A stretch of DNA of 63,162 nt, filler included, from Craspedostauros australis (lineage: Eukaryota), in NCBI GenBank assembly GCA_030167865.1. It is 11 parts of 11 records of this genome, joined end to end, with 100 filler letters (N's around TTAATTAATTAA, not from the genome) between each part and the next. Parts side by side here need not be neighbours in the genome. Positions count along the whole stretch, not along the records: positions 1 to 8,221 come from JALAGF010006528.1; 10 more parts are not named here. One strand, written 5' to 3'. The notes below the pieces were generated by a model that was not told where the DNA came from, searched no databases, and saw nothing but the letters and a program-made list of their open reading frames with translations. A program made the position numbers and the translations under genes. Below, one piece after another: positions 1 to 63,162 of the stretch. Numbering within the stretch: the stretch's first letter is position 1; each line of letters starts with the position of its first letter.

Positions 1-187
1 ATGATGAAGCAGGAGGACAGCACTGCATGAGCAAGGGCAAGACTGTGTGCTACTGTGGATTATGTATGCTTTGGCAAATGGAATTGAAAGTGATGANNNN
101 NTTGTACTCACAGTTCCAACAATGCAATAACATGAATAGGTAACCAGAGACTACTACTAGAGACTGGGGTACCCCGGATTTCCAACA
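1..187 (-). mobile_element. Terminal fragment of the TGTTGGAAATCCGGGG...CA element family, cut by the window start
   Basis: CCCCGGATTTCCAACA at 172-187 is the reverse complement of the termini at 9903 and 13872 and matches the end at 12957. It also shares the GAACTGTGAG motif about 65-70 bp inside the end. Confidence 0.75.
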
Positions 188-199
188 GATCTTCTCCGT

Positions 200-320
200 T
201 TTTGGTTCCATTCACAGCAAGCAAAAATGAATGTTCAACGCTTCCACATGCATGTTCATGCTTGTTGGTATCGTTGCCTCCTGTTCCGTTTCAGTGTTTC
301 TGCCATGCGGGTCATATGTA
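200..320. repeat. Dispersed repeat; diverged inverted copy at about 18480-18600
   Basis: The translations MNMHVEALNIHFC (minus, here) and TNMHVEVLDIHFC (plus, 18540) match, and the DNA is colinear. Confidence 0.7.
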
Positions 321-444
321 GGACTTGCCTTGAGTGTGTTCTCACCCCAGGTTTCCCCAAAGCACAGCCCCAACCATCCTCCATCCCCAGACCGCCGTCG
401 GCCCATCCACTGGCAGGCAGAGGTGACCCACAAGCTCTGGCACA

Positions 445-800
445 TGTGTTGGCAAGTTCTGTGATTGGGAACCTACGATCGTGGAAGACGGTGTTGTTGA
501 TAGTTGTTCTGTTTGCTATTTCATTACGTTGGCACTCCAATCCTCTTGGTGTCCGTTCTCTTGCCTGATGCTCTTGGCGCTTCAATCTGTTTTGTAGATT
601 CAGTCTCCGACTATGAGTCGGTACGCAAGATGCTCTCTCGCTACTCTTTGTATTCTCTCTCTCTTTTGATATTGTGTACTTGTGCTACATGACACTCCAC
701 ATTTGATGCGTACTCTGCATTCGACACTCTGTTTGTTCATTACTGGTTCCTACTTCATGAGTACTTACCGTTTGAACTTCACCTCTTGTATCCATGATCT
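445..800. repeat. Dispersed repeat, probably decayed LTR-element interior; inverted copy at 8322-8690
   Basis: Long colinear match, e.g. GTCTCCGACTATGAGTCGGTACGC at 604 versus its reverse complement at about 8506-8529. Confidence 0.75.
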
Positions 801-1246
801 CAATGCTCTTCAGTCATCGAATCTTCACCTTCTGACATGGAGACAGATGTCGACATGGTGACACGATGACATCCTGTCAACATCAGTGGGCGTCCTTCTG
901 CTCTCCAGATGTCATGTTCCATTGGTCATGCAGTAGTCTGTCAGATGTTATCGTCATCTGAGGTTCAGTTGGGAAGTACCTCAAGATTCGCTTGGTACCA
1001 TACGTCTCCATTGATGGATGGACGGACGATGTTTCTAATTCTCTCAGAAATCGTTGATTGCAAATTTCCTCCAGAAATTCTGCTCATTTTCGTGTGTTCC
1101 ATTTCCGCTGTGATTCTGACAAATCACAGTATACTATCGACACGGATGTAGTTATACCGTCCAAGTGCGTATGAGAGAATAACGGGTGAACGATGCACAT
1201 ATACTCGTACATCTTGACATATACTCACATGTACATCTCGACACTG

Positions 1247-2593
1247 ATGACAGCTAAGATCGCCAAATCACCCAGCCAGGATGTTCGCAGTACCAAGATG
1301 TCTTCCAACAACATGGGCGCGCCGAAACCTGGACTGCGCAAGCACTCTTCCAAAATCAAACATGCGACGTCGCCATCTGCGACACCGAAGATGAGGAGTA
1401 TCGAGAAGACAAGCAACAACAAGGGCAAGACGAAGAAGAAGATCACCGCCACGTCGAAACGCAACGGCAAAATCACACCAGCAATATCACCGCAGGTTGT
1501 TTTGAACATGTCTAACGTGATTCCAAGGAATTCCTACTCCCACTGGCACTCCGATTCTTCGTCGTCATCTTCATCATGCTCGTCATCCTCATCATGGTCT
1601 TGTTCGGTGTCCTCTGTGGATATGGATGTTTCCATTTCATCTGATGAAAGATCGTCGGATTAATCATTCTCATCATCTTGTGGATCATCGTCATCCTCAT
1701 CGTTGTCATCTTGCTCTGTGTCGTGCTCTTCGTCATCCGATGACAATGAGCAGGAGGAAAAGAAGGTGGAGCAACTTGCGATGGCGGCCAGACGCCGCAA
1801 TATGTTCAAAAAGACAAAGGCAACCTGTGACAAGCAGCAGCACAAGAAGAAGAAGAGCAAGGGTCAGAAGGAACCCAGAAAACAATCCAGGAAGATGAAG
1901 GAAGTAGAAAAGACGAAGCAGAGGGTTGGACAATCCAGGAAGTTGGCAGTGTCTCCCAAGAGGACGCCCGAAAAGCCACCAAAGAAAGCAAACAAATCAG
2001 TCACCAAAACAACGCAGAAGACGAATCAACCTCCAAAGAAGAGCCAATGCGCCCTCATGTCATATGCAGGTGATAATAGCATGAGCGACAGCAATGTCAG
2101 CAGCTCAGCAAGATCGGTGGAATCGGACGGGCTCAAAGTGATGCATGGCACCACCTCGAAATCGACCAGCAGACGCATTTCGCGTTCTGGCAAGCGCCCA
2201 ACCTCCAAGGACCCCAGCCGTCGCAAGCGTTCCGTGTCCGGCGAATCTATGCGACGCCCCCCATCGTTGCAATCCGTCTCCTCCCAAGATCCGTCCATCA
2301 CGCTGGATCAAGCATGCCTGTCCAAGATTGGCGTCGCCAAGAAACGATCCAGCGGCTCTAAATCGACAGTCTCCTTCACCTCCGTCGCATCGTCCACATC
2401 ACCCAACCAGCGACCCACCTCACCCCCTCCGCGTGCCTGTGCAAAGATCCGGTACTTCAACAACAATCCCACCCGATCCATGTCGTTGGAGGACCCCGTC
2501 ACGCACCAGAGCGAGCACCACGCACGCACTTCCGTCCCATTGCGCCAGGGTACGATGTCGGAGCGCAAGCATCGTACCAGCATCGGCATTTAG
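1247..2593 (+). pseudogene. Ser/Lys-rich low-complexity protein interrupted by a single in-frame TAA at 1661-1663
   Basis: ORFs 1193-1663 and 1703-2593 share a frame. The only stop lies in a run of TCN Ser codons, so it is probably TCA>TAA. No recognisable domain. Confidence 0.5.
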
Positions 2594-4059
2594 GTGGCAG
2601 AGAATAGCATGGTGCATGCTGGTACTGCAGCAGCAGTGGAGGGAAGGGTCCTTGTGAGCTTTGATAAAACTCTCTAGTAATAGCATGAGTGAACCATAGT
2701 ACTATGTAATACTTGGGAACATGAGCACTACGCACATTCTCCAACTTGCTAGGGCTCCGAGTAGTATGAAGGATTCCAGTTTGCTCAACAGCTACTGGCG
2801 TGTCAGAAAGCAACATGGTCGAATTGTGTCATGCCGTTTCACGACAGACAAAGGGCGTCCACGAAGAAAGAAGAACAATCAATACGTTCCGTTCTGTGGT
2901 TGGTTGTAGCAAGGTGGACGATTAGTCATGATCAGGATGACATGACCAGCAATACTTCACACAGCATAGACGTAGACAGCAGACTGAGTGGTTTGTGTTA
3001 ACTTTAGACTTACGTCTTTTCTTAGACCATTTGACAGGCGGATTGGACTGGTCCCGGACATTGCGTACTTGCGTCATCGATGACGTACGTCTCTGCAGCT
3101 AAGCCACACAGTGCTCCCTGGGCACAATCTTCACAATTGGAAGCAGCTGCGGAACAGTCTCCTGCCCTGATGATGATGTCATTGACTGCATCATCAGAGG
3201 CGCCGAGACCAAGACACGCTTCCGCATCGGCGCATGCACCCTCTTCAATGACCAAACTTCCTGCAAGTTTGCCATCGCTGGAGTCATTAGAATACACATT
3301 AACACAAGCTTCGAACCCAACACATGCGTTCTTTCCGATGAAGATATTTGCCACGACCGGTGCCGTGGTAGTCCCTTGGTTGCTTCTGCGACCACCACGG
3401 ACGCATGCATTATCCTCTCCAGTGCACCCTCCCTTTTCAACTCGTACATTGCCAAAAATATTCGATGCAAGGCCAAAGCACGCTCGGGAACCGAGACAAG
3501 CTTGCGGTCCAATCACCCTGTATCCAACCTCAGCATCAGCATTAGGCTGGGTTGGCCTAAACCAACCAAGCGCCTCGCAAGGTCGGTCTGATCCTCTGCA
3601 ACTGTCAAGTATGATGATGTCAGGGTACACCTCGTTGCAACTTCTTTCGGAAGTGCAGGAATTGTCAGTCACCGTCATCACACCAGCTGAAGGCTGGGTG
3701 ATGCAAACGTTAGGACCAACGTAGCACGAACCATCGCAAGCTGAAGCGAGCGCAGATCCTGTCCCAGTGTAGAGCTTCATAGACGCCACTGCGTCCAACA
3801 GTGCCTGCGTCACACTCGCATCGTTCTTGATCTTGTCAAAGCGTTTCTGCGCCACCTGTTGTGTCACGATGTTGGGTGTTCCTTCATGACTGCATCCAAA
3901 GATGCTCTTGATCATCTTGCCCTTGTCACCGAGGGCGTTGACCGCAGCGACAAAGTTCGCACATGTGTCTGTTGCATCACCACAAAAGACGCCGCCAGTG
4001 ACCGCATGAAACGTCGATGAGTCATCTCCCGGTGTTGCGAGACATCCGACGGCGAATGC

Positions 4060-4440
4060 TGGGGCTGAAGTTGGAGCCGATGTAGGGGCCGATGTAGGGG
4101 CTGAAGTGGGAGATTGTGTTGGAGCTGCTGTCGGACCTGTCGGGGATGACGTGGGAGCTGAAGTTGGCGCGCTAGTCGGCGCCGATGTCGGTGCGCTGGT
4201 TGGTGCTGAAGTTGGCACGCTAGTCGGCGCAGCAGTGGGGCCCGACGTTGGTGCGCTGGTCGGTGCCGAGGTAGGAGCCGATGTTGGTGCTGAAGTTGGA
4301 GCCAAAGTCGGGGCGCTTGTTGGAGCGCTCGTCGGTGCCGAGGTCGGCGAAGCAGTTGGAGCTGTTGGGGATGATGTGGGAGGTGACGTGAGAGGTGTTG
4401 GGAAAGGGGTGGGGAAAAAGGTTGGAGAGTCTGTGGGCAA
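4060..4440 (-). repeat. Coding 12-bp period repeat (Pro-Thr-Ser-Ala)n
   Basis: More than 20 PTSA/PTAA units are visible in the translation of ORF 3022-4866. Confidence 0.9.
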
Positions 4441-4823
4441 GGCGTCCTTGCCAATACAGTACTCATCCACCTTGTCACCAGTGGGATTATTGTTGGTGTC
4501 ATTGCCTCCTTTTGGACAGGCCCCATCGACATCGCTGATGATGTAGACTTTGTCGGAGTCGCACTCCGTCTTCGTCATGCATCCTCTGCAGCTATCAACA
4601 CTGCCACATCCACCAGGAGGGACGACGAGGTCGGTTCTCATCCTGTCATGGAAGCCCATCTTCTCACATGACCCATTGGCGGCACAGCCACCAGCACCAA
4701 TGGTCAGGCTGCCTGCATACTTGCCCGCAGTACCATGATTGACAGTGGAATGGGCATCCTTGCAGGCATTGCTGCCGACACATGCATTCACTCCGATATC
4801 GATGCGACTCTGGAAGCGAAAGG

Positions 4824-5219
4824 TGTCAAATGCATAAATAACCACTATGCTACTATGTGTACACATAGTAGCATAGTGGTTATTTATGCATTTGACAAAA
4901 GTAAGAANNNNNNNNNNNNNNNNNNNNNNNNNNNNNNNNNNNNNNNNNNNNNNNNNNTTGGATGAATACTTCGGGAAGGACTGTGTACGTAGAGGGACGG
5001 GCCTGACTGCCTACGGGAGATGCCGGCTCCATCCTTGCCCTAATGCACAACATAGTAGCCTGGGCCCAAGCGGTATCCAAGCAATTTCCGGTCGTAGCTC
5101 GAGTGTGGACTCGAACCCAAAGACACTTGGTTGGTTTCTTACTTTTGTCAAATGCATAAATAACCACTATGCTACTATGTGTACACATAGTAGCATAGTG
5201 GTTATTTATGCATTTGACA
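4824..5219. mobile_element. TG...CA insertion with a 5-bp TSD (AAAGG) and TIRs made of a perfect 74-bp palindrome; contains an N gap, so the true length is unknown
   Basis: AAAGG at 4819-4823 and 5220-5224. Identical palindromes at 4824-4897 and 5146-5219. The TIR continues inward: AAAGTAAGAA at 4898-4907 and TTCTTACTTT at 5136-5145. Confidence 0.9.
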
Positions 5220-7002
5220 AAAGGATGGTGCTGATTGCTCCACACGACGGCCAGCTGCATTGCATGCGTCTGATCCGATACATGCACCGGTCTGGATGGT
5301 GACATCACCATGAGAACGACGTCCCACTCCCTCACAAGAATGAGGGGTGGTGCATGCCATCTCACCGACGAAGGTGACTCCTGTGATGGCTGGGTTGATC
5401 TCGTTCTCATTCATCAACTCACATGCACTTGCACCAGTGCAGGAAGAATCGAGGATGAGGGGATTGGGGCCCATATCCTTGCATGCGCTGTCACTGGTGC
5501 ATGCAGTGATGGCAACAGTCATGAATGGAGGAGAGTTGGAGGCGGAACCGGTGGCTGAGGTGCATCCCGAGGGTCCTTGGCAGCATGGGTCTGCGACAGC
5601 AGGCGATTGCATCGCAGCAATGTCCGCGCATGCTGCCTTCATCGCATCCGGTCGTTCGATGACGAGGAGCTGTTTGGTGGCAGCGACCAGGGCCAATTGG
5701 CCAGCAAGCACGTCATGCGACGCGTACTGGTTGAAGAGCTTGCGTGCGGCTCCTTCACCGAGGTCTCCTGCACATCCGAAGAAGTTTTGCAGCTGCTGAG
5801 ATTCCTTGACAGCGCTGATGGCTTCGCGGCAGGATGATTTGTTCGCATCGCAAATGATGGTCTTGGGGCTTGCCTCTTGTGGTGTGAGGGTGGTGGTGCC
5901 ATCCGGCTGGCAAATGATCTCGATGGTGGAATCAAAGACCGCTGGGGCAGCTGATGGTTTGGATGTTGGCAGGCGGGTGGACTGGGAGGTCGGCGAAGCA
6001 GTCGGCGACCCAGTAGGCAATGCTGCTGGCGCTGTTGTTTCTGCACCAGCTGGGTTCTCAGTGGGTGGCAGTCGGTTGTTCTTGTTGCCCTTGTTGGTGT
6101 TTGCGTCACCGTCGGCGTCCTTAAGGATGCGGGTCTTCATCATCATCATGTGGAGTTCCTCGGTTGGATCCACAGGAATCCTGTTGCCACGGAGAGCAGC
6201 ATGGGTTGTTGCCGTGTTGGTGACAGCGATGAAAGCCACGAAGGCTGCCTTGGCGTAGAGCGTCTTTGCTGTTGTCTTCGTCGCCGTCGTGAGACTGTTT
6301 GGTTCTGCACGTCGGGCGCATTTGTATGTGTGCATGTATGCGTACGCGCCACGAGGATGGGTTGGTACGGATCACGTATGGGTTGAGATTGGCAATGCGA
6401 GCATCAGGCATAAGTTTGGCCGCGAGTTCCGTCCCACGAAGAACGGCAACGATTGTGAGTGTTGCAGTGATGTGTTCGTTTGTGTGAGCAGAATTGTTGG
6501 TGTGTGAAATGACGTGAGACGTGGTGGCGAGCAACGACAACGACAGCAATCAATGATGATCAACAATATCCATCAATCGACACAACATCGTGACAATTCG
6601 ATCACGTCAAGATTGCGCACACAGGAGGCATCAGTTGTGCATGCGAAGAGAAGAGAAGGAACGATGGTGATGGAAAAGAGCAGCTTGAGTTAGATCGGCT
6701 TGGAGTAGGTGCGGGATGTGAGCACCGGAATGTGAAGCAGCGCGCGTCTAGCATCGGCATGACACGAGGCATCCTGGACGAGATGGTCATCATCGACAGG
6801 CGCAGCAGAACCGCTGAACAACGATCCGCGAAGATTGACTGGAACGTAGTAGGTATGGTGCTCATACTCGCAGGTAGCTTGCATCTTGAGCATTGGTGCG
6901 TGATGCCGTTTCACCAGTGCTGCTGCATCATCTGCGACACTATCCGCGGTTCGCGCGCGTCTTGACGTCGGTTTTGCAAATGAATGCACTCTCCGTTGTG
7001 TA

Positions 7003-7070
7003 GGTGTGCGTGTGCATCTGCGCGTGTGCATCTGCGCGTGTGCATCTGCGCGTGTGCATCTGCGCGTGTG
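7003..7070. repeat. 14-bp minisatellite (GTGTGCATCTGCGC) x about 4
   Basis: Read directly. Confidence 0.9.
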
Positions 7071-7693
7071 GGTTGTCGATTCTTCCTCATGCATCAGCTC
7101 GGCTTCCATCCCCCTTTCTTCGTGATGTGCGCGTACCTTGTGAGCTGTTTCTCTTCGTTGCGGCCTCAGAGGGGCTTGTCGTCTCCTCGCAACGCTTGCT
7201 GGTCGTTAGTTGATGGCCTGGTTGTTGGAGTTTCCGATCTGATGATTGATCTGTTTTATGAGGCTTTGTGTCGATTTCGGAGGCAACGAGGTGATTCCTG
7301 TGAGTTTGTTTCGCGGTGTTGTTTGTGAACATTCCTCTGAAGGAAGATTGGGGGTTCAGTGATGGCCAATTCTTCCTCCGAAGGAAAACCGCCCTCCAAA
7401 GGAAGGTTTCCGCTCTCTCAGGAGACAGCCAACCGGAAACACCTCCAAACGCAAACTGGAGACCACACTTGTTGAGAAATCCACTTGCCGTCAATTCAGA
7501 GTCCTTCTATCACACAAATTTTGCTTTGTTTCTCATTTTGCTTTGTTGTTGTTGTTGTTGTTGTTGTTATCGTTTTCTTGTTCTTGGTGGCGAATCACGA
7601 GACCAAAATTTCCATCTTGTCGCACAATTTCCCTTCTCCATTTTTGTATTCACACTTCGCATTCATTGTCCCACTCGCACAATTCTCTTCATC

Positions 7694-7754
7694 TGGTGTG
7701 CCACTGACATGATGCTGATCTGCATGTGGTGTGCCACTGACATGATGCTGATCT
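7694..7754. repeat. 33-bp period tandem duplication (TGGTGTGCCACTGACATGATGCTGATCT)
   Basis: Two copies read directly; a (GTT)n microsatellite lies upstream at about 7543-7568. Confidence 0.85.
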
Positions 7755-8221
7755 TCATGCGGTTTCAGAGTATTACATCTGTCATTCCTGACATGCACTG
7801 CGTAAAAACAAGACGGCATTTTCGTTACGAGCCCCTCGAGCGGGTTGACCTGCACTTAGAAATAGGCATTCTAATTCTTGGTCTGCGATATCCAAACCAA
7901 GCACATATTCGTACTCCTTGTAATCTCCTCATAAGGAATCAACCAACACATTTTTAGTCATGTCCTAGTTGAAGTTTTATGGATCTATCTATGCAAACAT
8001 ATCAGACAGGTGGTCCAACAGCACAAAATTCGTTGCTTTTTGCCGAAGGTTCAATGTTCTTGGGAATCTGTCCTGAGATACCCAGTCACGGAAGACGTTC
8101 TGAAGGTGTCGTTTGTTTGATGCGCGTTAATTACACGTTGACATGTGCCAAATCGTTCGACATTAGAGAGTTATCGCTTGTAACGTTAAGCCATCCCCTG
8201 ACCCTGTCGATGTGACATGGA

Positions 8222-8321
8222 NNNNNNNNNNNNNNNNNNNNNNNNNNNNNNNNNNNNNNNNNNNNTTAATTAATTAANNNNNNNNNNNNNNNNNNNNNNN
8301 NNNNNNNNNNNNNNNNNNNNN
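8222..8321. other. Artificial scaffold linker N44-TTAATTAATTAA-N44. The 12-mer recurs at 21259, 33225, 36242, 40422, 43028, 50724, 54168, 58761 and 61732
   Basis: An identical 12-mer with stops in all six frames is centred in a 100-nt N block ten times. Confidence 0.97.
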
Positions 8322-8668
8322 GACCCATGAAGATCATGGATACTGAAGGTGAACTTCAAATGGTAAGTACTCATGGAGTAGAAGCCAGTACTGAATGAAC
8401 AGAGTATCGAATGCGGAGTACGCATCAAACACGGAGGATCGTGTAACACGAGCACACGATGTTGAGAGAGAGAGAGAATACAGAGAGGAGCGAGAGAGGA
8501 TCTCGCGTACCGACTCATAGTCGGAGACCGNNNNNNNNNNNNNNNNNNNNNNNNNNNNNNNNNNNNNNNNNNNNNNNNNNNNNNNNNNNNNNNNNNNNNN
8601 NNNCAACGTAATGAAATAGCAAACAGACGACTATCAACCAACACCATCTTCCACGATCGTAGGTTACC

Positions 8669-9300
8669 GTGAGCGGAACTTGCCAACACGAGCACGCTCT
8701 CCCCAAACTCACTGCCAAGGATCTCACATGGATGGCAATCTGCAACAAGGCTCAGTTGTCTTACGACAACGAGGTGCGCGGCAATTGCTGGCACGCCATT
8801 CGGCGTACCAAAGACAGCAATGTCCCAAAGTACTTGTACGCCAACAATGCCATCCAACCTCCAAGCGCCAACGTCCTCGAACAACACAAAGGCTTTTCCA
8901 AGAACAACGAAAGGAAGAAGATCAACACAAGGAAGGCCAAAGAACGCAATGCCAATCGCAACACGGGCCAGAACTGGTCCTCCAAGCCTCCCAAGTCCAG
9001 TGAACCACAGCGCAAGCTTGTCAACAACAAAACCTTCATGTGGCATGTCAAGTGTCGCCGCTGGCGCCTCTTGCACAACACCGAAAGCCATCTGGACAAC
9101 TTCAAGTTCAAGGCAAAGACCAAGGGCAAGAGCAGTCCCAAGCCAGACAATCTTGCAATCGACATGGCCACATGGACGTGTTTCACAGCCACCTCCAGTC
9201 AGGACGAGGACACCTGGTGGTCTCTCGTCTGGGACCTCTTCACCTTCTTCACCCACCTCAGTATGTGACGTTGTAAGGCCCAATCCCTCTCTAGAGGGAC
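8669..9300 (+). pseudogene. Decayed Copia-like gag C-terminus followed by a PPT-like AGAGGGAC
   Basis: KTFMWHVKCRRWRLLHNTESH resembles a degenerate CxxC...H...H knuckle of diatom Copia gag. AGAGGGAC-TG at 9293-9302 resembles the PPTs at about 30347 and 42893. Confidence 0.45.
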
Positions 9301-9902
9301 TGGATTTCGACACCAACATGTGCCCACCATCAATAAACGGAAAGAGCCATGGACTATCATGCGTGGCGAACTCCTGTTACAACAAGAAGAAAGGCATTCT
9401 GGCGTGTGCTGCTCTCACGCTGCCTGTCTTAATACAAAGATACTTGTCTGACGTGTTTCTCCGAAAAGGGAGCAATTTCCCACACGGTTTCGAGGCACAC
9501 GACCAACGGAAACTCAAAACAAAAGAAACAAATGGACCATGGATACCGGAATACAACCCGCGCGGAGACGAAACACTCCGTGCATCGTACACCGAAGAAA
9601 CAGGAAACTCATTCGGCATCGCCCGATTGGTACACCCGACAAAAGGTCGCTACAACACCAAAACCAGACGAAGCGACCACCAGCCATGGGCGGTCATCAT
9701 TGGACAACACGACGGATCGTGGTCAACCAAACCAAGTTGAAACAGGCCAATTGGAGGTTACCACGAGGGTCAACATGGTGTACGCGACAGCGCCGTGGTA
9801 TCCCAACCATAGACTAAACTACAAACATAAATCCAAACTTCCATCAACTTTCTTCAGTAGTATTGTTAGATCAGTTCTTGTCGAGATGTACATGTGTGCA
9901 TG

Positions 9903-10683
9903 TGTTGGAAATCCGGGGTGGTGGTGATAGTAGAAAGCTACTCGTTTGTTAGAATCTACTTCTCTGAACTGTGAGCTCTTCATTGCTCTCAACTTCCCAA
10001 CTTTGATCTCTTCCTGAGATCTCCATGGGTTCATCTGTTGGTCTAGCATGCATTCATCTTCAATTCATCACAAATTCATCATGGACATGCATGCATCACC
10101 AAGTGCCCCATGTCCGTGCACTCAACACATTGTCTTCTCTCCGATAGTTTCGTTGGCTTAGACATCGTTGAGTCACAGGCATCACTTGGCTCGTTCCATT
10201 CAATTGGATTGTAGTCTCCCATTCTTCACAGGAACAACTGGATGATTGCTCTCTCAGCTTCTCATCATTGCACATCTCCGATACCTCTCCGATCACTTCA
10301 TCGATCCTTCGCTGGTTCGTCATCAGTGATCCGTTCACAGGGTATCTCACACTTCGTGACATCGGCATGTTACAAGTACTCTCTCTTCATTCGCTGCGAC
10401 ATGGGGGCCATAGTCGCGTGTGTCGTGATGTTGGTCACGATTCCAACATCTCTGCCCCCTGCGACATGCACGTGTGATTCGCATTCCCCCATTTAGGTCA
10501 CGAACGCCAAAGTCCGGTTCGCATTCGGCACGTGGCGTTCTCCACCGCAGGACGCGCGTAGCTCACATTTTCTGTCACAAAGATCCAAAGTAGTAGTTGC
10601 GGTAATGTAGCGTTTCTCGACAACGACTTCTTACTCTTGGAAGGTGCGGTAATTTGGTGTTTCAGAACACCCGATTCCTGACA
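9903..10683 (+). mobile_element. TGTTGG...CCTGACA element (solo-LTR-like), no TSD retained
   Basis: Colinear, diverged, inverted copy of 12139-12957 along its whole length. The flanks TGCATG and ATCACC do not match. Confidence 0.8.
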
Positions 10684-11297
10684 ATCACCATCCTGTCATC
10701 CACCGCTGCGCTTCGTCCATGGCTCGCAGATTCCAATCTGCGCATTCCTTCTCCCTCGCAGTCGCCATCATCGGCGCCGTCTGAATCGTGATGCGAGCAA
10801 ATTGCATTGGGCGTTTCCCTTCTGATGTATGATCACTGTCACAGTGCGTGAATACATGTTCATGTCAGGACGAGCGAAACACGAAGCACGCATCCCATTT
10901 TGTGGCGCCATGACATGCGCCACGAACGCGATCTAACTAGGACACAGTGGCGGTTGACGAAAATATGAAGCTAAAGCACACATTAATGAACCAAACAACT
11001 GCCAATTGGATCATGGAATCAAGCTGATATACTCCTCCATGGAGTGCTTTCCGGATGTGTATCGCAACGATTGCTCATTGCCATTGAGAGCGCAACGAAG
11101 GTTGGTGAAGAATGCTGCAATGTAATGCATGTGAGTGAGCGGATTCCAATACATCTTGACCTGGTTCTTTACCCCAGCAGCGGGAAGTTCCTGACAATCT
11201 CCATAAACTCCCACTCGACGCAGATTCGTGCACTAGACATGTCCTTGTTGCACAGAGCTTCAGAAGAACCCCGATCGGTGTTGCCAAATGCACTATT

Positions 11298-11913
11298 AGA
11301 ACGTAATCAAAGATGGGTAGGGTACTGCACCGAAAACGCAGAGTGATCAATTCGTAGTTGTTGGTGAGGATGATTGTTTGATTAGTGTGTTATTCGTATG
11401 AGTAGGTGAAGACTGTCGAGCTCCAAAGATTGAGATCTTGGAACTGTGAGCATGAGAGGCAACTTGCAGGTCTCATGCGATTGCAGATGGAATATAACAC
11501 GGAGACAACACGACAAATGTGCGTGTTACTGCGTGGGTTCAGATTTGCAAGAGTCAGAAAACAAACACCGCGATACGCCGTGTTGTAGGGTGCAACTCCT
11601 CACGATGTTGCGAGTAGAACGATCACACGATTGATCGTATTCACTCGAGAAAGTTGGGGACGGTTCCATATTTATCGGACCCAAGGCCGAAGTCTGTCCT
11701 GATTGGACAGAGTGGTTCATCTTGGCAAGAAATTCATTTCCGCGACATGTTGGAACTGGGATTGACGGGAAAACGGTTCTTGCGACGCAAAATGTGACAC
11801 AAAATTGACACAACGGATTTTCGACCAAAATTTCCGTTCGGAACGGAAATGGTAAGAAATGTGAAGATTTCTGATTGGTCGACGGGTGTCGCTATTGTTA
11901 GGAATATAGCGTT
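11298..11913. mobile_element. About 0.6 kb non-coding insertion in the Harbinger pseudogene; ends approximate
   Basis: It separates ...AYILGAY from SAFGNTDRG.... Its 11770-11911 segment matches 18845-18979. Confidence 0.55.
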
Positions 11914-12138
11914 GCGCTAATATGCACCAAGAATGTATGCAGTCGTTTGGTATGCCGGATCACACAAACAATACAGTGGATCGTGACCAGGCAACGGCAT
12001 CAATTCGCGCATGCGGTCTTCAACTTCACTCTCACGCAGCATGTACATGTCATGGCGGGCGCCCAGGATGGGCCCATAGTAATGAAGAATCAATCCGTCT
12101 GCACCAACAATACCTTGAAACTTCACTCCATGCAGATG

Positions 12139-12957
12139 TGTCAGGAATCGGGTGTTCTGAAACCCCATATTGCCGCACCTCCCAAGAGTAAGGAGCCGAA
12201 CGTTGTGATATTCTACATAACCGCAACTCCCACGTTTGATCATTGCGACACAGAAAAATGTGAGCTGCACGTAACTCGCAGTGGAGAACGCCACGTGCCG
12301 AATGCGAACCATGCCTTGACGTTCATGACTCCAATGCAGGAATGCGAATCACACGTGTATGTCGCAGGGGGCAGGGATGTTGGAATCGTGACCAACATCA
12401 CGATACGAGCGACTACGGCCCCCATGTCGCAACCAATGAGAAAAGAGTACTGGTGGAAGGCTGATGTCACGAAGTGTGAGATGGCCTGTGAACGAACCTG
12501 AGATGAGGAACATCCAGGAAGCCGGTGAAGTGATCGGCAAAGAAACCAGCAGAAACGACAGGAGAAGCATCGGAGATGATCGGAGATGTGAGATGACCGA
12601 GGAGCTGAATGAGCTCCCAACCAAGGTGTTCCCATTACAAATGGGAGACCGTGATCTGATCGAATGAACCAATCTGTGTGATGCCTACGACTTGGCGATG
12701 TCTAAGGCATCGAAACTATCAGCGGAGGACAACGTGCTTGAGTGCACGAACATGGGGTACTCGGTGGTGCATGCATGTCCATGGTGAAATTGTGATGAAT
12801 GCAAGATGGATGCCTGCTAGACCAACAGAGGGACCCATGGAGATCTCAGGAGGAGATTGGACTTGCAATTGAGAGCAATGAAGAGCTCACAGTTCAGAGA
12901 AGTAGATTCTAACAAACGATTAGTTCTCTGCTATCACACCACCCCGGATTTCCAACA
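12139..12957 (-). mobile_element. 819-bp TG...CA element with a 6-bp TSD (CAGATG)
   Basis: CAGATG at 12133-12138 and 12958-12963. Excision restores the transposase frame (GHKHL-HGVKFQG). Confidence 0.9.
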
Positions 12958-13732
12958 CAGATGTTTGTGCCCAGATTATGCCAGCTCTTGGTTATAGGTT
13001 GGTTGGCACGTCGCAGAGAACGTCCCGTCGACGATTCCGATGACATTGTTGACCAATTGTTTTGTGAGCTGACTGACATTGTCTGCGTACTGTCGAAAGC
13101 GAGGGTGGAACAGCCTAATGTCACTCAGGTATGGAGCCGCGATTTCATAGAAGTATAGAAAGAAGGTGGAACAGATACAAGAAAGCCTGTTGACATCCAT
13201 GTCGAAGCGATCCTCCATGTCAATCAATTGATCTCGATGAGCCAATCGATATAACATGATCAGAACACTGACTTCGAAGGACACAGCCAAGCGATTCTTC
13301 ACCTGTATAGATCTGGGATCGGCCTCACCAGACACAGCGCTGAATTCAGGCCAAAGCGCGGCGAGGACTCGACGCAGGTGGTCCTTCCGAAAATTGAAGT
13401 GTTTCAGAGCATCCCCTCTCCAGCAGCCGACGAAATGTGACGCCACGATTGCTATGAATCCAGGGAGGATCCAGTGGAAGAAGATATTGACGCTGTAGTC
13501 GCAGCGTGTGCACACCAAGGGCAAATACATCGCGGAAGTACAGAAGGAGATCCTCCATGTCGTCGTCGTCGTCGTCAAGATCGTCTATTGGAAGCTGAGC
13601 TAGCCATGTAGCGGCACGCACGAATCTGGCCCTTGCCTCTGCGCAGGCCTCGCGCTCGGGCAAGCAATTCCACACGCGTCGAGACATCTTTCGGAGAAGT
13701 CTATAGTTGGAACACACGCGAGGCAAGTGCTG

Positions 13733-14737
13733 CATATCCGTAAGGAAAATTGTGTGCGGTGTTCTCGTAAGTGGACTCACCGATCCACTTATTTTGCCAC
13801 CTTCGCAGTAAGTGGACTCACCAATCCAGTTACGTAAGTGGACTCACCAATCCACTTACGAGCACAAAATGTGTTGGAAATCCGGGGTTATAGTTAGTAC
13901 TAAGTTCTAATCTGCTGTTAGAAACTGTACTGTTTTAGAACTGTGAGCACAATCTCACTTTCTCTTCCGATTTCGTTTTCTTGACAGGCATCTGTCGCGG
14001 TAACGACACGGGGCATCCTGTTGTCTCTTAGGTGCTTCCCTCTTTGTTCATCATGCTCTGTTCTTGCTTCCCTGTCTCTGCTTCGTCGTAGCTGTCTACG
14101 CTTGTATGGTAGGGATCTGCAGTCTTGAGCGCTTGCCTATCTCATGTTTCCGTCGTTGATTCTCACGACACCGTCGTCTCATGATCGATGTCATCTTTGG
14201 TGATGTTCCAAACCTGCGGATATTCTGATCCTTTCTGATGTTCCAAACCTGCNNNNNNNNNNNNNNNNNNNNNNNNNNNNNNNNNNNNNNNNNNNNNNNN
14301 NNNNNNNNNNNNNNNNNNNNNNNNNNNNNNNNNNNNNNNNNNNNNNNNNNNNNNNNNNNNNNNNNNNNNNNNNNNNNNNNNNNNNNNNNNNNNNNNNNNN
14401 NNNNNNNNNNNNNNNNNNNNNNNNNNNNNNNNNNNNNNNNNNNNNNNNNNNNNNNNNNNNNNNNNNNNNNNNNNNNNNGTCATAATGACATGGTATACAA
14501 AGGTGTGACGAATAGTCTCTGAACATGTGATGAATAATATTCAAAGCTGTGACGAACAATGTTGGGAGGTGCGGCAATTATGGGTATTCCGATAAAGTCG
14601 TACCCTCAATTCCTAACAAAAATGACTCGTCAGATTACCCCCTCTCTGAGATTGGAATAGTTCGACTAGCCCAACATCCATCTTTTCACCGATTCCTCGT
14701 GATGTTTTACACACTGCGTGTTTTGTCGTGTTATTCT
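13733..14737 (+). repeat. Left arm of a long inverted repeat, interrupted by 13872-14618, with palindromic GTAAGTGGACTCACCAATCCACTTAC units
   Basis: 13733-13871 plus 14625-14737 is the reverse complement of about 18222-18484. Confidence 0.8.
13872..14618 (+). mobile_element. TGTTGG...CCTAACA element with a 6-bp TSD (AAAATG); contains an N gap
   Basis: AAAATG at 13866-13871 and 14619-14624; same terminal motifs as the other family members. Confidence 0.88.
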
Positions 14738-15175
14738 TACGACATAAACAGTCCCGACGTTGCAGCTTCTCCTTCCAATGCGTTGAAACCTTTGTTGTAT
14801 TGGCGGTGTGTACTACGTCTGGTGCTAGCGTTATAGAGGATATTGCACATACATGTACTGTGGCAGAAGCCTGGGGTTACACGCAATACTATTAGTTCAT
14901 CTATCTCACTCTTTTCCGCCCATTTCGACTGTGCAAGTACAGCAATTCTGTTCTGCTGTTCAGCCTTGCCTCGGCTGCCGACCTATGCACAGATCATATT
15001 GTTTGNNNNNNNNNNNNNNNNNNNNNNNNNNNNNNNNNNNNNNNNNNNNNNNNNNNNNNNNNNNNNNNNNNNNNNNNNNNGTCATCAAATTCGTCCTCAT
15101 CTTCCTCTCGTTGAAGAGCTTCCATTGCTTCTGACGCGCTCATTGTCTCTCCTCTACTACATCCAGGGCTAGCGT

Positions 15176-17864
15176 TCATGACCTACTCTTCGATGGTTGC
15201 TGCTTCTTCTCCTCTGAATTATTTCTCCTCTTATCTCCGATCGGTTCTTGATAAGTGTGTGTCAGGCTTGCTTCCGCATGTTGCTGCTTGCCTCTGATAG
15301 TTTCTTCGATTGCAGGTGCTTTGCTGTCCGTGCCTGCAGTTGCTCCTGCTGTTTTTTCTCCACTGCCATTTGCTTCTCCACCTTTGGCAGGTACAGTCTC
15401 CACAGCATTCGGCACTGCTGCTGCTAACTTCTCTCTTCCAAGCTGCGCTTGTACCTTGTCTGCCCACCCTGCTTCATCTTGGTGAGCAATTTTGGTGGCA
15501 AGAGTTTTGTATGATCACCACATCCTCTCCTTTTGCGACTTTCTTCAAAGCCACAGTGGGTGCGATGCCACATTTCTTCAGCCACTCCTGTCTCTCCCGC
15601 TTCATGAAGCCACAAGCATGAATGTAGCACCCAGGGCAAATCCATCTCATCCTGGCTGAACATACAATGCAGGTTCCTCTTGTGTTCGGGTTGTACCATG
15701 GTAGGTGCTCTCCCTCTTGTAGTTGTTTTGTCAGCTTCGCCTCCTCCTCCGAACGCAGGGAGGAAGACAAGCATACGAGGGGAATAAATTGCGCAAGCAT
15801 TGTATTGGTTGGCATGGGGACAAAGTATGGCATGGTTGTAGTAATCGCGATTCGAAGGAAGGAGCAGGTAGGAATAGCAGTTCTGAGTGACGCAAACACA
15901 CTCACCAATCACCAAAACACTCCCTTTCACACCATATATAAATGTGATGTGAAACCTGCAGCATCTCTTCATCTGCTTTGATCAATGCTCGATATGAAGG
16001 GCTGCGCGACTCCAAGAATATGTGGATGGTGCTTGGGATGCCATGGACCCAGTGTGACTTTGTCTGATGCGCCTCTTCCTCCCTTTGCGTTTTGGCTGTT
16101 GTCCTTGTTTTCATTTCCACGATAACAGCTTCGTCTGTTGCATCGCCTATGGGGTCTCCAGCAATACCGATGAAGTTGGCAGATGTGCGAGTGTAGCCTT
16201 TGCCGCCCTTCTTCACCAGGCCCACTCTAAATGCTGCACTGAATTGGCTGCTTCCTCCAAGCATGCCCTGGTAGTCCATTGTCACTTGCATCAGCGGCTC
16301 CTCATTCATGTAGCCGAGTCTGGCATACCTGTTCGCCCGACCTTTCTGTGGTGTCATGAACCATGGCATCAGCGCTGTTTTGGCATGTTTTTTCAGGCTC
16401 TTCAGGTCCTGGAAGTCTGCGGAGCAATGGACCTCTGCCACGTCCAGATTTGCATCGTCTGCTGTCATGGTCATTGACCCGGCCACCAGAGGGTCACTGG
16501 CTGCGGCTGGTGTCGCTGATGGTGCAGTAGCTTGTGTAGATTGGTTCGTTTCGATGATGCTGGTGTGGGATTGATTGTTGGTGGAATACTCCTCCTCTGC
16601 TCCCACCTTGTCAGTCTGCGATGCTTGCTCATCGTCTTCCAATGCAACCGGATTCATAGATCTGAACTCTGCATTTGCGGAGTGCGATCGACATGTCTGA
16701 GAGCTGCCATGCCAAGACGAGGCAGAGATCCAAGACCTAAGATCAGGTTGATCAACTGGGTATTGAAATGGATGGGTTGGGGAACCACAACAATCTGTGG
16801 TGGTACAGCTGAGTTGATGAACCTCATCAAGAAGCAATTCGTATATGTACCAACAGGCATTCCCCACCGAAACTGGGAACTCTTCATTGTCGGGATCAAG
16901 AAGGAGCCAACGAGGATCCATGCTTGCCAGCCGTTCTGCATCTGATTGGTTGTACTCTTTGCATGGGGTGCTTGTGTTTGTTGTGGATGCAGCATCACCC
17001 GCAGTAGTTGCGCTGAAATTCTTGGTAGAGGCATTGGCGGTTGGCGTTGTCATGGATGGAAGAAGCTTTCCTCATGATCCACCCTTGGCAATGTAGGAAT
17101 CACCACTTCGATCAACATCAGCATCAATGTTATCAGCGCTGATGGCGTTGGATTCCAACACGCTATGAATGTCCTCGTCGCTTTCAGCCATCAGGAGAAC
17201 GAAGTACTCGATCACTGTCAAAGGTGTCGTCAACGTAGTTGGGGTCGAGGTGGTTGTCGTCGCTGTCATCATCAGTCCGATCAACACTCCGTTTCATGAG
17301 GGATAAAAGGGATGTTGAAGCACGTATGATGCAGCAGAGCGATACAGAGTGTAGAAGGCAGCAATGGTTCGTAGGTATGCAGATGACAGTGTGGAACAAG
17401 GATCGGAAGGGGTTCAGATGGAATGAACATCGGAACGGATGCAGATGGAGAAAGATGAAATCCAACGGGTGTGTAGAAGAGACTGACAGGCAATGCGAAA
17501 GGGAGATTGCGAGGCGACCGATGAAGCTGCGGAGCGCAGTCTTGGTTTTGCTGGTTGGCAACAGCTGGATCAAGCCATGGCCCATCGCGGAGGCGAGTCT
17601 GGTGTGGTGACAGAGGATGACGCCCGGAAAGCCTGGCTGCGATTTGGTTGGGCGGTACAAGACAAAGGTCTGTTTCATGGAAGTGCGCAGAGCGGTGGAA
17701 GGTCTGGGCTGGAGGGTGGCATTGAGCGGTCTGATGGCGCAGGGCAGGCAATGGGGGATGAGCGTGTGGGTGACTACAGGACTGGACAGAATCGGATTGG
17801 ACAGGAGGCCAGGAGTCCAGACGGCGACACCCACGTCCGCACATGGGCTATGGGGGTGACTCAC
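15176..17864 (-). pseudogene. Decayed TE-associated ORF with a YqaJ/lambda-exonuclease-like domain (best part 15902-17053)
   Basis: The spacing G..NE / GLV / TSAN(D)FI / VEMKT / Q.SHH fits a PD-(D/E)xK YqaJ-like core. The surrounding sequence is broken by stops and frameshifts; limits are approximate. Confidence 0.5.
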
Positions 17865-17899
17865 TGCGGGTCAGCTGGGGGTGCGTGCATCGTGGCCTG

Positions 17900-18187
17900 G
17901 TGATGGTGCTCCAGGATACAAGGGACACCTCCAGCACCCTGTGTGGGGCTACACAATCCCCCAGGTTGCGCAGTGTACAGGCACCTGGGTCTGTGGCTGT
18001 TAAAACGCGNNNNNNNNNNNNNNNNNNNNNNNNNNNNNNNNNNNNNNNNNNNNNNNNNNNNNNNNNNNNNNNTGGTGCAGCCAGGCATGTGCGGGCGAGG
18101 CTAAAGCCCTCAGGCACTCCCTATTATGGGTTTAATTGTTGTGGGTTATTGTTATTTTTATTTTTATTATAATAATATTATATTAAT
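17900..18187 (+). mobile_element. Probable 3' end of a LINE/SINE-like element with an AT-rich tail
   Basis: GGCGAGGCTAAAGCC followed by a TTA-rich tail resembles GGCGAGGGTAAAGCC...(TTA)n at 55234-55293. The 5' limit is uncertain. Confidence 0.45.
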
Positions 18188-18221
18188 ACGAGAGGGAAAT
18201 GCACCATGTGTTGTTGGGTTG

Positions 18222-18484
18222 GAAGAATAACGCAACAAAACACGCAGTGTGTAAAACATCACGAGGAATCGGTGAAAAGATGGATGTTGGGCGAGTCGAA
18301 CTATTCCAATCTCAGAGAGNNNNNNNNNNNNNNNNNNNNNNNGTGCTCGTAAGTGGATTGGTGAGTCCACTTACGTAACTGGATCGGTGAGTCCACTTAC
18401 GAAGCAACAAAAATGCCAAGTGGATTGGTGAGTCCACTTAGCGCTAAACGGACTCACGAGTCCTTTTATTTTCCTCACGGATAT
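18222..18484 (-). repeat. Right arm of the long inverted repeat
   Basis: Reverse complement of 13733-13871 plus 14625-14737, including three AAGTGGATTGGTGAGTCCACTT-type units. Confidence 0.8.
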
Positions 18485-18980
18485 GACCAACATGGAAGAG
18501 ACACTGAAACAGAAGAGGAGGCAAAGATACGAACAAGCACGAACATGCATGTCGAAGTGTTGGACATCCATTTTTGTTCACTGTGGACGGAAACGACAAG
18601 TGGAGAGGAACGAACTTCCTCTTCTGAGAATCTCGCGCCAAGGAACGCTACTGTAAACCATGGATAAGGCTAGACGGTTTTGATGACGCCATGGTCCGAT
18701 TACTCTAATTTATAACAGTCCCTCCAAGATTCAACGTCACTGCGAAGCTTTGGGGAAGCTTCCCAATCCGTGTCACATCGACAGAGTCAGGGGATGGCTT
18801 AAAGTTACAAGCGAGAACTCTCTCATGTCATCCGAAATCTGTGAAAAACGGTTCTTGCGACGCGACACAAATTTGACACAACGGAATTTCGACCAAAATT
18901 TCCGTTTCGAACGGAAAAAGTGAGAAATGTGAGGATTTCTGATTGGTCGACAGGTGTCACTACTGTTAGAGATATAGCGA

Positions 18981-19464
18981 TGTGCTGATAATTTCACAGC
19001 ATGCCGCGCATGGGCCGATCGTCTCTTGTCACCTTGCATGACCATTGTGTCACATGCCGTTGTTATGATTGATTGGCTTGGATTCTCTTTCTGAGGTGTT
19101 CTTATTGGCAGTACAAGCATACAACTAGTCTTGTCCATCAGAAGCACATGGTGTGTCCCCATATTGGTTTCTGTTTCTCCAGGTGGGATACAACTCCTAC
19201 CCACTGCCCCAGTGACCTTTCTGGTCAGACCTCACTGACTAGGTGGATGTTTTGTCGGTTTGGGTCAGGACACTGTTTTGCATTGTCATGGTTCTCACAT
19301 CAGAGGAGGACAGGATGTCTTTCTTGGTATGACTGAGAGCAGTCACATTGGGTTGGGTCAAGGGTGTGATCAACAAGAGTCGATTTATTCAGTCGTGATT
19401 GACCATATTGGGAGGTGCGTCAATCATGGGTATTTTGATAAAGTCGTACTATCGATTCCTGACA
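18981..19464 (+). mobile_element. Older member of the TG...CCTGACA family
   Basis: Its 3' 55 bp match 14563-14618. The flanks TAGCGA and CAGCGG could be a decayed 6-bp TSD. The 5' end is tentative. Confidence 0.5.
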
Positions 19465-19921
19465 CAGCGGCACTTTCATCAAAATTCCGCGAACGGGAGA
19501 AGGTACGTGGTGAGTTCATCGCAAACGCAAGAAATTCTGTTCGTTGTCAACCCAATCGTGGAACAACGGATTGGCGGACAGACTTCTTTATCCACGAACA
19601 ACAACGCGTCACGCAGGAAATGTGGTTTCCGTCTGTCGTGTGCTGCGTCATGTCGCGCCAAGACCGTGTCTGTGACTTTCCGCGAAATCTGTTGGCGGAA
19701 ACACACACATCAGCAAGATTGCAACCATCACAATGATGATGATGGACCGTGGCGCATGTATTTTCTGCTCTGCTCCGCGAGTACTCACACCGCACTGATT
19801 GATTGTATGGTAACCATGCACCACTATTATGTTTTATCATATGCATCGAGCATTCTACGTACTCTTCATGGATGGGAGACGTCGGACAACGTCATCGCCG
19901 GATGCGATGTGAGCATCAGCA

Positions 19922-21214
19922 TCAAGCCAAATTCGCCATCATCCACTCCTCCTCGATCTCGTCAATCTCGTCAATCTCCTCGTTGAACTCCGCCTCCAGC
20001 TCATCCTCGGCCAAATCGCTGTCCCACGCCGACTGTCCTCTCAAACGGCGCGAGGGGCATTTGCTTGGACGGAAACGAAGCTCGGCGATGCATCCGGAAC
20101 CGGTGTATGACACGCTGGTCTTGTAGATGTTCGAGTGATTGAGCCACAGGTCGGTGAGGCCGTTGTGGCCGCCCTTGTCCGCATACCTGGTGAGGGACTG
20201 GTCGGGGCTGCTGTGGCGCGGGTGGTAGAACTGCATCTTTGGGCGGCTCTCATCGGCGTCGACGTCCAGGAATCGACTCATCTCTATCTTCACGGCTCCG
20301 TGCATGGACGATCTGAAGAAGAAATAGATGCATCCTCCTGGCTTGCCAATGTCGTCAGGGCACGTCTTCTTGTCCTCCTGGATGACGAGGACCTTGCCGA
20401 TGGGGGTAGCGGGGCAGTTGGCGAACTTGTTCACGCCTCCGTTGCGTTTCAATGGCGCACCATCGCGACCGACACCAGGACCTGGATTTGGGCAGCCGTC
20501 GTTGGGGCTTCCGAGATCTGGGTCGCCGTCGTCGCCGCTTCTCCTTGGGTCACACATGGGGTTGTTGTACAATGCATACTTTGAGTCTGATGTTCTGTAC
20601 CCAGTCGGTTTGGAGGTGTCGAAGACACGGGCGGCTCCGTAGCGCTGGTCGCTTCTCCAGTTGCGGCACTGCAATGGGTAATTGGGATTGAAGCTGCAGT
20701 AGCAACCAAGCTCACCAGTTTTGCAATTGGATGGGGGTCTGGGTGTGTACGCCCTGGAAGACGAGCTGGCGGCGATGATCTTCACACCCTTCGTGTTCCA
20801 CCATTCGTCGTAGATGAAGCCACCATCTGGAAGGTCGTTGAAGTCGAGGGTGATCAGCGGGCACACGCCGGGTGGGAGCGTGCAGTCTGGCTTGCATCGA
20901 GTGCCGGAGTAGTCATTGCGAGTTCCTTCGTCGCATTCCTCGCCGGGATCGACGATGCCATTACCGCATGTGTTTGGAACGGGGATTTCGCAATTGTTGG
21001 TGCAGTTGTCGTTGTTGTTGTTGTTGCCATCGTCACACTCTTCTCCGTTCTGGACGATACCATCACCGCATTTGGGAAGCTTGCAGCCGTTGGTGCAGCC
21101 ATCAGTGTTGCTGTTGTTACCATCATCACACTCTTCGCCGGCCTGCATGAAACCGTCACCACACTTGGCGTTCTTGCAGTTGTTGGTGCAGGAATCAGTG
21201 TTGCTGTTGTTGCC
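19922..21214 (-). CDS. Myxococcus-type Cys-rich repeat (DUF4215-like) extracellular protein, 5' end lost at the scaffold edge
   Basis: Repeated CGDG/CGNG...GEECDDGN...D.CTN.C modules followed by a roughly 300-aa Cys-containing domain; the frame is open up to the gap. Confidence 0.85.
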   Translation of the reverse strand, partial: GNNSNTDSCTNNCKNAKCGDGFMQAGEECDDGNNSNTDGCTNGCKLPKCGDGIVQNGEECDDGNNNNNDNCTNNCEIPVPNTCGNGIVDPGEECDEGTRNDYSGTRCKPDCTLPPGVCPLITLDFNDLPDGGFIYDEWWNTKGVKIIAASSSSRAYTPRPPSNCKTGELGCYCSFNPNYPLQCRNWRSDQRYGAARVFDTSKPTGYRTSDSKYALYNNPMCDPRRSGDDGDPDLGSPNDGCPNPGPGVGRDGAPLKRNGGVNKFANCPATPIGKVLVIQEDKKTCPDDIGKPGGCIYFFFRSSMHGAVKIEMSRFLDVDADESRPKMQFYHPRHSSPDQSLTRYADKGGHNGLTDLWLNHSNIYKTSVSYTGSGCIAELRFRPSKCPSRRLRGQSAWDSDLAEDELEAEFNEEIDEIDEIEEEWMMANLA

Positions 21215-21404
21215 NNNNNNNNNNNNNNNNNNNNNNNNNNNNNNNNNNNNNNNNNNNNTTAATTAATTAANNNNNNNNNNNNNNNNNNNNNNNNNNNNNN
21301 NNNNNNNNNNNNNNCCATTATGAACACAAGATACCTTTCGAACAGGGGGTGACCAGGACCGAAACGATCGTATAACGTCAATCGAAAAAATTATGAAACC
21401 CTGG

Positions 21405-21448
21405 AGTTGAGTTATGAACGCCCCAAAAAGACCGTTCATAACTCAACT
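21405..21448. repeat. Perfect 16-bp inverted repeat with a 12-nt spacer
   Basis: AGTTGAGTTATGAACG at 21405-21420 and CGTTCATAACTCAACT at 21433-21448. Confidence 0.9.
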
Positions 21449-21738
21449 ATCGCTTTTCGTCGAGATCTCATCTCGTGCCTTCCTCTCAAATCCCTCCTCC
21501 AACGGCAATTTGGGAGTTTTTTGTGATTTCCTCCCTCGCACGCGTTGGCATCAGTTTTCATAACCTCTGTTGTGCATGTATCGTCGTGCTACCCTCTACT
21601 TCCTCCCTTGTTTCTACCATCGACATGTGCTATTTGTCCATCTTTCATGCACACTGTGCCCTTCCATCATATAGCTTGTTCCAAGAGTTGTAGTATGATT
21701 AGCGTTACCTTTTATAGTATTGTCATCTGCTTTATCAC

Positions 21739-23000
21739 AATGGATTGTTCCTCTTTCCTCCAACGCCGCCACAAGGTAGCCACCTCTACCATCCTCATCA
21801 TCATCACTGAGCAACTCACGACACGTGCGACTGTCCACCACTCCTTCTCCAGTTGCCCAGCTTCTGTGCACAGCACTCGTCCGCGTCTCCACAGGTGGCA
21901 TCCCCCCTTCCGGCATCCGTGATTCGCCCACCAAAGATATTCAGCTACAGCAGGCAGCAGTAGGATGGAAGGCCATAGTATGGGGCGGATGGGCCTCCCT
22001 TTGGCGTGAGCATGCGTCTCCCATGGGCTAGCAAGCGCACCAATGAGCACCCTGCATTCTATGTGGCTGACAGGCCAGTGTTACTAATCTACTCTGGCAC
22101 ACAGCCCTGGAGCAATGGCAAGATCGCAACTCAGCAAAGGCAGATCAGATGGCTGATGACATGATTGCGCTCCTCCAGGAGCAGGCCCTACAGCTCCAAG
22201 CACTACCACCTGCGGACGTCCCAGCGGTGCTCCGAACCCTTTGGGAGCGCCCCCCCCCCCCCNNNNNNNNNNNNNNNNNNNNNNNNNNNNNNNNNNNNNN
22301 NNNNNNNNNNNNNNNNNNNNNNNNNNNNNNNNNNNNNNNNNNNNNNNNNNNNNNNNNNNNNNNNNNNNNNNNNNNNNNNNNNNNNNNNNNNNNNNNNNNN
22401 NNNNNNNNNNNNNNNNNNNNNNNNNNNNNNNNNNNNNNNNNNNNNNNNNNNNNNNNNNNNNNNNNNNNNNNNNNNNNNNNNNNNNNNNNNNNNNNNNNNN
22501 NNNNNNNNNNNNNNNNNNNNNNNNNNNNNNNNNNNNNNNNNNNNNNNNNNNNNNNNNNNNNNNNNNNNNNNNNNNNNNNNNNNNNNNNNNNNNNNNNNNN
22601 NNNNNNNNNNNNNNNNNNNNNNNNNNNNNNNNNNNNNNNNNNNNNNNNNNNNNNNNNNNNNNNNNNNNNNNNNNNNNNNNNNNNNNNNNNNNNNNNNNCC
22701 ACAGTGGCTTGCCAACTGCTTTGCGCAGAGGCCACTACTAGAGCTTGGGATTTTCTCTTGTGACACTAGTACCTTCTGGCAAAACATTCTCAAACATGGT
22801 GATGCTATGGAGTTCTACAACTTCGTTGGTATCACCAGAGAGTCCTTCATCCAACTCGCCGCTGTCTTGAAGCCATCCATCTAGGCTCTTCCTGTCAATC
22901 AACTATCTGTGACCCCATGTTGATGTGATCTGGCACGTTGCAGATTCACGCATATTGATGTGACTGCAATTGTTTTGAAGTATCTCCAACGCATCCGCAC
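21739..23000 (+). pseudogene. Possible decayed N-terminal part of a Harbinger-like transposase
   Basis: FWQNILKHGDAMEFYNFVGITRESFIQL resembles the F..F.G.TR..F..L helix of Harbinger transposases. No catalytic motifs are visible and there is a large N gap. Confidence 0.35.
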
Positions 23001-23444
23001 TATGCATATTCAGGACGAAGACCAATAATGCATGGAAGATGCAGTGCATAGACTATCAAAAGACACCCTGGCAAATGGGGCACGCCAGCAAGTTGGAAGC
23101 ATATGAAGGAACATCCGAAGCAGTTAGGCAAGTATATCAAGAATTGGAGGCTGTACAAGCGTAACGAGCAGGATTGCGCAAAAGGAGCAAGATCCAGATC
23201 GAAACGTGGATGGGATACACGATTCATAACGATCCATTGAGTCGATACGCTTAACGGGACTAAGGTCGTGACTCGGGATAGGGGCGCGCCAGCCTCGCCA
23301 GTTATGAAATTATGAGCCACGCAAACACCTCCAATTCCGGACATGCGCGAGTCACAAGATGTGGGACGAAAGCGACGCACAAGATCTGTGGACTGTCCGG
23401 CGCTGCCACAATTCATCACGACGAGGTTTCGTCCCCTTCTTGGC

Positions 23445-23618
23445 AAACCGGGATACGTATGAAACCGTTGAAACGGCGTTACACGATAGCCGCTACTACC
23501 AATCATGGACGACACAGCAATGCGACAACAGCACTGACGCATACGACATCGATAAGACTCATAATCTGCATCTTCACTCTTTTTCACTCTAAATCGGTTT
23601 CACGTGTGTCGTAACTTG
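23445..23618 (+). repeat. 5' LTR (174 bp)
   Basis: Direct repeat of 30356-30529; I see two transition differences. Confidence 0.93.
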
Positions 23619-24095
23619 GTTTATCATTCTCATCCGCTCATGCGGGCATGTGCGAGCGTGCAGGGACCGCCTGAAGAGGCGACGATAATACTGGGACCCC
23701 GCTCCGAGGGTGGACCGTCACCAAGCCGGCACTGCTTGTACTGTGCTGCATCCTCTTTGACCATGGTGTGCTGATGCAGAGTGACCGGCATCAGCGGGAT
23801 GTAATCTCACCGTTCGCATTGCGAGGTGTTGATGACACCGGTGGACGCACCGACCGTGGTCACACGGAAATCCCTACTGAGACACACGCTGTTATCAGCG
23901 GAAAGATCGTGTGCCTTATTGCCCGGTCTGTGCTTCTCATCGCGGATCGACACCGCGAAAACACACGTTGAAACGCTTTTTCACGTCGAAAACACACCAT
24001 GTCCCAGTGTGATTTTCTTGACAACACAATCCCTCTCTCCCTTCACTATTCCTCTCTCATTCGCATCAACAACATCATACACAAACATCAGCAAC

Positions 24096-25589
24096 ATGGC
24101 AGCCGCTGCAAACCCCAACATCAATGAGATACGTGACTATTGCAAGAACGTACTCAACTTTCCTGACGACGACATCGCTGACGCGTTAGAAGATCAAGGT
24201 CTCACGAAGTTCGATGACTTTCTCTCCATCGATGACAAAGGCGTCACTGACCTGTGCAAGCGCATCTGCGATGGCAGTGGGTTCATTGAAAACCCAGCAT
24301 ACAAGGCAGGCGCAAAGGGCAACATACCACCACAAGTCAAGGATCCCGGGGTCACCGTTGGTTGGATTCACGAGACCAAGCTCCGTCAGCTTCGCTACAT
24401 TCGCTTTCACTTTAAGCGCATTCAACGTCCATTCACGGCAGCAGAGGCACCGATGGACCGTCTTGTTGCTTTATGGGAGCTCTTCTTGGAGGAACAACGT
24501 ATCAAGAAAGAGACAGAGCTGGACATGCCAGAACGGCTGGTCAAAGTGGACCGAATCCGTGACAGTCTTGAGGACATCCAGAACTACTTGGAGAACACCC
24601 ATGGCGCGCTTGACACTCCGCTCTCCTACGTGATCCGTGAAGATACGCGCAAACCCGAAGACCGTACGCCTCCAATCAACACCGGATTCGGTGTACCCAC
24701 CATGAAGGAGGAGCTCATTGACCGAGCCATTCATGAAGGCATCCGCTACGACGCTGACAATGCCAAAGTGTGGCAGGTGGTTCGTCATGTCACGCACGGC
24801 GGACCTGCATGGGCTTGGGTCCAAGGCTTCGAGCGCGCACGCAATGGTCGTGCAGCATTCATTGCTCTCAAGGAACACTATCACGGCGACTCCTTTCAGG
24901 CGCGCACCAAGGCAGCAGCATCCAAGACGATTGCAACCAGCTTCTATGACGGCAAGTCACGCCAATTCTCGTTCGAACGATATGCACAGATCATGAAAGG
25001 TGCATTCGAAGACATGGCACGATGCGGTGAACCACTCGTGAAAGCGGCGAAAGTGCGCCACTTCCTCGATGGTATCCGTGACTCCCGTCTCGATAGTGCA
25101 TGCGTTGCTATCAAGATCAACGAAGCCCTTCGTGAAGACCTACCTGGTGCAATCAATGTCCTGAGCGAAGTCATTGACCACAAACAGATCGCGTCACCCA
25201 GACTCTCCATTGGCTCGATGGACCGTGGCAAGGGCGGTCGTGGCAATCGTAATGGAACGCCAAGCAAGGGTGGTCGCGGAGGTCAAGGCAAACCCAAGAA
25301 ATACGACCCGAACATGGTCATCACTGACCGTCACTACTCACCCGACGAATGGTCGGTCATGTCATCCGCACAGAAGAGCAAGGCACTTGAGATGCGTGCG
25401 GAACGAGACAAGCGCCGTGGGGTCATGTCGGTGGGCAGAAACACGCCATCGAAACGTCCTCATGAAGAGACCGATGGGCATTATGGGCCAACTGATGCGG
25501 CGAACCAAGGCGACGGTCAAGCTGGCGCTAACAATCAAGCCGGAATCGGCAGCATGGCCACTCGTCGTAACCAACAAGGACGTTCCTGA
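24096..25589 (+). CDS. gag: Copia Gag
   Basis: PLSYVIRE, DNAKVW, RNGRAAFIALKEHY, YDGKSRQFSFERY and YSPDEW motifs. The first plausible ATG is at 24096. Confidence 0.85.
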   Translation: MAAAANPNINEIRDYCKNVLNFPDDDIADALEDQGLTKFDDFLSIDDKGVTDLCKRICDGSGFIENPAYKAGAKGNIPPQVKDPGVTVGWIHETKLRQLRYIRFHFKRIQRPFTAAEAPMDRLVALWELFLEEQRIKKETELDMPERLVKVDRIRDSLEDIQNYLENTHGALDTPLSYVIREDTRKPEDRTPPINTGFGVPTMKEELIDRAIHEGIRYDADNAKVWQVVRHVTHGGPAWAWVQGFERARNGRAAFIALKEHYHGDSFQARTKAAASKTIATSFYDGKSRQFSFERYAQIMKGAFEDMARCGEPLVKAAKVRHFLDGIRDSRLDSACVAIKINEALREDLPGAINVLSEVIDHKQIASPRLSIGSMDRGKGGRGNRNGTPSKGGRGGQGKPKKYDPNMVITDRHYSPDEWSVMSSAQKSKALEMRAERDKRRGVMSVGRNTPSKRPHEETDGHYGPTDAANQGDGQAGANNQAGIGSMATRRNQQGRS

Positions 25590-26161
25590 CCACAAAGTCG
25601 CATTCGACGGCTCACATCCGTTGGCATGTCCATGTCATCTGACACCCCACGGGCAGAGCTCGATTCGCATGCAGATACATGTTGTTTTGGTGACACTGCG
25701 TACATCGTGCATCAGACCGACCAAACTGTCACTGCAACCCCTTTTATTGACTCACTTGGGTCCATCGATAATGCACCAATCGTCACAGCCGCGATAGCAT
25801 ACGATGATCCAATTACATATCAAACATTCATTCTTTTCTTTCCACAATCGATCTACTTTCCTCGTCTTGAACATCCTNNNNNNNNNNNNNNNNNNNNNNN
25901 NNNNNNNNNNNNNNNNNNNNNNNNNNNNNNNNNNNNNNNNNNNNNNNNNNNNNNNNNNNNNNNNNNNNNNNNNNNNNNNNNNNNNNNNNNNNNNNNNNTA
26001 CACATCCCTCTACGATTGCAAGGCACTGTATCCTACTTCCACATGAGGAAGCCAACACAACAAGAAGTCCAATCCGATCGTGACTGCATCCATATCATGA
26101 TGACACAAGAGGCCATATGGGACCCTTCCCAGTGGTCATCAGAGGACGACGAAGACGCCAT
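25590..26161 (+). CDS. pol: Copia pol N-terminal part (aspartic protease), in frame with gag; ends at the nested insertion
   Basis: ELDSHADTCC active-site motif and IPLRLQGTVSYF...RKPT...WDP. Confidence 0.85.
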
Positions 26162-26770
26162 CAGTTGAGATTCAATGAGGGACAGACTATTACCGGATAC
26201 GGTATCAACCAGATGAGAGAAATTCTTGTTTTGGCGCGAAATCTTCCGACTTGATTGACCACCAAACCTTTTTCTCCTCCTTTCTCTCCTCCATTCACGA
26301 ATCCATCATGACTCAAACATGACCGACCTGACTCAAAATCCACCTTGGGAACTATATGCTCCTCAGATCCCTTTACTGCAACATATCTCGATTCCCTCCA
26401 TGCTGATGACTACTGCACCACTGCCGTAGTCTTAACGCGTGTATCCAACCTGCTTCAACTCAAGCAATGGAATCTGAGAGCCAGCTCCAACCACAGCCAC
26501 TGCTTCATGGTCGTCACTGCCATGTGCCATGATCTACACTGCAGTGTATCTACGTGTGTGGAGGGCAAGGCGCTGTAATGACTGTATACCCTGTAGCACT
26601 GAACCAAGTACATCAGTGCAGGGTCTCGCCAAGTTGTGTGGCATCGTTTCTTCACCCTACTAACACTACAAGCTAACTCATAATAAACACAGACAAGGAT
26701 TAGCTATAAAGCACTCTACTACTCATCGTTACAGTTATAACTCTTCAAACAGCACACCTCTCTTGAACTG
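26162..26770. mobile_element. About 610-bp non-coding insertion nested in pol (solo LTR or MITE)
   Basis: CATCA occurs at 26159-26163 and 26771-26775. The ends read CAGTT...AACTG if the TSD is CAT. It interrupts pol between the protease and the integrase. Confidence 0.75.
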
Positions 26771-29700
26771 CATCACACGGCTATCCCGAAGCCGGCAGAT
26801 TCACGAGGCATTCTCCACCGATTCGACGTCTACGCCCGAATCCTAACTCCATCCGAGCGTCTCTTTCATCACAACGGACCATATCGTCCATCAACATCCA
26901 TGGCACACACACGTCCAATCGAAAGGGGACTATCACACCCGACGTCCTCGCACAACGCTGGCGCATTGGAACAGAAGCCGCATCACGTACCCTTGACGCA
27001 ACAACACAGTTGGCCATTCGTGACTTTCGTCACTCATCAGGAACACGCCGTCTTAATCCATACGCCATGCAACTACGATACCGTCGACTCAACACCCAAC
27101 TCTATGCCGACACCATGCACGCAAAGACCAAGTCGATTCGTGGCAACAAATGCGCCATGATCTATTGCACACCGTTTCACTGGGTCCGGGTGTACCCAAT
27201 GGCGGAACGCAAGGAAGCACATCGCACACTCGACGAACTATTTCGTGACCATGGCATCCCGCACACCATTATTCCAGACAATGCCAAGGAACTCGTCGCT
27301 GGCGAATTCCGCCGCAAACTACACAGATCACAAGTTTCCATCCGACCAATCGAAGCATACATCCACAACCAGAACAAGGCAGAAGCAACCATTCGCGAAC
27401 TGCGACGACATTATCGACGATTGATGACTTCGACCGATACACCAGAATATCTGTGGGACTATTGCTTCGAATACTGTGCCGAGATACGCAGTCACACTGC
27501 ACTCGCCATCCATGATCTTCACGGCGAAACACCGGCCACCATCTTGTCCGGTGACACTGCTGACATCTCTCACATTGCTGAATTCGGCTGGTTTGACTTC
27601 GTGTGGTATATCAACATCCAAGACGCATCCATGAACATCAAGCAGCTTGGTCGGTATCTTGGGCCAAGTCGCTCTGTTGGTGATGCAATGTGCTCGTACA
27701 TCCTCACTGCCAATGGCGTTGTTGTCTCCAAATCATCTGTTTTGCCTCTCTCTCACGACGACATACACAGCGACGTAATCGCGCACAAATGCAACGAGTT
27801 CATGGACACACTTCGATCCAAATGGAAACAACGAATGGAGGGCATCACAATCGACGACGACGGCGACGACGTTGACGATACTGCAGCAGACATCGCCATT
27901 CTGCAGAACACCGAACCACTGGAACAAATCGTGGAACCAGATGACGTTGACAGTGCGACCTTCGATAAATACATTGCAACCAAAGTCATTCTACCGTCAG
28001 GGGACGAGATGCAACATGGAACAGTCAAACAACGCAAACGAGACACAGAAGGCAATCTCATCGGCCACTCGCATCCCGATCCTATGCTTGACACCGCCCA
28101 ATACGAAGTTGAATTTCTTGATGGACATCACGAAGTGTTCAGCGCCAATCAAATTGCGGAGAACATCTACGCGCGCATCGATGACGACGGATACACGACT
28201 GTGCTGATGGACGAAATCATTGATCACAAACGCTTGCCCTCTGTTTCTTCTCCTTCTCCTCATTCTAAATCCACAAAAGGTTGGAAGCTCTGCATCCGAT
28301 GGAAGGATGGGTCCACATCCTGGATTCACCTACGCGACGCAAAAGAAGCCGACCCAGTACGCGTTGCCGAATACGCTGCAGACAACAAACTCATCAACGA
28401 ACCCGCATTCAAGTGGTGGGTACCACACACCCTGCGCAAACGACAACGCATCATCATGGCAACAAAGCGGCGACACGTCCGAAAGAACGAGATGTTCGGC
28501 GTGGAGCTTCCTACATCAGTGCGCCACGCACTCGCAATCGACGCGGCTACAGGCACGGATCTGTGGCGACAAGCTATTGCAAAAGAGATGAAAGCCGTTC
28601 GACCAGCCTTCGATATCAAGGAACTGGATACTCCCGATCCTGTGGGCTACCAATACATGGAATGCCACATGATATTCGCCGTCAAGGTGGACCTCACAAG
28701 AAAAGCGCGACTTGTCGCTGGGGGACACATGACGGAGGCACCTGCAACAATCACATACGCGAGTGTGGTGTCACGCGAAAGCGTACGCATCGCGTTCTTG
28801 ATCGCCGCACTCAACGATCTGGATATCCTCGCCGCGGATGTTCAGAATGCATACCTCAATGCTCCATGTCGGGAACGCATATACACACGATGCGGTCCGG
28901 AGTTTGGATCCGATCAGGGGAAGATCGCAATCATTTGTCGGGCCCTGTACGGATTGAAGTCGAGTGGAGCAGCATGGAGAGCACACTTGGCAGAGACACT
29001 GCGCGATTCGTTGGGATTCACATCCTGTCGTGCTGACAGCAACGTCTGGATGAAGCCTGCTGTTGCGAGCGATGGGTCAGAATATTACGAATACGTGCTC
29101 GTGTACACCGACGATATCCTTGCCGTATCCAAACAACCGCGACGCATCCTTGATGCGATTGACTCACATTTTTTCCTCAAACCGAGTTCCATTGGCCCTC
29201 CAACAACATATCTTGGATCCACCATCTCACAATTTCACCTCACTGCCGATCCGTCACGTCCCAAATGGAGCATGGGCTCACAAGAATACATCAAGTCTGC
29301 TCTCAAGATCGTCGCCAAATACCTCAACGACCACAACCTGCGACTCAAGACCAAAGCACCCAGTGTCCTACCAAACAAGTACCGACCTGAATTGGATGGA
29401 TCACAACTGTGTGACTCCGAGCAAACAACCTTCTATCAGCAACTCATTGGTATACTGCGCTGGACTGTGGAGCTTGGACGAATCGACATTTGTTGCGAGA
29501 CCTCGATGATGGCATCGTACTGTGTCGCGCCACGGATTGGTCACTTGCATGCTCTCTTTCATATGTTCGCATACCTCAAATCTCACGATCGTTCTCGCCT
29601 TGTTTTTGACGATGCATACATTGACAAACCGCCTGTGATGCAACCCAACTGGAACGATTTCTACCCTGATGCTCATGAGCAATTGCCTGCTGACATGCCA

Positions 29701-30183
29701 CCGCCGCGCGGAAAGGAGGTTCAAATGACGTGCTTTGTTGATGCTGATCATGCAGGTGACCGCGTCACGCGACGCTCGCGCACTGGTGTGCTTTTATTCT
29801 TGAATACATCACCGATACTATGGTACAGCAAGAAACAGAACAGCATTGAGACATCCACATTCGGCAGCGAGTTCACGGCGCTCAAGGTCGCAACCGAGAT
29901 CATCATCGGCATGAGATACAAGCTCCGCATGATGGGCATCCTGTTGGATGGCCCAGCGGATGTACGGGTCGACAATCAGAGTGTGGTATACAACTCCTCA
30001 CTACCAGAATCACAACTGCGGAAGAAAGCCAATGCCATCGCATATCATTTCGTCAGAGAAAGCATCGCCGCTGGTATCCTGGTGGTCCAACATGAACCGT
30101 CAGAGACCAACTTATCCGACATGCTTACGAAACAACAACAAGGACCGAGACGAAAGGAACAAGCACAACGGGTCCTCTTCTGA
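26771..30183 (+). CDS. pol: Copia pol C-terminal part (integrase, reverse transcriptase, RNase H)
   Basis: LAQRWRIG...TTQ, integrase D/D/E (YADTM, IPDNAKE, KAEAT), KARLVAGGH, DVQNAYL, LYGLKSSG, YTDD and DADHA. Confidence 0.95.
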
Positions 30184-30355
30184 CCTCGGCGCTGCGCGAC
30201 AGTACCCATGGGTGGTCGGTCATGGGCTCTGCTCGTGACTGGTGGGATGAGCGCCCTGTGGTGTCCACATGTGGGGCATGCAGCAGGTACATCCCGAATG
30301 CAACCAAAATGTGACGATACGACGGCTAGCACAGCCACCGCGCATCGAGGGGACC

Positions 30356-30529
30356 AAACCGGGATACGTATGAAACCGTTGAAACGGCGTTACACGATAG
30401 CCGCTACTACCAATCATGGACGACACAGCAATGCGACAACAGCACTGACGCATACGACATCGATAAGACTCATAATCTGCATCTTTACTCTTTTTCACTC
30501 TAAATCAGTTTCACGTGTGTCGTAACTTG
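30356..30529 (+). repeat. 3' LTR (174 bp)
   Basis: Direct repeat of 23445-23618, preceded by the PPT. Confidence 0.93.
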
Positions 30530-31120
30530 TTGGCACGGTCAGCGTTCCCTCTCCCCTCGAGGGTTCGTGTTGATGCAGATGGCGCGGAACGTGCAAGAAC
30601 CAATGACGTCGTTCGGCGTTTCGACAAAAAAAGCCGGCAGTCATTACCAACATCATGCTGGGCAGCACAAAACACTCGACAGCAAACACACAGAGGACAA
30701 CAACCAGCCATAAATCCTGTGTAAAATATCTGATTACAACGCCAACAACAATCTCACAGCACTGCATCTGGCGTATCCTTCGATTCAGGGCCAGGTAGAG
30801 GCCGATGCAAGAGCTGTTTCTCCACCAGTACATCACACATCGCCGCCAATTCAACAATCCTTCGTTGTACGGACAAAACCGTTGACTTCGAGCTACGGAT
30901 ACTCACAGCTTGTGCGGGCACACACCAGTCGAGGACTCTCCAGAGAGAGCGAACGAGAGAGAGAGCGATCGAAGTTGTCACACTGACGAGAGACGAACAA
31001 GCACACTGGTACGACAAGCACAACCACAGCAGTCAACTACAGCAGTCAACTACAGGAGTCAACTACAGCACTCAACTACAGCACTCAACACCACCAAGAT
31101 CTGTGCTCACCTCTTCAACG

Positions 31121-32989
31121 ATGGATGCTAATTCCGAAGCGCCAAGGTCTTCGAAAGCGTCGAATGGAGGTAGAGCGCAGTCTGATGGATGCGTAAGCGT
31201 GCTCGCACACCAGCATCATCTGCACCACAACAAGGACGCTTGTGAAGACTCTCATGGCAAGCGCGCGCCAGTCTCCAATAAACGAGGCAACCATGATGGC
31301 GGAATCAACAGTCGCCAAACACCAAACCGAAACAAGTCAATCTTGACAGCTGCGAGCATGACGACGACAAAGCTGAGGGCAGCGAAGAAGGGGATTGCAG
31401 CGATCGTTGCAATCTCAGTCCTCCTCTCTATTGCCCAGTTCCTGGTCGCCAACCAAATTGGGAGCATGCTGGGGCCTGTTTCATCTCATTCATCCTCGTC
31501 ACTGCATGCTGTTGAAGAAGATGAAGATGAACGGCCTTCTTCGATTCCGGAGGCTGTGAAGATGCATTCCGACACCACAGAAAGTACTCCGCGGCCTGAA
31601 ACTTCTGCAGGACCTACGCATGCAGCAACATTGGATTCGCCCGCAGCCACAGAAGAAGTGAAGAAGCCTCATCTGGTGTTGCATGTTGGCCCGCCCAAGA
31701 CTGCCACAACCTCACTGCAAACCAACCTATTGGAACTCGCGAACAAAGAACTTCTGATCCAAGATCATTACTGGTACTATGGAACAGGCAGCCCTCACGA
31801 ACCAGCCAAAGAGCTTGGATTTTCTCTTGATTGCTTGGACAAAGCTTTCAATGCCAACGTCATGTTGGAACATTATCCAAGGTATGTGGAAAGCAAGAAA
31901 GCATCGTTGCTGCCGAGGAATCAAACCAGCACACATAGTCCAGGCATGGCAGCATTGGAACCATCCTCGCTGCCCTTGTCCCCGCAATTGCCAGTCGAGG
32001 TACCGGAGGATTTGAAACATATCACAGAGCTTCTGGATGTTGCAAAAAAGCGGCGCATCTCTCTGATATTCAGCGAAGAACAAGTTTCGAGTCGTCCCTT
32101 GTTCAGATCCGAAGGGCTGTATGGAAATCCGATGTACTTTCAGAACTTGAGGGATCTTCTGGAAGGTTGGGATGTGACAGTCATCGTGACCTACCGTCAC
32201 GTCTTTGACTGGATGCTCAGCGCCTGGAAGTACTCCCGTGCATACACTACTGTGCACTACCGCCCATACTCTGCTTGGCCCACGCAACGTGGGAAGCGAT
32301 ACAGTCCGGCATGGAAAAAGATATGGGGATGGATGACTGAAAGCTCAGCGCCGATTCAAAATCATCTGCAAAATACAAGCACAGGCACCCACACCATGAC
32401 CGTTGCAGCAAGTTTTGTCTTCATCGATGGCGTTATCTCAGCCTGGAGAAACTCTGGCTTTCCCATCCAAATCATGGATTTCCATGGCAAACGTCATGTC
32501 TCGGAACAGTTCCTGTGCGACCATGTCCCAGATGCCCCTCGATCATGCGAATATATCAAACAGAAGCATGAGAATCCCCCGCAAATGGTCATTGACATGC
32601 TGACGTCTGTGTGCCAAGATATCGTATTTGCCGCTGCCGCGCGTGGTGTCATCAGCGAAGAGAAGCAACGCACAATGAGGAAGCGGAAGTTGGACGGACG
32701 GCTACACCAACACCTTGGAAAAGCGTTGAACAAGAAATTGGCAGACTTCCCTTTGATTTGTCCGCCCGACAACGAGTTGGAGGAGCTCCTGAACATGTCG
32801 CTGGCCATTGAGAAGGAATGGATGCCAGAGCGGCGCGTGTCTCCCGATGGCGAAGCAGCGCACCGCTCGGCGTTTCACCGCACTGCGTATGTGAAGCGCG
32901 AGTATTGCGAGGTCGACATGGGCCGACTGTTCGAAGGTGTGACAACATGGGATGGTCTGCTGGAGGCGCTGAATAAGACATGGAGCTGA
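31121..32989 (+). CDS. Sulfotransferase-fold type II membrane protein
   Basis: One TM helix (GIAAIVAISVLLSIAQFLVA), a stem region, LHVGPPKTATTSLQ (5'-PSB-like), FSEE and VTYR...WMLSAW (3'-PB-like). Intact and intronless. Confidence 0.8.
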   Translation: MDANSEAPRSSKASNGGRAQSDGCVSVLAHQHHLHHNKDACEDSHGKRAPVSNKRGNHDGGINSRQTPNRNKSILTAASMTTTKLRAAKKGIAAIVAISVLLSIAQFLVANQIGSMLGPVSSHSSSSLHAVEEDEDERPSSIPEAVKMHSDTTESTPRPETSAGPTHAATLDSPAATEEVKKPHLVLHVGPPKTATTSLQTNLLELANKELLIQDHYWYYGTGSPHEPAKELGFSLDCLDKAFNANVMLEHYPRYVESKKASLLPRNQTSTHSPGMAALEPSSLPLSPQLPVEVPEDLKHITELLDVAKKRRISLIFSEEQVSSRPLFRSEGLYGNPMYFQNLRDLLEGWDVTVIVTYRHVFDWMLSAWKYSRAYTTVHYRPYSAWPTQRGKRYSPAWKKIWGWMTESSAPIQNHLQNTSTGTHTMTVAASFVFIDGVISAWRNSGFPIQIMDFHGKRHVSEQFLCDHVPDAPRSCEYIKQKHENPPQMVIDMLTSVCQDIVFAAAARGVISEEKQRTMRKRKLDGRLHQHLGKALNKKLADFPLICPPDNELEELLNMSLAIEKEWMPERRVSPDGEAAHRSAFHRTAYVKREYCEVDMGRLFEGVTTWDGLLEALNKTWS

Positions 32990-33280
32990 AATGGAACCGA
33001 CACATCGAAGGGAAGGGAGAGAAAGATAGATTGCTGTCCTGCACGAGCATCCGTACCTGCATTGTGACAGTAGAATCTGTGTTTGCCTACTGGATGGCTC
33101 TCCCTCTGTCTACGAGTTGAGAGACAAAACACCGATATTGATTACGTATTTGACTTGAATAGAGTAGAGTACACAGAATANNNNNNNNNNNNNNNNNNNN
33201 NNNNNNNNNNNNNNNNNNNNNNNNTTAATTAATTAANNNNNNNNNNNNNNNNNNNNNNNNNNNNNNNNNNNNNNNNNNNN

Positions 33281-36197
33281 TAGCACAACGCTTTATTCAC
33301 CTGATTCGTTTTCTGATTAGTCTGTCCTTGTATGTGCTGAAACGATGCTTTACTCCGACACATGCTTTTTGGCATAAGAGGGACACACTAGAGAGAACAT
33401 CAGAGATTCGGTCTGGCCACCACCCGGCAAACATATGATGCCCAATTCGACCTGATATACTTCCCAACTAAACCTGAAATGACAACACACCCGACGACCT
33501 CAAGCATCATCAATGGAATGTAGAATCGACAGAGCCATGGAACGGTGATGAGTGACGTCGACACAGAAGACATCATCGCCACATCATGGGTCATCTCCAC
33601 ATCAGAACAAGATCGGATTCGAGGTGCAATGACTGAGAGCTGACCTTGAAGACAACAACACGAGATACAACTCAATGAAGATAACATAGAACCAGAAGTC
33701 ACTCAACCCAAACAGTGTCTTCACTCAACAGCTCGTCACCCTCGTCCTGAAAGACTTGATCTCTCTTGAAGGACTCGTGTGATTTCGCTGTGTACGATAA
33801 CGAGATAACAGATTAACAGTCGCAAGCACTACGTCCTGACCTGACTGAGTGACCCCCCCCTCCAACCCACCGAGCTGATCCCATCAGCACCGAACCGATT
33901 GCATCACGTGACGACGTGAAGCAAGAACCGAACAACAACAAGAGCCTCCCAAGGCAGCGCACACGAACACACCGAGCACAGCGTATCCGCTTCTCCGTGA
34001 CGAACCGAACAAACGAACACACCGAGCACAGCGTATCCGCTTCTCCGTGACGAACCGAACCGAACAAGATGACAGAACCCACCGACCCCATCACCGTACT
34101 GAACCACGTCCTCAAAGCCGTGGGTATCTCCGACGACTCCGACCATCGCCGCGTTATCATCGACGCAGCGGTGGAGAACGTTGACGACCTCACCTTCCTC
34201 ACCAAGGAAGACCTCGACGGTCTTCATCGCGACATCACTCCCACCACGGGAGACCCATACTCATGCCGATTGACCGCGTTGCACATTCGCAAGATCCTCG
34301 CACTCCCAATGTGGCATGACGCGCAAGCTGGCGACGGCGACTCAGTCTGGCTTGACCTGAATGCTGCGAGGCTCCAGACCTTCATGAGAGCTGAACTCAA
34401 GAAGCGCGTGGATGCCTCCATGCCGACACCCGAACCCACCATGTCANNNNNNNNNNNNNNNNNNNNNNNNNNNNNNNNNNNNNNNNNNNNNNNNNNCGTA
34501 TCCGCTTCTCCGTGACGAACCGAACCGAACAAGATGACAGAACCCACCGACCCCATCACCGTACTGAACCACGTCCTCAAAGCCGTGGGTATCTCCGACG
34601 ACTCCGACCATCGCCGCGTTATCATCGACGCAGCGGTGGAGAACGTTGACGACCTCACCTTCCTCACCAAGGAAGACCTNNNNNNNNNNNNNNNNNNNNN
34701 NNNNNNNNNNNNNNNNNNNNNNNNNNNNNNNNNNNNNNNNNNNNNNNNNNNNNNNNNNNNNNNNNNNNNNNNNNNNNNNNNNNNNNNNNNNNNNNNNNNN
34801 NNNNNNNNNNNNNNNNNNNNNNNNNNNGCTGCGAGGCTCCAGACCTTCATGAGAGCTGAACTCAAGAAGCGCGTGGATGCCTCCATGCCGACACCCGAAC
34901 CCACCATGTCATCCATGGTGACACCACCACCACCACCACCTGAACCTGTCTCTGATGGAGCCGCTGCCTTCGACAAGGGCATCAAGTGGAACCTCAGCGA
35001 CTATCCGATCCTGAAGAGCGATGATCAGTTCATGATCTTCGACCGACGTCTCCGAGCCACCGCTGCAGCGCNNNNNNNNNNNNNNNNNNNNNNNNNNNNN
35101 NNNNNNNNNNNNNNNNNNNNNNNNNNNNNNNNNNNNNNNNNNNNNNNNNNNNNNNNNNNNNNNNNNNNNNNNNNNNNNNNNNNNNNNNNNNNNNNNNNNN
35201 NNNNNNNNNNNNNNNNNNNNNNNNNNNNNNNNNNNNNNNNNNNNNNNNNNNNNNNNNNNNCAACAAGGCTCAGCTGATCCAAGAGGAGATCCGGAACCTC
35301 AAGCTGAACCACTCCTGGAACGGCAGCCGCGAAGCCTTCGTGAATAGCTGGCTCAGCAAGATCAACGACCTCGAAGAGATTCAGGATGCACCTGTCTCTG
35401 AGGACTGGAAGCTCCAGTGGCTCAAGGAGGCCATCACCCCTGATGCTGACCTCTTCCGTTCCCTTGACGACGCCGATGCTCTCCAGAGTAACTTGGCGTT
35501 GGCAACAGGAAAGACCAACTTCAGGTTGGACTTCGATGCCTTCCTTGGCGTTGTTCGCAGATCCGCACAGCGCAACGATCTCCGCGTCCCACGCAACAAG
35601 ACCAAGCGCAGAGTCAATAACACAAACAAGGAAGCAAGTAACAACGAGAAGAAGACCAACCAATCCAAGAACAAGAACACGAACAAACGAATCCCAGACA
35701 ACGAATGGAAGCAAATGACCTGGGATCAGAAGAAGGCCCACATGCAGTCCAAGGGTACTTGGGATCCCAAGTACACCAGGGATGCATCAAACAAAGAGGC
35801 CAACAAGACATCCACCACTGGCAATGGGGGTGGTGGGCAAACCAAGTCCGCCTCGACCTCAGGCAACGCCGGTTCTGACGAACTCCCCGGCGATGCCATC
35901 AAGCGCATGCTGGCCAATGCCACGACCAACACCAACACTTCCGACGAAGTCACCATCCAGGGCAAGGTCTACCGTGCTGTCCAGGCCACAGTCCTGCAAT
36001 ACAGCTTCAACAAGACCGATGTTGCGAAGTCCGGTTCCCTGATCGACAGCGGTGCGAATGGAGGATTGGCAGGCGATGATGTCACTATCATCAGCCGTAC
36101 CAACCATACCGCAGACATCAGCGGAATTGGAGACACCGCAATCGTCAACCTGGACATCGGAACGGTCGCTGGACTCGTCATGTCCACCGAAGGACCT
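33281..36197 (+). mobile_element. 5' part of a second Copia element: LTR end at 33810, PBS, gag from 34069, protease
   Basis: ...ATAACA followed by a tRNA-complementary tract; Gag-like FDKGIKWNLSDYPIL; protease LIDSGANGGLAG. Gapped, with a duplicated gag start. The LTR start is not resolved. Confidence 0.85.
33811..33832 (+). promoter_or_regulatory. Primer-binding site complementary to an internal (anticodon-arm) segment of a tRNA-Asn(GTT)-like sequence
   Basis: The reverse complement GTAGTGCTTGCGA-CTGTTAA-TC reads as D-arm end, anticodon stem and a CT-GTT-AA loop. Confidence 0.7.
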
Positions 36198-36339
36198 NNN
36201 NNNNNNNNNNNNNNNNNNNNNNNNNNNNNNNNNNNNNNNNNTTAATTAATTAANNNNNNNNNNNNNNNNNNNNNNNNNNNNNNNNNNNNNNNNNNNNAGG
36301 TCATGAAGGTACCTATTCTGTCGTGTTGTATCGTGCGTT

Positions 36340-36700
36340 AGATTCAGTTTTTGGGATGCGACATGGATGCGACTCATCACTAACTCCAAATTTGATTTTG
36401 GCGAGCGGCGAAAATGTTCTTTTTTCCTCTCTCAGACGGACTCACAGCAAGGCGCTCGAAGCTGAACTCAGACGTGCCTACAGTCGTGCGAATTGGCCCA
36501 CATTTCGACTGTTTTTGGCCCCAATTGATTGCACGCAGTTTCTCGCGGTGGACTTGGAACAAATGGTGTGGAGGAGCAAAACTGCACCAGCATGCGATGG
36601 TACGTACGTGCACTGCGCTGTGCCATACGACACTAGTGTCTCGTGGCTTGGGTGGAGGCCATTTTTTTTGGTAACCATTGGTAACAATTGGTAACTAGTC
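36340..36700. repeat. Dispersed repeat; inverted copy at 50800-51070 and inverted partial copy at 38422-38482
   Basis: The shared translation SGENVLFSSLRRTHSKALEAELRR reflects DNA identity. CTAGTGTCTCGTGGCT at 36633 is the reverse complement of 38467-38482. Confidence 0.75.
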
Positions 36701-39014
36701 GTATGAGTCAATTTCGCCGTAGACGCTGGTACATTTTGTACGTCAGTCCCACACGAAGTGGCCCCAAAACTACCATTTTTGACACAAATCTCCTTGGCAA
36801 GTCCATGCCGCTCCGTTTGTTTGAGCTCTCCTTTGGTGAGCACTATCACGTGTGGCTTTTAATCATCCTCTCCAACTTTGATGGCGGTTGGTTGGGTAGT
36901 GGTTGAGATCTGTTTGTTTCTTTGGAGCAGGCACTCGTTGACCCCATTCACGAATGCCAATCACAGCGATGTATCGTGGCGAATTTCTCTGTGCCCCAGC
37001 GCGTGTTAACACATGGTTGAAATGATCACAAAACATTGTGGTGCCAACCAATGTGTTCTTCACATGCTATGATCAGTTCCTTATATCTTGTTGTCATCCA
37101 TTGCGACTTCGTTCATCGTATTGCGTTGTAGTTGATTATGGTTGATAAGTTCTGCAATAGCGTTTTGGTTCTACTTCGGAATACCGTACACCAGCAACCG
37201 TCTTGGCAACAACAACTTGGATGCATGTGTATCGTTGCACCCTTCCTGTTTGGGAAAGCAATGATCCCTTGGTTAGCAGCAGCACACAAAAGCAGTCCAG
37301 AATAGAGCAGAGTCGACTGTTTCACACTGAGGAGTTCAACCTCGCCATTGTCTCACTGCTCTTCTTTGGATCTTCCGCATCGCTGAGCATGTGCAACTGT
37401 GCCGCGCAAAATTTCCACGCCATGTGCGCGCATTTTCGCATGTGTCACGTGTGCAATGTAGAGGCCAATGTTCGATTGGCCATAGTTGCGCTGGAGATCG
37501 TATAGAACATTAGGCTACCTGCACAGAACGGTTCGAACGCGGATTGATAGAGCACGATTAGCGACTGCGTCAACGACCCCACCCATCGCATGAGCGCAGG
37601 ATAGGTAGCTATTCTTCGCGAGAGTGTAACAACCACTGCCAATGAAGACAGTTGTGGTGCGTGATCAGGAACTGATGTTTCCTCGCGAGGATAGTACGCG
37701 ATGAAGTGACGAAAAACTTGCAACTGATATATCTTTGGAGGAAGTGAAGGACGAAGACCAATACTACATGGGGAGGTAAAGGAGAGGATACTGCGTCGAC
37801 TGAAAGAAACGGCACGATGATCCGACGTCAGGGCGATGCACAACCTTGCATAAAGTAAAGAGACTCCTGCGAACAAAACAGTTCGAATCAACAACACGTA
37901 AACACGCGCGATATTTTTTGGCGCGAACTTTTGTGCGTTCACGGATTGATGATCATGGCTGTCACGAGCATTAGTGACTAACTTCAAACACCCAAAACAA
38001 CACACAAACGCATTCCGGACCACTGACCAACACACCACCCAAAGCAGAATGAAGTGACGAATTCAGCCATGCCATTCACTTGAACAATAGACGAAACAGA
38101 ATTGGATGCGGGTCTTTGGAAGACAGTCGGTCGAGATTGGACCAAGAAGCAATAAATTATTGTACCAGAACGTCGTAGACTCTACGTGGTTACCAATGGT
38201 TACCAACGAAAAAATTCCGAAATCACGTCCATACGTCGTCCGTATGAAAAAGGCCGATAAAGGGTAAAAAGAGGCATCGAGATGAACATGAAGCGGAGAC
38301 CGTTTGCCTACAATGAACACATCAACAGAGAGCTCTCACTCTCCTCTTTCTAATATTGTCAAGATGTCAGGAAACGGGCATCAACTCATCGAATGGTTGT
38401 TTGTGCCGTCGGCGATATGCCAATGGTTACCAATAATTACCAATAATTACCAAAAAACCGGAAATTAGCCACGAGACACTAGGATGGGATGAAGGTGCAG
38501 AGCTATCAGCATATTCCACCAGGTATAGTGAGATGCTACTTTTGCCTTTGCTGATGCTGGTAGTACTTCGTGAGCGCGGGAACTGTGATCAATGGCAGGT
38601 TCGGTGTAAAATGATCTCGCGCGTTCCACGTGTGGTCTCTCATTTCATACAAGGGTCACGAGACTCTGTGACAAGATAGGTGCAGGAGGATAAGGGTCCC
38701 GTTCTGCGAAATAAAGTCAGCTGGCGACTACGGCACATTCCTGATGTACGCTGCTGTGCTCTTCTCGAGTTGGTGAGTTTCCGTTCGTTGCGCCTCTCCT
38801 GGAGGATTTGATGTTCGTTGTTGTTGTGGAAGTTTGTGAGCTCATTTTGCTCTTTTCTTGATCATGTTTCATTCCTTTTCCTGGTTTTGTTCCATGTCGC
38901 ACCCAAAGAATCGCTCTGTTCTACCTCTGATTTTGGTGGACATACAGACGTAGTATATGGTTTTTTGTTAGAAACCTGTGTGGAACAGAACCAATTCAGG
39001 CGCTGCGCTCGCGC

Positions 39015-40377
39015 ATTGTGGACTGCTTTGTGCCTGTCGATACGCGTTCCCAGAAGAATCGGTTCTGGTGGGCCACAAAACTGCGGAGTGGCTCTGCGAG
39101 AACAGAATGATGTGCCGCACTGAACACAAGAAGGGGAGTACAGCAGTATATCACATCATATAATGCATCTGTTTTTTATCCTACCTGCCCACATTTGCAT
39201 TATTTGCACATCGGAGGCTGATCACGTTCGATCTTGTGATGGATCGGCTGACTTCCGCAGAATCAACATTCCACCGTCAATTCCAACCGTCAACGATGGT
39301 GTTGCATCCACAAGGTGCGCTTGGTGGTCAGCGGCGCAGGCAGACTTGGAGTGCAAGGATTGTCAGCATTGTTACCCTCATAAGATAGGTATGACGATCA
39401 GTTCCATGGTGCGTTATCGTCTCCAGAGTTGTTGTGGATCAAAGACAAGGAACAACAACGTGCTGACCGTTTGGACACCATTTTGTGGATTGGGTTTAGG
39501 GTTATTGTATTGGTTTGATAGCAGCGTCGCATACGACAGCGATTCTTCTTGGTGCTGTGGAAACACAGCTCCAATCTTGCTCTAGGCGAAGACATCGATG
39601 CTGACATGTGTGTGTGATTTTTTTTGCGCCTATGGATTTGGTAACATCACTTGCTCTCGCTGATCGTCGTCATTCTCCGTTGTCNNNNNNNNNNNNNNNN
39701 NNNNNNNNNNNNNNNNNNNNNNNNNNNNNNNNNNTTCCGGAGTGTTTTGTGTGTGCCAACACACATTCCTCAGAGAATCGTTTCTGGCGCGCCACAAAAC
39801 TGCGGAGCGGCTCTGCGAGAACAGAATGATGTACCGCACTGAACACAAGAAGGGGAGTACAGCAGGAGATCATGTAATACATCTGTTTTTTATCGTACAT
39901 GCCCACATTTGTATTATTCGCCCATCGGAGGCTGATGAGGTTCGATCTTGTGATGGATCGGTTGACTTCCGCAGAATCAACATTCCACCGTCAATTCCAA
40001 CCGTCAACGATGGTGTTGCATNNNNNNNNNNNNNNNNNNNNNNNNNNNNNNNNNNNNNNNNNNNNNNNNNNNNNNNNNNNNNNNNNNNNNNNNNNNNNNN
40101 AGGTATGACGATCAGTTCCATGGTGCGTTATCGTCTCCAGAGTTGTTGTGGATCAAAGACAAGGAACAACAACGTGCTGACCGTTTGGACGCTATATTGT
40201 GGATTGAGTTTAGGGTAAGTGTATTGGTTTGACAGCACCGTTGCATAGAACAACAATTCCTCTTGGTGCTGTGGAAACACAGCTCCAATTTTACTCCAGG
40301 CGAAGACATCGATACCATCGTGTGTCTTTTTTTTGCGCCCATGGATTTGGTATCATCACTCGCTCTCGCTGATCGTC
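39015..40377. repeat. Diverged tandem duplication, period about 720 bp
   Basis: 39015-39684 and 39735-40377 are colinear with many substitutions. Confidence 0.85.
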
Positions 40378-40481
40378 NNNNNNNNNNNNNNNNNNNNNNN
40401 NNNNNNNNNNNNNNNNNNNNNTTAATTAATTAANNNNNNNNNNNNNNNNNNNNNNNNNNNNNNNNNNNNNNNNNNNNGCCA

Positions 40482-42890
40482 ATGGTCAAGCATCAAGGCC
40501 AAACACCCATCGAAAGATTCACAGGTGCACAGGTCAGACCACAGCTGAAACACTTCCACACATTCGGATGCCCAACATACGTACTCAACTCAAGGCTGGC
40601 ATCAGGAGGAAGCCAACCCAAGTGGCTATCACGCTCACGGCTCGGCATCTACATCGGCATCTCACCAGTTCACGCCAAGTCAGTTGCTCTGATACTCAAT
40701 CCAAGAACCGGATTGGTCTCTCCTCAATTCCACATCAAATGTGACGACATGTTCCAAACTGTGGCTCCAGACATGGACAACAACCACAGCAAATGGAAAC
40801 AGCTAGCAAAGCTAAGTCCACAGCTGGGCCACAGCAAGAGCAAGACAAAACGCATCACGATGCCCGAGGGAGCTCCTGAACAATACATCAACAAGCAATC
40901 AGCGACTGTGGCAGAACCCGACACCGAGGAGACTCTGCAGAACCAAGACATCGAGACTGATGCCATGGTGGACGAGAGACTGCAACAGAACGCACCAACA
41001 ATGGATCAGAACCAGATCGGCATCGGTGAGCAACCATCAGATATCGGAGAGGATGGCGCGGTTGCAGGGCAACACCCCACAACGGCACCAACAGGCCTCA
41101 GGCGATCGAGCAGGAACAGAACACCATCGCGCAAGGTATTGGAGAACATCGAGACAGGCGTAGTCGCCATCCCAGCGGCATACGAGGTGGCCAACTACCA
41201 TCTTGACCATGACAGCTTCGACCCTACGGCATATGATGACCCACTAGCATTCGCAGCCAGTGCGGACCCAGATACGATGTACTATCACCAAGCAATGGCA
41301 CAGCCGGATCGAGACAAATTCAAAGAGGCCATGCAGAAGGAGATCGATGCACATCACGACAACGGTCACTGGAAGCTGATCCCACGCACACAGGTTCCCA
41401 AGGAGCACAAGGTGTTATCATCGGTATGGTCCATGAAACGAAAGAGACGGCTCAAGACGAGAGAGGTATATCGATGGAAGGCTCGGCTGAACGTCCATGG
41501 CGGTCAGCAGGAGAAGGGAGTGAACTACTGGGAAACCTACGCCCCAGTGGTCACTTGGATATCCATCCGGCTGGTCCTCATACTCAGCATCATGCTCGAC
41601 TGGCACACCAAGCAGGTGGACTTCATCCTGGCATACCCGCAGGCTGACGTTGAGACCACCATATACATGGAAATACCTACTGGAGTGAAACTACAAGGGG
41701 GCGACAACAAGTCCCACGTCCTCCAACTCGTGAAGAATCTGTACGGACAGAAACAGGCAGGGCGTGTGTGGAACGAACATCTGCACAAAGGCCTACTCGA
41801 CATGGGATTCGTGCAAAGCAAATACGATAGATGCGTCTACTACAAGGGAAGGACAATCTTCCTTGTATACGTCGACGACGGCATCCTTGCTGGGCCAGAC
41901 AAGGAGCAAGTGGAAGAGATCCTCGCCAACATGCAGTCCAAATACAACATGACTGACGAGGGAGACATCACAGACTACCTTGGCGTGCACATCACCAAAA
42001 TGGAGGATGGAAGAATCAAGCTGGCACAACCACATCTCATCGATCAACTGGTCGAAGACGTCAACTTCAGGCCAAACACTCGGCCTCGCGACACACCAGC
42101 ACAATCGACCACCATCCTCAACAAGGACGAAGATGGACCACCACACAATGCAGCATGGCACTACAGATCAGTGATTGGAAAGCTCAACTTCCTTGAGAAA
42201 TCCACGAGAGGAGAGATAGCATATGCAGTGCACCAGGCAGCCAGATTCTGCCAAGACCCAAAGAAATCGCACACCAATGCAGTCCATCACATCATACGAT
42301 ACCTGAGATCAACCAGAGACGAGGGAATCATCCTCGATCCCAAGGACAAGGGTTTCGAATGCTATGCAGACGCAGACTTTGTGGGACTATGGAACAAGGA
42401 GACAGCGGCAACAGACCCCAGCACATCCAAGTCCAGAACCGGCTACATCATCATGTTTGCTGGATGTCCAGTGACGTGGGCATCCAAGCTACAGACGGAG
42501 ATCGCTTTGAGCACCACCGAGGCAGAATTCATCAGCCTATCCACAGCTCTGCGTGAAGTCATACCCATGATGCACATGCTGCAAGAGATGTGTGACCTGG
42601 GAATCACGCCAAACCGATACAAGCCCAAAGTCTACTGCAAGGCATTTGAAGACAACTCAGGCGCACTCGAAATAGCCAGAATGCCGAAGATGAGACCCAG
42701 AACCAAACACATCAATGTCAAGTACCACCACTTCAGGCGCTACGTTGAGAACAAAATGATCGAAATTCTACCCATCTCATCAGAGGAGCAACTTGCAGAC
42801 CTATGGACCAAGCCATTGTCATCGGACTTGTTCCAACGGTTCACACAGCTCACGATGGGATGGAGACCAGGCGCACCAGCATCCGAATGA
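40482..42890 (+). CDS. pol: Copia pol fragment (integrase C-terminus, RT, RNase H) of a third Copia lineage; 5' truncated
   Basis: FGCPTYVL, SPQFH, KARLNVHGG, WETYAPVV, NLYGQKQAG, YVDD, YADADF and STTEAE; no stops. Confidence 0.95.
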   Translation: MVKHQGQTPIERFTGAQVRPQLKHFHTFGCPTYVLNSRLASGGSQPKWLSRSRLGIYIGISPVHAKSVALILNPRTGLVSPQFHIKCDDMFQTVAPDMDNNHSKWKQLAKLSPQLGHSKSKTKRITMPEGAPEQYINKQSATVAEPDTEETLQNQDIETDAMVDERLQQNAPTMDQNQIGIGEQPSDIGEDGAVAGQHPTTAPTGLRRSSRNRTPSRKVLENIETGVVAIPAAYEVANYHLDHDSFDPTAYDDPLAFAASADPDTMYYHQAMAQPDRDKFKEAMQKEIDAHHDNGHWKLIPRTQVPKEHKVLSSVWSMKRKRRLKTREVYRWKARLNVHGGQQEKGVNYWETYAPVVTWISIRLVLILSIMLDWHTKQVDFILAYPQADVETTIYMEIPTGVKLQGGDNKSHVLQLVKNLYGQKQAGRVWNEHLHKGLLDMGFVQSKYDRCVYYKGRTIFLVYVDDGILAGPDKEQVEEILANMQSKYNMTDEGDITDYLGVHITKMEDGRIKLAQPHLIDQLVEDVNFRPNTRPRDTPAQSTTILNKDEDGPPHNAAWHYRSVIGKLNFLEKSTRGEIAYAVHQAARFCQDPKKSHTNAVHHIIRYLRSTRDEGIILDPKDKGFECYADADFVGLWNKETAATDPSTSKSRTGYIIMFAGCPVTWASKLQTEIALSTTEAEFISLSTALREVIPMMHMLQEMCDLGITPNRYKPKVYCKAFEDNSGALEIARMPKMRPRTKHINVKYHHFRRYVENKMIEILPISSEEQLADLWTKPLSSDLFQRFTQLTMGWRPGAPASE

Positions 42891-42892
42891 AC

Positions 42893-42983
42893 GAGGGAGT
42901 GTGGGATAATATGGTATCCGAGAATCACATACGGGACTCAGTTGGTATCCAAGACACGAATCGATCGACTCGAAGGTATCCGA
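42893..42983 (+). repeat. PPT (GAGGGAG) and start of the 3' LTR (TGTGGG at 42900)
   Basis: The purine tract and TG lie immediately after the pol stop. Confidence 0.8.
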
Positions 42984-44084
42984 NNNNNNNNNNNNNNNNN
43001 NNNNNNNNNNNNNNNNNNNNNNNNNNNTTAATTAATTAANNNNNNNNNNNNNNNNNNNNNNNNNNNNNNNNNNNNNNNNNNNNTTCGGATAGTGTTTGAG
43101 TCAGTGGTGATTCATGAATGAGTGTGGGAGAAGGAGGGAAAAGGGCGATTGTTCCGTATTTGTTGGTTGGGAGGTTTCGCGCCAAAATTTCGCGCCAAAA
43201 TAATTTCAAGGTGCGACAAGGAACACACTGAGTGAAAAGTAGTCCGTTCTTTAGATGAACTTCAACTATTTGGAACAAAATGACGTACTCATTTCGACGT
43301 TACGGGCGTTAGTTCGAGTCGAAACTGTGATGACGTGTTTCTTCTTGTCGTTAAGTGCATGGCAACGTCGCATGTTCCATGTTGAGTGACATCGTCAAGC
43401 TCACGAGTGGTTGGACAGACTTTTTATTTGATATCTTCGTCCCACCTGTTTCAGATCGATGCTGATTCTCACGGTTTCTGGGTCGCAGAGGCATGTTTGC
43501 CAATTCGTCTCGAAAGTGCATTTGGGACACTCGTCGTGCGATGAAAATGAAATCCACTGTATTTGCGTTTTGCATCACGTGTCGCCACACAACACGGCAG
43601 AGAGTCTTTCGTTGCTCATGCGATCCTTTTGCGCTGGTTCGATTCTCGCTTTGTTCTCCGTTCTGCACTGCGCGTTTTTGTTGAGTGACCTTGTGTCATA
43701 CTCCTCTACATCCATCACAGCATCATGTGCACTGCATGCTCTATGCACACCCTACTATTCTACTCTGCATGATGTTGCTTTTCTGCATAATAGATCTGGA
43801 TTGTTTGCCAACTGCTATCTTTGTTATTCTAACATGGTGCACAATCACCTCCATCACTGAATGGGAAAGAATAGCCTTTCGCATCTTTGTCTTCAGGTTG
43901 TTTGTGTGTCGGAATGCGCATAGGTGTATGTGCATTACTCACCCATTGTTCTCTTGCACTCTCTGTGCAAACGGCGCTAACATTCGTGTCATCAATGAAG
44001 CATGATTGAGTGAATCACATCACGAATTTACGCGCGCCAATGTGTTCACCATTTCGGAAGGCAATGGGTGAACAACATTATCTG

Positions 44085-44598
44085 CAAGACACGGGAAAAC
44101 CGACGAAACACGATCAGGCTGAGTCGTGAGTCGGTACGACTTCTCTGCCAATTGTCCTGTTCGGATTGCCTGTTTGACTAAACCGAATACTTGCATGCAG
44201 TAGTTATAACGTTAATTAACGTCTGTAAATTCAAATCAAGACAAATCCTGGTTCAAAAACAAAATAGGTGAAAGTACTCGAGAGTAGGTGAAAGTACTTA
44301 GGACTAGGTGAAAGTACTCCAGACTCGACGAAAGTACTCCAGAGTAGGTGAAGGTACTCAAAACTCGACGAAAGTACTCCCGTTCGTTNNNNNNNNNNNN
44401 NNNNNNNNNNNNNNNNNNNNNNNNNNNNNNNNNNNNNNTACTCCCGTTCGTTGAGGTTGCTGCGCCTTGATTCCTCACGGTTCGTTGGAATTCTGTTCCG
44501 TGTATTGGGAGGCGCGGTAGTTGAATATATGCTAAAATAATGGTGTCCACCTCAAGTCTGATTGGTTGTCACATTCTTGGACATGATGACGTCGGCTG
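44085..44598 (+). mobile_element. Left end of DNA transposon family A (CAAGACACGGGAA...), with GAAAGTACT tandem repeats; second copy starts at 51774
   Basis: Near-identical to 51774-52383 with unrelated upstream flanks; both copies are preceded by CTG. Confidence 0.8.
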
Positions 44599-44771
44599 CA
44601 AGACACGGGAATTTCGCTGAAACTCGATGCCGTTTGCGATCGACCACATCGACTAATCCCCCCAACGGTCCAAACGAACTGTGGTTGGACTCAATGGACC
44701 ACCATTGAATTTGTATTTTAACGTATATAACGTCTTTTAGTTTGAATTCCGAACACCTTCCAATGACAACA

Positions 44772-44874
44772 AGTTCGATGAAAGTACCACCAGTTCGATG
44801 AAAGTACCACCAGTTCGATGAAAGTACGACCAGTTCGATGAAAGTGCCACCAGTTCGATGAAAGTGCCACCAGT
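44772..44874 (+). repeat. 20-bp subterminal tandem repeat (AGTTCGATGAAAGTRCCACC) x5
   Basis: Read directly. Confidence 0.92.
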
Positions 44875-45244
44875 CCGACGACAGTATTGCGACTCCAATG
44901 ACAGCGAGCACCATCCAACGTTGGTCACCACGATTCAATGAACGACTCGTGTCTCAACAAAGATGCAGTTGCAACAAGGCCAATGACAAAAAACAAGACT
45001 CAGAAACAATCCGGCTCGCTCGACACAACAAAGCAGGTCTTTTTGATCAACGGCAACATGAGATCGATCACATCACAGAGGAAGAACTCAGCAACCAGCC
45101 AACCGATTGGCATACCGACATTCACCAAAAAAGGAAGCAAAGGCAGCAGAGACCCTACAGAGCTAGCAACACAACCATTGACAGAACATTGCCAACATAG
45201 CGCAGACCAACTCATCAGTCAACAATACAAGCAGTCAACCAACC

Positions 45245-47054
45245 ATGTATCAAAGGCACAAACCTGGGAGGCAACTGATCATTCGAGGGGCCAGCCGAAG
45301 CAGCGGATCAATCTCACATCAGCAGGGCGAGTCTGCACACCAACGAACCATTCGAGGTACCAGCCGAAGCAGCACACCAACCGCACATCAGCAGGGCGAG
45401 TCTGTGCAACAACCAACCATTCGAGGTCCCAACCAAAGCAGCAGATCAATCTCACATCAAGAGAGCAAACCTGCACACCAACCAACCATTCGAGGTACCA
45501 GCCGAAGCAGCGCACCAACCCCACATCAGCAGAGTGAGTCTGCACACCAACCAACCATTCGAGGTACCAGCCGAAGCAGCAGATCAATCTCACAACAGCA
45601 GGGTGAGTCTGCACGGCAACCAACCATTCGAGGTCCCAGCCGAAGCAGCGTACCAACTGCGCATCAGCAGGGCAAGTCTGCACACCAACCAACCATTCGA
45701 GGTCCCAGCCGAAGCAGCAGATCAATCTCACATCAGCAGGGTGAGTCTGCATGGCAACCAACCATTCGAGGTCCCAGCCGAAGCAGCAGATCAATCTCAC
45801 ATCAGGAGAGCAAACCTGCACACCAACCAACCATTCGAGGTACCAGCCGAAGCAGCACACCAACCCCACATCAGCAGAGTGAGTCTGCACACCAACCAAC
45901 CATTCGAGGTACCAGCCGAAGCAGCAGATCAATCTCACAACAGCAGGGTGAGTCTGCACGGCAACCAACCATTCAAGGTACCACCCAAAGCAATCAAGCA
46001 AGACAACTGGCCACCCGAGACACCTGTGAAGCCAGACACAATGAAGCCGGCAATGAGACCACCAATGATGCAGCTGATGTTGCCTTCTTGACTCGCGATG
46101 AGATTCTGGAGCTTGGCCTGAGATATGCTGGTTTCCGGCAAAAAAGGATGGCAGAACGAACCAGAACAGATCGCTTTTCTGCGATGTATGGCTTGAGTCC
46201 GGAGAGCTTTGGATGTCTATTCGTTGATTTAACCAATAGCAAGCAAGAGCACAAAGTGAAGCAGCCACGCCCATACGAAGTCTTTGTTGTCCTGAATTGG
46301 CTCAAACAGTACAGCACAGAGCATGCAATGGCCGGTCGTTGGCATTTGGATGAGAAAACCATCCGATCTCTCATTTGGTCGTACATACCAGCAATTCAAG
46401 CATTGCTCCCCGAGAAGGTAAGTCAGTGTGCACACATTGCTCTCACCTTCATTCATTGCCTCTTCTGACAAAGCCCTCATACTTGCATATCTTTCATTTC
46501 TTTGGCTCGTCCTCTCCCAGGTTGTCTGGCCCCCTAACAGCCTCGAGCTATCTGGCGACGACAAGCACTTCCTGATCAGTGTGGATGGAGTGCATGTCAA
46601 GATCTATGAGCCAAGGATGGACCCAGGGACGAAGTGGTACTCCCATAAATCCCACTCTGCTGGGTTCACGTACGAGCTTGGCATATCGTTGGCCGAAAGC
46701 AAGTTGGTATGGATCAATGGTCCCTTCCCAGCCTCCACATCCGATCTTGCAATGTACCGAAAGCCCAATGGTCTGAGGTCCAAACTGCCACCAGGGAGCA
46801 TGGTGATTGCTGATGGTGGGTATCGCAATGAACCCACGATCAGTGCACCAAATCCAATGGATTCGGCTGCTGTCAAGAAGTTCAAGAACAGAGCGAGAGC
46901 TCGCCATGAGAGCTTCAATGGGAGAATAAAAAGCTTCAAAGCACTTGTGCATGACTATCGCAACCAACTCGATAAGCACCAAAGTGTATTTGAATCATGT
47001 TGCATTTTGATTCAATACGAATTGGACAATGGGCATCCAATATTTGAGATATAA
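45245..47054 (+). CDS. Harbinger/DDE_Tnp_4-like transposase; exons 45245-46417 and 46521-47054
   Basis: The GTAAGT...CTGAC...CCCAG intron at 46418-46520 joins LPEK to VVWPP. Motifs: ISVDG, WYSHK, YELGI, WINGPFPA, IADGGY and ARARHESFNGRIK. The start codon is tentative. Confidence 0.9.
45269..45985 (+). repeat. 69-bp coding minisatellite, about 10.3 units (QPTIRGTSRSSRSISHQQGESAH)
   Basis: ATTCRAGG recurs every 69 nt from 45281 to 45971. Confidence 0.92.
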
Positions 47055-47226
47055 ATGATAAATTTCCGACTATTACAACAGTTGCTTCTCTCCATCCATT
47101 TGTATCTATCCAAAGTAGTCGTCAAGAGGATCGTAGTCGTCAATGCCAGAAACATTCAGACTTGCCATTGGCAGAGACTTCTTGACCTGGTCTGAAGCGG
47201 GAAACTTGCAATCCGCTGCATCATGA

Positions 47227-49098
47227 TCAGGCTTGAGCTTCTTGGTGGGCTGCGGCTGCCTCTCGCTTCAAGTGCTGGCCTTCATCGCCCATGACAGCAT
47301 CAGAGGCTGGCGGCACAGTGCAGGCAACAAGTTGATAATGAACAGTTGGGCTCGTGCTCACCACAAGTTCCTTCGTCTCAGGCCCTTCCAACTTCGATGT
47401 TGCAACAATGGGGAAACCCTGGTTGTCTCTCCCCACGTCATCAGGAAGAGGAGTATCCAATGGGGACCTCCCTTCCTCGAAGTTTCCGGGGTCCAGGTTG
47501 CTTGGCACCCCCTCAGGTTCTGGGTTGCGTCCGACCTCTTCAGGTCCCATGCTTGGGACACCCGCAAATGGCTGTGGTAGGTTGACCTGGTTGTTGGACA
47601 GGATTGGAGATGGTGATGGGGAGTCTTCGATGTCCATATCCAGGGACTCACTGGGGTTGATGGTGATGTTTGCTGCACCATAAATAGAGCAATCAAAAAC
47701 AAGAGGAGAGAATAGATGATATATGATGTGAGTTACTGCTGTTGCTAAAGTATCGTGGTTAGGTGTTGCAACATGGCCAGGCATCTGCAAAAGAAGTTGT
47801 TCGAAGAATCATGGGGGCGGCGACTCACCGGTGCTCGACAGCATCTGGAAGAATGCATCATCGACATCAGGGCTGTTGGTGCCAACCAATCCAACTCTCC
47901 CATGAAAGCCAGCAATGGCAACTCTCCAGCACACCATGTTCGTGGGGATCTTGATCTGTCGACCGCTTGCCTTGTGCACCAGGATTTTGGGTGTTGGACA
48001 ATAGGTCTTCGTGAGGCAGTCAGATTCGTTTCCAAAGAAATTGGCACTGAGAGTCATGCCTTTTGGGCAATGAAAGTATGTGAACTTGGAGCCCACTCCT
48101 TTGGCGGTTTCACGGTTAACCAGTGTGTGGAAGAGCATCTTCTCTCGCTCAAGATTGCCATCCATGGTTCCTTTCTTCTGAACGAACATCTCATCTGTGC
48201 TGGGCTCGAGCATCAGTGAGGGGATGGCTGGCTCCTCGATCTTGATGCAAGTTCCATCCTCACAGATGGATGCCTTGATATTGTGGATATCGTCCTTGTC
48301 CACGAACGGCTTGCGGATGACGAGGCAAGAGAAGGAACGGCCATCAAGGACAACGCCTTCCATCCGGTAGATCATGATGTTGTCGACATGCTTGAATGGA
48401 TGATCAAGGTCGATGAGATAGCGCTCGCCAGCGTCGCTCTCGGTGGTAGTAGTGGTGATGATGGTGTCGTTGTCGTTGCCCATTGCTGCTTCAGTGGAGA
48501 AAAGCAACTTGCGTTGTCGTTGTGGTGAGAGTGTCGACTTTGATGTGGAAGGTGTTACGATGGTTGGAACCTTCTGTTTTATGGTGGATGTTGCAAGGGG
48601 TTTGGTTGGCGCTGGTGTTGCTGGCGTTGCTGGAATTGTTGATGATGCTTGTGATGTGCCTTGGCCCTCTCCACTCAATGCCTCCTGATGCGATTCTCGC
48701 AATGCTTGGAGTTCTTCCTTGTCAAGGTGCGTCTCGAGATAGCGCTTGCGCTGTCGGGAAGCACATCGCTTTGCAGTACCACTCCCGCCAAGGATGTGCG
48801 CATGTAGGTCGCAGTGCAGCCAGAACTTGTCATGGCGTGTTGCTCCAAGTATGAAGTCAATGATGACGATGTCGGCTGCCGGTCCTATTGATTTTGAATT
48901 TGAGCGGTTGGGAGTTGCTCCACGGTGGGAACGCGCTGGAGTAAGCGAAGTGGCGTCATTGGTAGGATCGCGCATGTTGTGTTCTTTTTTGTGGCCACAG
49001 AGCGTCGTGGTGATCCCCACAGTTTTTGATTTCGGCCAACCCACACGACCCGCCGCGTGGCAGATGACATCAGTGTCGGTATTTCTGTGGGTCGACAA
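47227..49098 (-). CDS. Accessory ORF of element B, unknown function, probably two exons
   Basis: ORF 47809-49098 has a GTGAGT donor at 47828. Phase-compatible acceptors near 47745 or 47673 join it to ORF 47227-47790. The start is uncertain. Confidence 0.55.
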
Positions 49099-49771
49099 CG
49101 TCGATTCGCGTCATCCGCTCAGGTGCGCGCAAGGGGCGCACAGAAACACACACAACAAATCCCACACAAACCCCGACAGTGGAAGACGAGCAAAGCCACC
49201 ATCACACCACTTGAAGAGAAGACAGACAGCTTTCAACAGCAAGGAAACATTCCTTTCATCAATCAATCAATACAGCAATTGACTGCAGAATAACAGCAAG
49301 ACAAGGCTGAAAGCAACGGCAACCAACAGCTTTCGCGGCACCAGCAACAGCAACAGCAATAACGACAGCCATACTGACAGCTGCAGGCCAAGCTCTGATC
49401 GAGCAGAATCGAACATGGCAAAGCAGCAGAGACTCGTCCTGTCACTGTGCTGGAAACCCAGCATCAATATCAGCAGCAACGGCAACAATCCCATATGGAT
49501 GGTGCGGTTGTCCCACAACCCCAACGGCAATGGCAACGGCATTACCAATTCCAATGTTGGCATCACGAAAAGACAAAAATCTGGATCATCTTGATTGTCA
49601 CATCATCACCGAAGGTGTGCACAGAATCCCCTTGCGGAAGCATTCCCACAGACAGCAACAGCATTGGCATATCTTTGGCCACACACCATCATCGAAGCTG
49701 TGTGCAGAAGCCCCTTGCAACAGCATTCTCAAGAACAGCAGCTGCATGGCAGTGTTGAGCCAGGGCCCAAA

Positions 49772-50248
49772 ATGCCGTTCAAATGGGCAGATGCCAAGAA
49801 GATTCTGGAGAAGGAATTGAAGGAGGGAACAATCACCGAGGAGATGAAGCCAAAGGCCATCTACGAAAGCCATGCAGAATTCTCAGAGGTGAACTACACC
49901 AACTTCCGCAGCAATCTGAACCGCCTTCGCAAAAAGTGGAAACAGCACAAGGATGACGCTGCAGAGGCAGAGGATTGTCTGGCTGCTTTCCGAAAGATGA
50001 CAATTTCCACAAAGCCAGCTGCAAAACTCAGATGGGATGGCTCTGAGGCACAAAGCATGCTTCGAAAGGACTTCAAGGATTCATCCTTGAATTCTCTCAA
50101 ACCATTGGAGTTGTATCAAAAGAGACAATGCTATCAGGAGTTTCCGATGAAGCAATTCAGACAACATTTCCATGCAGCAAAGCGGTCAAAATACGAGTCG
50201 CTGTATTGGCAACAACGTAAAAATGATCTCCGTGAAACACAGCGATAG
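49772..50248 (+). CDS. Small basic protein with a duplicated helical motif; putative DNA-binding partner of the transposase
   Basis: Two copies of W...A...L......KP..(I/L)Y.....(F/Y).E.....FR: WADAKKILEKEL...KPKAIY...FRSN and WDGSEAQSMLRKDF...KPLELY...FRQH. Confidence 0.7.
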   Translation: MPFKWADAKKILEKELKEGTITEEMKPKAIYESHAEFSEVNYTNFRSNLNRLRKKWKQHKDDAAEAEDCLAAFRKMTISTKPAAKLRWDGSEAQSMLRKDFKDSSLNSLKPLELYQKRQCYQEFPMKQFRQHFHAAKRSKYESLYWQQRKNDLRETQR

Positions 50249-50586
50249 AGTAATGACAATAGCTGCATCAAATAGTATCTCCAATCCAAAGATTCAGCAG
50301 CTTCCTTGTACTGATTGTACTGATTGACGGTGGACATTCTAACTGTAGTATCTTAGAGAGTTGCATACATAATTGTAGCACAGCTGAAAAGAGAGCTTGG
50401 CCTGCAGCATGGGATTACAGTGAACTTGTGACAATCAGGAGAGGATACGGATGCGTGTTGTTGTGTGTGTGTGCGAGATGTGCGAGATGTGAGATTTTTG
50501 TGGATGCTCTGGTCGTCTCTGCAGACGCTGTGGAGACGGGAAATTGCTGCGTCTCCGTCTGTCATCCGACCGTCACCAACAGTATT

Positions 50587-50679
50587 TCGATGAAAGTACG
50601 CACGTGCCAATGATGGTCGCAACCATTCGATGAAAGTAATAGCACTTCGATGAAAGTAATAGCACTTCGATGAAAGTAA
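50587..50679 (+). repeat. 20-bp subterminal repeat (TTCGATGAAAGTAATAGCAC)n running into the gap
   Basis: Same core as 44772-44874. Confidence 0.88.
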
Positions 50680-51773
50680 NNNNNNNNNNNNNNNNNNNNN
50701 NNNNNNNNNNNNNNNNNNNNNNNTTAATTAATTAANNNNNNNNNNNNNNNNNNNNNNNNNNNNNNNNNNNNNNNNNNNNTCTGCACCTTCATCCCATCCT
50801 AATGTCGTACGTACAGCGCAGTGCACGTACGTACCATCGCATTCTGATGCAGTTTTTCTCCTCCACACCTGTTCCAAGTCCACTGCGAGAAACTGCGTGC
50901 AATCAATTGGGGCCAAAAACAGCCGAAATGTTGATCCGTTCGCACGACTGTAGACACGTCTGAGTTCAGCTTCGAGTGCCTTGCTGTGAGTCCGTCTCAG
51001 AGAGGAAAAAAGGACATTTTCGCCGCTCGCCGACGTCCAACTTGAAGACAATGACGAGTCGCATCCATGTCCGATCGAAAGCTAAAAACCTAAAGCACGG
51101 GCTACTGTGGGGAATTTCTCAACTCAAGCCCTCATAACTTATAAAATATAAAGTGTAGCAATTCTAGGAAAGTCAATCCGTCACTTTCTCATATAGAGGA
51201 ACATCATATTAAATTTATAGGGAAATCTGAGAGGACTTCCCGAGAAAGGTGTACTATTTTCGCTCAGGCGGGTCATAAGTCAGACATAAACAACTCAAGG
51301 TTCAACAGAAAGACGAAGACGACTCCTTCAAGACTACACAGTGTTCGCCGGGATTGGCATGTGGCGCGTACAATTCTCTGCTTGTCCGTTTCGTGCACGC
51401 AATTTGTTAAGTTCATGCAGAAAACACCGCAAACAACCCTCTTCTTCTGTGCAGAATAGGAACACTCATACTTAAGAGAAGCGACGATTCCAGAACCATC
51501 AGAATCAGTCACTGAGACGAGTGTAGATAAATTGTGATCTCCTCTAACTTTTTACCTTGGCCTGTCTGTTCGTGTTTGTTGCGGAGCTGCGAATCTCCTA
51601 CTTCCAGAAAGACAAGCAACCACAACTTCTACTGGTGGCTCGTGCGAGTACGTTGTCATCCATCAACCATCTGTCTATGGATTATTCTGTCTATCCATCA
51701 GTCCATTACTTGCGATCCTGCAGATCGCATTCGATGCACTCACGAAAACACTTGTGCCCATAACAAACACCTG

Positions 51774-52383
51774 CAAGACACGGGAAAACCGACGAAACAC
51801 GATCAGGCTGAGTCGTGAGTCGGTACGACTTCTCTGCCAATTGTCCTGTTCGGATTGCCTGTTTGACNNNNNNNNNNNNNNNNNNNNNNTAGTTATAACG
51901 TTAATTAACGTCTGTAAATTCAAATCAAGACAAATCCTGGTTCAAAAACAAAATAGGTGAAAGTACTCGAGAGTAGGTGAAAGTACTCAGGACTAGGTGA
52001 AAGTACTCCAGACTCGACGAAAGTACTCGAGAGTAGGTGAAAGTACTCCAGACTCGACGAAAGTAATTAGGATTAGGTGAAAGTACTCCAGACTCGACGA
52101 AAGTACTCAAGAGTAGGTGAAAGTACTCCAGACTCGACGAAAGTACTCAAGAGTAGGTGAAAGCACTCCAGACTCGACGAAAGTACTCCAGAGCAGGTGA
52201 AGGTACTCAAAACTCGACGAAAGTACTCCCGTTCGTTGAGGTTGCTGCGCCTTGATTCCTCACGGTTCGTTGGAATTCTGTTCCGTGTATTGGGAGGCGC
52301 GGTAGTTTAATATATGCTAAAATAATGGTGTCCNCCTCAAGTCTGATTGGTTGTCACATTCTTGGACATGATGACGTCGGCTG
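51774..52383 (+). mobile_element. Second copy of the element A left end, with a 20-bp period GAAAGTACTC array (51954-52229) and an empty CTG site at 52381
   Basis: Near-identical to 44085-44598, then continues AAATGTGCG instead of element B. Confidence 0.8.
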
Positions 52384-52740
52384 AAATGTGCGCGTGCTCT
52401 GGCTTCTCTTTGACCTCTTGCGCGCAAACCATTTCTAAAGTACCTTGATATGGTACAGCATATCCAATGTGATACTATGCACATAGAGCATCCAACTCAT
52501 CCCACACAGCCTTTCTATATNNNNNNNNNNNNNNNNNNNNNNNNNNNNNNNNNNNNNNNNNNNNNNNNNNCTCATCCCACACAGCCTTTCTATATTCGAT
52601 AGTGAGTCGGATTCTGCACTATTTTCCGATGCCTACCCACTGTGGCAAAGGACATTAAATTACATAGGCGCATTGATTGACACAACGCACTGCTCGTTGC
52701 ACATTCCATGTTTTGTCAGGCTCGACTGAACGACAATGCA

Positions 52741-54123
52741 CCATGCTGCAACATACCAGAATCGTCAAAGGTGTATATGAGGGTGTTTGCTTCCTGCTCG
52801 TGCCATCCTTGTCATTTCATCGTGCTTCATCATGGAGAGCCTGCTAGTTGTTGCTCCCTTGCTCTCCTCTCTGCTCTCCCTCCTGTCTCTCCACACATTC
52901 GTACTCACGGTTGCGCCAATGTCAGTGACAAAGTTCATGGCCTAGCGCTGGTCTGTATTCTGTCACAATTCATCTTACTTCATAGTCTCCATCCAATTCA
53001 TCTGAAATCCATGTGTGAATTGTCTTGACTGCTGTATCTCATTGTACTGCTGCCTATTGTACCTCTCATTTATATNNNNNNNNNNNNNNNNNNNNNNNNN
53101 NNNNNNNNNNNNNNNNNNNNNNNNNTCATTTATATGTAACTCATGGATGAAGCTGATTAGTGTGTGCCCAGCCTGTGCCATAGGCATTTTTACATCGCCT
53201 GCTTTGATTTCATGTAGGGCATGAGGCAGAACGGCTATCAAGTCAATATGTATGCATGACCAGGGGATCACAACGGCCTCCACCTATCCTGATCTCCATT
53301 CTTCGCGGCTCTCCAGTAGTATGTAAGTTGTATATGTTTGTGTACTCATGAAAGGAAATCCAGGGACAGCCTCATTCACAATGGCCAGCTACCGGCTTCA
53401 GCGGAGCCAGGTTTGGACTTCAATGGGAACTTGATCATCTGGTATCTGTAGCACTTGGTGCACTTGTCTGATCCATATTGCGACCATTCCCATGTCTGTA
53501 GCTCCTTTGCCTGACAGCTGTAGTTGGGCCCACACGGCTGTGCTTGCCCCTCGTAGTCGCGCCAAGTCTTCCAGGGCCAAGTCATAGTCCTGCACCACCT
53601 GCCTCATGTGAGCCTCCGGCTCCTCATCAATGCAATGCATTGCTTGATTGCATTGGTACCAATGGTCCCACACCACCTTCCAGAGCTTGTGTATGATCCG
53701 TGCCACCCACTTTTCTGTGGACAACCTACAACCAATTTGCGNATGGTACTGCTCCTGTAGTTCTGTCCATGACACCTTGACCATGCCCTCAACCAGCCAA
53801 TCCCATCCTCCCTCTTGTTGATCATCCATCAGCTTTGCCTCAATCAGGTTTGCGTGTATGTGTCCAACAGGTCCCAGCCCTCTTGACACTTGCTTGACAT
53901 TGCTTAACAGTATTTTTGCAATGACAGGATGAGTCGACATCTTCTGCATTGTGATCTTCAGCCATTTCCGCTGCAATTTCCATAGCACCATTGATTCCAG
54001 CGAGCAGCAGACCCAGAGGTGGCCAGGAGTTTCCGTCTTGCCATGCCTGGGGCAGCTATCACTCATCCTTGCCTTCTACTGAGCCATCTGTGTTCCCACA
54101 GCCGCCTCCTGCATCGTGAGCTT
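52741..54123. repeat. Allelic or paralogous copy of 54224-56181 lacking the LINE insertion
   Basis: Colinear and highly similar across the linker; empty site at 53251-53266. Confidence 0.9.
53398..54123 (-). pseudogene. Decayed LINE ORF2 C-terminus
   Basis: CP.HG..ET..H...C knuckle remnant and Q...GW.....G.....W...Q...W...I..LW....W...N...H. Confidence 0.75.
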
Positions 54124-54689
54124 NNNNNNNNNNNNNNNNNNNNNNNNNNNNNNNNNNNNNNNNNNNNTTAATTAATTAANNNNNNNNNNNNNNNNNNNNN
54201 NNNNNNNNNNNNNNNNNNNNNNNCCATGCTGCAACATACCAGAATCGTCAAAGGTGTATATGAGGGTGTTTGCTTCCTGCTCGTGCCATCCTTGTCATTT
54301 CATCGTGCTTCATCATGGAGAGCCTGCTAGTTGTTGCTCCCTTGCTCTCCTCTCTGCTCTCCCTCCTGTCTCTCCACACATTCGTACTCACGGTTGCGCC
54401 AATGTCAGTGACAAAGTTCATGGCCTAGCGCTGGTCTGTATTCTGTCACAATTCATCCTACTTCATAGTCTCCATCCAATTCATCTGAAATCCATGTGTG
54501 AATTGTCTTGACTGCTGTACCTCATTGTGCTGCTGCCTATTGTACCTATCATTTATATGTAACTCATGGATGAAGCTGATTAGTGTGTGCCCAGCCTGTG
54601 CCATAGGCACTTTTACATCGCCTGCTTTGATTTCATGTAGGGCATGAGGCAGAACGGCTATCAAGTCAATATGTATGCATGATCAGGGG

Positions 54690-55293
54690 TGTGTCGGACT
54701 GGTCCGATGGAGACGGCGGCAGGAGGTCGCGGGCATTCAAGGGGCCCTTGGGTGGTACCCTCTGCTACTGGGCTTCCTTCACAAGGACTGGCGGAGGCAG
54801 CAAGCACTGTGGATGACGCAACACGAGTGTCGGTTCCCAGACGAGGCGGCGTGGGCGCGAGAGGTGGTCCGTTGGATCTGGAAAATACCATGGAGCGTTT
54901 GGAAGGCACGCAATGCGAAGGTGCATGACGGGGAACAACACCCCTCCTCGGCGGACCTAAGGCGACAGGTACGACGTGTAGCCAGTGGCGCCAGCCAGGA
55001 CATGACGGAAGCGGAAGTGACCCTCTTGCGCGAGGGGCACCAGATAGAGTACGGAACGGAGTCGCAGATGCGACAGTGGATACAGACCATGACAGAGGTC
55101 CATGCCAAGGTGTCGGCCCGGCGACGGGCGCGCACCATGCAGAATGAGCGACAGCTGATGAGCAACTGGCTAGGGCTGAGGTGACGGGTGTATTCGACGG
55201 CTCGTTCGAAGCTTGGCCCTACGGGGCCGGTAGAGGCGAGGGTAAAGCCTGCAGAGCACATGTATAATGAAATCCTTGAGTTATTATTATTAT
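54690..55293 (+). mobile_element. Young 5'-truncated LINE with a (TTA)n tail and a 15-16 bp TSD
   Basis: TATGCATGATCAGGGG at 54674-54689 and 55294-55309. The open frame to 55184 contains QGALGWYPLLLG...WSVWKARNAKVH. Confidence 0.92.
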
Positions 55294-55440
55294 TATGCAT
55301 GATCAGGGGATCACAACGGCCTCCACCTATCCTGCTCTCCATTCTTTGCGGCTCTCCAGTAGTATGTAAGTTGTATGTGTTTGTGTACTCATGAAAGGAA
55401 ATCCAGGGACAGCCTCATTCACAATGGCCAGCTACCGGCT

Positions 55441-57530
55441 TCAGCGGAGCCAGGTTTGGACTTCAATGGGAACTTGATCATCTGGTATCTGTAGCACTTG
55501 GTGCACTTGTCCAATCCATATTGCGACCGTTCCCTTGTCTGTAGCTCCTTTGCCTGACAGCTGTAGTTGGGCCCACACAGCTGTGCTTGCCCCTTGTAGT
55601 CGCGCCAAGTCTTCCAGGGCCAAGTCTTCCAGGGCCAAGTCATAGTTCTGCACTACCTGCCTCATGTGAGCCTCCGGCCCCTCATCAGTGCAATGCATTG
55701 CTTGATTGCATTGGTACCAATGGTCCCACACCACCTTCCAGAGCTTGTGTATGATCCGTGCCACCCACTCTTCTGTGGACAACCTACAACCAATTTGTGC
55801 ATGGTACTGCTCCTGTAGTTCTGTCCATGACACCTTGACCATGCCCTCAACCAGCCAATCCCATCCTCCCTCTTGTTGATCATCTATCAGCTTTGCCTCA
55901 ATCAGGTTTGCATGTATGTGTCCAACAGGTCCCAGCCCTCTTGACACTTGCTTGACATTGCTCAACAGTATTTTTGCAATGGCAGGATGAGTCGACATCT
56001 TCTGCATCGTGATCTTCAGCCATTTCCGCTGCAATTTCCATAGCACCATTGATTCCAGCGAGCAGCAGACCCAGAGGTGGCCGTGAGTTTCCGTCTCGCC
56101 ATGCCTGGGGCAACTATCACTCATCCTTGCCTTCCACTGAGCCATCTGTGTTCCCACAGCCGCCTCCTGCATCGTGAGCTTCATGGTGAGCACCCTCNNN
56201 NNNNNNNNNNNNNNNNNNNNNNNNNNNNNNNNNNNNNNNNNNNNNNNATGGTACTGCTCCTGTAGTTCTGTCCATGACACCTTGACCATGCCCTCAACCA
56301 GCCAATCCCATCCTCCCTCTTGTTGATCATCTATCAGCTTTGCCTCAATCAGGTTTGCATGTATGTGTCCAACAGGTCCCAGCCCTCTTGACACTTGCTT
56401 GACATTGCTCAACAGTATTTTTGCAATGGCAGGATGAGTCGACATCTTCTGCATCGTGATCTTCAGCCNTTTCCGCTGCAATTTCCATAGCACCATTGAT
56501 TCCAGCGANCAGCAGACCCAGAGGTGGCCGTGAGTTTCCNTCTCGCCATGCCTGGGGCANCTATCACTCATCCTTGCCTTCCACTGAGCCATCTGTGTTC
56601 CCACAGCCGCCTCCTGCATCGTGAGCTTCATGGTGAGCACCCTCTGCGCGTCAGTGAGCTCGCCTGCCGCCCTTCGTTGCGTGGTTTTGTCGGCGTCGCC
56701 ACCGATCGCCTCCATGCCTTGCTAGAGCCAGACCCTCGCCATGTTCACCTCCACCACATCTCTGACGACACTGGCATACATGATGCTTGACCTGCAAACG
56801 CCTTGTCTTGGAATGTACCATGTGCACATCCCTGTGTTCTGGTGGAAGCTCCACTCATCACCCTCTTTGAGCATTTGCCATTGCTGTCCTGCAAGCCNCT
56901 ATTGTACCTAGCATGGTTCTGCATGGCACTCCTGGAATTCAATGCAATCATCTTGTCCTTGCATGCTGCGACTTCAGCACTCCTGCAAGATAGACCATCA
57001 TTTGGATTGTGGTCATGGCTGTGTTTCCATATCGGATTCGAGGGTCCTCACCCATGACACACCATGGCCTACATTCGGTCAAGTGAATGAAGAACCACTT
57101 CTCATCTACGTTGTTAGACTTGAGAATTGGCAGTATCGTAGGAAGAACACATCCTTCAGCAATTGATCAGATCAAGAAGGAGGCATCCACTGTAAACTCT
57201 GTTGGAACTTGAATGCTATTANNNNNNNNNNNNNNNNNNNNNNNNNNNNNNNNNNNNNNNNNNNNNNNNNNTGCATGCTGCGACTTCAGCACTCCTGCAA
57301 GATAGACCATCATTTGGATTGTGGTCATGGCTGTGTTTCCATATCGGATTCGAGGGTCCTCACCCATGACACACCATGGCCTACATTCGGTCAAGTGAAT
57401 GAAGAACCACTTCTCATCTACGTTGTTAGACTTGAGAATTGGCAGTATCGTAGGAAGAACACATCCTTCAGCAATTGATCAGATCAAGAAGGAGGCATCC
57501 ACTGTAAACTCTGTTGGAACTTGAATGCTA
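55441..57530 (-). pseudogene. Decayed LINE ORF2 3' region with gap-flanking duplications
   Basis: Same motifs as 53398-54123. Segments are repeated across the gaps at about 56198 and 57222. The upstream limit is uncertain. Confidence 0.7.
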
Positions 57531-58883
57531 TTACAAACTTAAGAGTTGTGAGCTTACACTCTGACCTGTGTTCATGTCCATGCTGTTGCTCCTGCATTCC
57601 TGTGTTCTGCATGCATTGGATAGGATTGTTGCATCTTTAGGTTCAACTGACTCAGGCAAGTAGCCATCTCACAGTACTGGTGTTCTTTTGTCATACTTTG
57701 TCTATGGTACTATGCTTTCATGCATCCTCAATTTCGTTTCTTGTTGAGCTATTCGCTTGTAACACACACCAATTTCATTGTTCGAGTTGGCTCAGGATAT
57801 GATTGAAACACACAACTACGCTTGAACACAAGGGAGAGAGCTGTGCGGAATAAAGCACAATGCAGATATACATGGACAACATCATCCAAACTCTGAAACA
57901 ATTCAACATCTTTGATGTGATTGATACAGAATTGTACACAATCTGCCTTGTGCTTCTCTGTGAGTCCAATTATGCTTCCAATACAATGCGTTGTTGCAAT
58001 TTGCAAGTGAAACAGCATAGTTGGCGGCACACCAAAGGCAGCAGCAGCTGTACAAAGGAGTTGCAGCATTGTTGCCATTAAGGTGCCATTGGCTCTCTTT
58101 CAGGTCCTCTTGGCCCCACTTCTGGGATCAACCACAAGCANCAGCATGAGGCAGCAACCTCCAAGACAATTGGAAGTAGGGGCCACCGCTTTTNTCACAT
58201 CCANCATCATGATCTGGACTGTGGTGCGATGGACATTTTATCGCGCTGCCAGAAGATTGAGTACCCTGTCCTTGCAACAACCATCAACTTGCGGCAGCAA
58301 GACCGTCTCCATGATCTGAATCCTTTCGTCTGCACAGAAGTCTTTCCTCTTCTTGTGTACCGTTGATTCCAATCTCTAGATGAGACTTGTAACAAGAAGT
58401 ACGCAAAGGGCTCTTGTCTGAAGCTGCACAGTGAGGAATTGGTAAGGTGAATCATGAAGACTGTTGATGACAACAAGTTGGAACAAAACAAGCAAGTTNN
58501 NNNNNNNNNNNCACAGCATTCACTAATTTGATGCATACAAGAGCGGTGAATGAACGCAAGTAGAATGCGGCAAGCCCTGTAACATCGAGCACCTTGATAG
58601 TGGCGGTAGGTAGTCATGTAGTCTAATTCAGTATGGAGTATTATGCTGTATTGCGATCATAATGTGCAGCAGGGCAGTCTCAAAATGACGACTCGTAGAT
58701 CGCGACAAGCAAGCCTNNNNNNNNNNNNNNNNNNNNNNNNNNNNNNNNNNNNNNNNNNNNTTAATTAATTAANNNNNNNNNNNNNNNNNNNNNNNNNNNN
58801 NNNNNNNNNNNNNNNNGACTGAAAGCAAGAAAGCTAATCGTAGTGTGGTTTGTTCCGCCGCCCAAGATGGCGGCGATCGGGCT

Positions 58884-61679
58884 TCATTCGGACTGTTCGT
58901 TGTTGTCGTAGTAGCCGCGGCGTTGGTGACGGTTGGTGAGCATGGTTTCCAATGCCTTGTTCAACGAGGAGGTGATGCTGACCTGCTGAACTTGGTTGAT
59001 ATGGTCGAGCCCTCCGCAGAANNNNNNNNNNNNNNNNNNNNNNNNNNNNNNNGGTGTCCTCTCGTCGTTTTGGAGGACGGCCTTGATCTGAGCTGTGGGG
59101 TCGGGAGGCATCTGGAAGATGGATGGTTGCATCATCGTCGGTCCATGGTTGCTGGACATGATGTACCCAGATCGTAGACGTCGGGGCGATGGGTATGCGA
59201 TTGCTGGTCGGGGTTCCGTTCGGGCCCTCTTGTTAGCGTTGCTGGTCTCCGGAGTGTTGGGTGTCGATGGCAGGGGATGGTTCAAGACGGGGAGTCTGCG
59301 GGTGTTGGCGTTCGCATTCTCATTGTGGTTCGCAGGTGTCGGATACGCGGTTGCTATCGGCACGTCATCATCGGTTGGTCCCTCCGGTGGTGTAGGGACC
59401 TCTGGTTGCTCATCCCGGGTTGTGGGAGGTATCGGTTCTGCTGCATCGGAAAGATTCTCCGCGGTCGTGGTGGGGGCTCCTTTCGCGTTGATGGTCCCAC
59501 TCGTGGTTTTCTTGGCGGACCTGACCTGTTTGATCGTCTTGATTCCCGACATTCCCGGGGAAACGGTTGAATCCTCAGATTCATCGAAGAGCCCCTTTCT
59601 CTTGGGGCAGTTGCTTTGCTTGCTGCTGGCTCCAGAGCTGGGTCGTCGCGGTGCCTGGTTCCGGTTGATTGAGTTGTCTTCTGGTCGGAAGATGGACCCA
59701 GAATCGTCACTATCACCGGGTTCTGGGGCGGACGCGCTATCCACGGAATGGTCGGTTGGGATCACGGGCTTTGGTCGCACCTTGTCGGTGTACCCTTGTC
59801 CATCTNNNNNNNNNNNNNNNNNNNNNNNNNNNNNNNNNNNNNNNNNNNNNNNNNNGAGGACGGCCTTGATCTGAGCTGTGGGGTCGGGAGGCATCTGGAA
59901 GATGGATGGTTGCATCATCGTTGGTCCATGGTTGCTGGATATGATGTACCCAGATCGAAGACGTCGGGGCGACGGGTATGCGATCGCTGGTCGGGGTTCC
60001 GTTCGGGCCCTCTTGTTAGCGTTGCTNGTCTCCGGAGTGTTGGGTGTCGATGGCAGGGGATGGTTNAAGACGGGGAAACTGCGGGTGTTGGCGTTCGCAT
60101 CCTCATTGTGGTTCGCAGGTGCCGGGTACGCGGTTGCTATCGGCACGTCATCATCGGTTGGCCCCTCCGGTGGTGTAGGGACCTCTGGTTGCTCATCCCG
60201 GGTTGTGGGAGGCATCGGCTCTGCTGCATCGGGAGGATTCTCCGCGGTCGTGGTGGAGGCTCCTTTCGCGTTGATGGTCCCACTCGTGGTTTTCTTGGCG
60301 GACCTGACCTGTTTGATCGTCTTGATTCTTGACATTCCCGAGGAAACGGTTGAATCCTCAGATTCATCGAAGAGCCCCTTTCTCTTGGGGCGGTTGCTTT
60401 GCTTGCTGCTGGNTCCAGAGNTGGGTCGTCGCNATGNCTGGTTCCGGTTGANTGAGTTNTCTTCTGGTCGGAAGATGGACCCAGAATCGTCACTGTCACC
60501 GGGCTCTGGGGCGGACGCGCTATCCACGGAATGGTCGGTTGGGATCACGGGCTTTGGTCGCACCTTGTCGGTGTACCCTTGTCCATCTCGCGTGGCTGTC
60601 AAGATTTTGGACGCCGGTGATGGTCGTGAGGATCGCCTGACGGGAGGTCTGGGGTGGCTGATTACCGCTCCACTTGCAATCTCTGCTTCCACGTCAATCA
60701 CACTTCCTGGGTCCTGCGATTCTTGGTCTTCATCGCGGTACACCTCTGATTCAGACTCCTGGNNNNNNNNNNNNNNNNNNNNNNNNNNNNNNNNNNNNNN
60801 NNNNNNNNNNNNGTCCTGCGATTCTTGGTCTTCATCGCGGTACACCTCTGATTCAGACTCCTGGCGGCTGGCTTCTTCTGCGGTCATCTTTTCGTCAAAG
60901 AATCCGTCAGGGATCTCATCCAGGAACCTGCTCTCTGGTGTCTCTCCCACTTCGAGACTGGGACGGGAGTCTTCGAGGGATGGTATCCCATTGACCATCT
61001 CATCCTCATCGGTAGGGGGAAAAGGCTCGTTCGCGAGTGCTTTCCTCTCTCGTGCGAGGTTGACAGCGAGGGTGTCGCTTTGTTTCCGGACCATTCGTGC
61101 CTTCCTTGCGCGTGCGAGGATGATTGGGATCCGGTTCTTCCTCACCTTGAAGAAGTGGCATATGGATGGCTTCCGCATGGTTGCGCGGAACTCGTCGGGT
61201 GGTTCGCCCCATGCGCCGTCCTGAGCGGGGTAAAAGCACTGGCCATCGGCAATGGCGATGCTGAGGACCTCGGTGGTTTGGAGGTCGTTATCCAGGTATT
61301 CGGAGAGGGTGAGGGGATAGATGGATTGTTTCTCTACGTGGGTGATCTCGCCGGGTGGTGCGTTCTCGTTTCCCTTCGTGCAGAAGATTCGGACTCTTCG
61401 GCCACTGTATCCGACGACGATTCCTTGGAAGGGTCCCTTCTTTCCTGCGGGATATAGCACCCTGGATCCGGGGACGGGGCATTGNNNNNNNNNNNNNNNN
61501 NNNNNNNNNNNNNNNNNNNNNNNNNNNNNNNNNNNNNNNNNNNNNNNNNNNNNNNNNNNNNNNNNNNNNNNNNNNNNNNNNNTCCGTTTTTGTGGTGAGA
61601 GCATGTTCATGTCGCGGAATGCGATAGAGGGTGCGGTCGCGTTTCGTGCCAGGTCTTCTTGGAGGTCAGCAATCAACAT
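58884..61679 (-). CDS. Large, mostly low-complexity ORF of unknown function (possibly a TE ORF1); gapped and internally duplicated
   Basis: The frame stays open across several gaps. There is a short globular-looking part (GSRVLYP...GIVVGYSGRRVRI). 59077-59805 repeats at 59856-60588. Confidence 0.5.
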   Translation of the reverse strand: MLIADLQEDLARNATAPSIAFRDMNMLSPQKRXXXXXXXXXXXXXXXXXXXXXXXXXXXXXXXXXQCPVPGSRVLYPAGKKGPFQGIVVGYSGRRVRIFCTKGNENAPPGEITHVEKQSIYPLTLSEYLDNDLQTTEVLSIAIADGQCFYPAQDGAWGEPPDEFRATMRKPSICHFFKVRKNRIPIILARARKARMVRKQSDTLAVNLARERKALANEPFPPTDEDEMVNGIPSLEDSRPSLEVGETPESRFLDEIPDGFFDEKMTAEEASRQESESEVYRDEDQESQDXXXXXXXXXXXXXXXXXQESESEVYRDEDQESQDPGSVIDVEAEIASGAVISHPRPPVRRSSRPSPASKILTATRDGQGYTDKVRPKPVIPTDHSVDSASAPEPGDSDDSGSIFRPEXNSXNRNQXXRRPXSGXSSKQSNRPKRKGLFDESEDSTVSSGMSRIKTIKQVRSAKKTTSGTINAKGASTTTAENPPDAAEPMPPTTRDEQPEVPTPPEGPTDDDVPIATAYPAPANHNEDANANTRSFPVXNHPLPSTPNTPEXSNANKRARTEPRPAIAYPSPRRLRSGYIISSNHGPTMMQPSIFQMPPDPTAQIKAVLXXXXXXXXXXXXXXXXXDGQGYTDKVRPKPVIPTDHSVDSASAPEPGDSDDSGSIFRPEDNSINRNQAPRRPSSGASSKQSNCPKRKGLFDESEDSTVSPGMSGIKTIKQVRSAKKTTSGTINAKGAPTTTAENLSDAAEPIPPTTRDEQPEVPTPPEGPTDDDVPIATAYPTPANHNENANANTRRLPVLNHPLPSTPNTPETSNANKRARTEPRPAIAYPSPRRLRSGYIMSSNHGPTMMQPSIFQMPPDPTAQIKAVLQNDERTXXXXXXXXXXXFCGGLDHINQVQQVSITSSLNKALETMLTNRHQRRGYYDNNEQSE

Positions 61680-63162
61680 GTCACACCNNNNNNNNNNNNN
61701 NNNNNNNNNNNNNNNNNNNNNNNNNNNNNNNTTAATTAATTAANNNNNNNNNNNNNNNNNNNNNNNNNNNNNNNNNNNNNNNNNNNNTTTGATGAAAAAG
61801 TGCGGGACCTGACACATGACGAACGTGCGCGAGGAGTGTTGGACGAATCGCAAAAATAAGTCTTGTTTGAGAAATCCGCCGCAGCTGTCGTGGGAAAAAC
61901 ACGAATCGTGACGACACATGGGCATTGCGAAGACCTTAATCCTCGCGAAAGTGAGGATCTCCATCGCGAACACTCAAGTCTCCAAAACGGGGCTCCCCCT
62001 GTAAGACGGACCACGTATAGGTTTGTGGTGGCGCTTTCTGGGGGGATTGGCAGGCGCGCGCGCGAACCGAACTGAGTCGAAGCAGGCGACGTCAAAAAAT
62101 GGACACAGACGACTACGAACTGGCCAATGAAAACGCTGTGTTGATTGCGCACATTTCCCCTACGCGTGGAAGTTCGCTTTTGGCAGGACTCAGAATTGGA
62201 TGCCGTTTCCGATTTGGGGCACCAAATCGAAGTTGAAGTTCAATTTCCGAGGGGGAAGTTCGGATCCCGCCCCCCTCAGAAGTGNNNNNNNNNNNNNNNN
62301 NNNNNNNNNNNNNNNNNNNNNNNNNNNNNNNNNNCGGATCCCGCCCCCCTCAGAAGTGTCTCTATCAGGTTATTTTGTACCGTGGGACTGAATAATCCGA
62401 ATGCGAGAATCCTCTAGTCCCGGCAAAAGATACCAATTCCAGGCGCAAACCAACAACAGCCATTCATTTTGTGTTACTTCCAAAGTTTTGGTCGTGGTTG
62501 TCGTTGTCGTTGTCGTTGACTTTTTGTTCAGATTTAGTGCCAATTCACGAATCTGGCCGGATCCGAACGAGCAAGCCCACTAACCAGGTCTTTTTTAGGC
62601 CAAAGTTCACTAACCAGGTCGTTTTGGCGCCTGGCACGATGATTGGATGACTGAAATGGTCGGCGTATCACTGCGACAGCATTGAAAATGTTAGTTTAGC
62701 CACGAAGTGAACACATCAACCATTTCCCTGTTGGACAGCGTAGAGTACTCTAGGTTATGATGTTGTCGATGAATCCTGTTGAGCAGAGGGTCGAATCAGC
62801 TATTATCGATTGCATGCTGACATTGCCATTGGCATGTACCGACCTTGGAATGGTCTACATCCAACTGCAAGGAGTTTCAGACTACATGTAGTCCATTCCT
62901 GCGATACCGTTCGGTCACTGTGTGTACTGTGTTGGTCATATGTGCATACAAAAGGTCAAGCATACTTGATTGTAACAACCCCACAACTCCAAGCACACTC
63001 CATGGGGTACAGCCACGAAGTTTGAGGTCTTGGATCCTTCTGGAAGGTACTCATACCGATGGATCTGGATATCATGGCGTCTTGTGTGTGGCAGTACTGT
63101 GAGCTACGCATCAAACGACATCTTGATCTGTAGATTTAAGTCCTTCCCACATGGATCTATCA

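Follow-up and report, generated by a model that had tools for sequence, protein, structure and literature searches.

How does a piece of DNA that bears a perfect palindrome at each of its two ends come to interrupt a gene? This question is raised by positions 4819 to 5224 of the window, the whole stretch of 63,162 bases analysed here, which comes from a draft eukaryote assembly (a diatom-like alga) and comprises 11 small scaffolds joined by ten linkers, each a 12-base stop-codon spacer with 44 N on either side. Outermost at the locus is the sequence AAAGG, present on the left (4819..4823) and again on the right (5220..5224); the neighbouring bases differ, so the target-site duplication is exactly 5 bp. 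Within it on the left lies a 74-nt perfect palindrome (4824..4897, GC 0.32), which starts TGTCA and is composed of two abutted, inverted 37-nt ends, followed by 10 inner nucleotides, AAAGTAAGAA (4898..4907), that are complementary to the right-hand terminal inverted repeat (TIR) and run to the end of the left contig. Beyond a scaffold gap of 50 N (4908..4957) come a known interior of 178 nt (4958..5135, GC 0.55), the inner 10 nt of the right-hand TIR, TTCTTACTTT (5136..5145), located by inverted-repeat matching, and a second 74-nt perfect palindrome (5146..5219) that ends TGACA and is identical to the first. The known sequence of the element thus amounts to at least 346 nt.

Repeat, palindrome and arm-count searches bore out the original prediction that 4824-4897 and 5146-5219 are the same sequence and that each is a perfect palindrome with 37-nt arms. 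Both lack a spacer and are centred on TGTGT|ACACA, so that the TGT|ACA of the palindrome centre is the same as the TGT...ACA of the element's outer ends. Exact matches to the 37-mer arm number four in the window, all of them within the two palindromes (expected 0.00; seen in none of 100 shuffles). The runner-up spacerless palindrome of the window has arms of only 10 nt, and the runner-up when a spacer of up to 12 nt was allowed has arms of 16 nt. In a scripted scan of the window for perfect inverted seeds no shorter than 12 nt, lying up to 4 kb apart and bordered by direct repeats of 3 nt or more, this pair alone came up. The inverted repeat, predicted to reach at least 10 bp further inward, matches at 84 of 84 positions (4824-4907 against 5136-5219) and reaches the last base before the gap, the inner limit of the 84-nt TIR being the contig end; each TIR is therefore a 74-nt palindrome plus 10 inner nucleotides. 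The right palindrome can be extended to arms of 41 nt, and the two end copies form a direct repeat of 78 nt (4824-4901 = 5146-5223), because the AAAGG duplication and the inner AAAGTAAGAA both begin AAAG. As a single strand, the 74-mer is predicted to form a hairpin of -38 kcal/mol (z = -18.2), and the 178-nt interior has an ordinary predicted fold (z = +0.99). GC content is 0.31 in the TIRs, 0.55 in the interior and 0.56-0.57 in the flanking exon. A double palindrome of this kind at the termini of an element is unusual.

The gene that is interrupted lies on the minus strand. The upstream part of its open reading frame (5220..6335, minus strand, with the ATG at 6335) was recognised from the ORF and a homologue, and the downstream part (3022..4823, minus strand), delimited by ORF, Pfam and homologue evidence, encodes a protein that is rich in cysteine, carries PT repeats and matches DUF7640 weakly. 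Deletion of 4824-5224 (396 + 5 = 401 nt) fuses the two minus-strand frames into one stop-free ORF of 971 aa, and AAAGG can be taken as a true 5-bp duplication because its removal restores the frame. The best homologue found was P0001, a 729-aa protein from a JGI record, of which residues 3-193 align with the upstream piece (75% identity over 191) and residues 195-727 with the downstream piece (46% identity over 602). A single residue of P0001 lies between the two aligned segments, and the homologue is collinear and gapless across the site; at the junction P0001 reads ...RRVKQSAPSFRYRS... and the restored ORF ...RRVEQSAPSFRFQS... (...QSAPSFRFQS...). Because of this collinearity, P0001 represents a relative without the interruption, and the insert lies within an exon. 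A second, empty copy of the host locus was not present in the window.

The target-site duplication, the restored 971-aa ORF and the collinear homologue show that the insertion is genuine and recent, and that the gene it entered, in an exon, encodes a cysteine-rich PT-repeat protein. The TGT start, the ACA end and the AAAGG duplication anticipated by the original prediction are all present in the sequence, and its argument that the event is recent, since removal restores the host frame, held in the light of the 971-aa ORF and the gapless alignment of P0001. A recent date also fits the state of the ORF halves, both otherwise intact, and the identity of all four arm copies. Perfect 74-bp palindromes are fragile sites, and the exon insertion is thus a natural marker of very recent activity. 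It is extremely improbable that the organism carries no insertion and that the assembly or library created one, for example as a fold-back chimera or a linker. The draft is admittedly poor (64 N runs in 63 kb, redundant contig ends, scaffolds joined by linkers), but an artefact of this kind would not produce an exact 5-bp host duplication and a restored 971-aa ORF, and the same palindrome adjoins four different unique junctions. Nor are the palindromes a general artefact of the assembly, as no other spacerless palindrome with arms of more than 10 nt occurs in the 63 kb.

Whether both palindromes are present at this one site turns on the gap between them. The window contains 11 gaps of exactly 50 N, nine of which lie between mutually overlapping contigs: at six the contig ends overlap exactly, by 10-262 nt, and at three the right contig begins 397-733 nt within the left one. 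The 50 N are therefore a placeholder and not a measured distance, and from this comparison of gap overlaps the true size of the gap at 4908..4957 is probably small or nil. Kilobases of coding DNA inside it are unlikely, and the original suggestion that the gap may hide the coding part of the element was not upheld. No direct overlap was found at the remaining two gaps, the one in the element and one at 39685. The left contig closes with 84 nt that exactly match the reverse complement of 5136-5219, the right inner junction, and the double palindrome thus hangs on how the assembler threaded a repeat. Since the 74-mer is its own reverse complement, independent evidence comes from neither the left palindrome nor the 10 bases inside it.

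The organism might accordingly carry only a 74-bp palindrome at this site, a minimal MITE in which two 37-bp TIRs abut directly and enclose nothing. Another copy, elsewhere in the genome, would then be the source of the inner 10-mer and the 178-nt interior, the contigs having been mis-threaded through the 78-nt direct repeat that both of them carry and parted by a 50-N placeholder, as at the nine gaps that join overlapping or redundant contigs. AAAGG and AAAGT would be two independent, similar target sites, which accounts for their common AAAG better than chance; if the assembled structure is real, the AAAG common to the AAAGG duplication and the inner 10-mer has to be a coincidence, at odds of 1 in 256. 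There are precedents for MITE-like elements that are palindromic throughout: for Blepharisma, the available part of the source (bioRxiv 10.1101/2022.05.02.489906) reports 376 completely palindromic IESs. As in each 74-mer, a short perfect or near-perfect palindrome there represents two TIRs with no interior; the element as assembled differs in having two such units around at least 198 nt of other DNA, with a 10-nt inverted extension, TGT...ACA ends and a 5-bp duplication. A lone palindrome would nevertheless require that both contigs be chimeric and share one foreign flank, and would leave unexplained why the left contig runs 6 nt beyond the branch point and then stops. The overhangs of the two contigs (6 nt and 188 nt) conflict, unlike those at the nine overlapping gaps. 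A stop exactly 10 nt past the palindrome would be expected from an 84-nt TIR, since a contig that ends at the edge of such a repeat fits a branch in a graph assembler where the inner sequences diverge. A site holding the 74-bp palindrome only is thus considered unlikely, though it deserves real weight. We infer that both palindromes are present in the organism as assembled. The double terminal palindrome, seen in one copy in a weak assembly, is probably real, and the chance that the whole assembled structure (the palindrome pair and the interior, at this site) is real is put slightly above even. As a single copy in a poor draft, the locus is a lead for those who hold the reads or a better assembly.

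The known 346 nt are without coding capacity. Two frames through the element gave no Pfam family. A frame of 88 aa through the element had no protein candidate of near its own length, and when it was compared with 1.84 billion representatives the two matches obtained (E about 7e-4) covered merely a 15-residue repeat motif; the minus-strand frame of the element had no match among longer proteins. The interior contains no domain. A tRNA search found none, and Rfam returned only sub-threshold matches to miRNA hairpins (57 bits at best, where the gathering score is 101), as expected of any perfect hairpin. Integrase, pPolB, HUH and protelomerase ORFs, which the original prediction had proposed to look for, were found neither in the element nor among the window ORFs scanned. 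This search for integrase-only, pPolB, HUH or protelomerase ORFs covered 18 window ORFs and also a set of 153 ORFs with a length of 110 aa or more, of which 100 were scanned with Pfam and 53, mostly frames overlapping longer ORFs, were set aside by eye.

A further feature of MITEs is a large number of near-identical copies in the genome; the 63-kb window contains just this one copy of the element, and the interior recurs nowhere else in it. A 24-mer pattern of the ends had no match in metagenome and viral contigs. An 18-mer matched 74 metagenome loci, all attributable to chance, with a mean of 19.4 and a maximum of 27 identical bases among the 66 further bases. A gapped pair of 12-mers matched one viral contig (L001), which has only an iterated 12-15-nt motif in common with the element, and an internal 23-mer matched no viral contig. 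A literature search found no account of TIRs that end in perfect palindromes or of this end sequence, which is weak evidence of absence.

The locus is best explained, with a probability of roughly 0.55, as a MITE-like TIR transposon, small, non-coding and non-autonomous, which inserted recently and was moved in trans by an integrase-type DDE enzyme. Such an enzyme, supplied in trans, would have integrated the element in the manner of LTR integrases and Ginger2/TDD transposases, which join 3'-CA ends to target DNA whose two strands are cut 5 bp apart. The putative binding sites of the enzyme would lie in the 84-bp TIR, whose outer 74 bp are two head-to-head copies of one 37-bp end. Because it consists of two abutted 37-bp ends, each 74-mer alone could form a complete minimal two-ended substrate (TGT...ACA). 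An atypical Ds element has been described that moves with an adjacent inverted repeat (PMC1978519, available part), and this case shows that DDE transposons can acquire end structures of this sort. MITE features that are present include the TIRs, the target-site duplication, the small size and the lack of coding capacity, with the gap leaving the full length open. Judged by its sequence, the insert is an unclassified MITE-like element with LTR-integrase-type ends. Both the class of the enzyme and mobilisation in trans are inferred from those ends: an integrase-type DDE enzyme is the best guess because of the TGTNR-type termini, the 5-bp duplication and the length of the TIR. This explanation predicts that lone 74-mers bearing 5-bp duplications exist in the genome, and perhaps further 74-mer pairs that enclose different cargo.

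These features were compared with those of known integrase-type elements. Hallmarks published for such elements are TGTNR termini (Gypsy LTRs, Ginger), a 5-bp duplication (TDD-4/5 and most LTR elements) and TIRs of 40-270 bp, the Ginger range (PMC2836005, PMC6839031). For Ginger2/TDD the available text of PMC2836005 gives TIRs of about 50-180 bp, a duplication of 4 bp in metazoan Ginger2 and of 5 bp in TDD-4/5, and an AT-rich target preference, RTATAY, for Ginger2. Like Ginger2/TDD, which are cut-and-paste elements with LTR-like ends, the insert has termini of the TGTNR form (TGTCA...TGACA) and a TIR of 84 that falls within the range of about 50-180 bp; its 5-bp duplication matches the value of TDD-4/5 only, and not the 4 bp of Ginger2. 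Its target, AAAGG in an exon of GC 0.56, is unlike RTATAY, although a single site is a weak test. The string 'palindrom' has 0 occurrences in the available text of PMC2836005, in contrast to the palindromic ends seen here. A transposase with an H2C2 zinc finger and a DDE domain, and without RT or RNase H, as in Ginger2/TDD, was not found for the element among the scanned window ORFs. The original proposal of an integrase-type DDE enzyme therefore stands as far as the TGTCA ends, the 5-bp duplication and the 84-bp TIR fit the published hallmarks, while the integrase ORF that would complete it was not found. If the assembled structure is real, it would also add a stramenopile alga to the known range of LTR-integrase-like DNA transposition (Ginger/TDD type).

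In LTR elements the PBS adjoins the 5' LTR and the polypurine tract adjoins the 3' LTR. The insert could itself be a solo LTR or a miniature LTR element (TRIM-like) from Copia or Gypsy, integrated by the integrase of that element. Most LTR elements have a 5-bp duplication and TG...CA ends (PMC6839031, available part), and the insert shares both, together with the small size of solo LTRs and TRIMs; its end copies of 74-78 nt are direct as well as inverted repeats, and Pfam identified two Copia-type RT ORFs in the same window. Against this origin, a TGG-initiated PBS adjoins neither repeat, the left interior being visible for 10 nt only. In either orientation, the purine-rich AAAGTAAGAA occupies the position of the PBS and the pyrimidine-rich TTCTTACTTT that of the polypurine tract, so neither feature is in place. 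Nothing else in the window resembles the element, not even the direct repeats of 175 nt that surround the Copia ORFs, and it thus matches no resident LTR. Its 84-nt perfect TIRs also set it apart, and we know of no LTR that has them. An LTR origin is accordingly regarded as improbable.

The form of the ends invites a different comparison. In the inverted terminal repeats of parvoviruses, a palindrome and a short non-palindromic stretch are found at both ends, and the ends of the insert are similarly a palindrome plus a short non-palindromic extension, identical on both sides. By analogy, the terminal palindromes might be replicated hairpin telomeres of a family with hairpin-ended or cruciform intermediates, the kind of intermediate that the original prediction had proposed. 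The perfect, spacerless palindromes at both ends with their 10-nt TIR extension, the strong predicted fold (-38 kcal/mol, z = -18) and the recurrence of the terminal TGT|ACA at the palindrome centre would all be consistent with such a family. Yet the insert, unlike a parvovirus, lies in a chromosome, measures a few hundred bases and has a target-site duplication; it has no genes, no replication enzyme was found, and its palindrome is simple, not T-shaped. No enzyme, second copy or extrachromosomal form was seen in the window and the collections searched, the known 346 nt are non-coding, ordinary DDE integration suffices for the 5-bp duplication, and the data do not separate this family from a TIR in which the end is simply duplicated. 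A hairpin-ended family therefore appears to have only a slim chance of being correct.

A comparison with composite transposons concerns the interior. In composite transposons, such as the IS-bounded ones of bacteria, two copies of a smaller mobile unit form the borders. The insert resembles them in having identical and possibly self-sufficient end units around host-like cargo (GC 0.55, against 0.31 for the ends), and this host-like GC of the interior fits the view of a compound transposon. It differs in that the inner flanks of its units are inverted repeats of one another for 10 nt, and because of this 10-nt repeat two independent insertions are a poor fit. The sequence suggests a family whose smallest member may be the 74-mer and in which pairs of 74-mers might be able to move the DNA between them. 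Combined with the parvoviral parallel, this would point to an undescribed integrase-type family (TGT...ACA, 5-bp duplication) whose 74-bp palindrome unit would act alone or in pairs, the pairs being composites with hairpin or cruciform ends. By analogy with these systems such a family is conceivable, but it is distinctly doubtful. If the assembled structure is real, the transposon end is made of two abutted end copies, so that one palindrome would supply both a left and a right end, and cargo-bearing composites could arise by a simple path from a minimal palindromic MITE.

Several further classes of element were considered and rejected. Hairpin-end HUH elements (IS200/IS605-like, Helitron) make no target-site duplication and have subterminal hairpins that differ between the two ends; the insert has a true 5-bp duplication and two identical ends. 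Harbinger elements make duplications of 3 bp, against the 5 bp observed. Maverick/Polinton elements have a 6-bp duplication, AG...TC termini, and pPolB and integrase genes (PMC6839031, available part); the insert has 5 bp and TGT...ACA, and such ORFs were absent from the scanned window ORFs. An introner was rejected as no GT...AG could be placed in any register of the duplication on the minus strand of the host gene. The plus strand of the insert does read AG|GT...AG|G, but there is no gene on that strand. Elsewhere in the window, Pfam identified a PIF/Harbinger-type DDE_Tnp_4 domain at 46422-47051 and a sub-threshold fragment at 11920-12348. Among the Pfam families matched in the window are PT repeats, DUF4215, Copia-type RT and, weakly, DUF7640; the PT-repeat matches come mainly from diatoms and other protists.

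The junctions of the MITE-like element (4824-5219), read on the plus strand at 4819-4826 and 5216-5225, have the form AAAG|GTGTCA ... ACAAAAG|G, and the resulting GT...AG pair would excise exactly the element together with one copy of the target duplication. Intron-generating transposons are likewise removed exactly by a GT...AG pair, and here the pair lies on the plus strand; because the host gene is on the opposite strand, it has no effect at this insertion.

Ten nucleotides of the palindrome arm, ACATAGTAGC, recur in the interior of the element at 5050-5059 (blastn E of about 1-9), and this recurrence could be a candidate subterminal binding motif or due to chance. The Pol III A-box consensus is matched without mismatch once in each of the four palindrome arms, at 4842-4852 and 5164-5174 on the minus strand and at 4869-4879 and 5191-5201 on the plus strand. 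By motif count, the only match to the B-box consensus in the window falls in the element interior (5107-5117, minus strand), 57 nt downstream of the A-box at 5164-5174 on that strand. ARAGORN predicted no tRNA, and Rfam gave no tRNA match. The piece carrying the A- and B-box matches is possibly tRNA-derived or Pol III-promoter-like.

The viral contig L001, which was matched by a gapped pattern of two 12-mers, contains a tandem array of five copies of a roughly 21-nt unit at 4970-5090 of its own sequence. Each unit carries 12-15 nt identical to the end of the element, one copy forms an 18-nt palindrome, and the array as a whole looks like an iteron array. Similarity between L001 and the element is limited to this short 12-15-nt motif and, since nothing else is similar, the shared motif is taken as chance.

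PIF/Harbinger-type and Copia-type sequences are also present in the window. A long inverted repeat (about 9960-10600 and 12230-12900) has arms of at least 640 nt with 87% identity, the length being a lower bound as similarity runs on at the outer edge of the alignment. It encloses a Pfam DDE_Tnp_4 fragment on the minus strand (11920-12348; E = 1e-4) that is sub-threshold, at 22.4 bits where the cut-off is 24.8, and it probably represents the decayed remains of a long-TIR element of the PIF/Harbinger type. A full DDE_Tnp_4 domain of a PIF/Harbinger-type transposase (Pfam E = 3.4e-14) is encoded by a plus-strand ORF at 46422-47051, adjoined by a tandem array of a 69-nt unit (45132-46052). Copia-type ORFs lie at 23805-25586, 26767-30180 and 40479-42887, with Pfam RVT_2 matches at E = 2.4e-17 and 1.2e-44 in the Copia-type elements. 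The first of these elements is flanked by 175-nt direct repeats (23444-23618 and 30355-30529; 99% identity, spaced 6,911 nt), which neither start with TG nor end with CA.

Ten identical linkers, in each of which two blocks of 44 N enclose a 12-base spacer that carries stop codons in every frame, occupy 8222-8321, 21215-21314, 33181-33280, 36198-36297, 40378-40477, 42984-43083, 50680-50779, 54124-54223, 58717-58816 and 61688-61787; the window joins 11 small scaffolds, so that pieces lying side by side in it are not adjacent in the genome. There are 11 gaps with a length of exactly 50 N, at 4908, 34447, 39685, 44389, 52521, 53076, 56198, 57222, 59806, 60763 and 62285. The contigs on both sides overlap or repeat one another at nine of these 11 gaps, with exact end overlaps of 10-262 nt at six and the right contig beginning 397-733 nt within the left at three. 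The contigs flanking these nine gaps are unmerged or redundant, and possibly represent haplotypes of 96-99% identity.
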